Shown here piece after piece: positions 1 through 64,000 of a stretch of 64,000 nucleotides of DNA. Position numbers and translations under genes: made by a program. This DNA comes from a virus. Taxonomy: Duplodnaviria; Caudoviricetes. The DNA is taken from the IMG/VR virus record IMGVR_UViG_3300034170_000089, positions 1,094 through 65,093 of that record. The stretch is one strand, 5' to 3'. Below the pieces are notes generated by a model that was given only the letters and a program-made list of their open reading frames with translations, had not been told where the DNA came from and searched no databases. The stretch's first letter is position 1. Each line of letters begins with the position of its first letter.

Positions 1-1
1 G

Positions 2-142
2 CTGACGCTCGAGATCCCGATGGAGTTCACCCAGCAGCCTCCGCAGCTGCGGAACCTGGCCGTCGAGATCCCGTGCGAAGGCGAGATCGGCGGCGTGATC
101 TGCCCCTTCCCGATGTCCGTCACCTACGGCGACGGCATCTGA
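2..142 (+). CDS. Major capsid protein, C-terminal fragment (DUF2184-type, HK97 fold)
   Basis: Frame 2 reads LTLEIPMEFTQQPPQLRNLAVEIPCEGEIGGVICPFPMSVTYGDGI-stop, typical of the end of DUF2184 capsids; followed by head-tail joining genes. Confidence 0.8.
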   Translation: MTLEIPMEFTQQPPQLRNLAVEIPCEGEIGGVICPFPMSVTYGDGI

Positions 143-187
143 CCGAGGTCGCCGGACAGTTACGACCGGCGCGAAGCTAGACAGCAC

Positions 188-229
188 CAGCGAGGCCGCT
201 CCACTCAACTCAAGGGGGCGGCCTCGCTG
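188..229 (+). terminator. Strong stem-loop downstream of the capsid gene (attenuator or mRNA stabiliser)
   Basis: Perfect 12-bp inverted repeat CAGCGAGGCCGC (188-199) / GCGGCCTCGCTG (218-229); no U-tract. Confidence 0.5.
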
Positions 230-251
230 AACAACGAAGGAGGATAAAACC

Positions 252-668
252 ATGGCAGATCGTCGCGTCATCCTCGTCGAGAACACCGAGGACCGAGTTC
301 ACTGCGTCGCAGACCTGCAACTCCGCACCTCTCCCGCGATCAAGGCCACCTTCGGCGCCCCGCAGCCCCCGAACGACGCTCTTCTCCCGGGCGTGAACGA
401 GGTCTACGAGGACGAGTGGGTCAAGGCCGAGAAGATCCCGATCGTGAAGGGCTACATCGAGACCGGCGTGTTCAAGGTCCGGCGGCAGGCCTCCGACATC
501 ACCTCGCTCTCCCCGAAGGACGCGGTCGAGATCGTGAAGGCCACCGTCGATGAGGGTCTCCTCTCCAAGTGGTTCGAGACCGAGAAGCGGAAGCAGGTGC
601 TCGAGGCGATCGACGCCCAGCTCGACGCGATCAAGGTCCCCGAGCAGGACAAGGCCACGTCCAAGTAG
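252..668 (+). CDS. Hypothetical protein following the capsid gene
   Basis: Strong RBS (AAGGAGG) and phage-like codon use; position after capsid gene. Confidence 0.75.
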   Translation: MADRRVILVENTEDRVHCVADLQLRTSPAIKATFGAPQPPNDALLPGVNEVYEDEWVKAEKIPIVKGYIETGVFKVRRQASDITSLSPKDAVEIVKATVDEGLLSKWFETEKRKQVLEAIDAQLDAIKVPEQDKATSK

Positions 669-686
669 CACGCGGCCGGAGGCTCC

Positions 687-1025
687 ATGGCGGCGGCAGT
701 CAGCGACGTTCGGCGGATCGCTTCGGACTTCGATTCGCTCTCCGATAACGTCGTCCAGGGCTACTTGGACGACGCAGCGGGGGAACTGAACGAGGCGGTC
801 TGGGGTGACCTATTCCCCCGGGCCGTTGCGCTGCTCGCCTGCCATGAGCTCGCCGCGGCCCGCCCAGACCTCTACCGCGGCAACGCGATCCAGAGCGTGA
901 GGGTGGGAGAGGTCTCCACCGCCTTCGCGACGCCGCCGATCTCGGGTCGGATGGCCACGTCGAGATTCGGCCTCACCTACCAGCGGCTGCTCGACCGCCT
1001 CGGTCTCACGCCAGAGGTGGCTTGA
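687..1025 (+). CDS. Head-tail adaptor (DUF4054-like)
   Basis: LLACHEL, SVRVGEVSTAF and TSRFGLTYQRL motifs; synteny. Confidence 0.75.
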   Translation: MAAAVSDVRRIASDFDSLSDNVVQGYLDDAAGELNEAVWGDLFPRAVALLACHELAAARPDLYRGNAIQSVRVGEVSTAFATPPISGRMATSRFGLTYQRLLDRLGLTPEVA

Positions 1026-1606
1026 TGGCCGGCCCTCCAGTCCAGGACGTCGATCACGGCTGGGAGGATCTCAAGCAGGTGCTGGAGAACCTCAAGAGCG
1101 GAGAAGCCTACGTGAAGGTCGGCATCCTCGGCGACGAGGCGGCCAAGGTCGCTCCAGAGCACCAGCACGGAGCGGCCGGAGCAGCGGCGGCCGAGCCACT
1201 CACGAACGTGAAGCTCGCGCTGATCCATGAGTTCGGCGCGCCGGAGGCAGGCATCCCCGAGCGCTCGTTCATCCGCGTCCCCTTCGACCTGGGGCAGTCG
1301 GCCAACACGGCGAAGCTCTCGAAGCTGGTGAAGAGCGTCTACGGCGGCAAGCTCACCATCCGGAAGGCACTGGAGGTGATGGGCTTCGCGGTGAAGTGGG
1401 ACATCAAGAACTTCGTGATCCGCGGCCAGGTTACTCCACCGGACTCGGAAGCGACCATCCGGAAGAAGACCGAGAAGGGCGCGTGGAACAAGGCGTCTAA
1501 GGGAAGCCCCGTCACCCTGATCGACACGAAGGTGATGGTCAACACCGTGGACTTCGCCGTCGTTCTGTCGAGGACCAACCAGTCCAACGCGGACGGTGAA
1601 GCGTGA
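1025..1606 (+). CDS. Neck / virion morphogenesis protein (HK97 gp10-like)
   Basis: VKVGIL, IHEFGAP, IPERSFIR, TLIDT motifs; synteny. Confidence 0.75.
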   Translation: MAGPPVQDVDHGWEDLKQVLENLKSGEAYVKVGILGDEAAKVAPEHQHGAAGAAAAEPLTNVKLALIHEFGAPEAGIPERSFIRVPFDLGQSANTAKLSKLVKSVYGGKLTIRKALEVMGFAVKWDIKNFVIRGQVTPPDSEATIRKKTEKGAWNKASKGSPVTLIDTKVMVNTVDFAVVLSRTNQSNADGEA

Positions 1607-1983
1607 ACGTCTCCGTCGCGATCGGGCGGCTCGGCGCCCAGGCGTACTCGGTGACTCGGTTCGATCCCGGGTACTACCAGGATGGAAGGTTCATCCAGGG
1701 CCCCAAGACCACCCTCACCATCCAGGCGCTGATCCAGCCGGCCGGCTCGCACGACGTGATGCGCCTGCCCGAGGGTGTGCGCGACCGGAAGACGATCGCG
1801 ATCTTCACGGCCACGCCGCTGCAGCACGCGAGGGCGAACGATGCGACCTCGGACCGGATCGCCTTCAACGGGGAGACCTTCGAGGTGTCCTCCATCGACG
1901 AGTGGGACGACATCGGCGGCTACAACAAGGTCCTCGCGAGCAAGGTCCAGGATCTCTCGGACGGATCGCCTTCGCTGGAGTGA
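1603..1983 (+). CDS. Head-closure protein
   Basis: IQALIQP...LPEGVR...DRIAFNGETFEV pattern; GTGA overlap. Confidence 0.7.
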   Translation: MNVSVAIGRLGAQAYSVTRFDPGYYQDGRFIQGPKTTLTIQALIQPAGSHDVMRLPEGVRDRKTIAIFTATPLQHARANDATSDRIAFNGETFEVSSIDEWDDIGGYNKVLASKVQDLSDGSPSLE

Positions 1984-1989
1984 GCGCCG

Positions 1990-2514
1990 ATGACCTTTTC
2001 CTGGCCGGCCGCGGAAGACGCCTTGATCGCCTGGCTCGAGGTGGCCGTTGGCGGCGGCAAGGCCATCTGGGCGGACCAGGGCGGCTCCCAGCCGCTCATG
2101 CCCTATGCGACCGCCAAGATCATGGCCACGAAGAGCATCGCCGACAGGCCGGAGCGGATTCGCTCCTTCGAGCCCACCGCGCCGGCGGGGCTCGAGGTGC
2201 AGGAGACGATCGTCGAGCGGTCCATCGTGACGGTCACCTGCCAGGTCTTCTCGGCGGTGACCACGGGCGCCGGAACCGCGCGCGAGTACCTGCGGGAGGC
2301 GAAGAAGTCGCTCTTCCTTCCGACCCAAAGGGCAGCGCTCGCAGCGGCCGGTTTGGCCGTCGTCGATGCCGGTGATACGCAGGACTTGTCGGCGCTTCTG
2401 GAGACGACCTGGCAGTCGAGGGCGGCAATGGACGTGCGATTCAGCATCGTGGACACCGCCTCCGAGGGTACCGGGTATATCGCAGGAGCGAACCTTTCTG
2501 GGTCCGCAACGTAG
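1990..2514 (+). CDS. Tail terminator / neck protein
   Basis: IWADQ..QP..PYAT and RAAMDVRF motifs; directly upstream of the sheath gene. Confidence 0.65.
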   Translation: MTFSWPAAEDALIAWLEVAVGGGKAIWADQGGSQPLMPYATAKIMATKSIADRPERIRSFEPTAPAGLEVQETIVERSIVTVTCQVFSAVTTGAGTAREYLREAKKSLFLPTQRAALAAAGLAVVDAGDTQDLSALLETTWQSRAAMDVRFSIVDTASEGTGYIAGANLSGSAT

Positions 2515-2523
2515 GAGGACGCC

Positions 2524-4005
2524 TTGCCACTGAGTGATATCTGGACCGTCAACGTCACCACCAGCGCTCCGGGCGCTTCGGCTCCCGGCTTCGGCAAGGC
2601 GATGATCCTCGGCGCCTACGGGAAGACCTGGCCCGAGCGGACGCGCGAGTACGCCGACATCACGGCCGTCGGCCAGGACTTCCTGACCACGGATCCGGAG
2701 TACCTCGAGGCTCAGCGCCTGTTCAGCCAGACGCCTCGTCCACCCAAGGTCACAATCGGACGCGGCACGCTTCCGCCGACCCAGCGGTGGGCCATCACGC
2801 CGACTGCGGCCAATAACGCCGTCTACAGCGTCCGGGTGGGCGACAAGACCGCGTCCTTCACGTCGGACGGCTCCGCTACCGTGGCCGAGATCACCAGCGG
2901 GCTCGGTCTGGCCATCCTCGCGTTGATGCCGGCCTGGGCCACCAGCCACGCCTACGCCATAGCCGACCGGGCAGTGAACGGCGGCTTGCTCTATGAGTGC
3001 ATCACGGCAGGCACCAGCGCCGGGAGCGGAGGCCCGAGCGGCACGACGGCCAACATCACGGACGGCACCGCTCACTGGAAGTACGTCGGCGCAGCGGTGA
3101 CCGTTAGCGACCAGAGCACCTTCGCCCGCGTGACCGTGACCAACCCGGGCGCCTGGATCGCGCTCCAGGTCGCGGACGTGAACCTGCTCTCGATCGCCCA
3201 GGACCACGCGAACCCGGGGCTCTCGACCGACCTCGACGCGATCAGGCTGCAGAACGACACCTGGTATGAGCTGCTCTACCCCTGGAACTCCAGCGCGTGC
3301 GTGCTCGCCAACGCGGCCTGGGTCGAGGCGGCCGGCAAGACCTATGCGGCCCAGGTCCAGGACACGGCCGTTGCGGCGACCGTGGTGGCCGGTGCCACTG
3401 ACGTCGCCGCCGCGCTCAAGACGGCCGGATATCTGCGCACCCACGCCTGGTACCACCCGGCGACCGACGCCTTCCTCGACGCGGGGATCTGCGGGGTGTG
3501 CCTCCCCTTCAACCCGGGCACCGAGACCTGGAAGTTCAAGCGGCCGGCCGGCGTGCCGGTCGTCCAGCTCACCTCGACGCAGAAGGCGAACCTCGACGCC
3601 AAGAACTGCAACTACTACTACGACGCGGGCGGCGTGAGCATCACGGGCGAGGGCAAGGTCGCGTCCGGCGAGTGGATCGACGTGGTCCGCGGCCGTGACG
3701 CGGTCGCTGCGTCGCTCCAGGTGGCCCTGGTCAACGCCGTGTCGGACACGTCGATCGGCAAGCTGCCCTTCACGGCCGAGGGGCTCCAGGTACTCGAGGG
3801 GGCGGTCTTGACCGTCCTCCGCGGCTTCGAGAACCCGAAGGGCGCGGCGCTCTTCCAGACCGGCTCGTCGGTCGTCGTCACGCCGAAGATCGAGAACGTC
3901 TCCGCCGATGACCGCAAGAACCGCGTGGTCAACGGCATCACCTGGTCCGCGAAGTTCCAGAGCGCGATTCACTCTGGGACGCTCAGCGGCACCGTCGGAT
4001 ACTGA
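2524..4005 (+). CDS. Tail sheath protein (DUF3383 family)
   Basis: 493 aa; FSQTPRP, PGTETWKFK, GEWIDVVRGRD, KLPFT, AIH motifs; followed by tube gene. Confidence 0.9.
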   Translation: MPLSDIWTVNVTTSAPGASAPGFGKAMILGAYGKTWPERTREYADITAVGQDFLTTDPEYLEAQRLFSQTPRPPKVTIGRGTLPPTQRWAITPTAANNAVYSVRVGDKTASFTSDGSATVAEITSGLGLAILALMPAWATSHAYAIADRAVNGGLLYECITAGTSAGSGGPSGTTANITDGTAHWKYVGAAVTVSDQSTFARVTVTNPGAWIALQVADVNLLSIAQDHANPGLSTDLDAIRLQNDTWYELLYPWNSSACVLANAAWVEAAGKTYAAQVQDTAVAATVVAGATDVAAALKTAGYLRTHAWYHPATDAFLDAGICGVCLPFNPGTETWKFKRPAGVPVVQLTSTQKANLDAKNCNYYYDAGGVSITGEGKVASGEWIDVVRGRDAVAASLQVALVNAVSDTSIGKLPFTAEGLQVLEGAVLTVLRGFENPKGAALFQTGSSVVVTPKIENVSADDRKNRVVNGITWSAKFQSAIHSGTLSGTVGY

Positions 4006-4019
4006 TCCGGAGGAACCGA

Positions 4020-4454
4020 ATGAGCGGCGTTCAGAACTTCGACCCAGGACTCATCATCACGACGATCGGGGCGTACCCGGTGACCGACGGTTACGCGCCC
4101 GGAACCTTCGTGAAGGCGGCCCGCACCAAGCCGACCTTTACCCCCCAGGTCGGCTCGCAAGGAACCGTGGCCCGCGTTCGATCGCGCGACAAGACGGGCA
4201 CGATCGAGATCACGGTCATGCGGACCGCGGCGGTGAACGACTACCTGACTGCCCTGGCCGCGCGGGACGAGGACTTCGGTACCGGGATCGTTCCGATCAC
4301 CATCAGGGACCTCAACGGCAAGACGAAGGTCTTCGGCGCCGAGTGCTGGCTCCAGAAACAGGCCGACGTCGAAGAGGCCAACGAGCCGAAGGAGCGCACC
4401 TGGACCTTCGACGTCGCCTCGCTCGAGATGAACGTCGGCGGGAACGCGAGCTAG
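4020..4454 (+). CDS. Tail tube protein (DUF3277-like)
   Basis: FDP, KTGTIEIT, ITIRDLNG, ERTWTF; position after sheath. Confidence 0.85.
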   Translation: MSGVQNFDPGLIITTIGAYPVTDGYAPGTFVKAARTKPTFTPQVGSQGTVARVRSRDKTGTIEITVMRTAAVNDYLTALAARDEDFGTGIVPITIRDLNGKTKVFGAECWLQKQADVEEANEPKERTWTFDVASLEMNVGGNAS

Positions 4455-4457
4455 CCC

Positions 4458-4949
4458 ATGCCCATCGAGACCAAGACCGTCGAGATCGGCGAGTACACCT
4501 ACCAGATCCCCCAGCTCCCCGCGATGAGGGGACTCAAGATGCTCAACCGGCTCGGCAGGCTGTTTGGGCCGGCGCTGGCGGACCTGTTCGGGAGCGCGGA
4601 CGAGGTCGAGTCGATCGCGGACCTCGACGTTCGGTTCATCGGCCCAGCAGCGCGAGACGTGTTCGAGCGGCTCACCGAAGCGGAGATGGAGTCGATCACG
4701 CGGGATCTGCTCGCCGGGACGCTCGTGACGATCGGCCCGAAGACGGCGCCGGTCATGCCGATCTTCGACGACCACTTCGCAGGGAAGTACCAGGACGTCT
4801 TCCAGTTGCTCGGCGCCGCGATCAAGGGGAACTTCGGCGGTTTTTTCGAAGGCCTCGCCGCGAGGCTTGTCGGAATAGCGGCCCAACGGTCGCATACCGC
4901 GGAGTCGAGCACCTCTCCGACGTCTGGCCAGCCTACCGTCTCCTCCTGA
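4458..4949 (+). CDS. Tail assembly chaperone
   Basis: Between tube and tape measure; contains slippery site T TTT TTC. Confidence 0.8.
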   Translation: MPIETKTVEIGEYTYQIPQLPAMRGLKMLNRLGRLFGPALADLFGSADEVESIADLDVRFIGPAARDVFERLTEAEMESITRDLLAGTLVTIGPKTAPVMPIFDDHFAGKYQDVFQLLGAAIKGNFGGFFEGLAARLVGIAAQRSHTAESSTSPTSGQPTVSS

Positions 4950-5086
4950 CCGGGAAGGCAACGCTCCTGGAGCTCAACACGCTCCTGTCGATCGACGACG
5001 TAATGGACGCGCTCGACGCAATCGACGCGCACGCGGAGGCAGAGCAGGAGCTTAGGGCGATCCTGGACGCGAAGAACAGGGGTTGA
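4841..5086 (+). CDS. Tail assembly chaperone, -1 frameshift extension
   Basis: TTTTTTC at 4841-4847; the -1 frame is open to 5086 and encodes WPAYRLLLTGKATLLELNTLLSIDDVMDALDAI. Confidence 0.7.
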   Translation, partial: FFRRPRREACRNSGPTVAYRGVEHLSDVWPAYRLLLTGKATLLELNTLLSIDDVMDALDAIDAHAEAEQELRAILDAKNRG

Positions 5087-5089
5087 TCG

Positions 5090-6649
5090 ATGGTGGTTCG
5101 CGAATTATTCGCCAAGCTCGGGTTCATCGTCGACGACGCCTCGCTCGCCAAGGCGAACGGGGCGATGGGCGGCGTCAAGAAGGTACTCGGCGGCATCGCC
5201 GTAGCCTTCGCGGCCGGCGCCATCGTCAAGGGCCTCAAGCACATCGTCGACGAGACGGCCGCCGCAGCGCGCGAGTCGAGCAAGGCGGCACAGCGAGTGG
5301 GGATGAACCGCGTCGCCTACGAGGAACTGGCGCACGCGGCCGATGAGACAGGGACCCCGATCGAGTCGATGCAGACCGGGCTCAAGTTCCTGAACCGCAG
5401 CCTCTACGCGGCCTCCACCGGGAACCACCAGCTCTCCTACGCCTTCCAGAAGCTCGGGGTGGCGACGCGGGACGGCTCCGGGAAGCTGCGCAGCGCCGAT
5501 GCCGTGCTGATGGACCTGGCCGATAGCTTCAAGGGCATGCGGCAGGACGATCCGCGGAAGATCGCCCTGTCGATGCAGCTCCTCGGCCGCTCCGGCAACG
5601 AGCTCGTCCCGATGCTCTCGAAGGGGAGCGAGGGCCTCCGGGAGCTCCGGAAGGAGGCGCACGAGCTCGGCCTGGTGTTCTCCGATGAGGACGTCGCGGC
5701 GGCCAAGGCGTACGGCCTCGCGAACCGCCAGCTCGACGCGACGCTGGAGGGGCTCAAGCGGCGCATCGGGGTGGCGCTACTGCCGCTCGCCACAAAAATG
5801 AAGCTCGCGATCCTCGACTGGGTGAAGGCGAACCGGGAGATGATCAAGCAGGGCGTGATCGCGTTCGCCACTTCTTTCGCATCGGCGCTGCGCTACCTGT
5901 GGAACGCGGCGGAGCCGGTCGTCACGCTCATTCGGTCGATCGTAGGCGGGATCATCGACTTCGTGCGCAGCAGCCAGGAGGCGAAGGTAGCCGCCGTCGT
6001 GGTCGGCGGCGCGCTCTTCGTAATGTTCAACGCCCCGCTCGCTGCCGGCCTGCTCCTGCTCGGTCTCATCGAGGAGATCTGGGGCTGGGTCACCGGGAAG
6101 CGGAAGACCCTGCTCGAGGACGCCTTTGGGTCATGGTCGGACCTACAGGCCAAGTTCAAGGACAACCTGATCGTTCAGACGATCGAGGGCTGGCGCATCG
6201 CACTCGGCAACATCAGGGACACCATCAGGCAAATCAAGGCAGAGCTCGGGATCGGCGGCAGCAGCGGCGCGGAGAAGATGTCCGCGGACGCGGGGTCGAT
6301 GCGGAAGGCCTACGAGGCCGCAGGGGCGACCGGCTTCGACACGCAATGGCAGCTCGCAAAGGATCCCCGGTTCACGGAGCTCACCCGGTCCGGAGACTTC
6401 TCCGCCATCGCCAGAGAGTACGGATCTAGCGGACCGCGCGCGGTCTCGCCCATGCTGGTGGGTGGCAGTTCGGAGGCACCGATGCCTTCCGGAGGCTTCA
6501 ACTTCTCCGGCTCCATCAACGTCCCCGTGACCGTCAACGGCAGCATGAGCAAGGCGGACGGGGACCAGCTCGCGAAGACGGTTGCGTCTCACGTGAAGGA
6601 CGCGCTCTCGGCCGAGTACAGCACCGCGCACGCGGCGGTAGCCCGGTGA
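5090..6649 (+). CDS. Tape measure protein
   Basis: 519 aa, Ala/helix-rich; VVRELFAKLGF start and KLGVATRDGSGKLRSAD motif; synteny. Confidence 0.9.
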   Translation: MVVRELFAKLGFIVDDASLAKANGAMGGVKKVLGGIAVAFAAGAIVKGLKHIVDETAAAARESSKAAQRVGMNRVAYEELAHAADETGTPIESMQTGLKFLNRSLYAASTGNHQLSYAFQKLGVATRDGSGKLRSADAVLMDLADSFKGMRQDDPRKIALSMQLLGRSGNELVPMLSKGSEGLRELRKEAHELGLVFSDEDVAAAKAYGLANRQLDATLEGLKRRIGVALLPLATKMKLAILDWVKANREMIKQGVIAFATSFASALRYLWNAAEPVVTLIRSIVGGIIDFVRSSQEAKVAAVVVGGALFVMFNAPLAAGLLLLGLIEEIWGWVTGKRKTLLEDAFGSWSDLQAKFKDNLIVQTIEGWRIALGNIRDTIRQIKAELGIGGSSGAEKMSADAGSMRKAYEAAGATGFDTQWQLAKDPRFTELTRSGDFSAIAREYGSSGPRAVSPMLVGGSSEAPMPSGGFNFSGSINVPVTVNGSMSKADGDQLAKTVASHVKDALSAEYSTAHAAVAR

Positions 6650-7266
6650 GCGTCGTCATCTACTACACGCTGCCGGGCGCGAGCATGGAGTCGATCACGC
6701 TCGACGTGGCGGTGGTGGAGCAGCACTCCAGCCGAGGGGAGATCACCGACTACCCCGTGGAGACGGGGAGCGACGTCTCGGACCACAAGCGCGTGATGCC
6801 GGATCGGCTTCACCTTGAAGGCGTCGTCTCGAACACTCCGCTGCCGTCCCAGGTCGGGAGCACGCTGGAGCAGTTCCAGGCAGACATGGAGAACGGCGTC
6901 TACCTCTTCCGCGGGCCGAGCGCCTACGTGGACCTGCTCGCGATCCACCGGGCCGGGATAGCGGTGACCATCACCACGGAGCTGCGAAACTACGAGCGCA
7001 TGCAGCTCGAGAGCCTCGAGGTGCCGACGAGCGCCGAGGTCGGCGACAGCGTCCGCTTCACGGCCGACTTCAAGCAGATCGCGACCGTCGATTCCCAGAC
7101 CGTGAAAGTGACGCGGACCTTCAAGCCGCCCAAGACGTCCAAGGGCGACCAGCCAAAGAAGAAGGCCGACGCCAGCCAAGAGGCCCCCAACTCGATGTTC
7201 CGGGCATCGGACAAGGCCGCGCTGAACGGCGCCATCTCCAAGGCGTTCTCCGGGGGCGGATCGTGA
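6646..7266 (+). CDS. Baseplate / tail-tube initiator (Dit-like)
   Basis: EITDYPVETGSDVSDH motif; follows tape measure. Confidence 0.8.
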   Translation: MSVVIYYTLPGASMESITLDVAVVEQHSSRGEITDYPVETGSDVSDHKRVMPDRLHLEGVVSNTPLPSQVGSTLEQFQADMENGVYLFRGPSAYVDLLAIHRAGIAVTITTELRNYERMQLESLEVPTSAEVGDSVRFTADFKQIATVDSQTVKVTRTFKPPKTSKGDQPKKKADASQEAPNSMFRASDKAALNGAISKAFSGGGS

Positions 7267-7589
7267 GTATCTACGTCCTGCCGGCCGTCTCCGGCGTGAA
7301 GCACTACGACTTCTCGACGGATCTCGAGGGGTCCGTCTACACGTTCGAGATCTACTGGAACGAGCGGGCCGAGGCGTGGTTTCTCTCGGTCTCGGACGCC
7401 AGCGGCAACGCGATCGTGAGCGGACGGAAGGTGGTGCTCGGGGCTCCTCTCCTGGGGCGCGCCGTCCTTTCGTCGGGTCCGCCGGGCCGGCTCATCGCCG
7501 TCGATATGTCGAAAGAGGACCGCGAGCCCGGCCTGAACGACCTCGGCGACCGGGTTCAGCTCGTATACTTCGAGTCAACGGAGCCGTGA
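7263..7589 (+). CDS. Baseplate plug-type protein
   Basis: YWNERAEAWFL and NDLG..VQLVY motifs; synteny. Confidence 0.7.
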   Translation: MSIYVLPAVSGVKHYDFSTDLEGSVYTFEIYWNERAEAWFLSVSDASGNAIVSGRKVVLGAPLLGRAVLSSGPPGRLIAVDMSKEDREPGLNDLGDRVQLVYFESTEP

Positions 7590-7590
7590 G

Positions 7591-8421
7591 TTGGCCACCC
7601 TCTGGCAGCGCTACTGGTACGTCATCATCGGCTCCTTGAAGGTCGAGGGGCTGCGAGTCCAGTTCACCGCCAAGAAGAGCCTGCAGGCGGACCCCAACAC
7701 GCTCGACCTCAAGATCTACAACCTGTCGGAGACCACCCGGGCCAACATGCAGATGAAGGGCGTGCCGGTGGTGCTGGTCGCCGGCTACCTCGACAACGCC
7801 GAGGTGGTGTTCTCGGGCACGGCCAGGACCATCGACCACGTGCGCGAGCGCGCGGACTGGGTGACGCACATCCAGTGCGGAGACGGGGAGGCCAGCTACA
7901 CCGGGGCCCAGTCGAATATCTCGATGGCGGCCGGGGCGCGGGTCATTGACGTGCTGGTCCGGCTCATCCAAGACCTGCAGATCGGCGCTGGCGATGCGGT
8001 CGCGGCCCTGCGCCGCGGAGACTTCACGCTCGCCTACCCGCGCTACCAGCAGGGCTACACGGGACAGGGGAGCACGACGCGCCTGCTTGACCAGGCGCTG
8101 CGCCCCCACGGCATCCGGTGGTCGATCCAGGGCATGGCCCTGCAGCTCCTCCAGGGCACCCAGGCGACCAAGGAAACGGCGGTCCTGCTCTCGCCCTCCA
8201 CCGGGCTCATCGGCTCCCCGGACCATGGCGCCCCTGAGACGCCCGGCAAGCCGACCTACATCAAGATCAGGTCGCTCCTCCAGCCCTCCATTCGCCCGGG
8301 TCGGATCCTGTCGCTCCAGACCAGGACGTACCGGGGCGACTATCAGGCCTGGAAGGTGGACCACGAGGGCGACAGCCACGGCAGCAGCTGGACCACATCG
8401 ATCGAGGCGCTCCCGAGATGA
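7591..8421 (+). CDS. Baseplate hub protein
   Basis: KIYNLS, LVAGY, CGDG, WSIQG, TGLIGSP, LLQPSIRPG, HEGDSHG motifs. Confidence 0.8.
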   Translation: MATLWQRYWYVIIGSLKVEGLRVQFTAKKSLQADPNTLDLKIYNLSETTRANMQMKGVPVVLVAGYLDNAEVVFSGTARTIDHVRERADWVTHIQCGDGEASYTGAQSNISMAAGARVIDVLVRLIQDLQIGAGDAVAALRRGDFTLAYPRYQQGYTGQGSTTRLLDQALRPHGIRWSIQGMALQLLQGTQATKETAVLLSPSTGLIGSPDHGAPETPGKPTYIKIRSLLQPSIRPGRILSLQTRTYRGDYQAWKVDHEGDSHGSSWTTSIEALPR

Positions 8422-9041
8422 CCATCGGAACGACACCCACCCTGGCCGACGTCGCTCGAGCGGCAGCCGAGAACGCCGTCGCGGAGCTCCACGTCGCCGT
8501 CCCAGCTCGCGTCGAGCGGGTGGACCTGGCGAAGGGGATCATCGACGCGAAGCCGCTCGTGAAGGACCGTCGCTACGACAGGGATGGCCAGCCGCAGGCG
8601 ATCAGCGTGGCGGTGGTGAGCAACGTGCCGCTCGTCTTCCCCGGCGCCGGCGGGTTCCGGGTGACGTTCCCGGTGGCGGTGGGGGACACGGTGCTGCTGG
8701 TCTTCTCGGAGCGTTCCCTCGACCTCTGGCTCGTCCAGGGCGGCGAGGTAGACCCGCTCGACGACCGGCGCCACCACCTCTCCGACGCGGTCGCGATCCC
8801 TGGCCTCCGGGACTTCGGGCACGCCTGGAAGGGCATCGACACGGGCTCGATCACCATCGGCAAGGACGGGTCGGCCCAGCATCCCGCCGGCCTCGGAGAC
8901 CAGATCGCCTCCGCGCTGGAGACGCTCAAGACTGCCATCAACAGCCACACGCACCCGTCCAACGGTAGCGTCGCAACGACCGGCCACATTTCCGCATCGC
9001 TTCCGACCGTCCAGAGCTCCACCGTCACGATAACGGAGTAG
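8418..9041 (+). CDS. Central spike (Gp138 family)
   Basis: VPLVFP, VTFPVAVGD, RRHHLSDAVAIPG and C-terminal HTH metal-binding motif (NSHTHP). Confidence 0.85.
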   Translation: MTIGTTPTLADVARAAAENAVAELHVAVPARVERVDLAKGIIDAKPLVKDRRYDRDGQPQAISVAVVSNVPLVFPGAGGFRVTFPVAVGDTVLLVFSERSLDLWLVQGGEVDPLDDRRHHLSDAVAIPGLRDFGHAWKGIDTGSITIGKDGSAQHPAGLGDQIASALETLKTAINSHTHPSNGSVATTGHISASLPTVQSSTVTITE

Positions 9042-9071
9042 GTGACACGCGCCGCACGTGGAGTGTAGCAT
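9042..9071 (+). promoter_or_regulatory. Putative sigma70-type promoter for the moron lipoprotein
   Basis: GTGACA-18 nt-TAGCAT, 20 nt upstream of ATG 9092. Confidence 0.45.
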
Positions 9072-9091
9072 CCGCGCTTCGGAGGCCGTGG

Positions 9092-9721
9092 ATGCGAACC
9101 TTTCTTGTCGTTGGAGTGGTGCTGCTGGTGTCCGGCTGCTCTGGGTCGTCGAGCGGAGAGCGCGGGGCGACCGGCCCGCAGGGTTCCACGGGGCCGGCTG
9201 GGCCTACCGGACCGCAGGGCGCCGCGGGGGTGAGCGCGGACCAGGCCGTCTTCGCTGGATCCCGGCTGGTCCTGACCCAGAAGACCACGTGGACCGGCTC
9301 CGACGGATCGCGCTACGTCTTGTCCGGGTCCACCATGTTTCATGACCAGGCGCTCGGGATCGACTGCAATCCGGACGTGGCCGCTGACGGGACGACGCGC
9401 TGTTTGCCGACCTACGTGATTCCGTACGTCTACCCGGGCGCCTTTGTTGATGACAAGTGCACTTCACTGTTCGCCGTGCCCTCCTACCCATGCGCGCTGG
9501 GACGGTACGTATACGAGCAGTCCGGGGCCGCCTGCACCGCGTCGGGTGCGGGCAGCTCCAGGAGGTTTTTCCAGCTCGGCAGCGAACTCCCCGCGGGAAC
9601 AACGATCTACACAGCCAGCGGAGGAGTCTGCTCCGAGACCTCCTGGGCCCCCTCTGGAAAGATCTACGGAGTCGGCGCGGAGGTTCCTCCCTCCACGTTC
9701 GTGCAGTTCACGGCTCAGTGA
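9092..9721 (+). CDS. Lipoprotein with collagen-like repeats and Cys-rich domain (moron)
   Basis: Lipobox LVSGC; 8 G-X-Y triplets; GSRL...GSDGS...HD..LGIDC...AADGTTRCLP pattern recalled from myxobacterial proteins. Confidence 0.8.
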   Translation: MRTFLVVGVVLLVSGCSGSSSGERGATGPQGSTGPAGPTGPQGAAGVSADQAVFAGSRLVLTQKTTWTGSDGSRYVLSGSTMFHDQALGIDCNPDVAADGTTRCLPTYVIPYVYPGAFVDDKCTSLFAVPSYPCALGRYVYEQSGAACTASGAGSSRRFFQLGSELPAGTTIYTASGGVCSETSWAPSGKIYGVGAEVPPSTFVQFTAQ

Positions 9722-10058
9722 CCTTCTTCTTCTCCGCGCGCTCCCGCCGCTCCTTCGAGATCGCCATCAGCTCGGCGAAGAGCTGGTAGGCCTCTACCTG
9801 ATGCTCCTCTGCTACTGGCGGCGACTCGCGGGCGCGGTGGAGGTCGTCTAACCAGGCGTGAAACTCGGGGGCGATCTCCTTGAGCCGCGCGACTATCTCC
9901 GCGGACCGAAGGAACCAATGCGGCGCCTTCGCCCGGAAGATGTCCTTGACGCCGATCCCGACCGGAGAAGGCGAGGCGTTCCGCGTGTCGGCGCCGCAGC
10001 GCTTGCACCGCAGCGCGCCGTCCTGGATCTCCTGGTAGCACTTCGGGCATGTGAACAT
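9708..10058 (-). CDS. Zinc-ribbon protein
   Basis: N-terminal CPKC...CKRCG; ATG start. Confidence 0.6.
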   Translation of the reverse strand: MFTCPKCYQEIQDGALRCKRCGADTRNASPSPVGIGVKDIFRAKAPHWFLRSAEIVARLKEIAPEFHAWLDDLHRARESPPVAEEHQVEAYQLFAELMAISKERRERAEKKKVTEP

Positions 10059-10181
10059 GGCCCGGCACGGTAACAGGGGCCCTCTCGCCTGGTCCAGAAC
10101 CTGAACGGGCGAACCGCTCCAGATGGGGAGTGGGTCGGAGCGCGCTTGTCACGTGCAGCGAAAACGGATGTGCTGAGGGTC

Positions 10182-10598
10182 ATGAAGAAGGCGACCATCG
10201 CGGCCATCGTCGTTGGCGGCCTCATCTGCGTAGCTGCCGTCTCCGGATCGCAGAAGGGAGGGGGCGGGGGCCGCGGCGCGGATCGTGCCACCGAACCTGA
10301 GAAGGCGCCAGTGCCTCCCAAGACCAAAGCAGAGCAGGAGTCGGACAGGAGGTCCTCCGCGGCCTACGCATGCCGGATGTTCGTCGAGAGGAGCCTTCAC
10401 GATCCCGACTCCGCTGAGTTCGACGACGAGTCGGAGTACGTGGTGTCCAAATCGCGGGGCGGCGTTTACCGGGTGGTGGTGACGCTCCGCGCGCGCAACG
10501 GGTTCAACGCTCTGCGCCACGGCTCCGTGATCTGCAAGACCAGGCACAGCGACGCGCTGGAGGGCTGGGAGCCCGTCGAGATCCAGAACGGGGAGTAG
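10182..10598 (+). CDS. Membrane-anchored protein (moron)
   Basis: N-terminal hydrophobic helix; C..FV..SLHDPDSAEF and RARNGFNAL motifs. Confidence 0.7.
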   Translation: MKKATIAAIVVGGLICVAAVSGSQKGGGGGRGADRATEPEKAPVPPKTKAEQESDRRSSAAYACRMFVERSLHDPDSAEFDDESEYVVSKSRGGVYRVVVTLRARNGFNALRHGSVICKTRHSDALEGWEPVEIQNGE

Positions 10599-10725
10599 CC
10601 CCGGCAGGGCAGAAGTGAATCATCGGCACACCTGTCCGGTTCGGTGCTGTCGCGCAAACCCTTCAAGACACTGCCGTTTCACGGCAAGCCTTCCCAGGCA
10701 CGTGGACTGCAAGTAAGGTGCGACC

Positions 10726-11229
10726 ATGAGGGCGACGGTCCTGTCGGTGGTGGTGGCGGTGGTGGTGGCGGCAGCCGGCTGCCAGGAACTTCTCCCGGAG
10801 CCGCCCGTCGAACTGGAAGTAGACGGCGTCACTTTCGGACGAAGCGACGCCACCCCCCCGCTTCCGACGACCATCCTGGACCCCGACCGGCTGACGCTCG
10901 TGCTCCAACGCTCCGCGGCGCTCTGGGGCGTGCCAGTATCCAACCTCGCTGGCTTGCGGGTCGGCCTTTCCTCGCAGCCGGTCTGCCCCGACGGTACGCG
11001 TGACCTAGCGTGTTACCAGGCCGGGGTAATCTGGCTGTGGAATCCGGAGCAGGCGCCATACGACGCGTGGCAGACCGCTGCCTCTGCTTGCCCAGAGCAT
11101 GCGTTACCGCACGAGATAGGGCACTTCCTGATCGGGGACCCGACGCACTCGGACCCTCGGTTTATCGACGCGGAGCATGTACTGGACGATCTTCCCAGGT
11201 GTGAGCCCGGGCCGATGTGCACTGGCTAG
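10726..11229 (+). CDS. Lipoprotein with HExxH zinc-metallopeptidase motif
   Basis: Lipobox AAGC; LPHEIGHFL; TAAGGT -10-like box 6 nt before ATG (probably leaderless). Confidence 0.7.
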   Translation: MRATVLSVVVAVVVAAAGCQELLPEPPVELEVDGVTFGRSDATPPLPTTILDPDRLTLVLQRSAALWGVPVSNLAGLRVGLSSQPVCPDGTRDLACYQAGVIWLWNPEQAPYDAWQTAASACPEHALPHEIGHFLIGDPTHSDPRFIDAEHVLDDLPRCEPGPMCTG

Positions 11230-12104
11230 AATTCCTTGGCTACTAGCTGCATGTTGATCACCTGGGCGCTCACCGTGCCGCCGGACGCCTGAAGCTGGAC
11301 TGAATACGAATAGGTCCCAGACGCCACAGGGTCAATGACCGTGATGCTAGCCTGGGAGTCACCGTTGAGCAAGTTGATGCCACCCACGACGGTCGTACCC
11401 CGCATCACCACAGCAAACACTACCCCAGAGAAGCACTCCATATAGGCGTTCACGGCTCCAGCGAACGGCTGGAACAGCAACAGAACAGGGCGCCCAGTTG
11501 TGGTTATACTTACGGTAGAGTTCGTTACGGTCGAATTCCCGGCTGCGCTTACCAAGAACGTGCCGGAAGAACCGGAGATGACCGGGGTTCGGTCCACATA
11601 CCCCTTGTTCGCTCCGTCGGTGGAGGCAGAAGGCGTCGCTACGTTGTTCAGCGCGTTCCCGTGGCAGTCGATCGCGCCGGTGCTCCCGATCGAAACGCGC
11701 TGGACACTGTTGGTGTACAGGTCGAGACCGAACTGACCCGCCCCGGACGTGCGCTTGCTGCCGACGCCCTCGCCCGAAGTGGACACGCCGAACCGAAGCG
11801 ATGAAGCGATCGTCCCGGTGTTCGCGCCGCTCGCATCGACGGTCGCCTGGCCTGCGACGGAGATGTCCGTCGACGAGGTGAGTCCAGCCGCGAACGTGTG
11901 CCGAGAGGTCCAGGTCAGCGTCTGGCCGAGGAGGCCATCGAGAACGACGCAGGCGTCGTAGATGACCTTGAACAGCCAGTTGAAGTATTGAGCGGGAGGC
12001 TTCTCCGAGGCGATCCACCCCGAGTCCTTCTTCGACTCCAGCGGCTCCGTGATGCCCGCTCCGCCTCCGGTGGCCCAGCGTGGCAGCTTTGCGAGAAGTC
12101 CCAT
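11226..12104 (-). CDS. Tail fibre protein
   Basis: N-terminal PRWA...KKDSGW..EKPPAQYFNWL attachment domain; DGANKGYVD stalk motif; follows the DUF2612 gene. Confidence 0.85.
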   Translation of the reverse strand: MGLLAKLPRWATGGGAGITEPLESKKDSGWIASEKPPAQYFNWLFKVIYDACVVLDGLLGQTLTWTSRHTFAAGLTSSTDISVAGQATVDASGANTGTIASSLRFGVSTSGEGVGSKRTSGAGQFGLDLYTNSVQRVSIGSTGAIDCHGNALNNVATPSASTDGANKGYVDRTPVISGSSGTFLVSAAGNSTVTNSTVSITTTGRPVLLLFQPFAGAVNAYMECFSGVVFAVVMRGTTVVGGINLLNGDSQASITVIDPVASGTYSYSVQLQASGGTVSAQVINMQLVAKEF

Positions 12105-12113
12105 TGTGATCTC

Positions 12114-12692
12114 CTAGAGTGCGGTCGCGAAGAGGCCGCCCGTGGATGGATTGGTCGAGTCCCCGAACCCTGCTCCGTTCGGATCGCACGCGAAGGAGGT
12201 GGCGTCGGCGGTGGTGGGGCTCACGAACACGGCGCGGACGCCGGCCGGCTTCACCTTCTGCAGGATGCTGTTTGACTCGACCGGATCGATCGCGAAGGTG
12301 GAGGCGCCCATGGTGAGGGTGAACGCGGCGGGGAATTCCTCCGACAGCGTTACCGAAGAGGTGCCGTTCACGAGCGCGGTGAAGATGTCGATGATCTCCG
12401 GGATGGTGCCGCTCGACCGGTTGATCTTCACCCGCGTCTTGATCCAGAGACGGTAGGTGTCGTCGATGCGGCCCTCTCTGGGCTGGTTGACGATCCTGCC
12501 GTACTCGTCTAGCCGCTCCCCGTGGACGTTGTCGATCGTCTCGGAGAAGACGGCCCAGAAGGCATCCTCGAGATCCTGGTAGCGGCCAGCGCACAGGCCG
12601 ATGAGGGCCTTGAGGTTGTCCGCGTCCCGGTACTGGCGGACCACGTTGGAGAGGGCGATCCCCTCGTGGTCCGTGATGTGGTCGAGGGCCAT
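12114..12692 (-). CDS. Baseplate wedge protein (DUF2612-like)
   Basis: QYR, GERLDEYGRIV, DDTYRLWIK, KPAGV motifs. Confidence 0.85.
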   Translation of the reverse strand: MALDHITDHEGIALSNVVRQYRDADNLKALIGLCAGRYQDLEDAFWAVFSETIDNVHGERLDEYGRIVNQPREGRIDDTYRLWIKTRVKINRSSGTIPEIIDIFTALVNGTSSVTLSEEFPAAFTLTMGASTFAIDPVESNSILQKVKPAGVRAVFVSPTTADATSFACDPNGAGFGDSTNPSTGGLFATAL

Positions 12693-12694
12693 GG

Positions 12695-14056
12695 TTACGG
12701 CGTGTCCGAGTAGTTGGTGGCGTTGACGACGATCCGAGAGGTGTCGAGGTTCGCCTGCTGGGTGGCGGTGATGCCGACCTTGGTCTCGGTCGTGGGGCTC
12801 GCGCTGGTGTCGATGTAGAGCGAGGGCACGTCCATCACGCCACTGACAGTGATGGCGCGCTTGATCCGGAAGCTCACCACGTCCACGCCTGCGCCCTGGT
12901 TCGCCTGGCCGAAGGCGACGATCGCGGCCTTGACCTGGGCATCCCCGTCGGCCGGGTAGGTGGTCGGATCCTTCTGGAGATTGACCACGACGTAGATCGA
13001 GACCTGCGACGGCCGGCTGAACTTCACGGTGTGCGACTTCCCCTGAGCGTCAACGGACGATCCGGTGGTGGTCCCGTAGGTCTCGATGCCGGCGGGCTTG
13101 GCGTCGAACACTGCGTCGAGGACGCTCTGATCGGTGCCTCCGGAGACCAGCACCTCAATCGACTTGGCCGGCCGGCTGAATGCGTCCGTCGAGAGGGTCG
13201 TGTTCTCGAAGACGGTGCAGGCCGTCACCCCGGAGACCTGGAGCACGGCGGCCCGGACCGCGTCGGGAGCCGATAGGCCCTGGGACGCGAGCTCCGTCAG
13301 GCGGCGCAGGCGCAGGGCGACCGGCGTCTCTCGATCGGCCCCGGCAGCGGCGTCGGCCGCGTTCGAGCACCATGACCACCCGCCGACGGGCGTCTCGATG
13401 ACGGTCAGGGTGCGCGCGGGCGCGACGAGGGGACCTGTGTCGACCGCCTCGGCCGCGACGTCCGCAGCCCCGGAGCCGGCACCGAGATAGACCCAGTGCG
13501 CCCCGCCGTCGGTGATGTCGGTCGCTGTCCCCGTGGGCCCGCCGGAGCTGGCCGAGGTTCCCGCGGTGATCGCCTCGTAGACGTTCCCGCCGTTCGTCGC
13601 CCGAGCGCCGACCGAGTAGGCGTGGCTGCTCGCCCAGGCCGAGACGGTCGTGATCGTCGCGTCGGCCTTCGTCGAGAACTTCACGCCCGTCCCGGAGACG
13701 CTCGCCTGAGATCCGGCCGGAACGACGGTGCCTGCGACGCCCCCGATCGTGAGGGCCGAGAGCTGGGACTTCGTCGCGGCCTTCGGGCCGACGGTCCCGG
13801 TGATAGCGCACAGGCTCGACTGCGCGGCCCCGGTCGCCTGGTCGGGGTCTCGCGCGGAGACCACTTCCTCGGCCATATCCCAGAGGTCAGACTCGCGGGC
13901 CGCCAGGATGCCGATGATCTGGCCCTCCGGCGTGGAGGCGTCGAGGCTCACGCCCTCGCCGAAGACGCCGCGGAACGAGGTCTGGAGCTCGGAGAGGATG
14001 ACGTCCAAGGTCTTCGGGACGAAACCACTGTCAGTCAATCCGTAGTCGATCGCCAT
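12695..14056 (-). CDS. Baseplate J / gp47 family protein
   Basis: YGLTDSGF, TPEGQIIGI, DPDQATG, VFEN, KPAGIETYG, KFSRP motifs. Confidence 0.9.
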   Translation of the reverse strand: MAIDYGLTDSGFVPKTLDVILSELQTSFRGVFGEGVSLDASTPEGQIIGILAARESDLWDMAEEVVSARDPDQATGAAQSSLCAITGTVGPKAATKSQLSALTIGGVAGTVVPAGSQASVSGTGVKFSTKADATITTVSAWASSHAYSVGARATNGGNVYEAITAGTSASSGGPTGTATDITDGGAHWVYLGAGSGAADVAAEAVDTGPLVAPARTLTVIETPVGGWSWCSNAADAAAGADRETPVALRLRRLTELASQGLSAPDAVRAAVLQVSGVTACTVFENTTLSTDAFSRPAKSIEVLVSGGTDQSVLDAVFDAKPAGIETYGTTTGSSVDAQGKSHTVKFSRPSQVSIYVVVNLQKDPTTYPADGDAQVKAAIVAFGQANQGAGVDVVSFRIKRAITVSGVMDVPSLYIDTSASPTTETKVGITATQQANLDTSRIVVNATNYSDTP

Positions 14057-14058
14057 GG

Positions 14059-14430
14059 TCACCCGATCTGGACGGTCCCGGAGACGGTCCCGGTCGTGCC
14101 GTTCATCGACGCCTGCGCGTCATAGGAGGCGGAGAGAGTGCGCGCGGAGGGGTCGATCGAGACGGTCAGGCTCTTGAGCGCCATCACGCCCGGGGTCTGG
14201 AGGATTCGATCTCGGAGCACCTGCCGGATTACCGACTCGCTGCGCGGCTTGCCGAGGATCTTCTCGTAGAGCGGCAGGCCCTCAGCCGGATCGAGGAACC
14301 ACTCTCCGGCGGCGAGCAGCATGCGGCTCTCCAGGAGCTGGCGAACCGCCTCGAGCGGATCCGTCACCCGCTGGAGCGCGCCTCCGCTCCACACGATGTC
14401 TCCGTCCTGGACCCGCAACCCGAACGCCAT
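14059..14430 (-). CDS. Baseplate wedge / sheath initiator (gp25/gp46-like)
   Basis: GEWFLD..EGLP and ILQTPGV motifs; upstream of J. Confidence 0.85.
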   Translation of the reverse strand: MAFGLRVQDGDIVWSGGALQRVTDPLEAVRQLLESRMLLAAGEWFLDPAEGLPLYEKILGKPRSESVIRQVLRDRILQTPGVMALKSLTVSIDPSARTLSASYDAQASMNGTTGTVSGTVQIG

Positions 14431-14434
14431 GGGT

Positions 14435-14506
14435 CCCACCTATCACCTCGGCTCCAGCGCTCACCTGGTCTCGATTCGCGCTCCCGACGCGGCTTCGATA
14501 GGTGGG
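14435..14506. promoter_or_regulatory. Divergent pair of GATAGGTGGG motifs (putative late promoters)
   Basis: CCCACCTATC at 14435-14444 (minus) and GATAGGTGGG at 14497-14506 (plus), each 4 nt before an ATGGCG start. Confidence 0.65.
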
Positions 14507-14510
14507 GCTC

Positions 14511-15044
14511 ATGGCGGCGCTCTCGATCATCCACGCGCGCAGTCCGAACCGCAGCAGCCGTCACGGCGCCGCGATCGACTGCGTCGTGCTGCACACCACC
14601 GAGGGCGCGGCGAACGGGGCCGTGGCCTGGCTCCAGGACCCGGCCAGCAAGGCCAGCGCGCACTACCTCATCGCCGCGGACGGGCGGATCTACCAGCTCG
14701 TCGACGAGTCCGAGGAGGCCTGGCACGCGGGCAACCCGGCGGTGAACCGGAGCTCGATCGGCATCGAGCTCGAGGGGAAGGCGTCCGAAGAGGCCACGTT
14801 CACGGCGCCGATGATGAGCTCCCTGCTCGGGATGCTGCGCTACCTGCTCGGCCGGTACCACATCCCCGCCGATCGGCAGCACGTGTTCGGCCACTGCGAC
14901 GTGCCGGACCCTGACCACCCGGGCCAGCTCGGCGGCCACCGCCACCACACCGATCCGGGCGCGTTCTTCCCCTGGAATCAGCTCTTTTCCGCCCTCAACC
15001 CCGCGCCGGCCGGGACCCCCGCCGGGAAGGAGACCCCAGCATGA
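14511..15044 (+). CDS. Endolysin, N-acetylmuramoyl-L-alanine amidase (Amidase_2)
   Basis: SPN, VVLHTT, SAHY, AWHAG, N..SIGIE, GH, DPG motifs. Confidence 0.92.
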   Translation: MAALSIIHARSPNRSSRHGAAIDCVVLHTTEGAANGAVAWLQDPASKASAHYLIAADGRIYQLVDESEEAWHAGNPAVNRSSIGIELEGKASEEATFTAPMMSSLLGMLRYLLGRYHIPADRQHVFGHCDVPDPDHPGQLGGHRHHTDPGAFFPWNQLFSALNPAPAGTPAGKETPA

Positions 15045-15607
15045 AACGTTCCGTTAAGTGGTTCGGCCTCTTGGCCTTCGTCGCCATCATCGCCCTGCCC
15101 GTTCTCGCGCTCGCGCAGGTGCCCGATCCGTCCGACTCGTCCGCGTTCCTCTCCGCGCTGCTCGGCGCGTTCAAGTCGGGCGACAAGGGCGTGCTCGCCG
15201 CGCTCGCCATCGCCGGCGTGATCTACGTCTTGCGCAAGTTCAGCTCGAAGATCCCGGGCCTGGGCGCGTTCTTCGCGACCTCCCTGGGCGGTGCCACCTT
15301 CGCCGGCATCGTCGTCCTCCTGGGCGGCCTTGCCGCGGCGCTCTACTCGCACCAGACCATCACCGGCGCGTACCTCTGGGCTCTCCTCCTCGCGACCTGG
15401 ACCGCGGCCGGCGCCTGGACCTGGGTCCGGCGCATGCTCGCGCTGCTCAGCAGGATCCCGACGGTCGGTGGGCTCTTCGGCCTGATCCTCTCCATCCTCG
15501 GCGGCGACCCCGACTCGCAGGTACAGGCCGCGGCCGACGCGGCGAAGACCAGCGTCCCTCCGACCACGCCCGGCGCCGACGTTGCCGCCGGTCTCGATCC
15601 GAAGTAG
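15041..15607 (+). CDS. Multi-pass membrane protein, holin candidate
   Basis: Signal-like N-terminus plus several hydrophobic helices; overlaps the endolysin stop. Confidence 0.6.
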   Translation: MKRSVKWFGLLAFVAIIALPVLALAQVPDPSDSSAFLSALLGAFKSGDKGVLAALAIAGVIYVLRKFSSKIPGLGAFFATSLGGATFAGIVVLLGGLAAALYSHQTITGAYLWALLLATWTAAGAWTWVRRMLALLSRIPTVGGLFGLILSILGGDPDSQVQAAADAAKTSVPPTTPGADVAAGLDPK

Positions 15608-15613
15608 GCCACC

Positions 15614-16069
15614 ATGCGCGCCACCCTGATTCTCGTTCTGGCTGGGCTGGGAGCGGTAGCAGCTCCCGGGGTCGGCGTCTGTGATCCGCTCCCGGCCCCG
15701 CCGCCAAACGAATTGCACATCGTCGTCGCCCCGGGTTCGCCGATCACCACCGCGGCGGGCCCGGTCATCACGGCCAAGGCCGACGAGCTCAACTCGTCCT
15801 TCGGGGGCATCTACACGCCCCCCGCGCTCGCGCGCTGGGATCTCGAGCGGCTCAAGCGCCTGGAGGCGGAGCGCGATGCGGCCCTGAAGGTGGCCTATGA
15901 CCGTCCGCCCCCGGGGCTCAAGCCGCTTGCGGTCGGGCTCGGGATCGGCGTCGCCGTGGGCGGAACGGCCGCGGCGTGGTCGGTCGACGGAAAGCCGGGC
16001 GTCAAAGCCATCGCTTCGATCGGCTCGGCCGCGCTCGGGTCGCTCATCCTCTGGCTGGCCAGCCGATAG
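15614..16069 (+). CDS. Exported/membrane protein, possible lysis accessory
   Basis: Signal peptide, short coiled coil, C-terminal Gly-rich hydrophobic segments. Confidence 0.6.
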   Translation: MRATLILVLAGLGAVAAPGVGVCDPLPAPPPNELHIVVAPGSPITTAAGPVITAKADELNSSFGGIYTPPALARWDLERLKRLEAERDAALKVAYDRPPPGLKPLAVGLGIGVAVGGTAAAWSVDGKPGVKAIASIGSAALGSLILWLASR

Positions 16070-16077
16070 GAGTCACC

Positions 16078-16536
16078 ATGCGTAAAGCAGCGCTTCTCTT
16101 CGTCGCCCTCTCGCTGGTCGCATCTCGGGCGTCCGCCGCGCCGGACTGGTTCCAGAAGCGCGACTGGTCCGAGGCGCAAGCGCTCACCCGCGCCACGCCG
16201 ACCACCGACGGGACGATCGGGCTCGACCTCTCCAGCTCGATCGCCTTCATGGTCGTGCTCGACGCTCCGACCGGCCAGACGCTCTCGGGCGGCGGGGAGG
16301 TCGACCTCTACTACTACGACGCCACGCTGGCGGCCTGGTACCCGGGCCCGGCCACCGGGAACTGGACGTCGCTATCTGAGTGCGCGGGGAAGGCCCGATG
16401 CGTCCACGGGACCTACGACGTCACGATGCCGCGGGGGAAGGTGATCGCCGTGACCAACGGTGTGACGGTCAGTTCCGGCACCCAGGTCACCATGCGGATC
16501 CTCTCCACCACCTCCGGCCAGTCCATCTCCTACTGA
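16078..16536 (+). CDS. Signal-peptide protein, beta-rich
   Basis: MRKAALLFVALSLVASRASA signal with A-x-A site; RBS AGGAG. Confidence 0.75.
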   Translation: MRKAALLFVALSLVASRASAAPDWFQKRDWSEAQALTRATPTTDGTIGLDLSSSIAFMVVLDAPTGQTLSGGGEVDLYYYDATLAAWYPGPATGNWTSLSECAGKARCVHGTYDVTMPRGKVIAVTNGVTVSSGTQVTMRILSTTSGQSISY

Positions 16537-16543
16537 GGTGCGC

Positions 16544-17605
16544 ATGCGATCGGCTCTCGTTCTGCTGGCTCTTCTCCCCGCGCTGGCCCTCGGCCAGGCG
16601 GTTCCGCATGGATCGTCGACGGGATCCTCCGGCGGGTGTCTCGATGGAGCTGCGGGCGCTGTTGGTCCGATCGGCCCCACTGGAGCAACGGGTCCGGCTG
16701 GCGCCACCGGCGCCACGGGACAGACCGGGCCCGCGGGATCGGGCATCAACTCCGTCACCTCGATCCCGGCCACGCCGTCGTCCGGGGATGTGCCGTTCGT
16801 ATATCACCAGGGGTCAACCACTCCGGGCTGGATCGGCAACATCGGGACGCTCGGGGTGGCCACGTACCAGCTACCTTTCGTCGGCGCGGGTCGGCCGATC
16901 TTCGGGTGCGTGACTCCAGCCGGGTTCGGCACGAGCACACTCACCAACTTCGGATCGGCCGGGACCAGTTCAGTAACGGGTACCGCAGCCGGAGTATCGT
17001 TCGACCTATCCTCCGCTCTGGGGCGCTCGCTCAAGGTTCAGTACGACAGCGCGTCGTCCAGTACCGGTCCGACTCCGGCCTCTGCCGGCGTCCGCGCGAA
17101 CGCGCATGTCACCTGGCGCGGGAACGGCAGCGGCACCGGCGGCTGGGACTGGTGGGGCGCGTGCGGAGCCCTGACCACGGTCAGCGGCCAGCGATTCTTC
17201 TGCGGCCTCAAGGAAGGTACCAGCGCGATCTCGACCACGGCCGAGCCCTCAGCGCAGATCCACACCGCCTACGTAGGGTGCGACTCGACGCAGACCACGC
17301 TGAGGGCGTGCAGCAACGACGCCAGCGCATCGGCCGCATGCACCGACCTCGGGGCCAACTTTCCGTGCGGAGGGGCCTACTACAACGTCCGGATCTGGGC
17401 CAAGCCCAGCGACACCAGCATTGGCTACCAGGTTGACCGCGTTGACTCGGCATTCACCGCGAGCGGCACGTTCGCCACCCAGCTCCCGCGGGCTACCGGA
17501 TCGCTCGGCCTTTCCTATGACGTGACCGTCAACACCGGGCCCACTGCGACCAATGCGGTGAGTTCGGCCTATTTCGGCGGCCAATGCCTGGTGGCCAACC
17601 CGTGA
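16544..17605 (+). CDS. Signal-peptide, collagen-repeat, tail-fibre-like protein
   Basis: MRSALVLLALLPALALG signal; about 10 G-X-Y triplets; C-terminal WRGN...GG...RFFCGL...EPS...ND...DLGANFP domain. Confidence 0.75.
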   Translation: MRSALVLLALLPALALGQAVPHGSSTGSSGGCLDGAAGAVGPIGPTGATGPAGATGATGQTGPAGSGINSVTSIPATPSSGDVPFVYHQGSTTPGWIGNIGTLGVATYQLPFVGAGRPIFGCVTPAGFGTSTLTNFGSAGTSSVTGTAAGVSFDLSSALGRSLKVQYDSASSSTGPTPASAGVRANAHVTWRGNGSGTGGWDWWGACGALTTVSGQRFFCGLKEGTSAISTTAEPSAQIHTAYVGCDSTQTTLRACSNDASASAACTDLGANFPCGGAYYNVRIWAKPSDTSIGYQVDRVDSAFTASGTFATQLPRATGSLGLSYDVTVNTGPTATNAVSSAYFGGQCLVANP

Positions 17606-17613
17606 GATCGGCC

Positions 17614-19005
17614 ATGCGCCGTCTTCTGCTGTGCGTCGCCGTCCTCGCCCCGCTCGCCGCGTTGGCGGACTACGTCTGCCGCGCCAAGCCGGCGGCGACC
17701 ACGAAGCTGATTGTGTCGATCACCCACGACGACACCGATGACAACCAGTACACGACCGCGGCCCCAATCCTAGAAGCGCACGGGATGCGCGCCACGTTCT
17801 ACGTCAACATTGGCCGGCTGATGCCCGAGACTGCGAACCAGGGTTACATGGTTCTGTCGCAGGTCCTGGATCTGGAGAGTCGCGGGTTCGATTTGGGGAT
17901 CCACGGTCTGGACCACCAGAGCGACCTGATCACGCTGATCCCGCTCGACAAGATGAAGCGCGAACTCTGCGACTCGCGGACGGAGGCGCTAATGATGGGT
18001 ATGCACCCAAAGTCATTCGCGTATCCAAACGGCCTATACGACGACTACACCCGAAGCCTGGCCTACTCCTGCGGCTACAACACGGCCCGTTCCGTAGGGG
18101 CTACCGAGATCACGGCGTCTGGCCCCTACTACGAGACCATCCCGCCACTGGACACGTACGCGATCAGGGCGCCGAGTTCGTTCGAGGCCCCCGCATCCAC
18201 GCTCTCTGTGCTCCAGGGTTACGTAACCCGAGCCGAGGCCGCGGCAGTGAGCGCAGGCAAGGTCGGCTGGCTCGTTATGAATTTTCACAACGTGTGCGCT
18301 GACTATACGTTGTGCCCCGGCGGGCAGATCAACCACACGATCGATGCCGCGACGTACACGGCATTCCTCGACTGGCTCCAGCCGCGCGCGGCCTCGGGGA
18401 CGATCGTGAAGACCGTCTCGGAGACGTTCGGAGGCGCGCTCAAGGCGGGCGTATCGAGCGGAACTCCGCCCCTGATCCTCGGCGACATGGAGTCCTATCT
18501 GGGTGGCGCGACCAGCGCCCCCGACTGCTGGCTCCGATACCAGAGCGGCACCAGCACTGGGACCTGGAGCAGGGTGACGGGCCTTTCCGGCATCGGCTAC
18601 GCGCAACAGGTGGTGATGTCGGCATGGAACTCGGGAGCAGCCTGGGTGCTGCGGCAGAACGACAGTTCAAGCGACTACCGGTCATGCACAACCCAGGTCA
18701 CTCCCGGCCGGAGCTACACGCTCTCCTGCTCGTACAAGTCGGACGTGCCGGTACGTCTGCACCTCTACCACCGCGACGCGACCACGGGGGCCTGGCTGAC
18801 GCTCTCCACAACCGCGACGTCGCCGGCAGCGCCCACTTCTCCGTCCACCATCAGCTACACCCTGACCGCGCCCGGTTCCGGGTTCGTAGACCGGACCCTG
18901 TCGTTCGGCCTCGAGATCACCAGCGTCTGTGCGACTGGGTGCCTCAACGGCAACAGCACCGGGACCATGATCGTCGACGACTGCACGGTCGTGGACAACG
19001 GATGA
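17614..19005 (+). CDS. Exported polysaccharide deacetylase (CE4/NodB) with C-terminal CBM-like domain
   Basis: Signal peptide; ITHDD, ATFYV, HGLDH, FAYPNG, NFHNV motifs; VTPGRSYTLSCSYKS jelly-roll-like tail. Confidence 0.85.
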   Translation: MRRLLLCVAVLAPLAALADYVCRAKPAATTKLIVSITHDDTDDNQYTTAAPILEAHGMRATFYVNIGRLMPETANQGYMVLSQVLDLESRGFDLGIHGLDHQSDLITLIPLDKMKRELCDSRTEALMMGMHPKSFAYPNGLYDDYTRSLAYSCGYNTARSVGATEITASGPYYETIPPLDTYAIRAPSSFEAPASTLSVLQGYVTRAEAAAVSAGKVGWLVMNFHNVCADYTLCPGGQINHTIDAATYTAFLDWLQPRAASGTIVKTVSETFGGALKAGVSSGTPPLILGDMESYLGGATSAPDCWLRYQSGTSTGTWSRVTGLSGIGYAQQVVMSAWNSGAAWVLRQNDSSSDYRSCTTQVTPGRSYTLSCSYKSDVPVRLHLYHRDATTGAWLTLSTTATSPAAPTSPSTISYTLTAPGSGFVDRTLSFGLEITSVCATGCLNGNSTGTMIVDDCTVVDNG

Positions 19006-19012
19006 GGTGACT

Positions 19013-21706
19013 ATGCGTAGAATACTCCTCGCCCTTCTTCTTGCTGCTCCGGTCGCCCGCGCCGCGGTCCCGACCGTCCGGATCACCGGCAACCAGCTCC
19101 TCCCGGACGGCTCGGCGCCGGCGGGGGGGACCATCACCTGCTCGCTGTCCCAGCCCGGGAGTGTGCCGGACGGGGTGATCGGTTCCTCTCAACGGGTGGC
19201 GGCCGAGGCGACCTTCACCCTGGCCAACGGCGGCGCGCTCCCGAGCACGGCCGCCCTCGTGCCCAACGACGCGATCACCCCTGGCCCGAACCTTACGACC
19301 TACGCCTGCGCGTTCCGCCTCCAGCTCCTGAACGGGCGCCAGGCCACGCCGTGGACCGAACGGTGGAGCATCTCGAGCTCGCCCAGCACCATCTCGATCG
19401 GCGCGATCACTCGCGTGGCGCAACCAGGTACGGCGGTGTTCGTCGCGGGACCGAAGGGCGATTCGGGCGTCGTTCCGCCGGTCACCACCTCCGATTACTT
19501 CGACCCGGCCGCGGCAGTCGCGGCCATGCGGGTGACGAGCGGCACCTACTCCGGCGGCTATCTGGTGGCACCGAACGGTTATCTGAACGTGTACTTTGCG
19601 GCGCTCGGCCTCCGGAGCTTCGTCACGGATCAGCCAGCCCAGGTCCAGGCGTTCCTCGACTTGGTCCTCGACAACCTGGTGAAGGTCAACGACGGGAGCC
19701 GCGGCCAGTACACGATCTATGACGTGGATGGGATGCAGACGACGCCCGTTCTGCGCGACCCGGACAGCAACGACAGCTACGCCGCAGTCGTGAACCTGCT
19801 CGCCTACGAGTACGCGAAGACGAACGGCAGTTGGGCGTGGTACTCGGGCCGCGCCGCGTTGCTGAAAAACATCGCCTACTACAACATTGCGACGGCGCGA
19901 AAGACCACCGCCAACGCCCCAGGGTTCGGCATGGCCCGGACCTTCCAGACGTCGGCGTGGGGCTCCTACTACAACGTCTGCCTGACCGAGGACAATGCGG
20001 AGGTCTACGCAGGGCTCGACGCGCTTTCCAAGGGCCTCGCGCAGATCGGCGACACGGACAGTTCGTACTACGCGGCCACTAGGGACGGCGTCGCGGCCGG
20101 GATGCACAACGCGACGTGGGGCACCTGGGACGATACCAATCGTCAATGGCTCATCAGCGACGCGCGCGCGCCGCTCGGGACCGCGTTTTACCCGGACGCG
20201 GTCACTCAAATCTTCGCGGAGACCTACGGCGTCCCCTCGGGCAATGCCGCGACCGATCGGCAGCGATACGACTGGGCGTGGTCGAAGCTCAACGCGCTGG
20301 CGCCGGGATGGTATCAGCACGCCAGCAACGACTTTCCGTGGTTGCAGCTCGGGTACGTGGCCGCACTGCGGGGAGCGTCGGACATGGCGGTTGGTCAACT
20401 GGCCCTGGCCCGGAATGCGTTCACCGCGGCCAAGCGGTCGATCCACGAGTGCGGCTGGTACCGCGGAATCGAGCGCATCTTGGCGGCCCGGGATGTATCG
20501 ATCGCTGGGGCTCGGTCTGCGGTGGCCCTCAACGGCACCACCTCGACGCCCCTCGTCGCGACCCCTGCGGCGGCCAACGACCCCAACGCCTACGGCATGT
20601 CCGTCACCACCTCCACCGCCTCGGTGGGCGGGAGCACCGCGGGCGGCACGGACCGCGCCTTGTCTGCCTGGAACGCATTCGCCTTCGCGCCGTCCTCATC
20701 CACGACGGGTGGAGTGTCGATCCGACTGAAAAAGGGCGCTTCAGTGGCGGACGGAGGCTCCGTCTCGGCCTACATCTACAGCGACAACGCAGGGGTGCCC
20801 GGGTCCGACATCTCCATGATCAACACCGGACTCCCGAGCACGACCGGGCTGCCGACGATCATCGGCACGTCGGAGATCGGGGCCTCCTACGCCAACCTCC
20901 CATTCAGAATCCCCAAGGTAGGTCTAACCGTGAACGGTATCTACTGGATCGTTCTCAAGACCTCGGGGATCTCGGGGGGCTCGCTCTACATCGACTCGGC
21001 GGCGGCTGGCGGGAATTTCGCGGCCAGCGCCCCCGACTCCGGCGGCGCGCCCGGCGCATGGACCACGTCCGCCTTCACCGGATCCATGTCGGTGAGCGGC
21101 TCGACGGGCCGCGGCGTCTACTCCTACTCCCCGGACGGACACTCGGTGGAGGCTTTCTCGGACACCGGCATCCCGATCTATGGCCGCGTCCAATACGGCG
21201 GGATCGCGGTGAAGGGCGACGCAGTAGGCAGCGGGATCGGCGTCGGAGGAACCTCCTACAACGGCATCGGGTCGCGCGGATCGTCGAACCTGGGACTTGC
21301 CGGACAGTTCATCTCGCTGGGCAACTATGGCGCGCAAATCCAGGGCACCGGCGGCGCGCAGCTTGTCGCCACGAGCGCCGGAGCGCCGGCCATGCAGGGC
21401 GTGAACACGGCCGGCGGCAACCTCTGGCAGGGGCTCGACTCGACCGCCAGCTACGCCAACACGTCGCAGATCGACAGCCACGGAAATACCTACCTGGCGG
21501 GCTCCTGGCTGGGGGCGGCGACCACGCTCGGGACGTGCGGCACGACGGACCCAGTCCACACCCTCCGGTTCGTGACGGGATCCGGGTCTACTCCAAGCAA
21601 GATCTGTTACTGCTCGTTTACTCCGACCGGCTCCGTATACGCCTGGGTCTCGCTCACGAAGAATAGCGCCGGCACCGGCATCGGCACCACCACCACCTGC
21701 CCCTGA
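19013..21706 (+). CDS. Large exported multidomain tail-spike-like protein
   Basis: MRRILLALLLAAPVARA signal; fibre-type N-domain (LVPNDAITP); helical Trp/Tyr-rich domain (DSNDSYAA, EDNAEVYAGL, FYPD); Gly-rich beta-repeats. Confidence 0.75.
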   Translation: MRRILLALLLAAPVARAAVPTVRITGNQLLPDGSAPAGGTITCSLSQPGSVPDGVIGSSQRVAAEATFTLANGGALPSTAALVPNDAITPGPNLTTYACAFRLQLLNGRQATPWTERWSISSSPSTISIGAITRVAQPGTAVFVAGPKGDSGVVPPVTTSDYFDPAAAVAAMRVTSGTYSGGYLVAPNGYLNVYFAALGLRSFVTDQPAQVQAFLDLVLDNLVKVNDGSRGQYTIYDVDGMQTTPVLRDPDSNDSYAAVVNLLAYEYAKTNGSWAWYSGRAALLKNIAYYNIATARKTTANAPGFGMARTFQTSAWGSYYNVCLTEDNAEVYAGLDALSKGLAQIGDTDSSYYAATRDGVAAGMHNATWGTWDDTNRQWLISDARAPLGTAFYPDAVTQIFAETYGVPSGNAATDRQRYDWAWSKLNALAPGWYQHASNDFPWLQLGYVAALRGASDMAVGQLALARNAFTAAKRSIHECGWYRGIERILAARDVSIAGARSAVALNGTTSTPLVATPAAANDPNAYGMSVTTSTASVGGSTAGGTDRALSAWNAFAFAPSSSTTGGVSIRLKKGASVADGGSVSAYIYSDNAGVPGSDISMINTGLPSTTGLPTIIGTSEIGASYANLPFRIPKVGLTVNGIYWIVLKTSGISGGSLYIDSAAAGGNFAASAPDSGGAPGAWTTSAFTGSMSVSGSTGRGVYSYSPDGHSVEAFSDTGIPIYGRVQYGGIAVKGDAVGSGIGVGGTSYNGIGSRGSSNLGLAGQFISLGNYGAQIQGTGGAQLVATSAGAPAMQGVNTAGGNLWQGLDSTASYANTSQIDSHGNTYLAGSWLGAATTLGTCGTTDPVHTLRFVTGSGSTPSKICYCSFTPTGSVYAWVSLTKNSAGTGIGTTTTCP

Positions 21707-21715
21707 GGAGCGACC

Positions 21716-22108
21716 ATGAGTGACCCTCTTCCCAGCGTGACGGTGGTAATCAATGGACAGCCGCCGGACGTGGCGGACGTCCTCGGCGACGTGACGCGCC
21801 TGCTGGTCGAGAACCTGAACGGCCAGGCCCTGGGCATGCTCCAGGCCGCGATCACCGACCAGGTCATGCCGGCAATCAAGAGCCAGCTCGGCGCGGCGGT
21901 CGCCACCGTGATCGCCGATTTCCAGGCCAACGGGTGGCCCGAGGTCGACCGCCGGGGCCAGCTCACCGGCAAGAAGACCACCCTCTCGGCGATCGTCACC
22001 ACCTGGCTCCTGCGCACGTTCGGCGGGCCGGACGCGCTCGACCCGTACCCGTCCCCGGACAGCGCGGCCGTGGAGCCCGCACCCTCAACGACAGGAGCCG
22101 CAACGTGA
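21716..22108 (+). CDS. Hypothetical protein
   Basis: RBS GAGGAG, coupled to neighbours. Confidence 0.65.
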   Translation: MSDPLPSVTVVINGQPPDVADVLGDVTRLLVENLNGQALGMLQAAITDQVMPAIKSQLGAAVATVIADFQANGWPEVDRRGQLTGKKTTLSAIVTTWLLRTFGGPDALDPYPSPDSAAVEPAPSTTGAAT

Positions 22109-22494
22109 CCGCCAAGAAGCACCTCGGCCTCACCTGGATGGAGTGGTTCATGCTGGGGATCGCCGCGGTGGCGCTGACCGCGGAGATCGTCGCCTTCGTG
22201 CAGGACCCGTCGCTCACGATCTCGGACACCATCCGGCGGGACTCGCGGCGCTGGCTCTGGGAGGCGTACCTCTTCGGTCTGCTGCCCGGTCACTTCTTCG
22301 CGCCGGCCATCAACTGGCGCCGCTTCGGCTGGCAGGACCGGCCCTGGATCTTCCCCGTCCTCTGGATCCTCACGGCCGCTGCAGTGGTCGCGCGGGATGT
22401 GTTCGTGGGCGGACAGGTTAGCCAATGGTGGACGCTCTGGGTAGCGCTCGGCGCGTTCGCCGAGGGCGCGATCCTGTGGAACCAGGGAGACTGA
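22105..22494 (+). CDS. Membrane protein, holin candidate
   Basis: GTGA overlap; 3-4 hydrophobic helices. Confidence 0.6.
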   Translation: MTAKKHLGLTWMEWFMLGIAAVALTAEIVAFVQDPSLTISDTIRRDSRRWLWEAYLFGLLPGHFFAPAINWRRFGWQDRPWIFPVLWILTAAAVVARDVFVGGQVSQWWTLWVALGAFAEGAILWNQGD

Positions 22495-22496
22495 CG

Positions 22497-22772
22497 GTGC
22501 GACGGGCGACCATCCTCGCGGCGCTGGGGCTCGTCTCCTGCCTGCATCGCGAGGCAGGCCCGATCGTGGTCAACACGGTCACGTTCTGCCAGGCCGCACG
22601 CCGCCGCCTACCGCCACCTCCCGATGAACCGGAGATCGCCTGGATGTCGGTGGAGTGCCCGAGCAGGTTCGGCGCCTGCCTCTCCGGAGCAGATGCCAAG
22701 AGCATGCTCGACTACATGAGGGCAGTGAACAAATGGAAACGGGCGGTCGCCCTAGCCGAGGTCCAACGATGA
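22497..22772 (+). CDS. Small lipoprotein, o-spanin candidate
   Basis: MRRATILAALGLVSC lipobox; Pro-rich stretch and additional cysteines. Confidence 0.55.
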   Translation: MRRATILAALGLVSCLHREAGPIVVNTVTFCQAARRRLPPPPDEPEIAWMSVECPSRFGACLSGADAKSMLDYMRAVNKWKRAVALAEVQR

Positions 22773-23155
22773 CTCCTCCGAGGCAAGAGCCCGAGTCCCT
22801 CGCCGGCAAGGCGCTCGAAGCGCTCTCCGGCGGGAAGCGTCGGTCGGACAGTGCATGGGCGCTCGGCAAGACGATCGCCCTGCTCGGGGCGACGATGTCC
22901 ACGCTCGGCACGGTGATCTACCTGATCCTGCGCGTCCTGGCCGGTCAGATGGAGGCGAACAACCGGCTCGTGGAGAAGATCGCCGACCAGTGGAGCCGTG
23001 ACCAGCAGGCGAACCGAGAAGCGCAGGAGCGGCTCGGGACGCGGCTCGACGCGATGACCCTGGAGTTCCAGGGTCTGTCGGCGACGCTCCGGGCTGTGGC
23101 GTACATCTCGCGCGGCGCGGACGCGCCCCAGCGTCAAGGGAGGCATACGCCATGA
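22769..23155 (+). CDS. Single-pass membrane protein with coiled coil (holin or i-spanin candidate)
   Basis: One TM helix followed by a heptad-like segment; ATGA overlaps. Confidence 0.55.
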   Translation: MTPPRQEPESLAGKALEALSGGKRRSDSAWALGKTIALLGATMSTLGTVIYLILRVLAGQMEANNRLVEKIADQWSRDQQANREAQERLGTRLDAMTLEFQGLSATLRAVAYISRGADAPQRQGRHTP

Positions 23156-24018
23156 TCGCAGCCCTGGCGGCTCTCGTTCTCTCGGCGACGGACCTGTGGG
23201 GCGTGCAGGAGATCCGGCCTACGATCGCGGGCGGTCGGGAGTGGTTCCTCCCCGAGACGGCGGACGCGCCCGATGCTACCTGGCGGCCCGAGAGCGCCGC
23301 GGTCCTGCGGATACCTGGGGGCTGGCACACGTGCGGCGCGACGACGAACGGGGAGACCCGGCTCAACGTGACCTCTCCGGCTGGCGCCGCATGGTGGCGC
23401 AACGTGGAGGCGACGGCGTACGCTCGACGATTCGCCCTGGAGCCGGCCAGCACCCAGCGACCCCACGTCGAGCTGGTGGTTCGGGGCGAGCGGCACTCGG
23501 CGATCCCCTTCGCGCCCAGCGCCTACAACCTCGGCGTGCCAGCTCCAGCCGGTACCGTCACGCCGCCGGGATGGCCCTGGGCCACCGAGGCGACCGTCAA
23601 CCCGCACTGCGCGGGAACCGGGTATCACGCGAATTTCTACGATGGCCAGGTGCTGTTCGAAAAGGAGCTCTCGCACTCCGAAGGCTACGGCTCCCAGCGC
23701 GGCTCCGTGAGCGTCCCAGGGCTCTCGCTCGACAACTGGAACGGTTTCAAGGCGCTCGCCTACAACTCACTCGACGGGGCTGCGGTCCACCTCGAGGCGT
23801 GGGTCGACCTCGGCGCCACGGGGACATGGACCAAGGTCGCCAGCGTCACCGACACCACCGGATGGCCCGCGACCACGCTGGAGGGCTGCGACGCGGCGCC
23901 GTACGGTTACTCCAGGTCGATGCCGATCACGTGGGCTGGCCCGTGGGTGCTCTTCCGCGCGGACGCGATGGCGCTGGATTTCCGGTGGCTCTCGGTCCGA
24001 GAGATCGCGCCGAGGTAG
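23152..24018 (+). CDS. Exported Trp-rich beta protein (lectin/lyase-like)
   Basis: Short signal MIAALAALVLSA; GGREWF, WRNVEAT, FEKELSH, ITWAGP, LSVREI motifs. Confidence 0.65.
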   Translation: MIAALAALVLSATDLWGVQEIRPTIAGGREWFLPETADAPDATWRPESAAVLRIPGGWHTCGATTNGETRLNVTSPAGAAWWRNVEATAYARRFALEPASTQRPHVELVVRGERHSAIPFAPSAYNLGVPAPAGTVTPPGWPWATEATVNPHCAGTGYHANFYDGQVLFEKELSHSEGYGSQRGSVSVPGLSLDNWNGFKALAYNSLDGAAVHLEAWVDLGATGTWTKVASVTDTTGWPATTLEGCDAAPYGYSRSMPITWAGPWVLFRADAMALDFRWLSVREIAPR

Positions 24019-24019
24019 G

Positions 24020-24550
24020 TCAGGGCAGAACCGCGGCGATCCTGCGGAGGATCTCGAGGTCCAGGGTGACGAGCGCGCGGCCGTCCTCGGCGCGGAGGGG
24101 GGCGAGTTGGATCTCCCGCAGCAGCGCGACGACGGGCGCTTCGGCTGCGCGCCGGTCACCGAGCGCCGGATAGGCCATCTCGTTGGCGCAGGCGTAGCCG
24201 AGGCGCGGGTACCAGTGGTTCAGGATGGCGTCGCGACTGGAGCGGAGCCGCTCGTTCTCACTGATCAGCTCGGAACGGTCGGCGAGGAGGGCGGGAAGGG
24301 TGTTCCTGGCTGTGGCGACGAGCTGAGCGTCTTGCTGAGAGTGAACGGTAGCAAGCTGGGTTGGCTCGGCCGAGCTGTTCTGGGCGCGCCGCAGATCGAT
24401 GGCGTCCTGGCTAACGATCCGGAAGACGCTGCTGGTCCGGTTCGGCCCGAACACGAGATCTTCGCGCCTGACCCACCACGTGCTCGGGGTCGCGTCTCCG
24501 AGTCGCTGCTCCAGTTCCTTGATGGTCTTCGGGTCGATCACCAGAGTCAT
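24020..24550 (-). CDS. Ead/Ea22-like protein
   Basis: TPSTW...DAQLVATARNTLPALL..SENERLR pattern. Confidence 0.6.
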   Translation of the reverse strand: MTLVIDPKTIKELEQRLGDATPSTWWVRREDLVFGPNRTSSVFRIVSQDAIDLRRAQNSSAEPTQLATVHSQQDAQLVATARNTLPALLADRSELISENERLRSSRDAILNHWYPRLGYACANEMAYPALGDRRAAEAPVVALLREIQLAPLRAEDGRALVTLDLEILRRIAAVLP

Positions 24551-24888
24551 CCTTTCAGAGACGCAGCGATTCGGCAGTCCTGGGCGTGACCTCGGAAGTG
24601 GCCGCCGGCGATGTGATCTTCTCGGACCTCAGGCAGCCACGCATCCCAGGCGGCCGGATCGTGCCCGTGGCAGACATCGCACTGATCGGATAGGCCATTC
24701 CACTGGATCTCCCGCAGAAGCGCGAGGTGCTCTTTGCGCTCGTCCAGGAGGGCGGGAACAGCGTCGCGCGCGAGCGTACGGAGATCGTGCCGCAGCAGAC
24801 CCTCGCGCCCCTCGATGAACTCGCCCCGGTCCCATTGCACCAGGGCCGTCCATTTCGCGTGATCCTTCGGGTCGATCGCCATGGTCAT
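24547..24888 (-). CDS. Ea22-like paralog with CxxC/H/C motif
   Basis: ARDAVPALLDER, CDVC, HAQDC. Confidence 0.6.
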   Translation of the reverse strand: MTMAIDPKDHAKWTALVQWDRGEFIEGREGLLRHDLRTLARDAVPALLDERKEHLALLREIQWNGLSDQCDVCHGHDPAAWDAWLPEVREDHIAGGHFRGHAQDCRIAASLKG

Positions 24889-25268
24889 CCCCTCAGGAAC
24901 GCGGCGAGGAGGCAGCCCGAATCGTGGCTGATCCTGGCCCTATTGAGCGCGAGCGACTCACGCATGGCGGGGGTCCAGTCCTCGGAGGGCCGAATTCCTC
25001 CGCAGTTCGGGCAGGCGGACACCAGCAGCGCGCCGGGATAGCTGAGCTTCACGCTCCACTCTAGGTCCCGCAGTAGCGCGAGCATCCTGACGCGCTCGGC
25101 GAGGAGGGCGGGGATCGCCTCGCGGGCGATGGCGCAGCCGGCATTAAGAGTCGCGGCGAGGTTCTTGGCGTCCATCGGGACGCGCTGCGCCGCGAGTGCA
25201 TCCATCGCTTCCAGTGTCTCCCATGCGAGCCCTCTCCACTCCTCGATCGTCTTCTGGTCGATCGGCAT
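24885..25268 (-). CDS. Ea22-like paralog with CxxC/H/C motif
   Basis: AREAIPALLAER, CPNC, HDSGC. Confidence 0.6.
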   Translation of the reverse strand: MPIDQKTIEEWRGLAWETLEAMDALAAQRVPMDAKNLAATLNAGCAIAREAIPALLAERVRMLALLRDLEWSVKLSYPGALLVSACPNCGGIRPSEDWTPAMRESLALNRARISHDSGCLLAAFLRG

Positions 25269-25270
25269 CG

Positions 25271-25582
25271 TCACTTCCTCCGCGTCAAGGTGGCGCGCGC
25301 CTGGCAGGGTGCGCACCAGGTGATCGGGTCCGGGGACCGCGGGTCTTCGGGGCAGGGAGGGGCGCTGAATTCGCAGGGCCTACGCGACCAGGCCTCGACC
25401 AGCAAGCGCAGTCTCCGAAGCTCCTCGTGTACCGAGAGCATCTCTACGTGGTCAGCGAGAAGCGAGCGAAGCGCTGCGTCGTCCTCGTCGCGGCCCGGAT
25501 CTCCTGCGGAGCCCCGGGTCTCCTCCTGGCGGCTCACCGGAGGAAGGATCACGTCAGGCATGCCCTTGTAGTCGATCGGCAT
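25271..25582 (-). CDS. Hypothetical protein
   Basis: Starts MPID like its neighbour; C-terminal cysteines. Confidence 0.55.
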   Translation of the reverse strand: MPIDYKGMPDVILPPVSRQEETRGSAGDPGRDEDDAALRSLLADHVEMLSVHEELRRLRLLVEAWSRRPCEFSAPPCPEDPRSPDPITWCAPCQARATLTRRK

Positions 25583-25584
25583 CG

Positions 25585-25833
25585 TTACTCCTCGAGTCGC
25601 TTCGCGGGCGTCACGTCCACGGTCTGGATGCTCGCGGGAGGAGCCGTAAACGGAAGCGCGCACAGCTCCGCCCAGTTCGGCGCCGGGTCGGAGAGCCCGA
25701 CCCCCAGGCGCTGGTTGAGGTCCCGGTACGCTATACGCTCCTGCACCGCGGCGATCTTAGCTCGGACTCGCGCCACGTCATCCCGGCAAGGGGGCGCGGA
25801 TAGAACGACGGCGGCGATCAGTGCGGTCAGCAT
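25585..25833 (-). CDS. Small signal-peptide protein
   Basis: RBS AGAGGAG; MLTALIAAVVLSA. Confidence 0.6.
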   Translation of the reverse strand: MLTALIAAVVLSAPPCRDDVARVRAKIAAVQERIAYRDLNQRLGVGLSDPAPNWAELCALPFTAPPASIQTVDVTPAKRLEE

Positions 25834-25862
25834 GCGGTGTCTCCTCTGGTCGTTGGACAGGG

Positions 25863-26204
25863 CTACTCGGCGGATCCGACTCCTCCGTTGCCGCCGAGGG
25901 GCGGGGCGCCGGGCCGGTAGAACTGCACGATCTCGTCCTTGGTCAGCTCGGTCTCACCGTCTCCGGCCCGGTTGCACGCGAGAAGTCCGGCGAGGTCGTC
26001 GTTCATGGCGCTGCACCCGGTGGCCTCGACGCGGGCGAGCCGATCCGGGAGCTGGCGCAGGCCCTCGTCCCCGTACCGGTTCCGAATGTACTCCTGGAGT
26101 TCCTCCAGCGTCATGCCGCAGGAGACCGGCGCATCGACGATGGTGGACCACTCCAGGTAAAACGGCGTCCCTTCATGCTCCAGCTTCACGATGTAGCTCG
26201 GCAT
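25863..26204 (-). CDS. Hypothetical phage protein
   Basis: RBS AGAGGAG; YLEWSTIVDAP...NRAGDGE. Confidence 0.65.
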   Translation of the reverse strand: MPSYIVKLEHEGTPFYLEWSTIVDAPVSCGMTLEELQEYIRNRYGDEGLRQLPDRLARVEATGCSAMNDDLAGLLACNRAGDGETELTKDEIVQFYRPGAPPLGGNGGVGSAE

Positions 26205-26248
26205 CGTCTCTCCTCTGCGCGTCCCGGGTGAGCGGGACGGCGGGGTGG

Positions 26249-26617
26249 TCAGGGAATGATCTTCGGCGGCTTGTACGAGGCCATGGTGCTGTACTGGAGG
26301 AAGCGCAGGGTGTCGAGCGGGTCCGGCGGCGCGATCTCCATGGGTGGCGCCGCGCGGATGAGCCGCTCCAGCTCGTCCCGCGGGTCGGGTAGGTGGATCG
26401 CGTAGACGCACGGGTCGCCGTCTCGGTCTTTCGCTGTAGGCCAGGTCACGAGGAGATCGGTTTCCTTACGTACCTCCTGCCCGGTCGGCGTCTGCCGGAT
26501 CGTCGGGGTCTCGACGCGGACCTCCACACCCAGGAACGAGCGGCGCAGGGTGGCGCCCTTGGGAGCGGCCTCGATGAATGCGTCGAACAGAGCGTCTACC
26601 GGGTTGCGCGTGGCCAT
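26249..26617 (-). CDS. Hypothetical protein
   Basis: ATG with RBS, in leftward operon. Confidence 0.6.
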   Translation of the reverse strand: MATRNPVDALFDAFIEAAPKGATLRRSFLGVEVRVETPTIRQTPTGQEVRKETDLLVTWPTAKDRDGDPCVYAIHLPDPRDELERLIRAAPPMEIAPPDPLDTLRFLQYSTMASYKPPKIIP

Positions 26618-26635
26618 GGGTCTCGGTCCTCTCGG

Positions 26636-26938
26636 TCAGGGGTGGGCGGGGGACGCGTCGCCGGGGAACGCCAGCCGGCACAAGGTCCGGACGGAGAAGT
26701 GGTAGACGCGATCCGCCTCGCGCAGCCGCTCGGACAGCGCGTCGTTGGCGAAGCGCTGGGCCGCAATGCACCGCCGGGCGCGCTTGAGGTCGCGCTCCAG
26801 ATCGGCGACACGTGCGCGGAGCCGCTCGGCCTCGTCCTTGTGGGCCTGGCGCTCCGACCGGGCCAGCGAGACCGGCGCGAGCTGGTCAGCCTCGATCGCG
26901 AGTCGTCGGCTCCCCCGGTTGTACGCGGCGACGCCCAT
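26636..26938 (-). CDS. Hypothetical coiled-coil protein
   Basis: ATG with RBS GAGGA. Confidence 0.6.
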   Translation of the reverse strand: MGVAAYNRGSRRLAIEADQLAPVSLARSERQAHKDEAERLRARVADLERDLKRARRCIAAQRFANDALSERLREADRVYHFSVRTLCRLAFPGDASPAHP

Positions 26939-26991
26939 GGTCGTGTTCCTCGGTAGCGGGCGCCCCGTGGTGGCGGCGCCCGGGGGTGGGG

Positions 26992-27180
26992 TCAGGCGTG
27001 GCGCTCCTGCTCGAGGGCGTTCAGTCCGGCTGCCGCGCGGCCCAGCTCGAAAATGATCGGATCGAGCGTGGCGCCCAGCTCAAACGCCTTCCCGTTGATC
27101 GTCAGGACGGCCCCTTCGGCGGTGGTGCGGACCTTCCAGGTATGCAGCCTCTCCGGCTTGGTCTCGGTGGTCGTCATCGT
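26992..27180 (-). CDS. Hypothetical protein
   Basis: ATG with RBS GAGAGGG. Confidence 0.55.
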   Translation of the reverse strand, partial: TMTTTETKPERLHTWKVRTTAEGAVLTINGKAFELGATLDPIIFELGRAAAGLNALEQERHA

Positions 27181-27204
27181 GGTCCCTCTCGGCGGTGCGG
27201 GTGG

Positions 27205-27555
27205 TCAGCGCTCGATCTCGGCGATCACGTCGTCGGCCGCGCGCATCGCCCGCTCAGCCTGCGCCCGCTCCTCCGCCGCCTCGTCCCGGATCTGCTCGGC
27301 CGTCTGGCTGTGCGTACCGTCCGGCTCATACCGATCCGTCACCTCGCCGCTCGCGAAGGGCATCATCTGCGCCGGCACGCCGTACTCGTCGGCAGCCTCG
27401 CACGCGGCCCCCCACGCTTCCTCCTGGGTGTCGGCGCCCTGGAGGCAGCGGATCTCGCCGTCCTCGTCGCACAGCGACACGGACCACGGCTGGTCGCCCT
27501 GGTGATCGCGCCACGCATCCACGCTGGTCGGGGTCCTCTGGGTCTGGGTCGTCAT
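27205..27555 (-). CDS. Acidic hypothetical protein, first gene after promoter
   Basis: RBS GGAG; very Asp/Glu-rich. Confidence 0.65.
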   Translation of the reverse strand: MTTQTQRTPTSVDAWRDHQGDQPWSVSLCDEDGEIRCLQGADTQEEAWGAACEAADEYGVPAQMMPFASGEVTDRYEPDGTHSQTAEQIRDEAAEERAQAERAMRAADDVIAEIER

Positions 27556-27602
27556 GGTCTCTCTCCGGTTTGGTGGGCGGCTCCCTGCCGTCCATGAATC
27601 AG

Positions 27603-27631
27603 ATACTAGGACAGTCCGAGTCCCGGGTCAA
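27603..27631 (-). promoter_or_regulatory. Sigma70-type promoter
   Basis: TTGACC-17 nt-TAGTAT on the minus strand. Confidence 0.75.
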
Positions 27632-27640
27632 GGGGCGTCC

Positions 27641-27928
27641 CTACTCCTGATGGGTCGCATGGTGGATGAGGTAGATCCCCCGGCGCTCAGCCTCGGGCTC
27701 TACGTAGCCGCGCGCCCGGAGGACGATCAGGTACCGGTTGATCTGGCGCTTGGACACCTCCAGCTCGCGGCCGAGGTCCTCGGAGGACAGCGGCCCGCGG
27801 GAGCGCAGCAAGGACAGCACCAGTAGCCCCTGGTTGAGCGCCTGGACGCCGACCGGGGCATCGGGAGGGGGCGCGGCCGCGCGCGCGGCACGGGTGGCGC
27901 TGGGCGCCCTGGATGTGGTCTTGGTCAT
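27641..27928 (-). CDS. Winged HTH regulator (HTH_11-like)
   Basis: LSSEDLGRELEVSKRQINRYLIVLRARGY. Confidence 0.75.
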   Translation of the reverse strand: MTKTTSRAPSATRAARAAAPPPDAPVGVQALNQGLLVLSLLRSRGPLSSEDLGRELEVSKRQINRYLIVLRARGYVEPEAERRGIYLIHHATHQE

Positions 27929-27934
27929 GCCGGC

Positions 27935-27963
27935 ATTCTGAGTCCGGGCGCGTCCCGAGTCAA
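27935..27963 (-). promoter_or_regulatory. Sigma70-type promoter, probably leaderless
   Basis: TTGACT-17 nt-CAGAAT, 6 nt before ATG 27928. Confidence 0.7.
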
Positions 27964-28021
27964 GGGGCGTCCATATGCGGCCGCGCCCCGCCAGCGCGCG
28001 CGAGAGGGAGGGGTGGGGCGG

Positions 28022-29551
28022 TCAGCCAACCACGAGGGCGATGGGAATCTGTGGACTGGCACTCGTCCCGATCCTCGGTCTCCCGCTGAGCTTCAGCAGG
28101 CCCCCGGCGGTCGCGATGCGGCCCGTGGGGTGGATCCGGATCCAGGTGCCATCCTGGCGCGGCCAGACGGCCTCGACGAGCTGGCGCCACTCCTCCCAGC
28201 TCGCCTTGGCCAGTCGGCGGCGGATGGCCTCGACGGCGGCGCGCGAGTCCTGCGCCTGGTCCCGGAGCCGCTCGGCTGACTCGATCGACCCAAGCAGGGC
28301 GCCGCGGCGCTCCTCGGCGGCAGCTCGGAGCCGGCCGATCTCCGCGGACTGCCGGCGCCACATCTCGTCCCTGACCTCCCCCTGGGACCGCATCCGGACC
28401 AGGTTCTCCTCCCGGCGGTCGAGCCGCTCCAGCTCCCGGCGGACCACCTCGAGATCGGCGCGCGCCTGGCCGGTGTCGCTCGGGGCGGCGTCGCGCAGGA
28501 GCCGCTCGGGGTCCCGGACCGCGGCGCGGAGGGCGGCGAGGAACGCGGCGTCGAGCTCGTCGACCCGGTGGTGACGGCCGGCGGCGCAGGCGGCGGGGAC
28601 CCCGTGGCGCGACTTCGCCTTGGCGCAGCGGTAGTAGAGTCCGACCGACTTGGTCCCGCCGACCACCACATGCATGGTCGAGCCGCAGACGGCGCAGACG
28701 GCGATCCGGCGCAGAAGGGCGCGATGCTTGGCCGGCGGCCCGGATCGGCTCCTCCCCCGGGTCATAGCGGCGACGGCGCGGCGCTGGGTCACGTCGTCGA
28801 CCACGGGCGGGCAGTCGATCGGGTGTCCGTAGGAGGTGATCCGGCCGATGGCGGCGGGCTTGCGGATCATCTGGCGCAGGCTGGACGCTTCCCAGGGGCC
28901 ACCCTTGGGCGCCGTGAGCCCCTCGGCGTTGAGTTCGGCGGCGAGCCGATGCAGGGAGGTCCCGCCGATCACCTCGGCGAAGATTCGGCGGTAGACCTTC
29001 AACTCCACCGGGTCGGTGCGCCACTCCCTGGCGGCATGGTCGTAGCGCCGGGCGTAGGGGATCGTGGTCATTGGTCGCCCCTCGGCGGAGAGGCGCTTGC
29101 GCGCCGTCACCGTCCGCTCGACGATCTTGCGACGCTCTCGGGCGCTGGCCCAGGTCTGGAGGAAGTAGTCGACCTCCCCGATCTCGGTGGCCGGGTCGAC
29201 GACGTGGCCGCCCGCGTCGACGATGACCGCGTGCGCGTCGGCGACCATGCCATAGATCGCGAACCGCTCCCGGGGGTCGTCGTGACGGGTGAGTCGGTCC
29301 AGGTGGCGCACCCGGAGCTCGTCGAAGGCGCGCTCACGGGAGAGGGCGGCGAGGCGCTGGAGGTCGGGGCGCTGCGCCAGGTCGGCGGCGCCCGAGAGGC
29401 CGGTGGCGCCGTGGTCGATGCGCTCGACAATCCGGCCGGGCCTGGTCTTGGCGAGCCGGTCGAGGGCGCGGCGCTGGTCCTCGGGCGTGTCGCGCTCGGC
29501 CTGGCCGGCGGAGGACACGCGGATCAGCTCGACAAACCTCGGAATCGGCAT
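28022..29551 (-). CDS. Large serine recombinase (integrase)
   Basis: RVSS catalytic motif, LDRLTR, recombinase domain (LAAELNAEG...W), CAVC..YYRC..C zinc ribbon, coiled coil. Confidence 0.92.
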   Translation of the reverse strand: MPIPRFVELIRVSSAGQAERDTPEDQRRALDRLAKTRPGRIVERIDHGATGLSGAADLAQRPDLQRLAALSRERAFDELRVRHLDRLTRHDDPRERFAIYGMVADAHAVIVDAGGHVVDPATEIGEVDYFLQTWASARERRKIVERTVTARKRLSAEGRPMTTIPYARRYDHAAREWRTDPVELKVYRRIFAEVIGGTSLHRLAAELNAEGLTAPKGGPWEASSLRQMIRKPAAIGRITSYGHPIDCPPVVDDVTQRRAVAAMTRGRSRSGPPAKHRALLRRIAVCAVCGSTMHVVVGGTKSVGLYYRCAKAKSRHGVPAACAAGRHHRVDELDAAFLAALRAAVRDPERLLRDAAPSDTGQARADLEVVRRELERLDRREENLVRMRSQGEVRDEMWRRQSAEIGRLRAAAEERRGALLGSIESAERLRDQAQDSRAAVEAIRRRLAKASWEEWRQLVEAVWPRQDGTWIRIHPTGRIATAGGLLKLSGRPRIGTSASPQIPIALVVG

Positions 29552-29577
29552 GGACTGGGGCCCTCGGGGTCCGCAGT

Positions 29578-29736
29578 CTACCTCGGGGGTAGGGAGGCGA
29601 GCCACGCCCCAATCACGGCAGCCGCGGCCTGGGGGTCGGGCTCGGCCGTGGACTCGTCGACCACGGTCACCTCGTAGCCGGGCCGGCGCCGGGGTCGGCG
29701 CTCCTTCGGCGGGCGGAGCGGGGCCGGCGCGCTCAT
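29578..29736 (-). CDS. Small protein upstream of the integrase
   Basis: ATGA overlap with upstream gene; 52 aa. Confidence 0.45.
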   Translation of the reverse strand: MSAPAPLRPPKERRPRRRPGYEVTVVDESTAEPDPQAAAAVIGAWLASLPPR

Positions 29737-29933
29737 GACGCCAGCAACTTCCTCTCGAACCGGTGCTTCTTGCACGGCCCCAGCCCCGCGATCCGGTTGC
29801 ACGTGCAGTCGTAGCAGGCGGCCTCTTCCGCCAGGAGCCGGGGCAGCTCCTGTCGGAACTCGGCGATCAGCTCCTCCCGCGTCGGAGGTCCGCGGCGGTA
29901 CCGCGCCCCGAGGCGATCTCCGGCTGCGCTCAC
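29733..29933 (-). CDS. Hypothetical protein
   Basis: GTGA overlap; Cys/His cluster. Confidence 0.45.
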   Translation of the reverse strand: MSAAGDRLGARYRRGPPTREELIAEFRQELPRLLAEEAACYDCTCNRIAGLGPCKKHRFERKLLAS

Positions 29934-30127
29934 GTTCCACGTTCCTCTCTGGTCCGCTGGTAGTACGCCTTCGCGTCCGCGCCCAACTCGATCGGCTTGC
30001 ACTTCGACTCCCGACGGAACACCCGGAACGGCCGCCCGCACTCGAAACAGTCCACCAGCGCGGGAGGCTCCGGGGTCGATTGGACTCGGCCGCAGTAACA
30101 GCAGGCGACGGAAAGTGAATCGGGCAT
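29930..30127 (-). CDS. Small zinc-finger protein
   Basis: CCYCG...CFECG. Confidence 0.5.
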   Translation of the reverse strand: MPDSLSVACCYCGRVQSTPEPPALVDCFECGRPFRVFRRESKCKPIELGADAKAYYQRTREERGT

Positions 30128-30645
30128 CACGGATCCTCTCTCGGCTGCTCTTCGACCACGGCCAGTGCGCCCGGAATCTCCGGGTGCATCACCATCACCT
30201 TGTCGAGCGCCTCCTGGGCGACCTCGGCGGCCAGCCCGGGTCGCGCCGCGCTCAGGTGCCTGATCCGGTCGAGCGCCTCAAACATCACGGTTTCACGCTC
30301 GGCCTGTCGCCTCTTCTCGTCCCGGCTGCGGCTTTCCAGCTCGTGAAACTTATTGCAGCGCGGGCAGCGGACGCGGCTCTTCTGCTCCAGCCGCACGCGC
30401 TCGGCGTGGTGCGCTAAATAGAACCGACGAATCGCCTTCCACTCTTCGTTCGTCCTCATCATCCAGGAGATCGGGTTCAGCTTGGCGTGGCACGTTTCGC
30501 ACTCCAACTCGGCGAGCTCTTCATCGACCAACACGTGGCGATGGAGGCACTCGCCCTGCGGCTTGTAGCGTCGGCGCGACACCGCCCTGATGCTGATGAC
30601 GGTCGCCCCGTTCTCGTCCGGAATACCCACGCGCTCGTCCATCAC
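30127..30645 (-). CDS. Hypothetical Cys/His-rich phage protein
   Basis: CLH, CETC..KLNP, CPRC. Confidence 0.6.
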   Translation of the reverse strand: MMDERVGIPDENGATVISIRAVSRRRYKPQGECLHRHVLVDEELAELECETCHAKLNPISWMMRTNEEWKAIRRFYLAHHAERVRLEQKSRVRCPRCNKFHELESRSRDEKRRQAERETVMFEALDRIRHLSAARPGLAAEVAQEALDKVMVMHPEIPGALAVVEEQPREDP

Positions 30646-31046
30646 CCCCCCCCTTTTCGCGGCGCCGCATACGAGTCGCAGGGCCGCAGACGCATGGTCG
30701 GAAAAGCCACCGGCGGTCCAGCGGGGCGCCGCCTTCGGAGGTCATCAACCGGAAACCAGGGGCGACCAAAGTTCGATCCCCAGACCGCTCCTCGCTCGTA
30801 GGCATACGAGTAGTCCGTCAGGCGCGAGTCGTCCCACGGCCAAGGCCAGCCATCCTCAGCGATGCAGCCGTTGCCGCGAGACCGGCCGCGTCGAACCAGG
30901 CGGCCGACGGCACGCCGGAACTCGGCCGCCGTCGCAGCGCGACGAATGGACTCCGGGATCCGGTACGGATGGCCGTCGAACGCGATCGAGCCAATCCACT
31001 TTGCCCCGGCGCCGCGCCCCACGTAGAAGTCGGCTCTCGTTCCCAC
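30642..31046 (-). CDS. Conserved hypothetical phage protein
   Basis: MGTRADFYVGRG...WIGSIAFDG...GWPWPWDDS..TDYSY. Confidence 0.7.
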   Translation of the reverse strand: MGTRADFYVGRGAGAKWIGSIAFDGHPYRIPESIRRAATAAEFRRAVGRLVRRGRSRGNGCIAEDGWPWPWDDSRLTDYSYAYERGAVWGSNFGRPWFPVDDLRRRRPAGPPVAFPTMRLRPCDSYAAPRKGGG

Positions 31047-31048
31047 GT

Positions 31049-31474
31049 CTACCCCTCCCCTCGCGGCACGAGGGCCAGGGCGGCGCGGGCAGCGACGATA
31101 GCGGCAGCGAGCCGCTCCTGCGCTGCCCTGTGAGCGGCCTCGGCTTCGTTGATTGGCGCCATGTCGCGGGCGCACTGTTCGTTGATGCGGTCCCGTTCTT
31201 CCTTCGGCAGCGAAGCGATGTTGACCGCGTTCCTCGGCATCCGCTTCGGCATCGCCGGCCACTTGGCGTACTCCCGGCACCGGACGCGGGCCGCCTCCTT
31301 CGCCGCTGCTCTCTCCGCATCGTGCGCGGCAAGCCACTCCGTCAGTGCCTCCTCGGGCTTCATGGTCGTCCGAATCTCCTTGGGCGCCAGCCGCTCCAGC
31401 GCCGCGATCCGCTCCTCACTCAGTGCACTCTCTAGCGCGTCCAGCGACTTCCTCGGCTTCGTCGGCTTGGTCAC
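31049..31474 (-). CDS. Hypothetical protein
   Basis: Coupled ORF with RBS. Confidence 0.55.
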   Translation of the reverse strand: MTKPTKPRKSLDALESALSEERIAALERLAPKEIRTTMKPEEALTEWLAAHDAERAAAKEAARVRCREYAKWPAMPKRMPRNAVNIASLPKEERDRINEQCARDMAPINEAEAAHRAAQERLAAAIVAARAALALVPRGEG

Positions 31475-31683
31475 TGTAGGTCTCCTCGCGGCGTGGCGAT
31501 GAGGTCCAGCCAGCGCCTCACGATCTGGGCGGTCTCCTGTCGGTCGCGCGAAATCTGGACCGTCTCGCCGTCCACCGGATCGAACACGAAGACCGCCAGG
31601 CGCATGCCGTGCTTCTCGATCGCCGGGCTCAACGACTCCGCGATCGTCTTTGCCACCTCGACCATTGCGGCTCGCTCGCTCAT
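31471..31683 (-). CDS. Hypothetical protein
   Basis: ATGA overlap, coupled ORF. Confidence 0.5.
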   Translation of the reverse strand: MSERAAMVEVAKTIAESLSPAIEKHGMRLAVFVFDPVDGETVQISRDRQETAQIVRRWLDLIATPRGDLQ

Positions 31684-32390
31684 CCCTCTCGCTCCTCTCG
31701 GTTCACTCTGCGGAACTCGACGACCCACACCCATGGATTGTCCGTCCAGGACTCCTCGCCATTGAGGTTGACCCACAGTTCGGAGAACGCCTGGACTGGA
31801 TCGACGTGCTCGCCCATCCCTTCGGCCGTCGCATCCTCCTCGGTGATCGACTGGAGCCGCTCCACCCGGACTCCGGTCACCTCCAGGTCGATCCGGTGGT
31901 CGCACTTCCTGAGGTGGATGGACGGCCTGAACTTGGCGCCCTCCTGCTCGACCTCCGCTGGCCACCGGTCGGTGCCGAGGTCGGCGGCGAAGACGACGCG
32001 GTGTCCGTTCCCCTTAGTGTAAGCCCAGGTCTCGCGCACCCAGAGTCGCGACTCATTCACCTGGAGATGCCAGAGCATCCGACCGTCCGGGTACTTCCGC
32101 AGGTAGGTGTGGCCGTCCGCGTATGGACACTTGAAGTCGAACTCTTGCGGCTTGATGCCGAGGTCTCCCTGCTCTCCGATGACGTGCACGGCGCCCTGGG
32201 GGTTCATGCCGGCCAGGTATGTTCCGGGCTCGTACCGGCGGAAGGGCCGGATGATGCCAGGCAGGTCCGAGGTCGCCTCATGGCGAAGCTGAACGCGCAG
32301 ATTCTTCACCACCCGGCGCGTCATCGTCTTTGTGCCCGCGAGAATCGCCCTCACCATCGGCGCGGAGAACAGGATCGGTCGCTCGCTCAC
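31680..32390 (-). CDS. ASCH/PUA-like phage protein
   Basis: ERPILFSAPMVRAILAGTKTMTRR, LWVRETW, RPSIH, VERLQSITEEDA, NPWVWVVEF. Confidence 0.8.
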   Translation of the reverse strand: MSERPILFSAPMVRAILAGTKTMTRRVVKNLRVQLRHEATSDLPGIIRPFRRYEPGTYLAGMNPQGAVHVIGEQGDLGIKPQEFDFKCPYADGHTYLRKYPDGRMLWHLQVNESRLWVRETWAYTKGNGHRVVFAADLGTDRWPAEVEQEGAKFRPSIHLRKCDHRIDLEVTGVRVERLQSITEEDATAEGMGEHVDPVQAFSELWVNLNGEESWTDNPWVWVVEFRRVNREEREG

Positions 32391-32421
32391 GTCCCACCTC
32401 CCTCGATCCGAGTGGACGGCA

Positions 32422-32784
32422 TCAGCATCGCTTCCCGCCGCGGCGGTAACTGCGCGTCGCGTTGTAGGCGATCTTTCGCTCGATCACGGCGTCCAGGTCG
32501 ATCCCGAGGGCGCCGCACAGGTCCTCGATCCGGATCACCGCGTCGGCGAGCTCCACCGCGAGCCCCTCTGGCTTACCGTGCTTGCCCTCGTACTCCAGCT
32601 CTTCGCCGTTGCGGTGCTCTTCGAGCGCCTCCGCCAACTCGCTCACGACCAGCATCAGCTTCTCGGGGATCACCTCCTCGACGGCGGCCAGGTTGCGCAC
32701 CGGCGCATCGGGCCCCTCGAAGCCGAGCTGCGGCCACCAACCCTTCTCCTTCGCCATCTCGTGGATTCGGTTCTGACGCTTCAC
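32422..32784 (-). CDS. MazG-like nucleotide pyrophosphohydrolase
   Basis: KLMLVVSELAEALE, ELADAVIRI.D, KIAYN. Confidence 0.85.
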   Translation of the reverse strand: MKRQNRIHEMAKEKGWWPQLGFEGPDAPVRNLAAVEEVIPEKLMLVVSELAEALEEHRNGEELEYEGKHGKPEGLAVELADAVIRIEDLCGALGIDLDAVIERKIAYNATRSYRRGGKRC

Positions 32785-33089
32785 TTGTCGTCTCCCTTCT
32801 GGTTGGACTTCTCGTCGCTCCGAGTGGACGGCAGGGCGCGGATGCGCTTCGCCAGCCGGACCTGGTACGTCGTCGGCATCCAGTCCGCAGGCTCCTCCGA
32901 GATCGTCGCCGCCTCCTCCCGCATCTCCTCCCGCCCTCGCTGCTCTGCGGCCTGGAGGGCGGAGGCGTGGGCCTCATGCACGGACTCGCAGGCGGACTCG
33001 ACGGCGTCCTCGCTACCGTTGCCCTCGCCGTAACTCCCCAGCGCCGCCGCGTACGCGCCCACTGCTTCGTCGAATCGGTCACCGGCCAT
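32781..33089 (-). CDS. Hypothetical protein
   Basis: RBS AAGGAGG; coupled. Confidence 0.55.
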   Translation of the reverse strand: MAGDRFDEAVGAYAAALGSYGEGNGSEDAVESACESVHEAHASALQAAEQRGREEMREEAATISEEPADWMPTTYQVRLAKRIRALPSTRSDEKSNQKGDDK

Positions 33090-33249
33090 CGGTCGGGTCC
33101 TCCTTGGCGGGGGCGAATCTGGACGGGCTCCAGTCGCAGCGCTTGGACTTCGGATCGCACTGGAACAGCCACGCGCACCGAGAGTAGCTCAGGCAGTCGC
33201 CGCATTTCTTGCCGGGCGGGAGTTCCATGTCGTCCAGTTCACCGGCCAT
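33079..33249 (-). CDS. Small Cys-rich protein (56 aa, not in ORF track)
   Basis: MAGELDDMELPPGKKCGDCLSYSRCAWLFQCDPKSKRCDWSPSRF; flanked by a 16-nt direct repeat. Confidence 0.65.
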   Translation of the reverse strand: MAGELDDMELPPGKKCGDCLSYSRCAWLFQCDPKSKRCDWSPSRFAPAKEDPTDGR

Positions 33250-34090
33250 CGGTCCCACCGTCCTTCCCCGGGGCCGCGCCCTGCCCCTCCCGCGCGCTCG
33301 GGGAGGCGCGCAGGCGGCGGATCTCCGCCTCGGATGCGTCCAGCGCTCGGATTAGTTCCGGCATGGTCCAGTTGCCGCGCTCCTCGCTCAACGCTCCCGG
33401 CTCGGGGGCGGGCGGGTCGGCGGCCAGCTCGTGCAGCTTCGCGGACAGGGCCTTGAGCCTCTTCGACGAGTCACCGGTGAGCGTCGTGCCGATCGACCAT
33501 GCCTCATCGGCCAGTGATCGCAGGGCCGGCGCTCCCGGCTCCGCGGGGGAGGGCGGGGCGGGGAGGTCCCACGACGTGGCGCGCAGGTCTCGGGCCAGTA
33601 CTGGGAACTCGTACGAGCAGGCGTCGGCGTAGGCTCGCAGCGCGGGGCGCGCGTACTTGTCGTGATCCAGGTCGAGAACGAAGTACTCGCAGTGCTCGTG
33701 CTTCCCGCCGGGAGCGCTCGATCCGTCCCTGCGCATGACCTGGAACTTGTCGTAGATGCCCCTGGCCGTGTCGGGAGCTGGAGAGGAGGGCTGCGGGGGC
33801 TCGTAGTCGTCGGTCTCGATCGCTGGGGCCATGCCCGCCCGCGCCTCCTCGGCCCAGCGCCTGGCGAGCTTGGCCTGCTCGGGCCCCAGGTGCTCGGCCA
33901 GGAGATCCAGTCGATCCGCGGCGCGCTCCAGGCGCTTCTCCAGCTCCTCTCCGCGATCGATCGCGCTCACGACGATGAAGTCATGGTCGCGGTCCGGCCG
34001 GGCCGGAATGGAGATCGAGAGGTGCCCCTGCGCCGTGGCCTCGCAGATCGCGGTGTGCGCCCTCTTCCAGACCGTCTCGGGCGCGCTCAC
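33239..34090 (-). CDS. Modular hypothetical phage protein
   Basis: GIYDKFQV.RRDGSSAPGGKH..CEYFVLDL.HD module with Pro-rich linkers. Confidence 0.65.
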   Translation of the reverse strand: MSAPETVWKRAHTAICEATAQGHLSISIPARPDRDHDFIVVSAIDRGEELEKRLERAADRLDLLAEHLGPEQAKLARRWAEEARAGMAPAIETDDYEPPQPSSPAPDTARGIYDKFQVMRRDGSSAPGGKHEHCEYFVLDLDHDKYARPALRAYADACSYEFPVLARDLRATSWDLPAPPSPAEPGAPALRSLADEAWSIGTTLTGDSSKRLKALSAKLHELAADPPAPEPGALSEERGNWTMPELIRALDASEAEIRRLRASPSAREGQGAAPGKDGGTDGR

Positions 34091-34353
34091 AGCCCGCCCC
34101 CTTCTTTGAACGGGGAGTAGAGCGCGTCGGTGTTCTCGCCCATCGCGTCCAGGAGCCGGAGCGCGATCTCTCTGGGCGTGAGCCAGATGGTCCCGCCAGC
34201 CTCCTCGGGCCGCTTCCCGTCCCGCGGGCGCTCCTCGTGGTGCTGGTAGGTGGTCCTGTCCACCATGGCGATCGTCCGGAGGCAGGAGACGAGGTTCTCC
34301 CTGGGGAGCTCCTTCGTGGCGGGCGGGGCGGCGGCGGTTTCGCTGTCGGTCAT
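34087..34353 (-). CDS. Hypothetical protein
   Basis: RBS GAGGAG. Confidence 0.55.
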   Translation of the reverse strand: MTDSETAAAPPATKELPRENLVSCLRTIAMVDRTTYQHHEERPRDGKRPEEAGGTIWLTPREIALRLLDAMGENTDALYSPFKEGGGL

Positions 34354-34360
34354 GGTCTCC

Positions 34361-34630
34361 TCAGAGCAGGCCCAATTGGCCCTTGGGTGGTGGTGGAGGT
34401 GGCGCGGTCTCCTTGCGGGAGCACTCGGGGCACAGCTCGGGGGCATAGGCGGCTCCCACGGCCTCGAGGCGTCCGGCCTCGGTGGGCCACTCCACGATCA
34501 GCGCCAGGTGCGGGCGGTAGTCCTCCGGATCGCGGCGCTTGTGCTCGCGAGCTGGCCGGCTGGACGCCCCGCAGGAGCGACAGGTGTAGGTCTGACCCGC
34601 CTTTACGGGTGGTGGCAGGGGTATTGCCAA
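34361..34630 (-). CDS. Zinc-finger protein
   Basis: CRSC...CPEC; TTG start uncertain; overlaps the ORF 34350-34856. Confidence 0.45.
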   Translation of the reverse strand: MAIPLPPPVKAGQTYTCRSCGASSRPAREHKRRDPEDYRPHLALIVEWPTEAGRLEAVGAAYAPELCPECSRKETAPPPPPPKGQLGLL

Positions 34631-34855
34631 GGCGAATCCTCACGGCGGGGAGGGTGTAGAGCGCCGGCCGGAGCTCGCGCCGGAGCCGCTCGACGCGGTC
34701 CGAGAGGCCGAGCTCGGCGGCCACCGCGTCCACGTCGTCGGCCAGGGCTTCGATCGCCGCTACCTTGGCCGCCCGCGGCGCCTTGGCGCGCATCAGGCAG
34801 GCCACGACCTGGCGGTAGACGGCGAGGGTCCGTCGGGTAGACGCGGGGAGGGCCA

Positions 34856-35473
34856 TCAGCGGAGCGCCTCCGGCCGGGGAGCCTTCTGCTCAGCGGCGAT
34901 CTCGGCCTCGAGGACCGGGACCAGCTGGCCGCGGACGATCTCGTTGAAGAACCGGAGCGGGGCAGCGGCGAGCTCGTGGCGGCACGCATCGGAGGCATCG
35001 CAGGCGTCACCACCGAAGAGCCGATCGAAGGTGTCGGGGCAGGAGTCCATCAGCACGTGGACGAACTCGTTCTCGTCCCGAACGTCCCCAAGCACCTCGA
35101 TCTCTTCCCAGCAGGAGGCCGCCTCGCTCTTGGTCAGGCCCTCCTCCCGGCGCTGCTCGCAGATCGACCGCCGGAGATCCTTGAGGGTCCGCTCGGGGGT
35201 GAAGACCATGCCGGCGCGGCCGGGGCCGCTCAGCCCCTGACCGTCGCTGCACACCTTGCTGATGAAGTAGTCCGCCTCGGTCATCTCGATGAGGAAGTGC
35301 TTGAAGCTGGCGCACCCGTGGTGTCGCCATCCCGAGTAGGCGTAGGTTCCGAAGTCGCTGACCGCCTGGAAGATGCCGCCGGGATCCAGGGTGATGACCG
35401 CCCACGAGAAGTGGGGGCCGCGAAACCGGTACTGCTCCACCAGACCCTTGGTGAACGTAAAGGCCTCAGCCAT
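34856..35473 (-). CDS. Conserved hypothetical phage protein
   Basis: SDFGTYAY..W...FKHFL...DYFISK. Confidence 0.7.
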   Translation of the reverse strand: MAEAFTFTKGLVEQYRFRGPHFSWAVITLDPGGIFQAVSDFGTYAYSGWRHHGCASFKHFLIEMTEADYFISKVCSDGQGLSGPGRAGMVFTPERTLKDLRRSICEQRREEGLTKSEAASCWEEIEVLGDVRDENEFVHVLMDSCPDTFDRLFGGDACDASDACRHELAAAPLRFFNEIVRGQLVPVLEAEIAAEQKAPRPEALR

Positions 35474-36866
35474 GGCTGACCTCCGGCATCTCGTCCCAGG
35501 TCCGCCCGTCGAGGATCCGGCCCGCGCGCTTCTTGCCGGAGGGTGACATCATCCAGCAGCCCGGCGGCGGCTGGCCGTCCGTCTTCGGGTTCCAGGTCCC
35601 GCCGTCCTGGTCGACGATTTCGACGCCACGACGGTCGAGCACGCGGTCACGGATCGTGTCGTCGTTCGCGTAGTAGCCGCAGAGCGGCTCCCACTGGCCC
35701 CACTGCTTGAAGAAGAACGGCACCCCCGCGGCGTGGCACCGATCCCGGATCGACCGGACCCAGTCCGGGTGCATCGGCCGCGCGCCGGGGCCGCTCTCTC
35801 CGCCCGCGATGACCCAGTGGAGCTTCCCTTTATACTCGCCCTGTGGCGTGAGCCATCGGCTCATCCAGCCGGAGCCGCGACCACCAGAAGCCGGGAGCAC
35901 CTGCCCGTCGTCGGTGATGACGCGGCCGATGTTGTTCCAGCAGTGAACATACCGTCCGGTCACTCCGACCGTCGCCATCTTGTCGACCATCGCCCAGCCG
36001 GAGGCGCCCACGGCACACCTGACCCTGGCTCCCGTTCGCGGCACCGCCTGCGCGCTGTGATCCCGCATCCATGCGCGTGGCCCGCGCCCCATAGCCGGCG
36101 ACCAGAAGGTCTCGATCGTGCGGCGGAGCTCCGTCGGCACCCAGTCATCCCACCGGTACTCGCTCCACGACTCAGGAACGCCCGAGACGTCAGCCAGAGG
36201 CGCGTGGTCGCCCCATCCCCGCAGGTCCACCGAGCCCAGCAGCGGCTCGACGCTGAGGAACCGGACCGCGGCCGGGGTGGCGAGCAGCTCCGGGATCCGT
36301 TCGTCGGCGGCGGCCTGGTTCTCGACGCTCACCCCCAGCCAGACGTTCTTGAGCGGCCCGTGGACGGCCATGGAGAACGAGGGATCGATCCCGGTTCGCT
36401 CGAACTCGCGCCGCTGCGCCCCACCCTCTACGCAAGCCCAGAAGATGCCGCTCTCGTCTCCGAGGAGCTTCGCCATCCTGTCTGGACGTTTGGTCAATAT
36501 CTGGAAGGTGTGACGTTCGGCGAGCGCCATCACCGAGAAGACCTCCATGATGAAGTCGTCGGGGACAGATGGGTGGAAAAGGTCGGCCTGGTTCCCCACG
36601 AAGATCCGCTGAGGCTCGCGCCAGCGCAGCGGGGCGTCGAGATGGTGCGGGAGCAGGTTCACCTTCCCCGTCCACCGGAGGGCGCCGCTGGACGTCTTCT
36701 CGACCAGGCCGGCCCGGTCCTCGGCGATCTTCTTGTTCGGGTTGTGAGCCATCCGCCAGACGGTCCGGACGGCGTAGCACTGTGCGCAGCCGGCTGAACA
36801 TGGAGTGCAGCCAAGCAGGGGTGACCAGGTCGCGTCGGTCCACTCGATCTTGCTGTTGGTGCTCAT
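35466..36866 (-). CDS. Phage Gp37/Gp68 (DUF5131) protein with an internal insertion
   Basis: SKIEWTDATW, GC...GCAQCYA, DLFH, FQILTKRP, WLGVSVENQ, SVEPLLG, WVIAGGESG, FFFKQWG, GRTWDE. Confidence 0.9.
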   Translation of the reverse strand: MSTNSKIEWTDATWSPLLGCTPCSAGCAQCYAVRTVWRMAHNPNKKIAEDRAGLVEKTSSGALRWTGKVNLLPHHLDAPLRWREPQRIFVGNQADLFHPSVPDDFIMEVFSVMALAERHTFQILTKRPDRMAKLLGDESGIFWACVEGGAQRREFERTGIDPSFSMAVHGPLKNVWLGVSVENQAAADERIPELLATPAAVRFLSVEPLLGSVDLRGWGDHAPLADVSGVPESWSEYRWDDWVPTELRRTIETFWSPAMGRGPRAWMRDHSAQAVPRTGARVRCAVGASGWAMVDKMATVGVTGRYVHCWNNIGRVITDDGQVLPASGGRGSGWMSRWLTPQGEYKGKLHWVIAGGESGPGARPMHPDWVRSIRDRCHAAGVPFFFKQWGQWEPLCGYYANDDTIRDRVLDRRGVEIVDQDGGTWNPKTDGQPPPGCWMMSPSGKKRAGRILDGRTWDEMPEVSHG

Positions 36867-37013
36867 TTTGGGCTCGTCCTCATGCGTGACGTGACAACCA
36901 CGCGGCGATCTCGAGAATGGCGACGTTGACCAGCGCAAGCGCCTGCATGACCAACACCAGCACCAGCACGACCGCGCGGCACAATTCCATCGCGGCTAGA
37001 CAGAGGGCCCTCC

Positions 37014-37202
37014 TCACCGCCGCTCCTCGCTGCGGTCCCACGCGAAGTCGGACCGCTGCAGCTCTTCGTCCTGCGGGTGGCGCTTCATCACGTGCTCCGG
37101 CACGTGGTCGATCGGGTCGATTGGACGGCGCGCCGGCCTGAACCCGGACCGAAGGGCCGCAACCACGTTCCGCTGGGTCTTGAGGGTGCTCTCGGCGATC
37201 AT
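37014..37202 (-). CDS. Hypothetical protein
   Basis: ATGA overlap. Confidence 0.4.
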   Translation of the reverse strand: MIAESTLKTQRNVVAALRSGFRPARRPIDPIDHVPEHVMKRHPQDEELQRSDFAWDRSEERR

Positions 37203-37486
37203 CGGCCACTCCCGGTCACGAAGTGGAGAGAGGGGAGCCGCGGCGGCGGGCGCGGAGATCCGGCCAGCTTCCCGGCAACACACGCGAAGCAGAGCCGCGG
37301 ATCGTCCCCGTAGGCTCCCTTGGCAGCCCCCCAGCACCCGTCCGACGGGCGGTACATCTCCTCGCCCTGCGGCGTCACCTCTCGGCAGATCGAGCAGGGT
37401 GCGCCCCTTGAGCGGACCGGCTGGCGGATGAAAAGCAGTCCCGCGAGCAGCACCTTGCAATCGTCGATTCGTCTCGTATCACTCAT
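37199..37486 (-). CDS. Zinc-finger protein
   Basis: CSIC...CFAC. Confidence 0.5.
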   Translation of the reverse strand: MSDTRRIDDCKVLLAGLLFIRQPVRSRGAPCSICREVTPQGEEMYRPSDGCWGAAKGAYGDDPRLCFACVAGKLAGSPRPPPRLPSLHFVTGSGR

Positions 37487-37962
37487 CGTTCACTCCGGAC
37501 TTGCGCAGACTTCGCTTCCTTGGACTTCGCCGTGCGGTGGCGGATCTCCCTCTCGGCCATCCGGAACCGGAGCCGGATGGCCCACCGGAGGGCGCGGGCG
37601 AGCACCTCCGGATCGGCGCGCTCGTATGCGCGGTGGCAGTAGGTGCAGATCCCCGCCACCGTCTCGGGCGACTCGTACTCGGTGCGCCGGCCGTTCCCCG
37701 AGAGGAGGTGATGCGGGTCGTCGGCCATCTGCCCGCAACCCCACTCGCACCGGCCATCGACGAGGCGCGTCTTCACAGCCTCCTTGATCGCCGCCCACCT
37801 CTCCAGCTTCTGCTCCTTCGTGAGCCGCTCCTTGCCGAGCCGCTCGCTCTTCATCTCTTTGCGCCACGCCGGCGCGGGCTTCGGCCGGAGGAGCCGCGCG
37901 ATTTTGGCGCGCGTCTTCCGGGGAAGGTCCGCGAGGCGGAAGGTGTCGCGGTTGGCTGCCAT
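37483..37962 (-). CDS. HNH-like nuclease
   Basis: CEWGC...DPHHLL...ICTYCH. Confidence 0.6.
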   Translation of the reverse strand: MAANRDTFRLADLPRKTRAKIARLLRPKPAPAWRKEMKSERLGKERLTKEQKLERWAAIKEAVKTRLVDGRCEWGCGQMADDPHHLLSGNGRRTEYESPETVAGICTYCHRAYERADPEVLARALRWAIRLRFRMAEREIRHRTAKSKEAKSAQVRSER

Positions 37963-38213
37963 CACGCAACCCTCGTCCCGAGCAACTCGATCCCGCGGAT
38001 GGCGCGCTGCAGGGTCGCGTCGATCGTGTCGCCGTGAAACCAGGTGATCGTCGGCCCGTCCCCGAGTCGCAGGCCGATTGCCACGGGCTCCGGCATGATC
38101 TGCCACCGGGAGATCTCGACGAACCCGGGATGCGTGAGCACTCTTCGTAGATCAAGGTGCATCCCGTACCAGGGGACCCGATCTGGACCGAGCGGAGGCT
38201 GAACCATCTTCAC
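37962..38213 (-). CDS. Hypothetical protein
   Basis: Coupled ORF. Confidence 0.5.
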   Translation of the reverse strand: MKMVQPPLGPDRVPWYGMHLDLRRVLTHPGFVEISRWQIMPEPVAIGLRLGDGPTITWFHGDTIDATLQRAIRGIELLGTRVA

Positions 38214-38446
38214 GGCTGTTCTCCGTTAGTGACATCGGTCATCGACTCGACGCGCTTCCGGGCCTTTGCCATCGCGGCCTCTGCGCTCTGGCCGAACACC
38301 CAGACGAGCTTCTTGTCCGGCTTCGCGAGCGTCACCTCGAAGGCGGCTTCACCGGTCTTCTGGATTCCGCGGTAGCGCCGGCCGATCTGCTCGACGATCC
38401 AGGCCCGGTCCGCGGTCGCCCTCGGGGTGAGCTCGAAGTCAGGCAT
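38210..38446 (-). CDS. Hypothetical protein
   Basis: Coupled ORF. Confidence 0.5.
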   Translation of the reverse strand: MPDFELTPRATADRAWIVEQIGRRYRGIQKTGEAAFEVTLAKPDKKLVWVFGQSAEAAMAKARKRVESMTDVTNGEQP

Positions 38447-38780
38447 GGCCGGTCTTCTTCGCGCGCTCTGCGAGCATTGCGTCGGCAAAGAGGTAGGCCT
38501 GCGCCACCACGGTAGACACGAGCTCGGGCAGGTCCACGGGATGGACGCAATCCGATCCCTCGATGAGCGGAGCCATCGCCATCGCGGCGAGCCGATCGCG
38601 CTGGGCCGGGTGCTCGGGGTGCTCGCCGCAAACGTCGTCGGGATCGACCTGGGGCCAGGCGTGGTCCGTGATGGTGAGCACCGCGCCAGGCGGTCTCCGG
38701 CGGCAGGCGTTGTAGAGGTGCCGGCGATTGCCAGAGGCGAGCGCGAAGAAAGGGCAGGTCTCGCAGGTCGGATCAGCCAT
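38439..38780 (-). CDS. Hypothetical protein with RD.LAAMA...AY..ADAMLAER module
   Basis: Cys-rich N-terminus plus a common small phage C-terminal module. Confidence 0.6.
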   Translation of the reverse strand: MADPTCETCPFFALASGNRRHLYNACRRRPPGAVLTITDHAWPQVDPDDVCGEHPEHPAQRDRLAAMAMAPLIEGSDCVHPVDLPELVSTVVAQAYLFADAMLAERAKKTGHA

Positions 38781-39132
38781 TGGACACGTCCTCTCCGGTG
38801 AGGGTGGACGGAACCGCCGCGACCCGCTGATCAATCTCGGCGCGGCGTTCCCGCTCGGCGACCATCGCTTCGGCGGCGTCGTAGGCGAGTCTGGCGCACA
38901 GGGCGTCGTCGACCCCCTCGTTCCTGGAGTAAACGGCCGTCAGAATACCGGGGAGCGCCATCGCGGCAAGCTGGTCGCGGCTCGGGGAGGCCTGCGCCCC
39001 AGAGAGCGCCGCATGGAGACCCTCCGCGATCCCGTGCGCGATCATCTCTCCGAGAGCGTGGGCCGTGCCGCTGCCGACCGCGTGCTCGATCTCTCGGGTG
39101 ATGCAGCCGTAGACCAGGTCGAGGTCAGCCAT
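38773..39132 (-). CDS. Hypothetical protein with RD.LAAMA...AY..AEAMVAER module
   Basis: Paralogous C-terminal module to neighbour; RBS GGAGG. Confidence 0.6.
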   Translation of the reverse strand: MADLDLVYGCITREIEHAVGSGTAHALGEMIAHGIAEGLHAALSGAQASPSRDQLAAMALPGILTAVYSRNEGVDDALCARLAYDAAEAMVAERERRAEIDQRVAAVPSTLTGEDVSNG

Positions 39133-40444
39133 TCGCCACCTCCGCGCCCTCGACCTCGCCGTCCACGATCAGGATCCCGTCGCCGGGGCCAGAAGAGACG
39201 GTCTCGAGGAACACCTGCAGGTCGAGCCGCTCGGCCTCGCCTCGCAGGAGCTCGAGCGAGTCCTCGTCGAGGAGCGACCCGTCTCGCACCAGCATCGCCC
39301 GCAGCTTCGGGTTGAGCGCCGCGCCGATCGCCACGCTGATCCGGAGCTGCTCAGCCTGCGAGGCCTGGTCGAACGGGAGCCCGTGGTAGGTCACCCCGGC
39401 GTCGCTGAACGAGAGGCCGGAGATCGGGAACTTCGCCTTGGCCAGGAGCTTGGCCTTCTCCTCGTCGATCTGCTTGATGGAGGCGTCGAGGTCGCGGGCC
39501 GTGGCCTCGGCGTCGTCGAGCGCCGAGAGGGCGTCCTGGCGGGCCTGCGCGGCGCGGACGGAGGCGTTGATGCTCTCGATCTCCCGCAGCTTCGCGGGGA
39601 TCTCCTGGAGGTCAGGGTCACGGAGAGCAGCCACCTCAGTTTTGAGAGCGGCGCCCTTCTGCCCGACCTGCTCGCGAGCCTCGCGCGCCTGGACGAGCTG
39701 CGCCTGGCGGTCGGCGAGCTGGGTCTGGAGGGCGGCAATCTGTTCCTGGACGCCCTTGATAGCCGCCTCGATCCGCTCGACCTCCTCGCCGGCGCGGCGG
39801 TACTCCACTCGCACCGCATCGAGAGCGAGCCGCTTCCGCTCGTTGGCGGTCTTCTGCTCGCTCCTCCGCTGGTGCTCCTCGGTGAGTTCGGCCGCGCTCA
39901 CCTCCGCAGGGGGCGCCGCGACCTCCGGCATGGTCGCCAGACGCGCGCGGACCTGGTCCACCTGCCGGTTGGCGTCGGTCCTGGAGGCGTAGTACTTCGC
40001 CCGATTGGCGTCGAGCTGGGTGAAGTCGAGGCCGGAGAGGCGCCGGATCGTCTCGGCCTGCTCCTTCGCCGGGAGGCGGGTGAACGCGAGCGGGTCGAAG
40101 GTGAGCTTGCCGATCAGATCGTCGAGCCGCGTCTGGGCCTTGTTGTAGGGTTCCCCGTCCTTGTGCTTGAGCGTCAGGGTGGAGCGGCTCCCGCCGGCGG
40201 TCCAGCGCCGCTCGGCGACGAAGTCCTCGTCGAGCTCGACCCGGACCATCGCGCCGTCAGCGCCGCGGCGAACCGGCTCGGAGGGGCAGAGGTCCGCCCC
40301 GCCGAACACGGCCGCGATGGCGTCGAGGCAGGAGCTCTTCCCCGCCCCGTTCTTCCCGCGGATCGACACCACCGAGCCCTTGGGCGTGATCTCGAGGGCC
40401 TTGATCCTCTTGAAGTTGGACACTTCCAGCTTGACGATCTTCAT
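39125..40444 (-). CDS. SMC/SbcC-like AAA ATPase
   Basis: NFKRIK, Walker A GKNGAGKSS, long coiled coil, QASQAEQ signature, LVRDGSLLD. Confidence 0.85.
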   Translation of the reverse strand: MKIVKLEVSNFKRIKALEITPKGSVVSIRGKNGAGKSSCLDAIAAVFGGADLCPSEPVRRGADGAMVRVELDEDFVAERRWTAGGSRSTLTLKHKDGEPYNKAQTRLDDLIGKLTFDPLAFTRLPAKEQAETIRRLSGLDFTQLDANRAKYYASRTDANRQVDQVRARLATMPEVAAPPAEVSAAELTEEHQRRSEQKTANERKRLALDAVRVEYRRAGEEVERIEAAIKGVQEQIAALQTQLADRQAQLVQAREAREQVGQKGAALKTEVAALRDPDLQEIPAKLREIESINASVRAAQARQDALSALDDAEATARDLDASIKQIDEEKAKLLAKAKFPISGLSFSDAGVTYHGLPFDQASQAEQLRISVAIGAALNPKLRAMLVRDGSLLDEDSLELLRGEAERLDLQVFLETVSSGPGDGILIVDGEVEGAEVANG

Positions 40445-40479
40445 GACGCGCTCCTTGATTCACTGGTGGTCTTGCGTTG

Positions 40480-41661
40480 CTACTTCGCGGCGAATTCGTC
40501 GTCTTCCTTGGGCTCGTCCCCGTCGTCCGAGCCGGGCTCGCGAGCGTTCGCCGCCGCGGCCTGGGCGAGGTCGGCCGCGCGCTGCTTCGCCTCCTTCTCC
40601 AGGCGGGCGCGCTCTTCCTCCGCGCTCTCGAACTGGACGTCGTCGGCGGGGGCGGCGGGCCGCGCAGACCCAGCGGTGGGGAGCTCGGGCTGCGCGGCGG
40701 CAGGCGCTGCCTTGCGCATCGCGGCCTTCACCGCTGCGGCGCCCTTCGTGGGGGCAGGCGCTGCGCTAGCTGCCGCGGCGCGAGCGGGCGCGTCGTCGGG
40801 CGCCTTCGCGTCCATCACGTCACGCCAGTTCGCCTCACCGTCCTTGATCGCGGTGTAGATCCCGCGCAGTTCCTCGAGTTCCTTCGGCTGCGGCGCGCCG
40901 TCATGGCCGAGCCACTGCTTGAGGCTGTCCACGGTGACGCCCAGCGCGCCGAAGGCGTCGTAGAGTTTGCGGAGGGCGGCATCGGGGTCGGCCGCGGCCT
41001 CGCTGTTGCGGGTGGTGCGGACGAGCTCCATGCACTCGTCGATGAGCCAACCCGGCACCAGGCGGAGCCCGGTGGTGCGGAGCGCCTTCGACACCAGGGC
41101 GTTCTCCTGGTTCAGGATCTCGTCGTCGGTGGCCTCGACGACGAAGACCGGCTTTCCGTAGCTATTGGTGCGGGTCCGGATGGCGGACTGACCGTCCTTG
41201 AGGCTCGAACGCTCCACCCGCTTCATGATCGTCACGTCTTTGGAGTGCGTGACGTTGGTCTCCATGTCGGAGACCGTGACCCGGAGGATCCGCTTCTCCG
41301 CGTCGTCGTAGATGGCGGGGGTCTCGATCGCGAGGTTGCCCATCGCTTGCAGGCACGCTTCCGCGAACCGGATGGAGGGCCCCTCCAGCCCCTTGCCCAC
41401 CGGCTTGTGGTAGATGGCCACGGCCGCGAAGCTGGGGCGCTTGCACTCTTTGAGCAGCTTCTCCCGGACCGAGTCGACGTCGCGAGGCTTCGCGAGCGCG
41501 ATCTCGAACCGGGCCGAGACGAGCGCCTTGGCCTGCGCCGCGAGGACAGCCGACGCGGTCTCCCCGGTCGTCGCCAGAGGCACGGACTGGGGCGCCTGCG
41601 CCACGATCGCCGTGGGCCTGGGCTGGTAGGTGGTGGTGCTGCCGTTACCGTTGGTCGCCAT
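40480..41661 (-). CDS. Putative single-strand annealing / recombination protein
   Basis: Between YqaJ nuclease and SMC-like ATPase; PRD...CKRPSFA..AIY.KP...EGPSIRFAE; acidic C-terminal tail. Confidence 0.65.
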   Translation of the reverse strand: MATNGNGSTTTYQPRPTAIVAQAPQSVPLATTGETASAVLAAQAKALVSARFEIALAKPRDVDSVREKLLKECKRPSFAAVAIYHKPVGKGLEGPSIRFAEACLQAMGNLAIETPAIYDDAEKRILRVTVSDMETNVTHSKDVTIMKRVERSSLKDGQSAIRTRTNSYGKPVFVVEATDDEILNQENALVSKALRTTGLRLVPGWLIDECMELVRTTRNSEAAADPDAALRKLYDAFGALGVTVDSLKQWLGHDGAPQPKELEELRGIYTAIKDGEANWRDVMDAKAPDDAPARAAAASAAPAPTKGAAAVKAAMRKAAPAAAQPELPTAGSARPAAPADDVQFESAEEERARLEKEAKQRAADLAQAAAANAREPGSDDGDEPKEDDEFAAK

Positions 41662-41666
41662 GTGCG

Positions 41667-42692
41667 TTACTCCTTGAAAGTCGGTCGGAAACTGCGCGTT
41701 CCGGGTTTGGTGATGGTGAAGTCGCGGAGAACCTCGGCCCACAGCGCCTCCAGCTTGGCGCGCGGGATCGAGAAGCCGCCCCCCAGCGGACCCTCGTTGA
41801 GTCGGATGATGAAGCCCTCGATCGCCCTCTCCAGGTCGACCGAGGTCCGGCCCTTGCTCGCCTTGTATGTGATGCGCCCCCAGGCCCCGGTCATGCCGGC
41901 CGCGTCGCCGATGAGGAGGGCGAGGTGGTTGCGTGCCTCCAGCTCCCGGGCCTCAGCGCGCTCACCGATCGACCGCGCGCGCCGGAGCCGCTTGGCCCAG
42001 CCGTCGGCCTCGGGCGTCGCGGCGACGAGCCCTGCACGCCTCTCGCGCTGCGAATTGAGCCAGCGGGTCCACTCCTCCGTGCCGTCCACTGGGGGTGGAA
42101 TGTCTGCGGCGACGTGCTTCGCCCAGAAGGTCTCGGCCGCCTCGATGATGCCGGCGCCGATCTCGGGGTCGTAGGGGACAATGAACTTGCCCGGGTCCGC
42201 CCCGGCGAACAGGGTCGCGAGCTCGGCAACCTCCCGCGTCCCCGTGCACTCCATCTGCGCGTGGAGCTGGACGACGAAGCGGGCCGGGATCTCGTCGGTG
42301 TCGTCCGGGCCCCAATCCTCGGACTTCTTGACGCGCACGTTCTTCGCATCGACGCAGCGGCGGTCTCCGTTGAGCCAGCGCGCGTCGAGCGAGGCGGCGA
42401 GGATCGGATGGTCGGCGCAGACCGTCAGCTCGTACGGGTCCGAGTGCTCGATCGCGACCTGGCGCTGGTCGGCGTACCACTCCAGGATCACCGGCTGGAG
42501 CCGGAGGCCGGCCTCCAGGAACGTGGACTCCCGGCCTCTCTCCAGCAGCCCCTGCTTCTCCAGGAAGACGCCCATCGGAGACCCGTAGGCGTCCGGGAGC
42601 CCCATGATCGCGGCCAGGTCGCTGGAGGTGATGTGCTTTCGCCGCTCGTCGAGCCACAGCACGCGTCGAATCGCTTCATTGACCGCTTCCAT
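41667..42692 (-). CDS. YqaJ-like viral recombinase exonuclease
   Basis: WLDERRKHITSSDLAAIMG, LEAGLRLQP, ASLDA, QLHAQM. Confidence 0.88.
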   Translation of the reverse strand: MEAVNEAIRRVLWLDERRKHITSSDLAAIMGLPDAYGSPMGVFLEKQGLLERGRESTFLEAGLRLQPVILEWYADQRQVAIEHSDPYELTVCADHPILAASLDARWLNGDRRCVDAKNVRVKKSEDWGPDDTDEIPARFVVQLHAQMECTGTREVAELATLFAGADPGKFIVPYDPEIGAGIIEAAETFWAKHVAADIPPPVDGTEEWTRWLNSQRERRAGLVAATPEADGWAKRLRRARSIGERAEARELEARNHLALLIGDAAGMTGAWGRITYKASKGRTSVDLERAIEGFIIRLNEGPLGGGFSIPRAKLEALWAEVLRDFTITKPGTRSFRPTFKE

Positions 42693-42726
42693 GCTTCACC
42701 TCAAGAAAACGAGACGCGAAAGTCGG

Positions 42727-42808
42727 CCCGGAGCGGCGAGCGGTCGGACGAGAAGAACGAGCGTGCCCGTCCGCTCCGGGGCTGGTTCTCGCCTGGGATC
42801 CAGGCGAG
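42727..42808 (-). other. Two intergenic stem-loops
   Basis: CCCGGAGCGG/CCGCTCCGGG (42727-42736/42771-42780) and CTCGCCTGG/CCAGGCGAG (42788-42796/42800-42808). Confidence 0.55.
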
Positions 42809-42812
42809 TCCG

Positions 42813-43016
42813 TCAACTCAGCAGATCCGTCGGCTTGACCCCGAGGCTCTTGGCGATGCTCTCCAGCGTGTCGAGCGGCGGGGAGCGTTGTTCCCTCTCG
42901 AGCATGCTGATGTAGCTGACCGAAAGACCGACCTTGGCCGCGAGAACCTCCTGGGAGAGCTTCCGGCGGAGTCGCTGCGTCTTGAGGTTGGTGGCGAAGT
43001 TGGCTGCGAGTCCCAT
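42813..43016 (-). CDS. XRE-family HTH regulator
   Basis: LSQEVLAAKVGLSVSYISMLERE.RSPPLDTLESIA. Confidence 0.9.
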   Translation of the reverse strand: MGLAANFATNLKTQRLRRKLSQEVLAAKVGLSVSYISMLEREQRSPPLDTLESIAKSLGVKPTDLLS

Positions 43017-43050
43017 GTGTTACCTCTGGGTGTTGCGGGTTGACCGCGGC

Positions 43051-43299
43051 TCAGCGCCGCGGAGTCGGCTGCTCTGCGATGAGGCCCGCTTCGGCGGCCT
43101 CGGAAAGCTCCACTGCGTCAATCAGGTTCGGGAGGGCGGGGCGCATCAGTTCGTCCACCGACAGCCACTCAAAGAGCGTCGTGCCCCCAGTCCTCGTTCG
43201 CCGGCTCGTCGTAGGGGTCCGGCTCTTCGCCCGGGTCGAGCGGACCGCCCGGCGCGTCGAGGTGGTCTTCTTGGTCTTCTCCGATGAGGTCGGGCACAT
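43051..43299 (-). CDS. Hypothetical protein
   Basis: ORF in leftward operon. Confidence 0.4.
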   Translation of the reverse strand: MCPTSSEKTKKTTSTRRAVRSTRAKSRTPTTSRRTRTGGTTLFEWLSVDELMRPALPNLIDAVELSEAAEAGLIAEQPTPRR

Positions 43300-43301
43300 G
43301 G

Positions 43302-43472
43302 TCACCACAGGTGTCCCGTCGAGGCCTTACGGATGGTGACGACGACCAGGATCGCCGTGATTGTCAGGACGATGGTGCAGGCGACCCGGATCCAGCGGGG
43401 CCACGACCAGATCTGGTCGATGACCCACCACTCGGCGCGCTTGAGCCAGCCTGCTCGGCGGTTCACGGTCAT
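43302..43472 (-). CDS. Small membrane protein (56 aa, not in ORF track)
   Basis: MTVNRRAGWLKRAEWWVIDQIWSWPRWIRVACTIVLTITAILVVVTIRKASTGHLW; ATGA overlap. Confidence 0.55.
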   Translation of the reverse strand: MTVNRRAGWLKRAEWWVIDQIWSWPRWIRVACTIVLTITAILVVVTIRKASTGHLW

Positions 43473-43726
43473 GCCGCCCTCCGGCCCATGATGATCCGCA
43501 TACCCCGGGCGTCGTCGCCCTCCGCGTAGGCGGAGAAGACCTCCCGGAGACGGGTGACGCGGCTCAGCTCGAGCTTGAACCGCTCGTCGTCCGCGCGGAG
43601 ACCCATCTCCATCTCCGCCGACATCAGCGCGATCTCCGCGTCCTTGTGGTCGCGCTCGGCGGCCCAGCGCGCCCTCCGCGCCTCCAGCTCGATCCTGCGC
43701 AGCTCTGCCAGTTGCTCGGGGGTCAT
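43469..43726 (-). CDS. Hypothetical protein
   Basis: RBS GGAG; helical. Confidence 0.55.
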   Translation of the reverse strand: MTPEQLAELRRIELEARRARWAAERDHKDAEIALMSAEMEMGLRADDERFKLELSRVTRLREVFSAYAEGDDARGMRIIMGRRAA

Positions 43727-43960
43727 GGTCAACTCCGCCCGCCCGTCAGAATCCGCTGCGCCTCGGCGAGATGTACCTTCGCCGCTTCCAGGTGCTTCGT
43801 TGCGCTCTCGAACCACGTCATGACGCGCTCCTTGTGCCGTGCTGCCGCTGCGGTGCTTCGTCTCGCTTCCGTCCGGCTCGACTCCTTTCCCCGGGGGGCA
43901 ACTTCACCTGGTCCCGTTGCAGGGGCGCGCCGTTCAACCGCTTGCTTCACGGTTCCAACG

Positions 43961-44019
43961 TTGGCGAAGATACCAACGTTGCCACGTTGGCGTCAAGACC
44001 AAGTTGGCGAAGACGCCAA
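43961..44019 (-). promoter_or_regulatory. Leftward promoter with three operator-like palindromes (OL-like)
   Basis: TTGGCGAAGATACCAA, TTGGCGTCAAGACCAA, TTGGCGAAGACGCCAA; minus-strand TTGACG-18 nt-TATCTT with TGn. Confidence 0.75.
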
Positions 44020-44096
44020 TATACTGGAAACACAAAAGGAACCGAGAGTCCGGCCTAAGGGGCAGGGGTCGGGGAGCGGCCGAAGGTGTTAGGTGC

Positions 44097-44348
44097 TCAG
44101 CGTCTCCGCGAGCGAGGGCGCAGGGCCCGTAGATCCGGCCGCACCTCGGAGATCACTCCGCGGAGATGCTCCTCGCCGTCCTTCAGATCTCCGCAGTGAA
44201 CCGAGACCTCGGCCAGGTTGGCTGCATGTCTGATGCGGCCGATTACGTCCAGTAGAACCGCTTCGCGCTGCCTGGTCTTCGACCAGCCCCGCCGCGCTGC
44301 GCTTGCCGTCATGGGTAGATCTGCATACCCCCAGTAGGAGTTAGACAC
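44097..44348 (-). CDS. Hypothetical protein in the immunity region
   Basis: ORF downstream of the repressor candidate; start uncertain. Confidence 0.35.
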   Translation of the reverse strand: MSNSYWGYADLPMTASAARRGWSKTRQREAVLLDVIGRIRHAANLAEVSVHCGDLKDGEEHLRGVISEVRPDLRALRPRSRRR

Positions 44349-44423
44349 AAGCAGTCAATCTGTCTTGTCGTGATCGCCCGCGCTTCCGGGTGGCGGAATC
44401 CGCCCGCTACTGTGCGGCGCGCG

Positions 44424-44774
44424 CTACAGGTTGAGGCTCGCCCGCGGCGGTCGCGGCAGGCTGCGCTCGCCGCGGAACGTGCGATCGATCTCGACGGCGT
44501 CTTCCCATCCTAGGAACGGCCATCCCCGGGGAGCGGCGGCCTCGTCGGCGATCACACCAAGCTGCTCGATTGAAAATCGGCTCTTCCCCCGTAGGCGGGG
44601 AGAGATGAGGTCAGGGGTCAGACCTAGCGCCTCGGCGATCCGGGCCTTACGCCCGCGCTTCGCCTCCATCCAGCGCTGAACCTCATAGGCCGCGTCGAAG
44701 TAGTTGTATCTGCCTGTTCGCGGGACCGGGATCTTCGTCGCCACTCTGATGACAAGTCTAGCAATTTTCGGCAC
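44424..44774 (-). CDS. HTH protein, repressor candidate
   Basis: KARIAEALGLTPDLISPRLRGKSRFSIEQL; divergent from Cro-like gene; start uncertain. Confidence 0.65.
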   Translation of the reverse strand: MPKIARLVIRVATKIPVPRTGRYNYFDAAYEVQRWMEAKRGRKARIAEALGLTPDLISPRLRGKSRFSIEQLGVIADEAAAPRGWPFLGWEDAVEIDRTFRGERSLPRPPRASLNL

Positions 44775-44793
44775 TTGAGTACGCCCCGTGTTG

Positions 44794-44835
44794 TTGGCAT
44801 TGACGCCAATATAGCAATGCTGGCAAAGTCGCCAA
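44794..44835 (+). promoter_or_regulatory. Rightward promoter with two operator-like palindromes (OR-like)
   Basis: TTGGCATTGACGCCAA and CTGGCAAAGTCGCCAA; TTGACG-18 nt-CAAAGT with TGn. Confidence 0.7.
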
Positions 44836-44839
44836 CAAG

Positions 44840-45169
44840 ATGACCCGCAAGAGCTCCCCCGCGATGCGACTGGTAGGGCGGGAGATCCGGTCGAGCCGGA
44901 AGGCTAGCCGGACCACCCAAGAGCAGCTCGCCACCGCCATCGAGACCGACAAAACGAGCGTTTCGCACATCGAGGCTGGACGGCAGGAGGTCAACATCTC
45001 CCGTCTCGCGAGGATCGCCCGGCGACTCCGGGTGACCGTCTCCAGCCTCGTGGCTCCTCTCGACGGGCCGCTTGGTCGGCAGGTCGTCCATGGCCCGGCA
45101 TCCTGTCCCACGACCGAGGTACCGGCAAGACCCCAGGTGAATGCGCGTCGTACGTTCAGCGTGACGTGA
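44840..45169 (+). CDS. Cro-like XRE HTH regulator
   Basis: TQEQLATAIETDKTSVSHIEAGRQEVNISRLARIA. Confidence 0.85.
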   Translation: MTRKSSPAMRLVGREIRSSRKASRTTQEQLATAIETDKTSVSHIEAGRQEVNISRLARIARRLRVTVSSLVAPLDGPLGRQVVHGPASCPTTEVPARPQVNARRTFSVT

Positions 45170-45215
45170 ATTACACGGTGTGAATCGGTTCAACGTCACA
45201 GAAAGGGAGCGAGAC

Positions 45216-45494
45216 ATGGTGGAACTGCAACGGGCAGCAGAGAGCTACACGCCGCTGGCCGCGCGCCTGGTGGCGCAGAGGCCGGGCGTCCATGGTGGCC
45301 CGCTGTTCCGGGGCCTCCTGTTCGTGGTCGCCATCTACGTCGCGGGCTACGGGGCGTGGGAGCTGATCCGGCGCAACTACCCCAGGCTCGCGCTCGTCGT
45401 GGCGACTGGCGCGGGCATCCTGATCCTCGGCGTCGCCGTGGTCGCGGTCGTCCTCCTCACCGGAGACGGGATCCGCGCTTGGAGGCGCCGATGA
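45216..45494 (+). CDS. Membrane protein
   Basis: Two TM helices; RBS AAGGGAG. Confidence 0.6.
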   Translation: MVELQRAAESYTPLAARLVAQRPGVHGGPLFRGLLFVVAIYVAGYGAWELIRRNYPRLALVVATGAGILILGVAVVAVVLLTGDGIRAWRRR

Positions 45495-45676
45495 ACCCGC
45501 GCCTCCCCGAGGAAGACCGCTGTGCCGTCTGCGGCAAGCAGGCGCACCAGCAGGGACACCTGCTCAAGCTCTGCGACACCTGCGCTCGGGACTACCTGAA
45601 CTCCCCCGAGCACACCGAGGCCGTCACCGCGAGGTCGAGGTGGGTGCAGCGGGTCCGGAAGGAGAAGCGCTCGTGA
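45491..45676 (+). CDS. Small zinc-finger protein
   Basis: CAVC...CDTC; RBS GGAGG. Confidence 0.55.
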   Translation: MNPRLPEEDRCAVCGKQAHQQGHLLKLCDTCARDYLNSPEHTEAVTARSRWVQRVRKEKRS

Positions 45677-45855
45677 AGCACCTCCCGTCCGCAGCCGCCG
45701 CGTCGGAGGCGCTGAGCATGGCCAAGTTCTACGCGCACTCGCACCGCTTCGAGCCCGACGAGAAGCTCGCGATCGATCTCGGCCTGGAAGAGCTGGCCGA
45801 CGAACTGTTCTTCCTCCGAGCGGTAGAGGCGCCTCCGGTTGGAGGGGTGCAGTGA
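45673..45855 (+). CDS. Hypothetical protein
   Basis: GTGA overlaps. Confidence 0.5.
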   Translation: MKHLPSAAAASEALSMAKFYAHSHRFEPDEKLAIDLGLEELADELFFLRAVEAPPVGGVQ

Positions 45856-46115
45856 CCGGCAAGCACTCCGTCCTCTACGAGCTGCGGGCGAACGGGGTCC
45901 GCCTGGCGGAGCTCTCCGACCTCGAGATCCGCCGCATCGAGCGGACCGCGCCCGACCTCATCGTCGCGATCTGTCCATGCTGCTCGGCCAGCGCTCCCCG
46001 CGCACGCGCCGGCACCGAGTGCACCTGGTGCCGCGACCACGGCCACGAACCGCCCGCCGCAACCAAGCCGTGGCAGCCGCCCCCGGCCGACCACGCTGAC
46101 GACATCGAATACTGA
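45852..46115 (+). CDS. Hypothetical Cys-containing protein
   Basis: CPCC...CTWC; RBS GGAGG. Confidence 0.5.
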   Translation: MTGKHSVLYELRANGVRLAELSDLEIRRIERTAPDLIVAICPCCSASAPRARAGTECTWCRDHGHEPPAATKPWQPPPADHADDIEY

Positions 46116-46123
46116 GGGCACGA

Positions 46124-46594
46124 ATGAAGACGCTCTTCTTGCTGATCGTGATGATGTCCGTTCCGGCGCCGGTGTCGGCTGGAGGGCCTGCCGAGGCCTC
46201 GCCGAGCGCCGTCGACCTCGCCATCCGAGAGCTCAGGCGGTGCCACAACTCCGAGGCGACGCTGATCGTCGGCTTGGAGCAGTCCAGCGCGCAACTCAGG
46301 GAGACGACGGCCGTCCTGCGCCGCATCAACGCTCAGGGGCGCGAGGAGATCCGCCGCCGGAAGGAGGAGGACGAGCGGCTCTACGCCGAGGACAACGTCC
46401 ACGCGTGCATGGTCGCCACGGTCAGCGTCGGCATCGGCTGCGCCTCCAGCGGGATTCATCCGATCGGCTACATGATGGTCTCGGGGGACGACCACTGCGA
46501 GTTCGCCCCCGGATACCGGTCGATGTTCTGCACGTTCCGTCACGCGACGTGCCGCCCCGCCTCCGATGGCGAGGGCTGGGAGTGCGGACCGTGA
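46124..46594 (+). CDS. Signal-peptide, Cys-rich protein
   Basis: MKTLFLLIVMMSVPAPVSA signal; coiled coil; several C-terminal cysteines. Confidence 0.6.
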   Translation: MKTLFLLIVMMSVPAPVSAGGPAEASPSAVDLAIRELRRCHNSEATLIVGLEQSSAQLRETTAVLRRINAQGREEIRRRKEEDERLYAEDNVHACMVATVSVGIGCASSGIHPIGYMMVSGDDHCEFAPGYRSMFCTFRHATCRPASDGEGWECGP

Positions 46595-46893
46595 ACTGCG
46601 CGCTCCCAGGCTGCACCCGCTACCCAGGCGTCCTGATCCACACCGGGTCCGGCATCTACATGCACCGTGCGTGCGTCATTGAGCAGGACCGCCGCTCCGA
46701 GGCCTCCGAGGTGGCGGACTGGGCGATCGACCGGACGCGCATGGAGTCCGAGGGCGCACTGCGCCAGCAACCCCCGAAGCGTCGCCCGATGCTCACCGAC
46801 GGCATGACGGTGAAGGAGCGCGCCGTCGCGCTCGGGGTTCCCCTCGGGACGCTCTACAGGCGGCTCAGCCGCGAGAGGAGGGTGGCGGCGTGA
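46591..46893 (+). CDS. Protein with C-terminal HTH-like motif
   Basis: MTVKERAVALGVPLGTLYRRL. Confidence 0.55.
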   Translation: MNCALPGCTRYPGVLIHTGSGIYMHRACVIEQDRRSEASEVADWAIDRTRMESEGALRQQPPKRRPMLTDGMTVKERAVALGVPLGTLYRRLSRERRVAA

Positions 46894-47258
46894 GCGCTCG
46901 CGATGCCGACCCGACCCTGATGGCCGACCTGCTCGCCATCCTCTGCGCGCACCACGTCGGTGCGGCGAACGCGGCCACCGGGCGCGTGCTGCTCCAGCAG
47001 CTCCGCCAGCAGCGGCCCAGGGCGCATCTTCGCCGCGTCGGTGAGGCCGTCGCCGCCCTCATCGACCTCGGCGTGCCGATCGCCTCCAGTTCGACCGATC
47101 GCCCTGGGTACTTCATCCCGGCCAATGAGGCCGAGCGGAAGCGCGCATGCCGCGAGCTCGACGGCCGAATCGCCAAGCTCGCCCGGCGCAAGAAGGCGTT
47201 CATGCGCGCGGGCCGGCCCACCAAGCAGTTCTCGCTCAAGCTCCCGAGGTCGCGATGA
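46890..47258 (+). CDS. Winged-HTH-like phage protein
   Basis: HVGAANA...LRRV...LIDLGVPIASS...GYFI. Confidence 0.65.
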   Translation: MSARDADPTLMADLLAILCAHHVGAANAATGRVLLQQLRQQRPRAHLRRVGEAVAALIDLGVPIASSSTDRPGYFIPANEAERKRACRELDGRIAKLARRKKAFMRAGRPTKQFSLKLPRSR

Positions 47259-47998
47259 GCTGGGAGGTCAGGCTTGGGAGCTGCCTCGATCCGGTCTCCG
47301 GTCTCGCGTCGCTCGCGGACGGCTCGGTGGACCTGATGTGCAGCGACGCTCCATACGAGGGCGAGGCGCACACCAAGGGGCGCCGGATCAAGGTCGGGAA
47401 GGGCACGAACCGCGGCGTCCGAGAGGCGCCGCTCCCGTTCGCTGCGATGACGGAGGAGACCCGGGTTCGGTTCGCCGCGGAGTCGGTGAGGGTCTGCCAG
47501 CGCTGGTCGCTCGTCTTCGGCCAGATCGAAGCGCTCCATCTCTGGCGCGGCGCCTTCGAGGCGACCGGGCGGGCCCGGTATATCCGCACTCTTCTGCACG
47601 TTAAGTCGAACCCCCAGCCCCAACTCACGGGCGACCGGCCGGGCGTCGGCTACGAGGCGTGCTTCGCCTTCTGGTGCGGGAAGCCCGCGGATATCCGCTG
47701 GAACGGCGGCGGGCGCTGCGGGGTCTACTACGCGGTTAGCGAGTGGGGACACGGCCGCCCCGCGCCGCACCCGACCACGAAGCCGATCGACCTCATGCGC
47801 CAGATCGTGCGCGACTTCTCCGACCACGGAAACCTCGTCATCGATGGCTTCGCGGGGAGCGGCACCACGATCGTCGCGGCACGGCAGCTCGGCCGGCGCG
47901 GGATCGGGTGGGAGATCGATCCCGGCTACCACGCGAAGGCTTTGGGCCGCGTTGGGACTGCCCGCGAGCAGCTCGGACTGTGGATGGGGGCTGCATGA
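47255..47998 (+). CDS. DNA methyltransferase (N4/N6, beta-type)
   Basis: Motif IV variant SDAPY, HPTTKP, motif I IDGFAGSGTT, GIGWEID. Confidence 0.85.
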   Translation: MSWEVRLGSCLDPVSGLASLADGSVDLMCSDAPYEGEAHTKGRRIKVGKGTNRGVREAPLPFAAMTEETRVRFAAESVRVCQRWSLVFGQIEALHLWRGAFEATGRARYIRTLLHVKSNPQPQLTGDRPGVGYEACFAFWCGKPADIRWNGGGRCGVYYAVSEWGHGRPAPHPTTKPIDLMRQIVRDFSDHGNLVIDGFAGSGTTIVAARQLGRRGIGWEIDPGYHAKALGRVGTAREQLGLWMGAA

Positions 47999-48324
47999 TC
48001 TACGTGGACGACCTGGTGGCCCACCCGGTGTCGGCCTACCACGATGCACAGGCGCGGCGCGTGGGCGCGAAGAACGGCGACCGCTGGTGCCACCTCTACG
48101 CCGACACGCCGGAGGAGCTCCACGCGGCCGCGGCGCGGATCGGCATGCGCCGGAGCTGGGCTCAGACCTCGAGGACCGGGGTGGAGCACTACGACCTGAC
48201 GCCGGGCCGGCGCGCTCACGCGGTGGCCGCTGGAGCGCGCGAGCTCGCCCGACACGAGGTGATGGTCCTGGTCATCCGACCCCAGCGCCAGCGACTGGCC
48301 GAGCAGACGGGGAGGGCCTCCTGA
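47995..48324 (+). CDS. DUF4031-family protein
   Basis: IYVDD, WCHLYADT.EELH, HYDLT. Confidence 0.8.
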   Translation: MIYVDDLVAHPVSAYHDAQARRVGAKNGDRWCHLYADTPEELHAAAARIGMRRSWAQTSRTGVEHYDLTPGRRAHAVAAGARELARHEVMVLVIRPQRQRLAEQTGRAS

Positions 48325-49217
48325 TGCCGGTCGGAGTCACCACCGTGCCGGTCGATCCGGCCAAGCCGAGAGGCGAGGGCTGTCCGGCTCCGAAGCCGGT
48401 CAAGCCGGAGCGCTGCGGGGCGTGCGGCGGCTACGGGCACTCGCTGAGCCGGTTCACCTACCAGTCGGAGCGGTGCCCGTTCTGCAGCGGGACCGGCAAG
48501 GTAGTGGCCGATGGCCGCGGCGCTGGTGCGCGCCCAGTTCTCGGCCCAGGCCGTGAGGAGGGCCGGGTGAAGCACTCCAGGCCCCGAAACGTGCCGCACG
48601 GCCGCGTGAGGAACCCGGTGACCGAGACCAACTCTCGGCGCGTGGTGCGCCTCGGCGGGAAGGCGCTGACCGAACCAGGCCGGCCCGCGCTGTGCTTCCT
48701 CTACGAAGACCTGGCGGAGCTGGAGGACCTCGCGCGGCCGCAACCGGTGTTCGGCCAGTACCCGGCCAGCCTGATCCCCAAGGTCCTCCCCTGGCTCAAG
48801 TGCGACCGGAGCGAGGTCCTGCACGTTTGCTCTGGCGCGCTGCCGCGGGGCGAGGGGATCCGGGTGGACATTCGGCCCGAGGCGCAGCCGGACATCCTGG
48901 CGGACGGGCGCGCTCTGCCGCTCGCTGATGGCTCGGTGGAGGCCGTGATGCTCGACCCGCCCTACACCGAGCACTACGCCAAGGACCTCTACGGCGTGGA
49001 GTACCCGCGCCCCAGCCATCTCCTGCGCGAGGCGGCGCGGGTGGTGCGGCCGTGCGGAAGGATCTGTTTCGTCCACTACATCACGCCGAATCCCCCCCCC
49101 AATTGCCGCGTAGTGAAGGTGTTCGGGCTCTCGACTGGGTTCGGGTTCCCGATGCGCGCGGTGACCATCTACGAGCGCGACCAGGACGATCTCCCGACGG
49201 CTGGGAGGGCTTCGTGA
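48324..49217 (+). CDS. DNA methyltransferase-like protein with N-terminal CxxCxGxG zinc finger (second possible start at 48567)
   Basis: CGACGGYG/CPFCSGTG then FGQYP, VLHVCSG, VDIRPE, MLDPPY, EAARVVRPCG in one frame. Confidence 0.75.
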   Translation: MPVGVTTVPVDPAKPRGEGCPAPKPVKPERCGACGGYGHSLSRFTYQSERCPFCSGTGKVVADGRGAGARPVLGPGREEGRVKHSRPRNVPHGRVRNPVTETNSRRVVRLGGKALTEPGRPALCFLYEDLAELEDLARPQPVFGQYPASLIPKVLPWLKCDRSEVLHVCSGALPRGEGIRVDIRPEAQPDILADGRALPLADGSVEAVMLDPPYTEHYAKDLYGVEYPRPSHLLREAARVVRPCGRICFVHYITPNPPPNCRVVKVFGLSTGFGFPMRAVTIYERDQDDLPTAGRAS

Positions 49218-49663
49218 TGGCGCTCGCCCTGGTCCCGATCACGCTCCGGGAGGCCAACGCCTTCGTGCTCCAGCACCACCGGCACCACAAGCCCGCAAGG
49301 GGCTGCATTCTCGTTTTGGGAGCCGCTCATGAGGGCGGGGTGTGCGGGGTGGCGATCGTGGGGCGCCCGGTGGCGCGTCGGCTGCAGGACGGCTGGACGG
49401 CCGAGGTGGTCCGCCTGGCCACCGACGGCTCTCGGAATGCCTGCTCGCTGCTCTACGGCGCCGCGTGGCGGGCGGCGCGCGCCATCGGCTACCGGCGGCT
49501 CGTGACCTACACGCTGCCCGAGGAGGGCGGTGCATCGCTGCGCGCTGCCGGCTGGCGCTGCCTGGGTGAGGCCGGCGGTGGGACCTGGAGCCGGAGGGCG
49601 CGGCCGCGCGTCGATCTCGCCCCCACCCAGACCAAGCTCCGCTGGGAAAGGACGGCAGCATGA
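49217..49663 (+). CDS. XF1762-family protein (Mom/GNAT-like)
   Basis: ANAFV..HHRHHKP, GVAIVGRPVAR, RLATDG.RNACSLLY, LVTYT, GASLRAAGW. Confidence 0.8.
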   Translation: MALALVPITLREANAFVLQHHRHHKPARGCILVLGAAHEGGVCGVAIVGRPVARRLQDGWTAEVVRLATDGSRNACSLLYGAAWRAARAIGYRRLVTYTLPEEGGASLRAAGWRCLGEAGGGTWSRRARPRVDLAPTQTKLRWERTAA

Positions 49664-49953
49664 CGCGGGCGAGGACGCGGGAGCTCGAGATCCCGACGGT
49701 CGAGGAGTGGCTGGCCCAGCAGAGGGTGCTGGAGGAGCGGCGCGCGAGGCTGGCGCTGCTGGAGGAGGAACTGGAGCCCCTCCCGTGCCCCTCGGAGCTG
49801 GAGCGGATCACCCGCGTGATTCGGCCGGAGGAGCTGAACCAGCGCCCGCGCGCGATGCTGGACCACCGCGAGGTGTCACCCCGGCCGTCCCTCGGCCTCA
49901 CGTCCCTGCCGGTCGATCCCAACCGCCACAGGAAGATTGGGAGGAGCGAGTGA
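49660..49953 (+). CDS. Hypothetical protein
   Basis: Coupled ORF. Confidence 0.5.
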   Translation: MTRARTRELEIPTVEEWLAQQRVLEERRARLALLEEELEPLPCPSELERITRVIRPEELNQRPRAMLDHREVSPRPSLGLTSLPVDPNRHRKIGRSE

Positions 49954-50327
49954 CCAGCGCGCAACCTGCCCCCGAGGTGGCCCGCATCTCCGCAGCGCTC
50001 CAGGCGCGCCGGTTCCGCCACACGAACGAGAAGGAACTCCAGGACGGCATCGAGTCGGTCCTGACGGAGATCGGGGCCCGGTTCGAGCGGGAGAAGCAGC
50101 TCGGCCCGAAAGACCGCGTCGACTTCTTCGTCAAGGCCGGGATCGCCCTGGAGGTGAAGATCAAGGGCTCCCTCGCCGACGTGACGCGCCAACTCCACCG
50201 CTACGCCGAGCACGACCAGGTCCAATCGATCCTGCTCGTCACAGCGAAGGCGCGACTCGGCGCGCTCCCGGAGACGCTGCGCGGCAAGCCGGTTCGGGTC
50301 GTGGCGCTTCTTGGAGGGATCTCCTAG
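49950..50327 (+). CDS. PD-(D/E)xK-type nuclease-like protein
   Basis: EKELQ, RVDF...IALEVK...QLHRY. Confidence 0.65.
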   Translation: MTSAQPAPEVARISAALQARRFRHTNEKELQDGIESVLTEIGARFEREKQLGPKDRVDFFVKAGIALEVKIKGSLADVTRQLHRYAEHDQVQSILLVTAKARLGALPETLRGKPVRVVALLGGIS

Positions 50328-52031
50328 ATGGCTCGTGTTTACGGGAAAGTAACGCTCAAGGGCGGCGCCTGGCGCATCGAGGCGGAGCCGCACGTCATCA
50401 TCCGGATCAAGCGTGTATTACAGCGAATCTCCAAGAGTGAATACGGCTCGGTCAGCCTGACCGACACCTCCGAGAACTGCGCCGAACTGGCGTGGTTTTT
50501 GGAACGGTACCCGATGGAGGTGGAGCAGGCCGACCACCTCTACGGCCGCGCCGAGAAGCACCGGAAGGGCGAGGAGCGCGCGCAGCTCATCATCGACGGT
50601 TCGTACACAGCGAGGGCATTCTCCCTCGCGATCCCGCCGCGCGACTACCAATCCCAAGCCGCGGAGCTGGCGCTCCAGCGCGGGAGCCTGCTCCTCGGCG
50701 ACGACCTCGGCATCGGCAAGACGTGCAGCGCCATCTGTGTGATCTCCGACCCCGCGGCGCGGCCGGCGCTGGTGGTGACCGCCACCCACCTGACCCGGCA
50801 GTGGGAGAACGAGTTGCACCGGTTCGCCCCCGGTCTGCATGTTCACGTGATCAAGAAGGGCCAGCCCTACGACCTGCTCGCGCGCCGGCGTGGGGACACA
50901 ACCAGCACGCTCCCGGGGATGAACGCCTTCCCCGACGTGCTGATCATCACCTACTCGAAGCTCTCGGGCTGGGCGGACGTGCTTCGCGGCAAGGTGCGCT
51001 CGTGCATCTTCGATGAGGGCCAGGAGCTCCGCCACAACGACTCGGCCAAGTACAACGCCGCGGAGCACATCGCGGGTGGCGCCGCGATCAAGATAGCCCT
51101 CACCGCGACCCCCATCTACAACTACGGCGCGGAGATTCACAACGTGTTGAACGTCATCGCCCCTGGCGCGCTGGGGACGCTGGACGAGTTCACCCGCGAG
51201 TGGTGCGGGTCCTACGGCGACTCGCGGAAGATGATCAAGGACCCGCGCGCCTTCGGTACCTACATGCGGGAGCAGGCGCTCATGCTGCGCCGCCGACGCG
51301 CCGACGTGGGCCGCGAGCTGCCCCCGGTCCAGATCATCCCGCACGTGGTCGACGCCGACGAGAAGCCGCTCGACGACATCAAGACCGCGGCGACCGAGCT
51401 CGCCAAGATCATCCTCTCCCAGGGCGGCCAGGAGCGTGGAGCCCAGTTCCGCGCAGCCGAGGAGCTCTCCAACCGCCTGCGCCAGGCAACCGGCATCGCG
51501 AAGGCGCGCTACGTTGCCGCGTTCGTCCGGATGCTGGTCGAGCAAGACGGCCCGGTGCTCCTCTTCGGCTGGCATCGAGCCGTCTACGACATCTGGATGG
51601 ACCTGCTCAAGGACTTGAACCCGGTGCTCTACACCGGCTCCGAGAGCCCCCTCCAGAAGGCCCAGGCGGCGAGCGACTTCCTCACGGGAAAGTCGAAGGC
51701 GATGATCATGTCGCTGCGCTCCGGGCTCGGCTTGGACGGGCTCCAGAAGGTCTGCCGAAACGCCGTCTTCGGTGAGCTCGACTGGAGCCCTGGCGTCCAC
51801 GAGCAGTGCGTCGGTCGCCTACTCCGAGATGACCTGCTCGGCCAGATCGCAGCCTACTACCTGTACGCGGAGACCGGCTCCGACCCGACCATCATGGATG
51901 TGCTCAACGTGAAGAAACAACAGGTCGAGGGCATCCGCGATCCGAACGGCGACCTCGTGACCAGGCTCGAGACGGACCCGGAACGGATCCGGAAGTTGGC
52001 CTCGTCGTGGCTGGAAAGGATGGCCGCCTGA
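50328..52031 (+). CDS. SNF2-family helicase
   Basis: RDYQ, DDLGIGKT, IFDEGQ, LTATP, GLDGL, ELDWSP, QCVGRL. Confidence 0.9.
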   Translation: MARVYGKVTLKGGAWRIEAEPHVIIRIKRVLQRISKSEYGSVSLTDTSENCAELAWFLERYPMEVEQADHLYGRAEKHRKGEERAQLIIDGSYTARAFSLAIPPRDYQSQAAELALQRGSLLLGDDLGIGKTCSAICVISDPAARPALVVTATHLTRQWENELHRFAPGLHVHVIKKGQPYDLLARRRGDTTSTLPGMNAFPDVLIITYSKLSGWADVLRGKVRSCIFDEGQELRHNDSAKYNAAEHIAGGAAIKIALTATPIYNYGAEIHNVLNVIAPGALGTLDEFTREWCGSYGDSRKMIKDPRAFGTYMREQALMLRRRRADVGRELPPVQIIPHVVDADEKPLDDIKTAATELAKIILSQGGQERGAQFRAAEELSNRLRQATGIAKARYVAAFVRMLVEQDGPVLLFGWHRAVYDIWMDLLKDLNPVLYTGSESPLQKAQAASDFLTGKSKAMIMSLRSGLGLDGLQKVCRNAVFGELDWSPGVHEQCVGRLLRDDLLGQIAAYYLYAETGSDPTIMDVLNVKKQQVEGIRDPNGDLVTRLETDPERIRKLASSWLERMAA

Positions 52032-53131
52032 TGCCGAAGCGACTCATCGACGACTCGCTCCTGAACTCCCCCTCGATGGCGCTGCTCTCGCCGCGCGCGC
52101 AGGACGCCTTCCCGCGCTTCATCCTGCTCGCCGACGACTTCGGGTGCTTCGAGGTCCACCCCAGGACGCTCCTGGCGCGCGGCTGGCCTGACCGGATGGA
52201 CGTCTCCGAGCAGGAGCTGTCCGGGTGGCTCGAGGAGTACGCCGAGAAGCACCAGCCTGGTGAGCCGCCGATGGCGCTGGTCTGGACCGAGCGCGGGCGC
52301 CGCTACTGCTTCCTCACGGGCTGGTTCGGCGGCCATGGCCAGCGCAAGCGGGTCGAGTACATGGCCAACGGGACTGAGGCCGAGCGGAAGGGGTCCAAGC
52401 GCCGCACGCCGGCCCCTCCTGTGGACCTCCTCGCCGCCGCGATGACCGGGAACGCGCCGGGAAACCAAGTTCTCCCGGGCGGGAACACACCGGGAAGCGC
52501 AAGCGCGACCAATTCAGAAATCATAAATGATTCTCTTCCCGGGCGGGAAATTACCGGGAACGCAACACTTCCCGCCGCGGAAATTGAAGTTTCCCGGCAA
52601 AAGCCCGCGCACGCAGTACCAGTCGCAGTCGCAGTTCCATACGCAGATCCAGTCGCAGACGCATATACCCCCCTTACCCCCCGAACGCCGGAAGCTGCGC
52701 ATGCTCCTGCGGCGGCGCTGCCGGCGCAACCGGTCTCGCCGGGGGGGGAGAGACCAACCCAACTCGACGCCCGAGAGGCTCGAAGACCAGCCCGGCTCGG
52801 CGTCGGTAGCCCGGCCTGGGAGCCCTGGGAGCACTGGAGCACCAAGGCCTGGCCGAAGGTGGCCAACGGCGCTCCAGAGCCGCTCAGCGCGGCCCAGGCG
52901 CAGCGCTTGACCGAACTCTGCGGCAGGCACGGTCCCGCCGAGGTCTGCGCGCGGATGGACCGCGCCGCGGCGGACGAGTACTGGGCCGGAAAGCTCACCC
53001 TCGACATCGTCCTCGACCGGTTCGAGCGCTTCGCCGAACGCAAGGCGGGAGCGGGTCCGCCCGCCGGCGGGAAGGTAACCGCCGCAGCTTCCAAGCACAC
53101 CGAATTCACTGGAGGAAGACGTGAACTCTAG
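52031..53131 (+). CDS. Phage replication initiator
   Basis: MPKRLI...LADDFG N-domain, repeat-rich linker, C-terminal DEYWAGK.TLD domain; upstream of loader. Confidence 0.7.
   Translation: MPKRLIDDSLLNSPSMALLSPRAQDAFPRFILLADDFGCFEVHPRTLLARGWPDRMDVSEQELSGWLEEYAEKHQPGEPPMALVWTERGRRYCFLTGWFGGHGQRKRVEYMANGTEAERKGSKRRTPAPPVDLLAAAMTGNAPGNQVLPGGNTPGSASATNSEIINDSLPGREITGNATLPAAEIEVSRQKPAHAVPVAVAVPYADPVADAYTPLTPRTPEAAHAPAAALPAQPVSPGGERPTQLDAREARRPARLGVGSPAWEPWEHWSTKAWPKVANGAPEPLSAAQAQRLTELCGRHGPAEVCARMDRAAADEYWAGKLTLDIVLDRFERFAERKAGAGPPAGGKVTAAASKHTEFTGGRREL
52446..52663. repeat. Iteron-like repeats and AT-rich core (origin candidate)
   Basis: TCCCGGGCGGGAA-N4-CCGGGAA at 52473-52496 and 52537-52560 flanking AT-rich 52511-52535; further CCGGGAA and CAGTCGCAG copies. 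Confidence 0.6.
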
Positions 53132-53894
53132 CAAGCAGCCACAGCAGATCGGCGAGGTGGTCCCGGGCGTTGCGGCGCGGCTCGCCGAACACCGGCGGAG
53201 GATGGCCGAGGAGCCCGGCTACCGGGAAAGCCTCGAGGCGGACGCGAAAGCCCGAGAGGCCGAGTCGGATCGCGAGCTGGAGGCGTGGCAGCAGCGCACG
53301 CGGGAGCAGCAGACCCAGGACCGGCGCATCGCGGCCGGTATCCCGGAGCGGGTGCTGAAGCTGTTCGGAAGGATCAACAACAACGCCGCGATCGAGGCGG
53401 TCCGGGAGTTCATCGACGGCCCCGAGACGCTGCTTGTTCTCACGGGCGGAGAGGGGCCCGGGAAGACGGTGGCGGCGTGCGTGGGGCTCGACGAGTACAC
53501 CTCCCGCGTTCGGCCGGCATCGCGAGGCAGACCGGAGCGGCCCTATCGCGGCTTGCTCGTGAAGGCGCTCGATCTCGTTCGCCCAGGGACGTTCGATGCC
53601 GAGTTCTGGGATGGCCTGGCTGAGTGGGACCTACTCGTCATCGATGACATCGGAACCGAGCCCCTAGATGAGAAGGGGTGGGCGCTGGCCAATATCCACG
53701 GCCTACTCGACAAGCGGTACGACGCCGACCTCAAGACCATTCTCACGGCCAATCTGACCTGGGAGCGATTCGCGGCGCGCTACTGCCAGGACGGCGGACG
53801 CCTCCAGGGCAGGCTGCGCGAGGTCGGCGCGTTCATCGAGTTGGATGGGGAGTCACTCCGGCGCCATGTCGTCCCGTCCGGAGGTGCCCGGTGA
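53121..53894 (+). CDS. DnaC/IstB-like helicase loader
   Basis: Walker A GGEGPGKT, Walker B LLVIDDIGTE, TILTANL, RLREVG. Confidence 0.85.
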   Translation: MNSSKQPQQIGEVVPGVAARLAEHRRRMAEEPGYRESLEADAKAREAESDRELEAWQQRTREQQTQDRRIAAGIPERVLKLFGRINNNAAIEAVREFIDGPETLLVLTGGEGPGKTVAACVGLDEYTSRVRPASRGRPERPYRGLLVKALDLVRPGTFDAEFWDGLAEWDLLVIDDIGTEPLDEKGWALANIHGLLDKRYDADLKTILTANLTWERFAARYCQDGGRLQGRLREVGAFIELDGESLRRHVVPSGGAR

Positions 53895-54616
53895 AAGACC
53901 GCGTCACCTGCTACGTGGCGGGCCCGTTCCGTGGCGACGTCCAGGGCAACATCGAGCGGGCGCTGCGCGTCGCCGAGCAGCTCCGGGAGATCGGGTTTGC
54001 CCCGGTCGTCCCGCACACCCAGAGCGAGAGCTGGAACAAGCTCTACCCGCACGACAATGAGTTCTGGATGGAGCTCTGTAAAGCCTGGCAGCGGGGATGT
54101 GACACCACCTTCCGGATGATCGGCGCGTCTCCTGGCGCAGAGCGTGAGGTGGTCTGGGCGGAGGAGGAGCACCAGCCGGTGTTCCGCTCCCTCTCCGACG
54201 CCGAGGCCTGGCTCCGCGCCTACGAGGCCTCGGTGCGCAGGTTCACGGTGTTCGGCGACCCGGTCACCTGGAAGCGCCCGCAGCAGGGTAGGAACAAGGC
54301 CACCGGGAACGTCTTCCGCTACTCCGACAAGGAGCAGGAGGCCCACAAGAACCGCGTCCGAGTCGCCGCGCGCAACGGCGGGGTCCGCCGGCAGTTTCTC
54401 TACCCCGTCGAGCTGCATCTGGCCTTCTATCGGCGCTTCAGCTCGACGGAGCCCGCGTTCGGGGACGCGGACAACCACGCGAAGCTGGTGAAGGACGCGC
54501 TCAACGGCATCGCGTACCCCGACGATCGGATGGTGGTCAGTGTGCACGTCGAGAAACACCAGGACGCGGCGCGGCCGCGCACCGAGGTCGAGATCAGGAA
54601 GGCGGTCATCGGATGA
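53891..54616 (+). CDS. rusA: DUF1937/DUF4406-like domain fused to RusA Holliday-junction resolvase
   Basis: YVAGPF..PVVPH..SPGAEREV then GDP..WKR..DADNHAKLVKDALNGIAYPDDRMV. Confidence 0.75.
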   Translation: MKDRVTCYVAGPFRGDVQGNIERALRVAEQLREIGFAPVVPHTQSESWNKLYPHDNEFWMELCKAWQRGCDTTFRMIGASPGAEREVVWAEEEHQPVFRSLSDAEAWLRAYEASVRRFTVFGDPVTWKRPQQGRNKATGNVFRYSDKEQEAHKNRVRVAARNGGVRRQFLYPVELHLAFYRRFSSTEPAFGDADNHAKLVKDALNGIAYPDDRMVVSVHVEKHQDAARPRTEVEIRKAVIG

Positions 54617-54993
54617 AGAGCAGCCAACCGTTCGTGACGTTCGAGAGCGAGGGCGACGGGGGAGCGGCGGTGATCGCCACCCAGATCGCGAGGGCGCTGG
54701 CGCCAGAGGACGCCGACCGGAGGAAGGTGCTCGACCGACTCTGCGCCCTCGGCTACGGCGAGACGCCGCCGGACAGGATCCCCCCGGAGGTGCTCGCCGG
54801 CGCGTCGCTCTCGAAGTCGGATTCCCTCCGACGGAAGGCCGCCGCAAAGGTACGCGGCCGCGCGGTGCGTCGTCCCCCCTCCGAGCAGCATTTCGCACAC
54901 CGCTGCGCCTGCGGCCGGCCGATCCGGAAGCGCCGGGACAGGGCCGATCCCAAGGAGTGCTCCGTCTGCCGAAGGGCGAAGCCAACCGCATGA
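54613..54993 (+). CDS. Hypothetical protein with C-terminal zinc finger
   Basis: CACG...CSVC. Confidence 0.55.
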   Translation: MKSSQPFVTFESEGDGGAAVIATQIARALAPEDADRRKVLDRLCALGYGETPPDRIPPEVLAGASLSKSDSLRRKAAAKVRGRAVRRPPSEQHFAHRCACGRPIRKRRDRADPKECSVCRRAKPTA

Positions 54994-55087
54994 GGCGCCG
55001 TCTCTCCGACCTCCTGGCCCGGGAGCTGGCAACCGCTGAGCCCGGGTCAGCGTCGGAGGCGCTGTGGATGCTGGAGAGAGGAGTCTG

Positions 55088-55657
55088 ATGGTGCCGACGC
55101 TGACCGCGACACAAGCGAGAGCCGCGCTCGACCTGGCCAAGATCGCCGAGCGGTCCGGGAATCCGACCCTAGCTGTGGCGGCGGCTCAATTCCTGCGCGC
55201 CGTCCGCGCCCGGGAACTGGCCAAGGCCGAGCATCCGGATGTGCTGGAGGGGCAGCTCGCCCTCTGGGTGGCTCGGCCGGACGGGAGCTTCGAGGGGTGG
55301 CGCGGGCGGCTCAAGCCAACCGACCCGGTGCGTTGCGACCACTTCGGCTGCAGCGCTCTCCCGATCAAGACCTGCCTGGACCGACAAGGCGCGAAGTGGC
55401 CCGGGGGGAATAGGTGGGGAGATGGCTCGGTGAAGGCGAAGAAGGCCGGCATTCACCCCTACTGCTCCTCCGGCCAATGCGAGCAGGGGAAGGGCTACGC
55501 CGAGCAGGTCCAGGTCGGCTGGACGGCGAGACGGTTCAAGTTCTACCGCGACGACACGCCAGCGCAGCGCCTGGCGCGCAAGCGGTTCATCCGCACGAGG
55601 CCTGACGGCGAGGTGCCGTTCATCGACAGCACCATCGAAAAGGAACCCGAGGAGTGA
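55088..55657 (+). CDS. Hypothetical Cys-containing protein (late regulator position)
   Basis: RBS GAGGAG; last gene before the packaging module. Confidence 0.55.
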   Translation: MVPTLTATQARAALDLAKIAERSGNPTLAVAAAQFLRAVRARELAKAEHPDVLEGQLALWVARPDGSFEGWRGRLKPTDPVRCDHFGCSALPIKTCLDRQGAKWPGGNRWGDGSVKAKKAGIHPYCSSGQCEQGKGYAEQVQVGWTARRFKFYRDDTPAQRLARKRFIRTRPDGEVPFIDSTIEKEPEE

Positions 55658-55658
55658 G

Positions 55659-56234
55659 ATGCCCCAGATCCGAACCAGAATCGTAGGCCACGGCGAGGAG
55701 GCTCCAGACCAACTGCTGGCGGAGGAGTGGAGACCGGTCGTTGGGTTCGAGCGCGTCTACTCGGTCTCGAACCTTGGGCGGATTCGCCGGGAGGGAGGGG
55801 GCGGTGGGTCTCGGGCGGGGAGGATCTTGGTCCAATCCCGACACAACGCCGGTTACCTTTCGGTAAGCCTTTGGCAGCGCAACAAGGGGACGGGAGCCCT
55901 GGTGCATCGGCTCGTTGCCGTGGCTTTCATCGGTCCAGTTCCGGACGGCCAAGAGGTGAACCACAAGGACGGAGACAAGCACAATAACCGGCTGGAGAAC
56001 CTCGAATACGTCACCAGGCGCGACAACATCCTGCATGCCTGCGCAAACGGAATGATGCGGGTGCAGGGAGCTGACAACCCGATGGCCACAATCAGCGAGG
56101 AGATGGTCCGAGCCGTCCGCGAGGCGTATGCGGCCGGAGATGTAGGATACAAACGGCTCGCGAAAAGGTTCGGGTTGCCGTGGGCAAACATCAGGAACAT
56201 CGTGAAGAGGAAAACATGGAAGAGCGTGGCGTAA
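55659..56234 (+). CDS. NUMOD4-HNH homing endonuclease with ParB-like N-terminal peptide
   Basis: EEWRPVVGFE.VYSVSNLGR, VHRLVA.AFIG, VNHKDGDKHNNRLENLEY, C-terminal HTH. Confidence 0.92.
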   Translation: MPQIRTRIVGHGEEAPDQLLAEEWRPVVGFERVYSVSNLGRIRREGGGGGSRAGRILVQSRHNAGYLSVSLWQRNKGTGALVHRLVAVAFIGPVPDGQEVNHKDGDKHNNRLENLEYVTRRDNILHACANGMMRVQGADNPMATISEEMVRAVREAYAAGDVGYKRLAKRFGLPWANIRNIVKRKTWKSVA

Positions 56235-56803
56235 CCAAAGCACTCCAGAGTCGCATCGTCGGGCATGCCGACGTGCCGCCCGATCAGTTGCTGGCGCACG
56301 AAAGCAACTACCGGCGCCATCCCGGCCACCAACTCGATGCGCTCCGCGGCTCCCTGGCTGAGTTGGGGTGGGTCAAGTCCGTTCTGGTCAGCAAGAGGAC
56401 CGGGAAAGTGCTGGACGGGCACGCAAGGTGCGAAGAGGCGATGCGTCAAGACATCCCTACCGTCCCCGTGGAGTACGTCGATCTGACCGAGGCGGAAGAG
56501 AAGCTGGCCCTGGCCGTGCTCGACCCCGTCTCCGAGATGGCCACCCGGGACGACGAGCAGCTCATGGCGCTCCTGTCCGAGGTCCACACCGACGACGAGG
56601 GGCTCCAGGCCATGTTCCGCGAGATGGCCGAGGACGCGGGATCCAACCTGCTCGACGGGAACGATCCGGCCAATGACCCCCAGGACCAGGAGACCGCGAC
56701 CCTCATCGTCGACTGCGACTCGCTCGACCAGCGGGATAGGCTCTCGACTAGGCTCCAGAGTGAAGGCTTCTCTTGCCGCAAGGCCAGCCTGCCAACCGAG
56801 TGA
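56216..56803 (+). CDS. ParB N-terminal-domain-like protein
   Basis: RIVGH..V.PDQLLA...NYRRHP..Q..AL.GSL.ELGW, VLDGHAR. Confidence 0.75.
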   Translation: MEERGVTKALQSRIVGHADVPPDQLLAHESNYRRHPGHQLDALRGSLAELGWVKSVLVSKRTGKVLDGHARCEEAMRQDIPTVPVEYVDLTEAEEKLALAVLDPVSEMATRDDEQLMALLSEVHTDDEGLQAMFREMAEDAGSNLLDGNDPANDPQDQETATLIVDCDSLDQRDRLSTRLQSEGFSCRKASLPTE

Positions 56804-56814
56804 GGTGAAAACCC

Positions 56815-57465
56815 ATGGGCGTGAACGATCAGGGTCCCGGGAAGACCCCGGCCAACAAGGCGGCCAGGGAGAAGGCGATGGTAGATGACCGACGCACCCG
56901 GGTCGCGTCGTACAAGGTGCGCGGACTCTCGCTCCGTCAAACGATCGCGAAGCTGGCCGAGGACGGGTGCGTGAACCCGAAAACCGGGGAGCCATGGTCG
57001 ATCGGGATCATCTCCAAGGACATCAACGCGCTCCAGGCGCGCTGGAAGGCCGAGGCGCTGCGGGACATCGGCGACTGGATCAAGGACGAGCTCGAGCGGA
57101 TCGACTGGACGGAGCGCGAGGCGCGCGAGGCGTGGGTGAGGTCGATCGGCGAGAAGCAGAAGAGGCGGGCCGAGACGACGACGGGCGGGAAGACCGCCGG
57201 CCGCAAGGCGGTCGTGGAGACCGAGGAGCTAAACGGGGATCCTCGCTTTCTCCAGGTAACGATCGACTGCCAGAACCGCCGCGCGAAGCTGCTCGGGCTC
57301 GACGCGCCGGATCGGCATGAGCACGTCGCGAAAGTGGACGTGCAGTCGAAGTCCGACCTGAGCGGCTACACGGACGAGGAGCTTGCGCAGTTCAGGGAGT
57401 TGGCGGCTCGGGCCGCGGCCAGGGCTGCGGAGCGCGGTGGGGATGGAACTACCAACCCCGCATGA
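56815..57465 (+). CDS. terS: Terminase small subunit
   Basis: N-terminal HTH-like region, GDPRFL..RRAKLLGLDAP, DLSGYTDEEL; overlaps terL. Confidence 0.7.
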   Translation: MGVNDQGPGKTPANKAAREKAMVDDRRTRVASYKVRGLSLRQTIAKLAEDGCVNPKTGEPWSIGIISKDINALQARWKAEALRDIGDWIKDELERIDWTEREAREAWVRSIGEKQKRRAETTTGGKTAGRKAVVETEELNGDPRFLQVTIDCQNRRAKLLGLDAPDRHEHVAKVDVQSKSDLSGYTDEELAQFRELAARAAARAAERGGDGTTNPA

Positions 57466-58918
57466 CATCGACGTCGAGCTCGCTCGGCGCCACCTGATCG
57501 ATTTCACGCTCTTCACCTACCCAGGGTATCGGGCCGGATGGTTTCACCGTGAGCTATGTGGGTCGTTGGAGTGGTTCTTGGGGGAGGTGCTGGCGGAGCG
57601 CTCTCCGCGGCTGATGATCTTCGCTCCGCCTCGGCACGGCAAGTCGGAGGTGGCCTCTCGCCGGTTCCCAGCCTTCGCGTTGGGCAGGAACCCCGACCTG
57701 TCCTGTATCGCGGCCAGCTACTCGGCAGGCCTGGCTGATCTGATGAACCGCGACGTGCAGCGCATCATCGACTCCGAAAACTATCGGGAGGTGTTCCCGG
57801 AGACGACGCTTGCAGGCCGTAACGGGAAGAGCTCAACAGGCGTCACGTACCTTCGAAAGGCGGACCTCTTCGAGGTGGTCGATCGTCGCGGGGCGTACCG
57901 GTCGGCTGGCGTGTGCGGTGGCATCACCGGCATGGGCGCGCACATCCTGCTGATCGACGACCCGATCAAGGACGACGTGGAGGCCAGCAGCCCCGTATAC
58001 CGAGAGCGCGTGTGGCAGTGGTACACCAAGAGCGCATATACGCGGCTCGCCCCGGGTGGCGGGGTGATCGTCATCCAGACCCGCTGGCATGAGGACGACC
58101 TGTCTGGACGGCTCCTGAGGGCACAGGAAGACGGCTCGGGAGACAAGTGGAAGGTCGTTCGATTCCCGGCCATCTCGGAGCAAGAGGAGAAGCACCGAAA
58201 GGCAGGAGAGGCGCTGGACCCTGCGCGCTACCCAGTTGGCCAGCTCCTCCGGATCAAAGGGACGGTCGGGACGCGGGCCTGGGAGGCGATGTACCAGCAG
58301 CGGCCAACCGCGTCGGATGGCGGCATGTTCAAGCGGTCCTGGTGGCGGTACTGGCGCCGCTCCTGGGAGGAGTCGATCCCAGGCCTCGAAGATCGGATCG
58401 TGGTGATCCCTGACACTTTCGACGAGGTAGCGCTCTCCTGGGACCTTTCATTCAAAGACACCAAGGCCTCCGACTTCGTTGCGGGAGGCGCGTGGGGCAG
58501 GAAGGGCGCAAGCAAATACCTGCTCGATATCGACTGGCGGAGGATGGACTTTCCGGAGACCGTGCGTGCTATCAAGGCGCAGGTCGAGAAGCACCCCGAC
58601 GCGCACGCCAAGTTCGTCGAGGACAAAGCCAACGGTCCAGCCGTCATCTCGACGCTCAAGAGTGACATCTACGGCCTGATCGCCGTGAACCCAGAGGGCG
58701 GGAAAGAGGCGCGCGCCGCCGCCACGTCGCCCCAGGTCGAGGCCGGCAACGTCTTCCTGCCGCTACACGCGCCATGGCGCGACCGGTACATCGAGGAGCA
58801 CGCGGGCTTCCCTCTGGGCGCGCACGACGACGCGGTGGACCAGCAGAGCCAGCTCCTTCTGCGGTGGTCCACCCGCGGCGGCGACCTCGACTTCCTCCGC
58901 GACATGGCCGAGCAGTAG
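57443..58918 (+). CDS. terL: Terminase large subunit
   Basis: PPRHGKS Walker A, LIDDPIKD, QTRWHEDDL, YQQRP, EDKANG, HDDAVD. Confidence 0.95.
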   Translation: MELPTPHDIDVELARRHLIDFTLFTYPGYRAGWFHRELCGSLEWFLGEVLAERSPRLMIFAPPRHGKSEVASRRFPAFALGRNPDLSCIAASYSAGLADLMNRDVQRIIDSENYREVFPETTLAGRNGKSSTGVTYLRKADLFEVVDRRGAYRSAGVCGGITGMGAHILLIDDPIKDDVEASSPVYRERVWQWYTKSAYTRLAPGGGVIVIQTRWHEDDLSGRLLRAQEDGSGDKWKVVRFPAISEQEEKHRKAGEALDPARYPVGQLLRIKGTVGTRAWEAMYQQRPTASDGGMFKRSWWRYWRRSWEESIPGLEDRIVVIPDTFDEVALSWDLSFKDTKASDFVAGGAWGRKGASKYLLDIDWRRMDFPETVRAIKAQVEKHPDAHAKFVEDKANGPAVISTLKSDIYGLIAVNPEGGKEARAAATSPQVEAGNVFLPLHAPWRDRYIEEHAGFPLGAHDDAVDQQSQLLLRWSTRGGDLDFLRDMAEQ

Positions 58919-58924
58919 CCCCGT

Positions 58925-58934
58925 GATAGGTGGG
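58925..58934 (+). promoter_or_regulatory. GATAGGTGGG motif before the portal gene
   Basis: 4 nt before ATGGCG at 58939. Confidence 0.6.
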
Positions 58935-58938
58935 CCGC

Positions 58939-60498
58939 ATGGCGGCTCAGCCAAGGATTCCGGGTCTCATCCCCAACTCGAAGCGGCACGACGGCTGGTC
59001 CAACCTGATCACCGGGCTTGGGACCTCCCGGGACAAGCGCAGCGGCGCCGCCGTCACCTTCCGGAAGCTCTCCTACGTCGAGTGCGAGGAGTATTGGCGC
59101 GGCGATGCCATGGGCGCCAAGATCATCGAGGAGCCCGCGCGCGAGATGGTCCGGTGCTGGCTCGACGTCCTCATCGAGAACGACGAGGACGACGACGTCA
59201 CCGAGACCAAGAAGATCTCCGAGGCCGTCGAGAAGGAGCTGAAACGCCTCAGGGCGCGCAAGCAGACACGCGAGGCGCTCATGCGCAAGCGCGCCTACGG
59301 CGGCTCGGTCATCCTGCTCGGCGCGGACGACGGCGTCTCCGACATCTCCAAGCCGCTGCGGGAAGCCACGCTGCGATCGATCAAGTTCCTGACCGTCTTC
59401 GACGCCTTCGAGGCGTACCCGCGCACGTACTACCTCGACCCGGAAGACGACAAGTACGGGGATCCGGAGACCTACTGGATTTACCCGCAGGGAATCCCCG
59501 GCGGCCTGATGAGCGGCGTCAAGCCGACCAAGATCGCTGGCACGACGATCGTTCACGAGTCGCGCGTGCTCCGGTTCGACGGCGTCCGGGTCTCCCGCCG
59601 GCAGGCGCGCGAGAACCGCGGCTGGGGTGACTCCATCTTCGTTCGCATCCTGGAGACGCTGGAGAACTTCGGGATGTCGTTCGGCGGGGCCGCGCACCTG
59701 ATGCAGGATTTCGCCCAGGCCGTGTTCAAGATGCGCGGCTTGCGTGAGGCGCTGGCCGGCAAGCAGTCCGACTTGGTGCGGAAGCGGTTCGAGCTGATGG
59801 ACGAGGCGCGCGCGGTCCTGCGGGCCGTCCTGCTCGACGCGGGAGACGGAAGCGGGGGAGCGAGCGAGGAGTTCGAGCGCAAGGCGACTCCAGTCACAGG
59901 GCTCCCCGAGATGCTCGATCGCATGAGTCAGCGGCTCGCCGCCGATGCCGACATGCCGGTCACCCGGCTGATGGGCCAGGCTCCTGGAGGGTTCTCCAAG
60001 GGTGACGAGTCGGGCGAGAACTGGTGGTACGACCGGATCGCGGGGCTCCAGAAAGAGGACCTAGAGGATCCGCTCGAGCGCCTGGTCCACCTCATTCTCA
60101 TCTCGAAGGAGGGGCCGACCGACGGTGTCGAGCCGGACAACTGGTCGATCGCCTTCCGACCCCTCCGGCAGCTCACCATCTCGGAGCAGGCCGACGTCCG
60201 GGTCAAGATGTCCCAGGCCGACAAGAACTGGGTCGATGCTGGCGTCGCGATGCCCGAGGAGATCGCCGTCTCGCGCTTCGGCGGGGACGAGTTCTCGATC
60301 GACGTCAAGATCGACAAAGAACTCAGGGCGAAGTGGGCAGAGGTCCAGCCCCTGGAGCCGCCGCGGCCGGGAGGGGAGCCGCCGCCAGAAGATCCGGCCG
60401 ACGACGAGCCGGCCGACCCCAAGGATCCGAAGGCCAAGGAAGCGGCCCCGCCGGCGCCGGCCAAGACCAAGAAGGGCGCGAAGGCGAAGAAGCCGTGA
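58939..60498 (+). CDS. Portal protein (DUF1073 family)
   Basis: DGWSNLITGLG..RDK, VHESRVLRF, WGDS, MPVTRLMGQAPGG, WYDRI, FRPL; follows terL. Confidence 0.9.
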   Translation: MAAQPRIPGLIPNSKRHDGWSNLITGLGTSRDKRSGAAVTFRKLSYVECEEYWRGDAMGAKIIEEPAREMVRCWLDVLIENDEDDDVTETKKISEAVEKELKRLRARKQTREALMRKRAYGGSVILLGADDGVSDISKPLREATLRSIKFLTVFDAFEAYPRTYYLDPEDDKYGDPETYWIYPQGIPGGLMSGVKPTKIAGTTIVHESRVLRFDGVRVSRRQARENRGWGDSIFVRILETLENFGMSFGGAAHLMQDFAQAVFKMRGLREALAGKQSDLVRKRFELMDEARAVLRAVLLDAGDGSGGASEEFERKATPVTGLPEMLDRMSQRLAADADMPVTRLMGQAPGGFSKGDESGENWWYDRIAGLQKEDLEDPLERLVHLILISKEGPTDGVEPDNWSIAFRPLRQLTISEQADVRVKMSQADKNWVDAGVAMPEEIAVSRFGGDEFSIDVKIDKELRAKWAEVQPLEPPRPGGEPPPEDPADDEPADPKDPKAKEAAPPAPAKTKKGAKAKKP

Positions 60499-60674
60499 AG
60501 CGCGCGGGCCGCACGTGCTCGGTGCCCGGTTGTGGCCGGCCCGTGCTCGTCCGGGTTCGGCATGAGGGCGCGATGAAGTACGTCGAGGACCATGACCTTT
60601 GCCAGCGCCACTGGCGCGACCAGCGCAACCGGGAACGGTCGGAAGAGCTCGACCAGCACGAGGCCGCGCGATGA
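60495..60674 (+). CDS. Small zinc-finger protein
   Basis: CSVPGC...LCQRHW; GTGA/ATGA overlaps. Confidence 0.55.
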   Translation: MKRAGRTCSVPGCGRPVLVRVRHEGAMKYVEDHDLCQRHWRDQRNRERSEELDQHEAAR

Positions 60675-61558
60675 ACCGACTCGCCAGGGTGGTCGCAGAT
60701 ATTCGCGCCCGGCGCGCGGTGATGGCCCTGGCCGGCAAGCGCCGCCGGATTCGCCGAGGCCGGATGCGCCGGCAGCTCCAGCCGGACGCGATCCGGATGG
60801 CCTACTTCCGGATGCTGGTACAGGTGCTCGCCCAGGCGCGCGCCAGGTTGGAGCTCCTCTTCCCCAGGATTCGGGACGCGGTAAACGCCGCGGCGGCGCG
60901 CAAGGAGGCGGAGAGGGGAGACGCCTGGGACGACGACTTCAACGACCAGATCGACAACGTCGCGGAGGAGTTCTTCGCCGAGTTCACCAACTCCCGGCTC
61001 CGCGAGATCGCGGCGGACATCGGCCGGCGCACGTCCTCGTTCCAGCGCCAGCAGGTCGTTGAGCAATTCCGCGCGGCGCTCGGCATCGACATCGTCCAGG
61101 CCGAGCCGTGGCTGGAGCCGAAAATCCAGGCGTTCACGAGCGAGAATGTCGCGCTCATCAAATCGATCCCGCAGCGCTACTTCACCGGCGTGGAGAGGGA
61201 CGTCGTGCAGGCGATGCGGCAGGGCCTGCGCTGGGAGGAACTCGCCAAGGACCTCGACCGCCGCTATGAGGTCGCCGAGGGCCACGCCAAGCTCGTCGCT
61301 CGCGACCAGGTCGGCAAGTTCATGGGCGAGCTCAACAAGACGCGCCAGGAGAACCTGGGCGTCAAGGAGTTCATCTGGCGGACGGCCGAAGACAATCGCG
61401 TCCGCGAGTCGCATCACCTTCTCGAAGGTCAGACGTTCTCCTGGGACGACCTCCCGGAAGTGGATGGCGAGCAGGCCGCGCCAGGGCAGCCGATTCAGTG
61501 TAGGTGCGAGGGTGAACCCGTACTAACGGAGTTCTTTGAGGCGCTGGAGGCGGACTGA
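60671..61558 (+). CDS. Head morphogenesis protein (Mu gpF / SPP1 gp7 family)
   Basis: ARDQVGK, WRTAEDNRVRESH, PGQPIQCRC. Confidence 0.9.
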   Translation: MNRLARVVADIRARRAVMALAGKRRRIRRGRMRRQLQPDAIRMAYFRMLVQVLAQARARLELLFPRIRDAVNAAAARKEAERGDAWDDDFNDQIDNVAEEFFAEFTNSRLREIAADIGRRTSSFQRQQVVEQFRAALGIDIVQAEPWLEPKIQAFTSENVALIKSIPQRYFTGVERDVVQAMRQGLRWEELAKDLDRRYEVAEGHAKLVARDQVGKFMGELNKTRQENLGVKEFIWRTAEDNRVRESHHLLEGQTFSWDDLPEVDGEQAAPGQPIQCRCEGEPVLTEFFEALEAD

Positions 61559-61559
61559 A

Positions 61560-61838
61560 ATGGCAACGACAGGTTCATTTGAGGCCAGAGTGATTGGATC
61601 AATCCGGACCGCATGCGACGGGTGCGAGGCGCCCGGCAGACCGGAGGCGTGCCACGGCTGTCTGGTCCGCATCGTGGAGACGCCGTCGAGCGTTGCGGTT
61701 GCGCATGTTCGACTGTCGATCGTGGTCCAGCGGCCCGGCGAGAAGGACGAGTCGGTAGCCGTCGAGTTCAAGGACCTTCCGAACATGATGAGGGCGGTTC
61801 TTCAAGGCGTATCTGCCGCGATCGTGGAGCGGAAGTGA
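61560..61838 (+). CDS. Hypothetical protein
   Basis: RBS GGAGG; two CxxC. Confidence 0.5.
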   Translation: MATTGSFEARVIGSIRTACDGCEAPGRPEACHGCLVRIVETPSSVAVAHVRLSIVVQRPGEKDESVAVEFKDLPNMMRAVLQGVSAAIVERK

Positions 61839-62053
61839 CCAGGCTCGACGTACACGGCCCCACCTTCCGCGAGGGCCCGGTGATGAAGGGTGGGATCAAT
61901 CTGGAGTACCAGATCCACGAGCGGCCTCCCGACCCGCCGCCGATGAAGCCCGGGGCACTGGACGCCGCCGCGGCGAGATGCGCTGGAGCTGGCCACCCGG
62001 CGGGCCTCGCCGGCGGCGTCTGCCTCGACTGCTTGCGCGTTCGGCACGGGTGA
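61835..62053 (+). CDS. Hypothetical protein
   Basis: GTGA overlap. Confidence 0.4.
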   Translation: MTRLDVHGPTFREGPVMKGGINLEYQIHERPPDPPPMKPGALDAAAARCAGAGHPAGLAGGVCLDCLRVRHG

Positions 62054-62061
62054 TAGGTGGG
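62052..62061 (+). promoter_or_regulatory. GATAGGTGGG motif before the head protease unit
   Basis: Exact copy, 14 nt before ATG 62076. Confidence 0.55.
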
Positions 62062-62075
62062 GCCCTAGAGGCCCC

Positions 62076-62333
62076 ATGCCGACCCAATTCAAAATCGCCG
62101 AGTCGCCCTCCGAGACGCCCGACCCGCTGATGCGCAGCGCTGTCTGGCTTCCCCTCTATGGCGTGTGCGGAGGCTGCGGCCGAACCGTAGGCCTGGCCTA
62201 CGCGACCGCGCAAGCCAAGGTGATTGGGCAAGAGGAGCTGGACCGTTATGCGGCGTCCGAGGCCGCGGCCAGGACAATCATCGCGCGGGCGCAGGCTACC
62301 GAGCCCGGCCGCTGCGCGCACGCGAAAGGCTGA
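62076..62333 (+). CDS. Hypothetical protein
   Basis: ORF between the motif and the DUF2213 gene. Confidence 0.45.
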   Translation: MPTQFKIAESPSETPDPLMRSAVWLPLYGVCGGCGRTVGLAYATAQAKVIGQEELDRYAASEAAARTIIARAQATEPGRCAHAKG

Positions 62334-62335
62334 AC

Positions 62336-63583
62336 ATGCCCGAGAACGGAAAGCGCCTATCCGCCGTCCGCCGCTTCGACCTGCTCGACCATCGCCTCGA
62401 CGGCGGTGCGGTCCAGCCGAACGGCTGGCTCAAGGTTGACCGCGCGTTCATCTCGCGGACCGGGGTACAGGAGTACCGCGACGCGGCCGGCAACGTCCGG
62501 CGGGAGCTGCGGCTCCCTGAGGAGGTCTTCGACGAGGCCTCGCTCCGCTCCTTCGCGATGATGCCGATGACCGATGACCATCCGAAGTGCGGGCTGCTCG
62601 ACGCCGAGACCTGCCAAGAGCACCAGCGCGGCCACCTCGGCGAGACGGTCCAAAGAGAAGGGGAGCGCGTCGCCGCGCCGATCCTCATCACGGACGGTGG
62701 ACTGATCAAGAAGGTGCTCGACGGGAAGCGGCAGCTTTCTTGTGGGTACACCTGTGATCTCGAGGACGCACCCGGGACCTGGAACGGACAACCCTACGAC
62801 CTGATCCAGCGGAACATCCGCGGAAACCACGTCGCAGTGGTCGATCGCGCACGCGGCGGCCCGGAATTGAGCCTCCGATTGGACAGCTCCGATGCCGCTT
62901 CGATAGGTGGGAATCGAGAGCACGACGAACCTTTGGCCCCGAGCCGGGAGGACACGATGGCGGTGAAGATCAAGATCGACGGAATCGAGGTCGAGGTCGC
63001 GAACGAGCAGGCCGCTCAGATCATCGAGAAGGCGCTGCAGATCCGGTCCGACTCGGTCGCCACGCTGGAGCGCACACACAAGGAAGTCCATGCCCAGCTC
63101 GTCCAGGCGCAGGGCGACCTGACCAAGGAGACGGGGCGGGCGGACGCGCTCGACGCGAAGGCCAAGGGCCTCGAGAAGGACCGCGCCGACGCCGCCGACC
63201 CCAAGCGTCTCGCCGATGCCGTCCGCGCTCGCATCGGCCTGGAGAACCAGGCCCGCCGCATCCTCGGCGAGGACGCCAAGCTCGACGCGATGAGCGAGAT
63301 CGACGTGATGAAGGCGGTGCTGGCCAAGAGCCGCCCCAAGCTCAAGCTCGACGGCAAGGACGCCGGCTACATCGAGGCCGCCTACGGGGTGACCGTGGCC
63401 GACGAAGAGGACCGCCAGGGCCGCGAGGGAGTCCGCAAGGCCCGCGCCGCCTCCGGCACCCCCGAGGATCGGCGGGACGGCGAGGAGGATCCCCCCGACG
63501 CCTCCAAGCTCGAGAAGAAGTTCAAGGCGGACTCCGAGCAGGCCTGGAAGAAGTTGACGGTCGGAGTGACCGCCGCGTCGTAG
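62336..63583 (+). CDS. Head maturation protease / scaffold (DUF2213)
   Basis: RTGVQEY, PEEVF, TDDHP, QLSCGY, QRNIRGNHVAVV.RARGG; coiled-coil C-terminal half. Confidence 0.88.
   Translation: MPENGKRLSAVRRFDLLDHRLDGGAVQPNGWLKVDRAFISRTGVQEYRDAAGNVRRELRLPEEVFDEASLRSFAMMPMTDDHPKCGLLDAETCQEHQRGHLGETVQREGERVAAPILITDGGLIKKVLDGKRQLSCGYTCDLEDAPGTWNGQPYDLIQRNIRGNHVAVVDRARGGPELSLRLDSSDAASIGGNREHDEPLAPSREDTMAVKIKIDGIEVEVANEQAAQIIEKALQIRSDSVATLERTHKEVHAQLVQAQGDLTKETGRADALDAKAKGLEKDRADAADPKRLADAVRARIGLENQARRILGEDAKLDAMSEIDVMKAVLAKSRPKLKLDGKDAGYIEAAYGVTVADEEDRQGREGVRKARAASGTPEDRRDGEEDPPDASKLEKKFKADSEQAWKKLTVGVTAAS
62902..62911 (+). promoter_or_regulatory. GATAGGTGGG motif inside the protease gene, upstream of the nested scaffold start
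   Basis: Exact copy, 45 nt before GGGAGG-preceded ATG 62957. Confidence 0.6.
62957..63583 (+). CDS. Nested in-frame scaffold protein
   Basis: Internal RBS GGGAGG and ATG (MAVKIKIDG) at the domain boundary. Confidence 0.65.
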   Translation: MAVKIKIDGIEVEVANEQAAQIIEKALQIRSDSVATLERTHKEVHAQLVQAQGDLTKETGRADALDAKAKGLEKDRADAADPKRLADAVRARIGLENQARRILGEDAKLDAMSEIDVMKAVLAKSRPKLKLDGKDAGYIEAAYGVTVADEEDRQGREGVRKARAASGTPEDRRDGEEDPPDASKLEKKFKADSEQAWKKLTVGVTAAS

Positions 63584-63629
63584 GCGAACCGCCAGCGACA
63601 GGACAACCCTCGAAAGCGAAGGAGACGCG

Positions 63630-64000
63630 ATGCCCGGAATCACTGCCTACCCCACCACTCCCCCGGCCGGCTTCGCCGGTCAGATCTCCGACGAGAGCCC
63701 GCGGTACGTCGACACCGCCATCAACAAGGCCGCGGCCCCCATCCCGTTCGGCATCGCCGTCAAAAAGGGGACCAACGACGACGAGGCGATCCTGCTCGCC
63801 GCGACCGGCGACCCGCTCATCGGTGTCGCCGTCCACCGGCACGACGTGAACACCATCGGGTCGTCGGGCTGGGCCGCCACCGCCGGCATCCCGGTCAACG
63901 ACCGCTTCGACCTGATGAAGTCGGGCGTGATCAACGTCGTCGTCGAGGAGGCGGTGACGAAGTACGACAAGGCCTTCGTCCGCTTCGCCTCCGGCGCCGG
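63630..64000 (+). CDS. Head decoration / cement protein (truncated by window end)
   Basis: RBS AAGGAG; AGFAGQ, IPFGIAV, IGVAV, G.INV motifs; sits between scaffold and capsid genes. Confidence 0.75.
   Translation, partial: MPGITAYPTTPPAGFAGQISDESPRYVDTAINKAAAPIPFGIAVKKGTNDDEAILLAATGDPLIGVAVHRHDVNTIGSSGWAATAGIPVNDRFDLMKSGVINVVVEEAVTKYDKAFVRFASGA

Follow-up and report, generated by a model that had tools for sequence, protein, structure and literature searches.

The window that we analyzed is a stretch of 64,000 nucleotides of DNA from an uncultivated phage. The phage is temperate, as judged from a large serine recombinase (28022-29605). A tightly packed unit on the + strand, with intergenic gaps of 6-9 bases, opens with an endolysin of the N-acetylmuramoyl-L-alanine amidase type (14502..15044; Pfam Amidase_2, E 8.9e-32), for which 20 of the 22 PHROG matches belong to the lysis category, as endolysin or amidase. 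The endolysin is followed by a holin-like candidate (15041..15607, +), a membrane protein with a leader-like N-terminus, several hydrophobic segments and GGAGA upstream of its ATG. The next protein (15614..16069, +) has a leader-like N-terminus, a cysteine at residue 23 and a hydrophobic C-terminus, and could be a unimolecular spanin. Neither of these two proteins has a Pfam or PHROG family. Next on the + strand are the genes for proteins that we call D (16078..16536), E (16544..17605), F (17614..19005) and G (19013..21706), and further downstream the gene for protein K (23152..24018). A sequence-only reading of this DNA had placed these five genes downstream of the endolysin in one operon. 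Their coordinates and reading frames proved correct when we rechecked the open reading frames, and the close packing agrees with that placement. A weak scan detected no terminator-like site on the + strand of the unit, and no promoter-like or terminator-like site belonging to the genes behind the endolysin. The baseplate and fibre genes form a block on the opposite (-) strand (11226-14439), within which lies a canonical leaderless fibre (11226-12104). The leader-bearing genes are not in this tail and baseplate module, the placement typical of fibres and spikes, and follow the endolysin on the + strand instead. Two small envelope-directed genes, at 10146 and 10726, adjoin the fibre gene.

Several genes on the + strand separate G from K. 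H (21716..22108) is a protein of 130 amino acids with no leader and no Pfam or PHROG family. A membrane protein with about four hydrophobic segments (22138..22494, with the start at 22105 or 22138) was recognized by its translation and codon-position GC. It is followed by a small lipoprotein candidate resembling an outer-membrane spanin (22497..22772), with a Leu-Val-Ser-Cys lipobox, GGGAG upstream and a third-position GC of 0.79 in its frame, and by an inner-membrane-spanin-like protein (22769..23155), which combines a single membrane segment with a charged, helical C-terminal region and whose start overlaps the preceding stop (ATGA). None of these three has a Pfam family. A lipobox gene preceding a membrane gene is the reverse of the usual order in two-component spanins, and the pair had no family match. 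K is a beta-rich protein of 288 amino acids with a weak, uncharged hydrophobic stretch at its N-terminus. It has no Pfam or PHROG family and no relatives in cultured phages or IMG/VR. Its Atlas model (pTM 0.84) has neighbours with PF14099 (14% of members) and PF06439, a lead towards a concanavalin-like or polysaccharide-lyase-like fold.

Leaders were recognized with our own n-h-c heuristic, which requires a basic residue, a hydrophobic window (10 residues with a mean Kyte-Doolittle value > 2.2) and small residues at -3/-1. By this rule the endolysin of the phage has no leader. Eight of the 76 phage ORFs were flagged, including D, E, F and G. Because 15041 and 15614 were flagged as well, there are six consecutive leader-like ORFs, a run that was reached in 4 of 200,000 label shuffles (permutation p = 2e-5). 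By the same rule, all six have the features of Sec-type (signal peptidase I) signals, which are expected to show a basic n-region, a core of 7-15 hydrophobic residues and small residues at -3 and -1. K does not, as it lacks a basic residue and its hydrophobic stretch is interrupted by Asp at position 14. The earlier claim that five genes begin with signal-peptide-like sequences thus stands for D, E, F and G, and K is a weak member of the exported set. The series also extends past those five genes, to 15041, 15614 and the lipobox-type signal of 22497-22772. Tat signals have a conserved twin arginine, a longer n-region and a moderately hydrophobic core. RR is present in F and G, but in relatives its place is taken by RK, KR, K or a lone R, and the leaders are Leu-rich and 11-31 residues long (17-21 in most). 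A Sec signal fits better than a Tat signal, because the basic residues vary and the leaders are short.

The leaders might have nothing to do with export: the 5' ends of the genes could have been called too far upstream, or the hydrophobic segments could serve a different purpose, for example as membrane anchors that are never cleaved. High-GC DNA yields peptides rich in Ala, Leu and Arg. There are alternative starts at codon 17 of F (TTG) and codon 18 of K (GTG), and these two leaders could therefore be skipped in principle. Among relatives of the N-terminal domain of G (see below), three have uncharged leaders of just 11 residues, and the ORF in locus L002 has a TTG start and a leader with no basic residue. 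Against this, the next in-frame start codons in D, E and G are codons 58, 83 and 51, and starting there would remove conserved domain residues. Downstream starts, which had been raised as a possible objection to the leaders, are thus available in F and K, but D, E and G have no usable one. The ATGs of D, E, G and K each have a Shine-Dalgarno-like site ahead of them, and the n-h-c pattern is retained across relatives whose leader sequences differ. Given these observations and the run of six leader-like ORFs, we consider it very improbable that the leaders have no role in export.

D is predicted to be a small secreted beta-sandwich protein (AF2 pLDDT 71.6), has no Pfam or PHROG family and marks a recurring module. 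A leader was present in all 12 relatives of D, including seven of seven database relatives (38-41% identity, with unrelated leader sequences) and those in four of four IMG/VR loci. Whether homologs retain the signal peptide, a check proposed at the outset, was thus answered affirmatively for D. In four further viral contigs, genes for D-like proteins again have lysis genes and genes for leader-bearing proteins as neighbours, and in L006 and L007 the D-type modules adjoin the lysis genes. The model of D matched the C-terminal beta-sandwich of XepA/YomS (Z 7.8, rmsd 3.4-5.2, 99-104 residues aligned), but a best Z of 7-8 is commonly reached by models that have no genuine counterpart. A relationship of D to a protein of ~145 amino acids that precedes the leader-bearing gene in L002 was considered and rejected (BLASTP E 0.73).

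The bodies of E, F and G are as first described, namely a protein with collagen triplets, a CE4 deacetylase and a multidomain spike of 897 amino acids, and a recount gave the same numbers of cysteines (9 in E, 11 in mature F and 8 in G). Homology to tail-fibre and tail-spike modules also bore out the view that these are fibre-like and spike-like proteins. In E, the leader is followed by 11 uninterrupted G-X-Y triplets (residues 35-67) and a C-terminal fibre-tip domain. Pfam Collagen was not reported for E at E 0.01, but PHROG tail-fibre families matched the triplet stretch, and phrog_13925 matched residues 64-337 (6e-11). Two leaderless fibre-like proteins (P0012, P0014) share this C-terminal domain, as do gp17 of Rhodobacter phage RcCWillis, the Curvibacter phage protein P26059A_0006 and three leader-bearing proteins (P0010, P0019, P0003).

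F combines a leader, a CE4 polysaccharide deacetylase domain and a C-terminal beta-rich part. Residues 29-157 matched Pfam Polysacc_deac_1 (PF01522; E 2.3e-15, 57.1 bits, cut-off 23.1), and F matched the polysaccharide deacetylase 6dq3 in the PDB (8.4e-6). The sequence includes Asp39-Asp40, His97...His101 (His-x3-His) and YPNG at 137. We take Asp-Asp and His-x3-His to be the metal-binding and catalytic motifs of carbohydrate esterase family 4. There are 12 cysteines, of which 11 follow the leader. A CE4 domain is fused behind a spike N-domain in P0002 and P0085.

G has a spike-type N-domain, a glycosidase fold and beta-sandwiches, and no Pfam or PHROG family. Its leader of 17 residues (19013..19063) ends in Ala-Arg-Ala and has GAGGTG upstream. 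The beta-sandwich N-domain (residues 18-150; 19064..19462) contains Cys43 and Cys99 and is common to a large family of modular spike-like proteins. The middle domain (~residues 160-500; 19490..20512; AF2 pLDDT ~97) has an (alpha/alpha)6-barrel glycoside-hydrolase fold. A Foldseek search of the PDB gave 42 matches at E <= 0.001, nearly all of them (alpha/alpha)6 enzymes, with a few complement chains. These included GH76 (6u4z, E 1.9e-5), MmpH (7qsj, TMt 0.66), GH116, GH78 and GH125, and identity to the nearest enzyme folds was only 9-16%. Leaderless fibre-like proteins (P0004-P0008) have a homologous domain at their centre. The C-terminal beta domains (20615..21706) are modelled confidently for residues 535-700 and poorly for residues 720-897. 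They are shared with P0002, P0003, P0067 and P0071, and in BFVD they align over 170-250 columns with minor-tail proteins and proteins with collagen repeats.

The N-domain of G allowed leader-bearing and leaderless proteins to be compared. A phmmer search gave 428 hits, and we analyzed 53 family members, 45 from the best 150 hits plus 8 ORFs in the loci. In this sample of best hits and locus ORFs, 27 of the 53 were leaderless and began at domain residue 1-2, 25 had a hydrophobic leader of 11-31 amino acids ending at the same conserved residue, and one had another kind of N-terminal extension. Retention of the signal peptide by homologs was therefore divided in this family. The junction between leader and domain coincides with the first residue of the leaderless relatives, and the predicted cut would restore their N-terminus. 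Cys43 and Cys99 occurred together in 18 of the 25 leader forms and in 0 of the 27 leaderless forms of the same sample; four IMG/VR leader forms (L002, L003, L010, L014) lack the pair. Among the best 150 of the 428 hits, the median cysteine density of the whole protein was 1.69 per 100 residues in leader forms versus 0.55 in leaderless forms (Mann-Whitney p 2.5e-6). The association of the leader with the cysteine pair is not independent of phylogeny, as correction for the tree left only 3 independent contrasts (sign test p 0.25). There were 6 changes of leader state on the N-domain tree, of which at least 2 were forced by well-supported branches. Some members of this large modular spike family have a Sec-type leader and others lack one, more than one switch has taken place between the two states, and cysteines accompany the leader form.

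Export of the leader-bearing proteins is well supported by these comparisons, because leaders are conserved in relatives, the junction matches the leaderless N-termini exactly, and leader forms have more cysteines. The data suggest that fibre-like and spike-like, sugar-active proteins mature outside the cytoplasm. The sequence-only reading had proposed an exported, disulfide-bonded kit. The existence of one unit, the fibre and spike modules and the comparative data support that proposal in part, with K as its weak member.

Our preferred explanation, held tentatively and at somewhat less than even confidence, is that genes 16078-21706, perhaps with 23152, are derived from fibre and spike modules that gained cleavable Sec-type leaders, and that the products act as free enzymes on envelope glycans. 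The leader-bearing genes would be transcribed late together with the lysis genes, and the unfolded chains would pass through SecYEG, be cleaved by signal peptidase I after an Ala-x-Ala (or Ala-x-Gly) site and fold outside the cytoplasm, partly with disulfide bonds. The resulting kit would have four parts: the beta-sandwich D, the collagen-like, lectin-type fibre E, the CE4 deacetylase F, and G, in which a spike N-domain precedes an (alpha/alpha)6 glycosidase. Free rather than bound to virions, these proteins may bind, deacetylate and cut the host's own polysaccharide, whether of the envelope or extracellular, attacking it from the periplasm both ahead of lysis and while lysis proceeds. After lysis they could be set free as stable soluble enzymes, which might make escape easier, destroy debris-borne receptors and strip cells nearby. 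The leader-like sequences and their conservation, the exact junction, the identities of the domains and the order of the genes are observed; that the proteins are exported, cleaved and disulfide-bonded, when they act, on which substrate and in a free state, is what we infer. The term periplasm assumes a diderm host, as might be expected from the lipoprotein and membrane/coiled-coil gene pair and from the sheath of the phage, which has distant relatives in phages of Gram-negative hosts.

Free enzymes are favoured because the genes belong to the lysis operon and the baseplate and fibre block, with a leaderless fibre of its own, occupies the other strand; because D, E and F have no spike N-domain; because D-type modules also adjoin lysis genes in L006 and L007; because no partner protein is detectably common to the three tail types that carry the N-domain (none was found by tblastn or blastp); and because there are precedents in XepA of PBSX (PMC6834076) and WceF (PMC7949094). 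Other observations point the opposite way. The spike N-domain is retained in the 25 leader forms of the family sample, and a plain soluble enzyme has no obvious need for it. In L012 and L013, leaderless N-domain genes end a TMP/Dit/Tal-like tail module, and in L002, L003 and L010 a leader-bearing N-domain gene directly follows the tape-measure gene and two more tail genes. The leader-bearing genes occupy the place of their leaderless relatives, which would also fit a virion part. The leaderless homologs also match PHROG tail-spike families.

These same observations raise the possibility that the exported fibres and spikes fold and oxidize in the periplasm and join finished tails only once the holin has breached the inner membrane or the cell has lysed, which would give progeny disulfide-stabilized receptor-binding or depolymerase spikes. 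The modules are fibre and spike modules, the N-domain is at the extreme N-terminus, where spikes have their anchors, the predicted cut would restore the leaderless N-terminus there, and N-domain genes follow tail genes in the loci just named. Genes for fibres can be distant from the tail module, as with RcCWillis gp17, which sits among replication genes. We nevertheless regard this possibility as unlikely, although it has a substantial chance of being correct. We found no precedent in the literature, the genes are in a lysis operon in a phage that already has a canonical leaderless fibre (11226-12104), D, E and F have no anchor domain, and the three tail types have no common docking partner. 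Docking would probably also be confined to the short interval from holin triggering to dilution. A broader version, in which widespread uncultivated tailed phages make Sec-exported, disulfide-bonded periplasmic spikes that are fitted to cytoplasmic tails at the holin breach, with assembly in two compartments and D as a periplasmic adaptor or chaperone, seems to us doubtful.

The exported enzymes could alternatively function in lysogenic conversion or superinfection exclusion, modifying or masking a surface polysaccharide receptor on infected or lysogenic cells and blocking adsorption of related phages and of progeny. The phage is temperate, with its recombinase at 28022-29605, small envelope-directed genes (10146 and 10726) lie beside its fibre gene, and a receptor might be altered if polysaccharide intermediates in the periplasm were substrates of the CE4 deacetylase and the glycosidase. 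However, the genes are packed behind the endolysin with no promoter-like or terminator-like site of their own in the weak scan, which favours late lytic expression over expression from the prophage and makes this function improbable.

Relatives of the phage and its proteins were sought in several collections. Megablast gave no match to cultured phages, and there were no relatives of D, G or K among 50,697 cultured phage records. N-domain alignments against genome contigs and metagenome contigs, and scans of viral contigs with G alone, the leaderless subgroup and K alone, revealed no relative. Sequence searches of the PDB using E, G, K or the N-domain profile yielded no informative match, and almost no Pfam or PHROG families were found among the neighbours in other loci.

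If export is real, phages may routinely send a kit that binds and cuts glycans into the host envelope late in infection, with a role in release or receptor destruction that has hardly been studied; alternatively, virion assembly could span two cell compartments. The results bear on the prediction of receptor-binding proteins and depolymerases in metagenomic phages, on the expression of such enzymes, for which an oxidizing compartment may be suitable, and on the possible role of unexplained exported proteins of lysis cassettes, such as XepA.

The known systems resemble the one described here in part. The accepted view is that tailed phages fold their fibres and spikes in the cytoplasm, and we found no description in the literature of fibre-like or spike-like phage proteins with export signals. 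Tail-spike and tail-fibre depolymerases, virion-bound or soluble, likewise have a conserved N-terminal domain, behind which bodies with enzymatic or binding functions can be swapped, and fibre-like proteins of cultured phages contain the tip domain of E. To our knowledge, those depolymerases are made without signal peptides. The excerpted text of a review mentions signal peptides solely for endolysins (PMC6116005). The endolysin Lys44 of fOg44 (PMC6116005) and the T4 antiholin RI (PMC8385771) are reported to be late phage proteins whose cleavable signal peptides direct them to the Sec machinery of the host. They are lysis effectors or regulators, whereas here the endolysin is leaderless and the candidates for export resemble fibres, lectins and glycan enzymes. 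WceF of Pantoea stewartii is described as an exported tail-spike-type glycanase whose presumed target is exopolysaccharide, either periplasmic or in the biofilm (PMC7949094). It is chromosomal, in an exopolysaccharide synthesis cluster rather than phage-borne, and combines a 28-residue Tat signal with a body folded as a beta-helix, in contrast to the short Sec-like leaders and (alpha/alpha)6 barrel here. XepA, of the Bacillus subtilis defective prophage PBSX, is reported to be made late, exported across the cytoplasmic membrane and absent from mature particles, with a gene adjoining the holin and amidase genes, a beta-sandwich fold and no known function (PMC6834076). With YomS of SPbeta, it is the best, though weak, fold match of D (Z 7.8). 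XepA is a two-domain pentamer from a monoderm host, has no sequence similarity to D and stands alone, whereas the genes described here encode a set of fibre-like and glycan-active proteins.

The source IMG/VR record is 65,093 bp long with direct terminal repeats, and the window omits only its first 1,093 bases. GC content is 64-73%, and no tRNA genes were found in the window. Judged from its predicted genes, the phage is of the myovirus type. PHROGs matches identified the genes for the sheath (2524-4005), tape measure (5090-6649) and hub (7591-8421), and an inverted - strand block (11226-14439) with genes for the baseplate wedge and for a fibre of 292 aa whose N-terminus is typical of fibres. 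A Gp138-type central spike is encoded at 8418-9041. A large serine recombinase encoded at 28022-29605 marks the phage as temperate. It is distant from cultured phages: megablast gave no cultured-phage match to the window, and the sheath is <30% identical to its 571 tblastn matches, chiefly phages of Pseudomonas, Escherichia and Salmonella. Between the tail genes and the - strand fibre gene are two small + strand ORFs, one with a membrane segment (10146-10598) and one with a lipoprotein-type signal (Ala-Ala-Gly-Cys) and six cysteines (10726-11229); these neighbors of the fibre gene may be exclusion or conversion genes. On the - strand, 24020-25663 holds three to four successive small ORFs with similar N-termini (Met-x-Ile-Asp-x-Lys...) that look like tandem paralogues.

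Using a simple n-h-c rule of our own, we searched the 76 ORFs of the phage for N-terminal Sec-type signal-peptide-like sequences (leaders). Eight ORFs were flagged (10726, 15041, 15614, 16078, 16544, 17614, 19013 and 46124). Six of the eight are consecutive, and a run this long arose in only 4 of 200,000 label shuffles. The sequence-only reading had assigned leaders to 16078, 16544, 17614, 19013 and 23152 (here D, E, F, G and K). The rule agreed for the first four and did not flag K, in which basic residues are absent from the N-terminus, residue 14 is Asp and codon 18 is GTG. The possibility that the true starts lie downstream of the leaders was not supported in the case of D, E and G. There, in-frame starts come next at codons 58, 83 and 51, inside residues conserved in relatives, so these leaders could be annotation artefacts only if the proteins were truncated. 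In D, E, G and K a purine-rich ribosome-binding site lies upstream of the ATG that opens the leader. We think it quite probable that the leader-bearing proteins are exported. Far from this cluster, at the beginning of the + strand late region, 46124-46594 has a canonical leader, seven cysteines and no family match.

D, E, F and G belong to a tightly packed + strand unit that begins at 14502 and is divergent from the - strand baseplate block. An Amidase_2 endolysin (14502) is the first gene, followed by membrane-directed ORFs at 15041 and 15614, then D, E, F and G in succession, a 130-aa ORF (21716), an ORF for a multi-pass membrane protein (about 22138-22494), a 91-aa lipobox ORF (22497-22772), an ORF for a protein with a single membrane segment and a charged helical, coiled-coil tail (22769-23155) that overlaps its predecessor by ATGA, and K (23152-24018), the last gene listed for the operon. 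Genes overlap or are separated by 6-9 bases, and codon-position GC agrees with the reading frames. A simple scan of 14000-24600 found no promoter-like sites and, on the + strand, no terminator-like sites. Lysis-type genes thus flank the exported-protein genes, which are embedded among them, a point absent from the sequence-only reading. The ORFs at 22497-22772 and 22769-23155 form a spanin-like pair, in reversed order and at the end of the operon opposite the endolysin. The product of 15614-16069 has a leader containing Cys23 and a hydrophobic segment at its C-terminus, and so resembles a unimolecular spanin; with both, the phage may carry two devices for disrupting the outer membrane.

The location in a lysis operon is one of several observations that lead us to favor, tentatively, a reading in which the exported proteins are a free glycan-remodelling kit, over docking onto virions at lysis and over modification of the receptor in lysogens. 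The last of these seems improbable to us. Also in favor of the free kit, the baseplate block already encodes a canonical fibre without a leader, and none of D, E and F has an anchor domain.

The cysteine counts reported earlier (9 in E, 11 in mature F and 8 in G) were reproduced. F was correctly read as a CE4 deacetylase, with CE4 motifs, a Pfam match of 57.1 bits and a match to PDB 6dq3 (8.4e-6); its C-terminal part is beta-rich. E consists of a leader, a collagen stalk (the collagen triplets noted earlier number 11) and a C-terminal domain. This domain also ends fibre-like proteins that are leaderless (P0012, P0014, the 741-aa gp17 of Rhodobacter phage RcCWillis, and Curvibacter phage P26059A_0006) and others that bear leaders (P0010, P0019 and P0003). 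The RcCWillis gene (4285-6510 of its locus) is annotated as hypothetical and lies amid genes for replication, namely those of DNA polymerase, a nuclease and ribonucleotide reductase. Immediately after the central spike gene, 9092-9721 encodes a collagen-repeat protein that contains DUF7481 (E 3.3e-7) and has no leader, so the phage has a cytoplasmic collagen-like tail protein besides the exported one.

G, as modelled, is a mosaic. Residues 18-150 are a beta-sandwich (the N-domain). Residues 160-500 are an (alpha/alpha)6 barrel (model pLDDT about 97). At E <= 0.001 the barrel has 42 matches in the PDB; almost all of them are glycoside hydrolases (GH76, MmpH, GH116, GH78, GH125), and a few are complement chains. 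This part is homologous to the middle of the leaderless fibre-like proteins P0004-P0008. Residues 535-700 are a beta-sandwich resembling the ends of collagen-repeat and minor-tail proteins, and the last 180 residues are poorly modelled. In P0002 and P0085 a G-type N-domain is fused to a CE4 domain, and in P0003 to a collagen stretch and a tip domain like those of E, indicating that E, F and G come from a single pool of shuffled modules. For K, a jelly-roll fold near concanavalin-like or polysaccharide-lyase-like proteins is a lead only. Its nearest ESM Atlas clusters, by features (0.97-0.98) and structure (TM 0.77-0.80), consist of hypothetical proteins, most of them recorded from Nitrososphaerota; archaeal neighbors are unexpected for a high-GC phage of bacterial type.

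Whether relatives keep the signal peptide, a check proposed with the original claim, had a divided answer: the D family has a leader throughout, and the G N-domain family is split. D is a 130-residue beta-sandwich (AF2 pLDDT 71.6). All seven relatives in a 5.8-billion-protein collection (38-41% identity) have leaders, of unrelated sequence, as do all four copies in IMG/VR loci (L004-L007). D adjoins two leader-bearing ORFs in L004, directly follows the capsid gene in L005, lies between two leader-bearing ORFs and holin-like and NlpC/P60 genes in L006, and is among four other signal-bearing ORFs between capsid and lysozyme genes in L007. The grouping of a small exported D with larger exported proteins close to lysis genes is therefore a module found repeatedly in unrelated contigs.

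A phmmer search with G against 1.84 billion representatives gave 428 matches, and the best 150 of these supplied the comparison set. The N-domain was present in 45 of the 209 proteins collected. In 23 of them the protein begins at domain residue 1-2, and in 21 the domain follows an 11-21-residue hydrophobic leader (in P0103, behind a mis-called longer start); one has a different N-terminal extension. Eight further N-domain ORFs in IMG/VR loci, four with leaders (L002, L003, L010, L014) and four without (two each in L012 and L013), bring the totals to 25 leader and 27 leaderless forms. Each leader ends exactly at the conserved first domain residue, so a signal-peptidase cut before the conserved Ala-Val/Leu-x-Thr would yield the same N-terminus as removal of the initiator Met does in leaderless relatives. 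The leaders are short and their basic residues vary (RR, RK, KR, K), which fits Sec better than Tat. On a quick maximum-likelihood tree of the N-domain the leader state changes six times, and well-supported branches force at least two changes. In this same set (best 150 of 428 plus eight), 18 of 25 leader forms have both Cys43 and Cys99 (G numbering), as against 0 of 27 leaderless forms, an association that is not phylogenetically independent (three independent contrasts, sign test p 0.25); the pair is absent from all four IMG/VR leader forms. Over the whole protein, leader forms have a median of 1.69 cysteines per 100 residues and leaderless forms 0.55, a threefold difference (p 2.5e-6).

This family also provides the case for virion parts, in which the exported proteins would dock on virions at lysis. 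The modules are spike and fibre modules, leaderless members match PHROG tail-spike families, and the N-domain is kept in every leader form. Leaderless N-domain genes end the tail module in L012 and L013, and in L002, L003 and L010 a leader-bearing gene occupies the equivalent place, directly ahead of lysis genes. In the siphovirus-like contigs L012 (7164-8014) and L013 (9995-10847) the N-domain forms two tandem short stand-alone ORFs (108-171 aa), and can thus exist without an enzymatic body. No partner protein was found to be common to the three tail types with an N-domain protein, which argues for the free kit. We regard docking as rather unlikely.

Full-text literature searches found no account of fibre or spike proteins with leaders in tailed phages, and the signal-peptide passages of one review concern endolysins only (PMC6116005). 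No relatives of D, G or K were found among 50,697 cultured phage records. The best fold matches of D are XepA of the Bacillus subtilis defective prophage PBSX and YomS of SPbeta, with a Z of 7.8, in a score range common for unrelated models. XepA is described as a protein made late and exported, not in mature particles, with its gene beside lysis genes (PMC6834076). XepA and WceF, an exported bacterial tail-spike-like glycanase of Pantoea stewartii, are precedents for the free kit. Exported late phage proteins and soluble depolymerases are already known kinds; docking of exported proteins onto virions, if true, would be categorically new.
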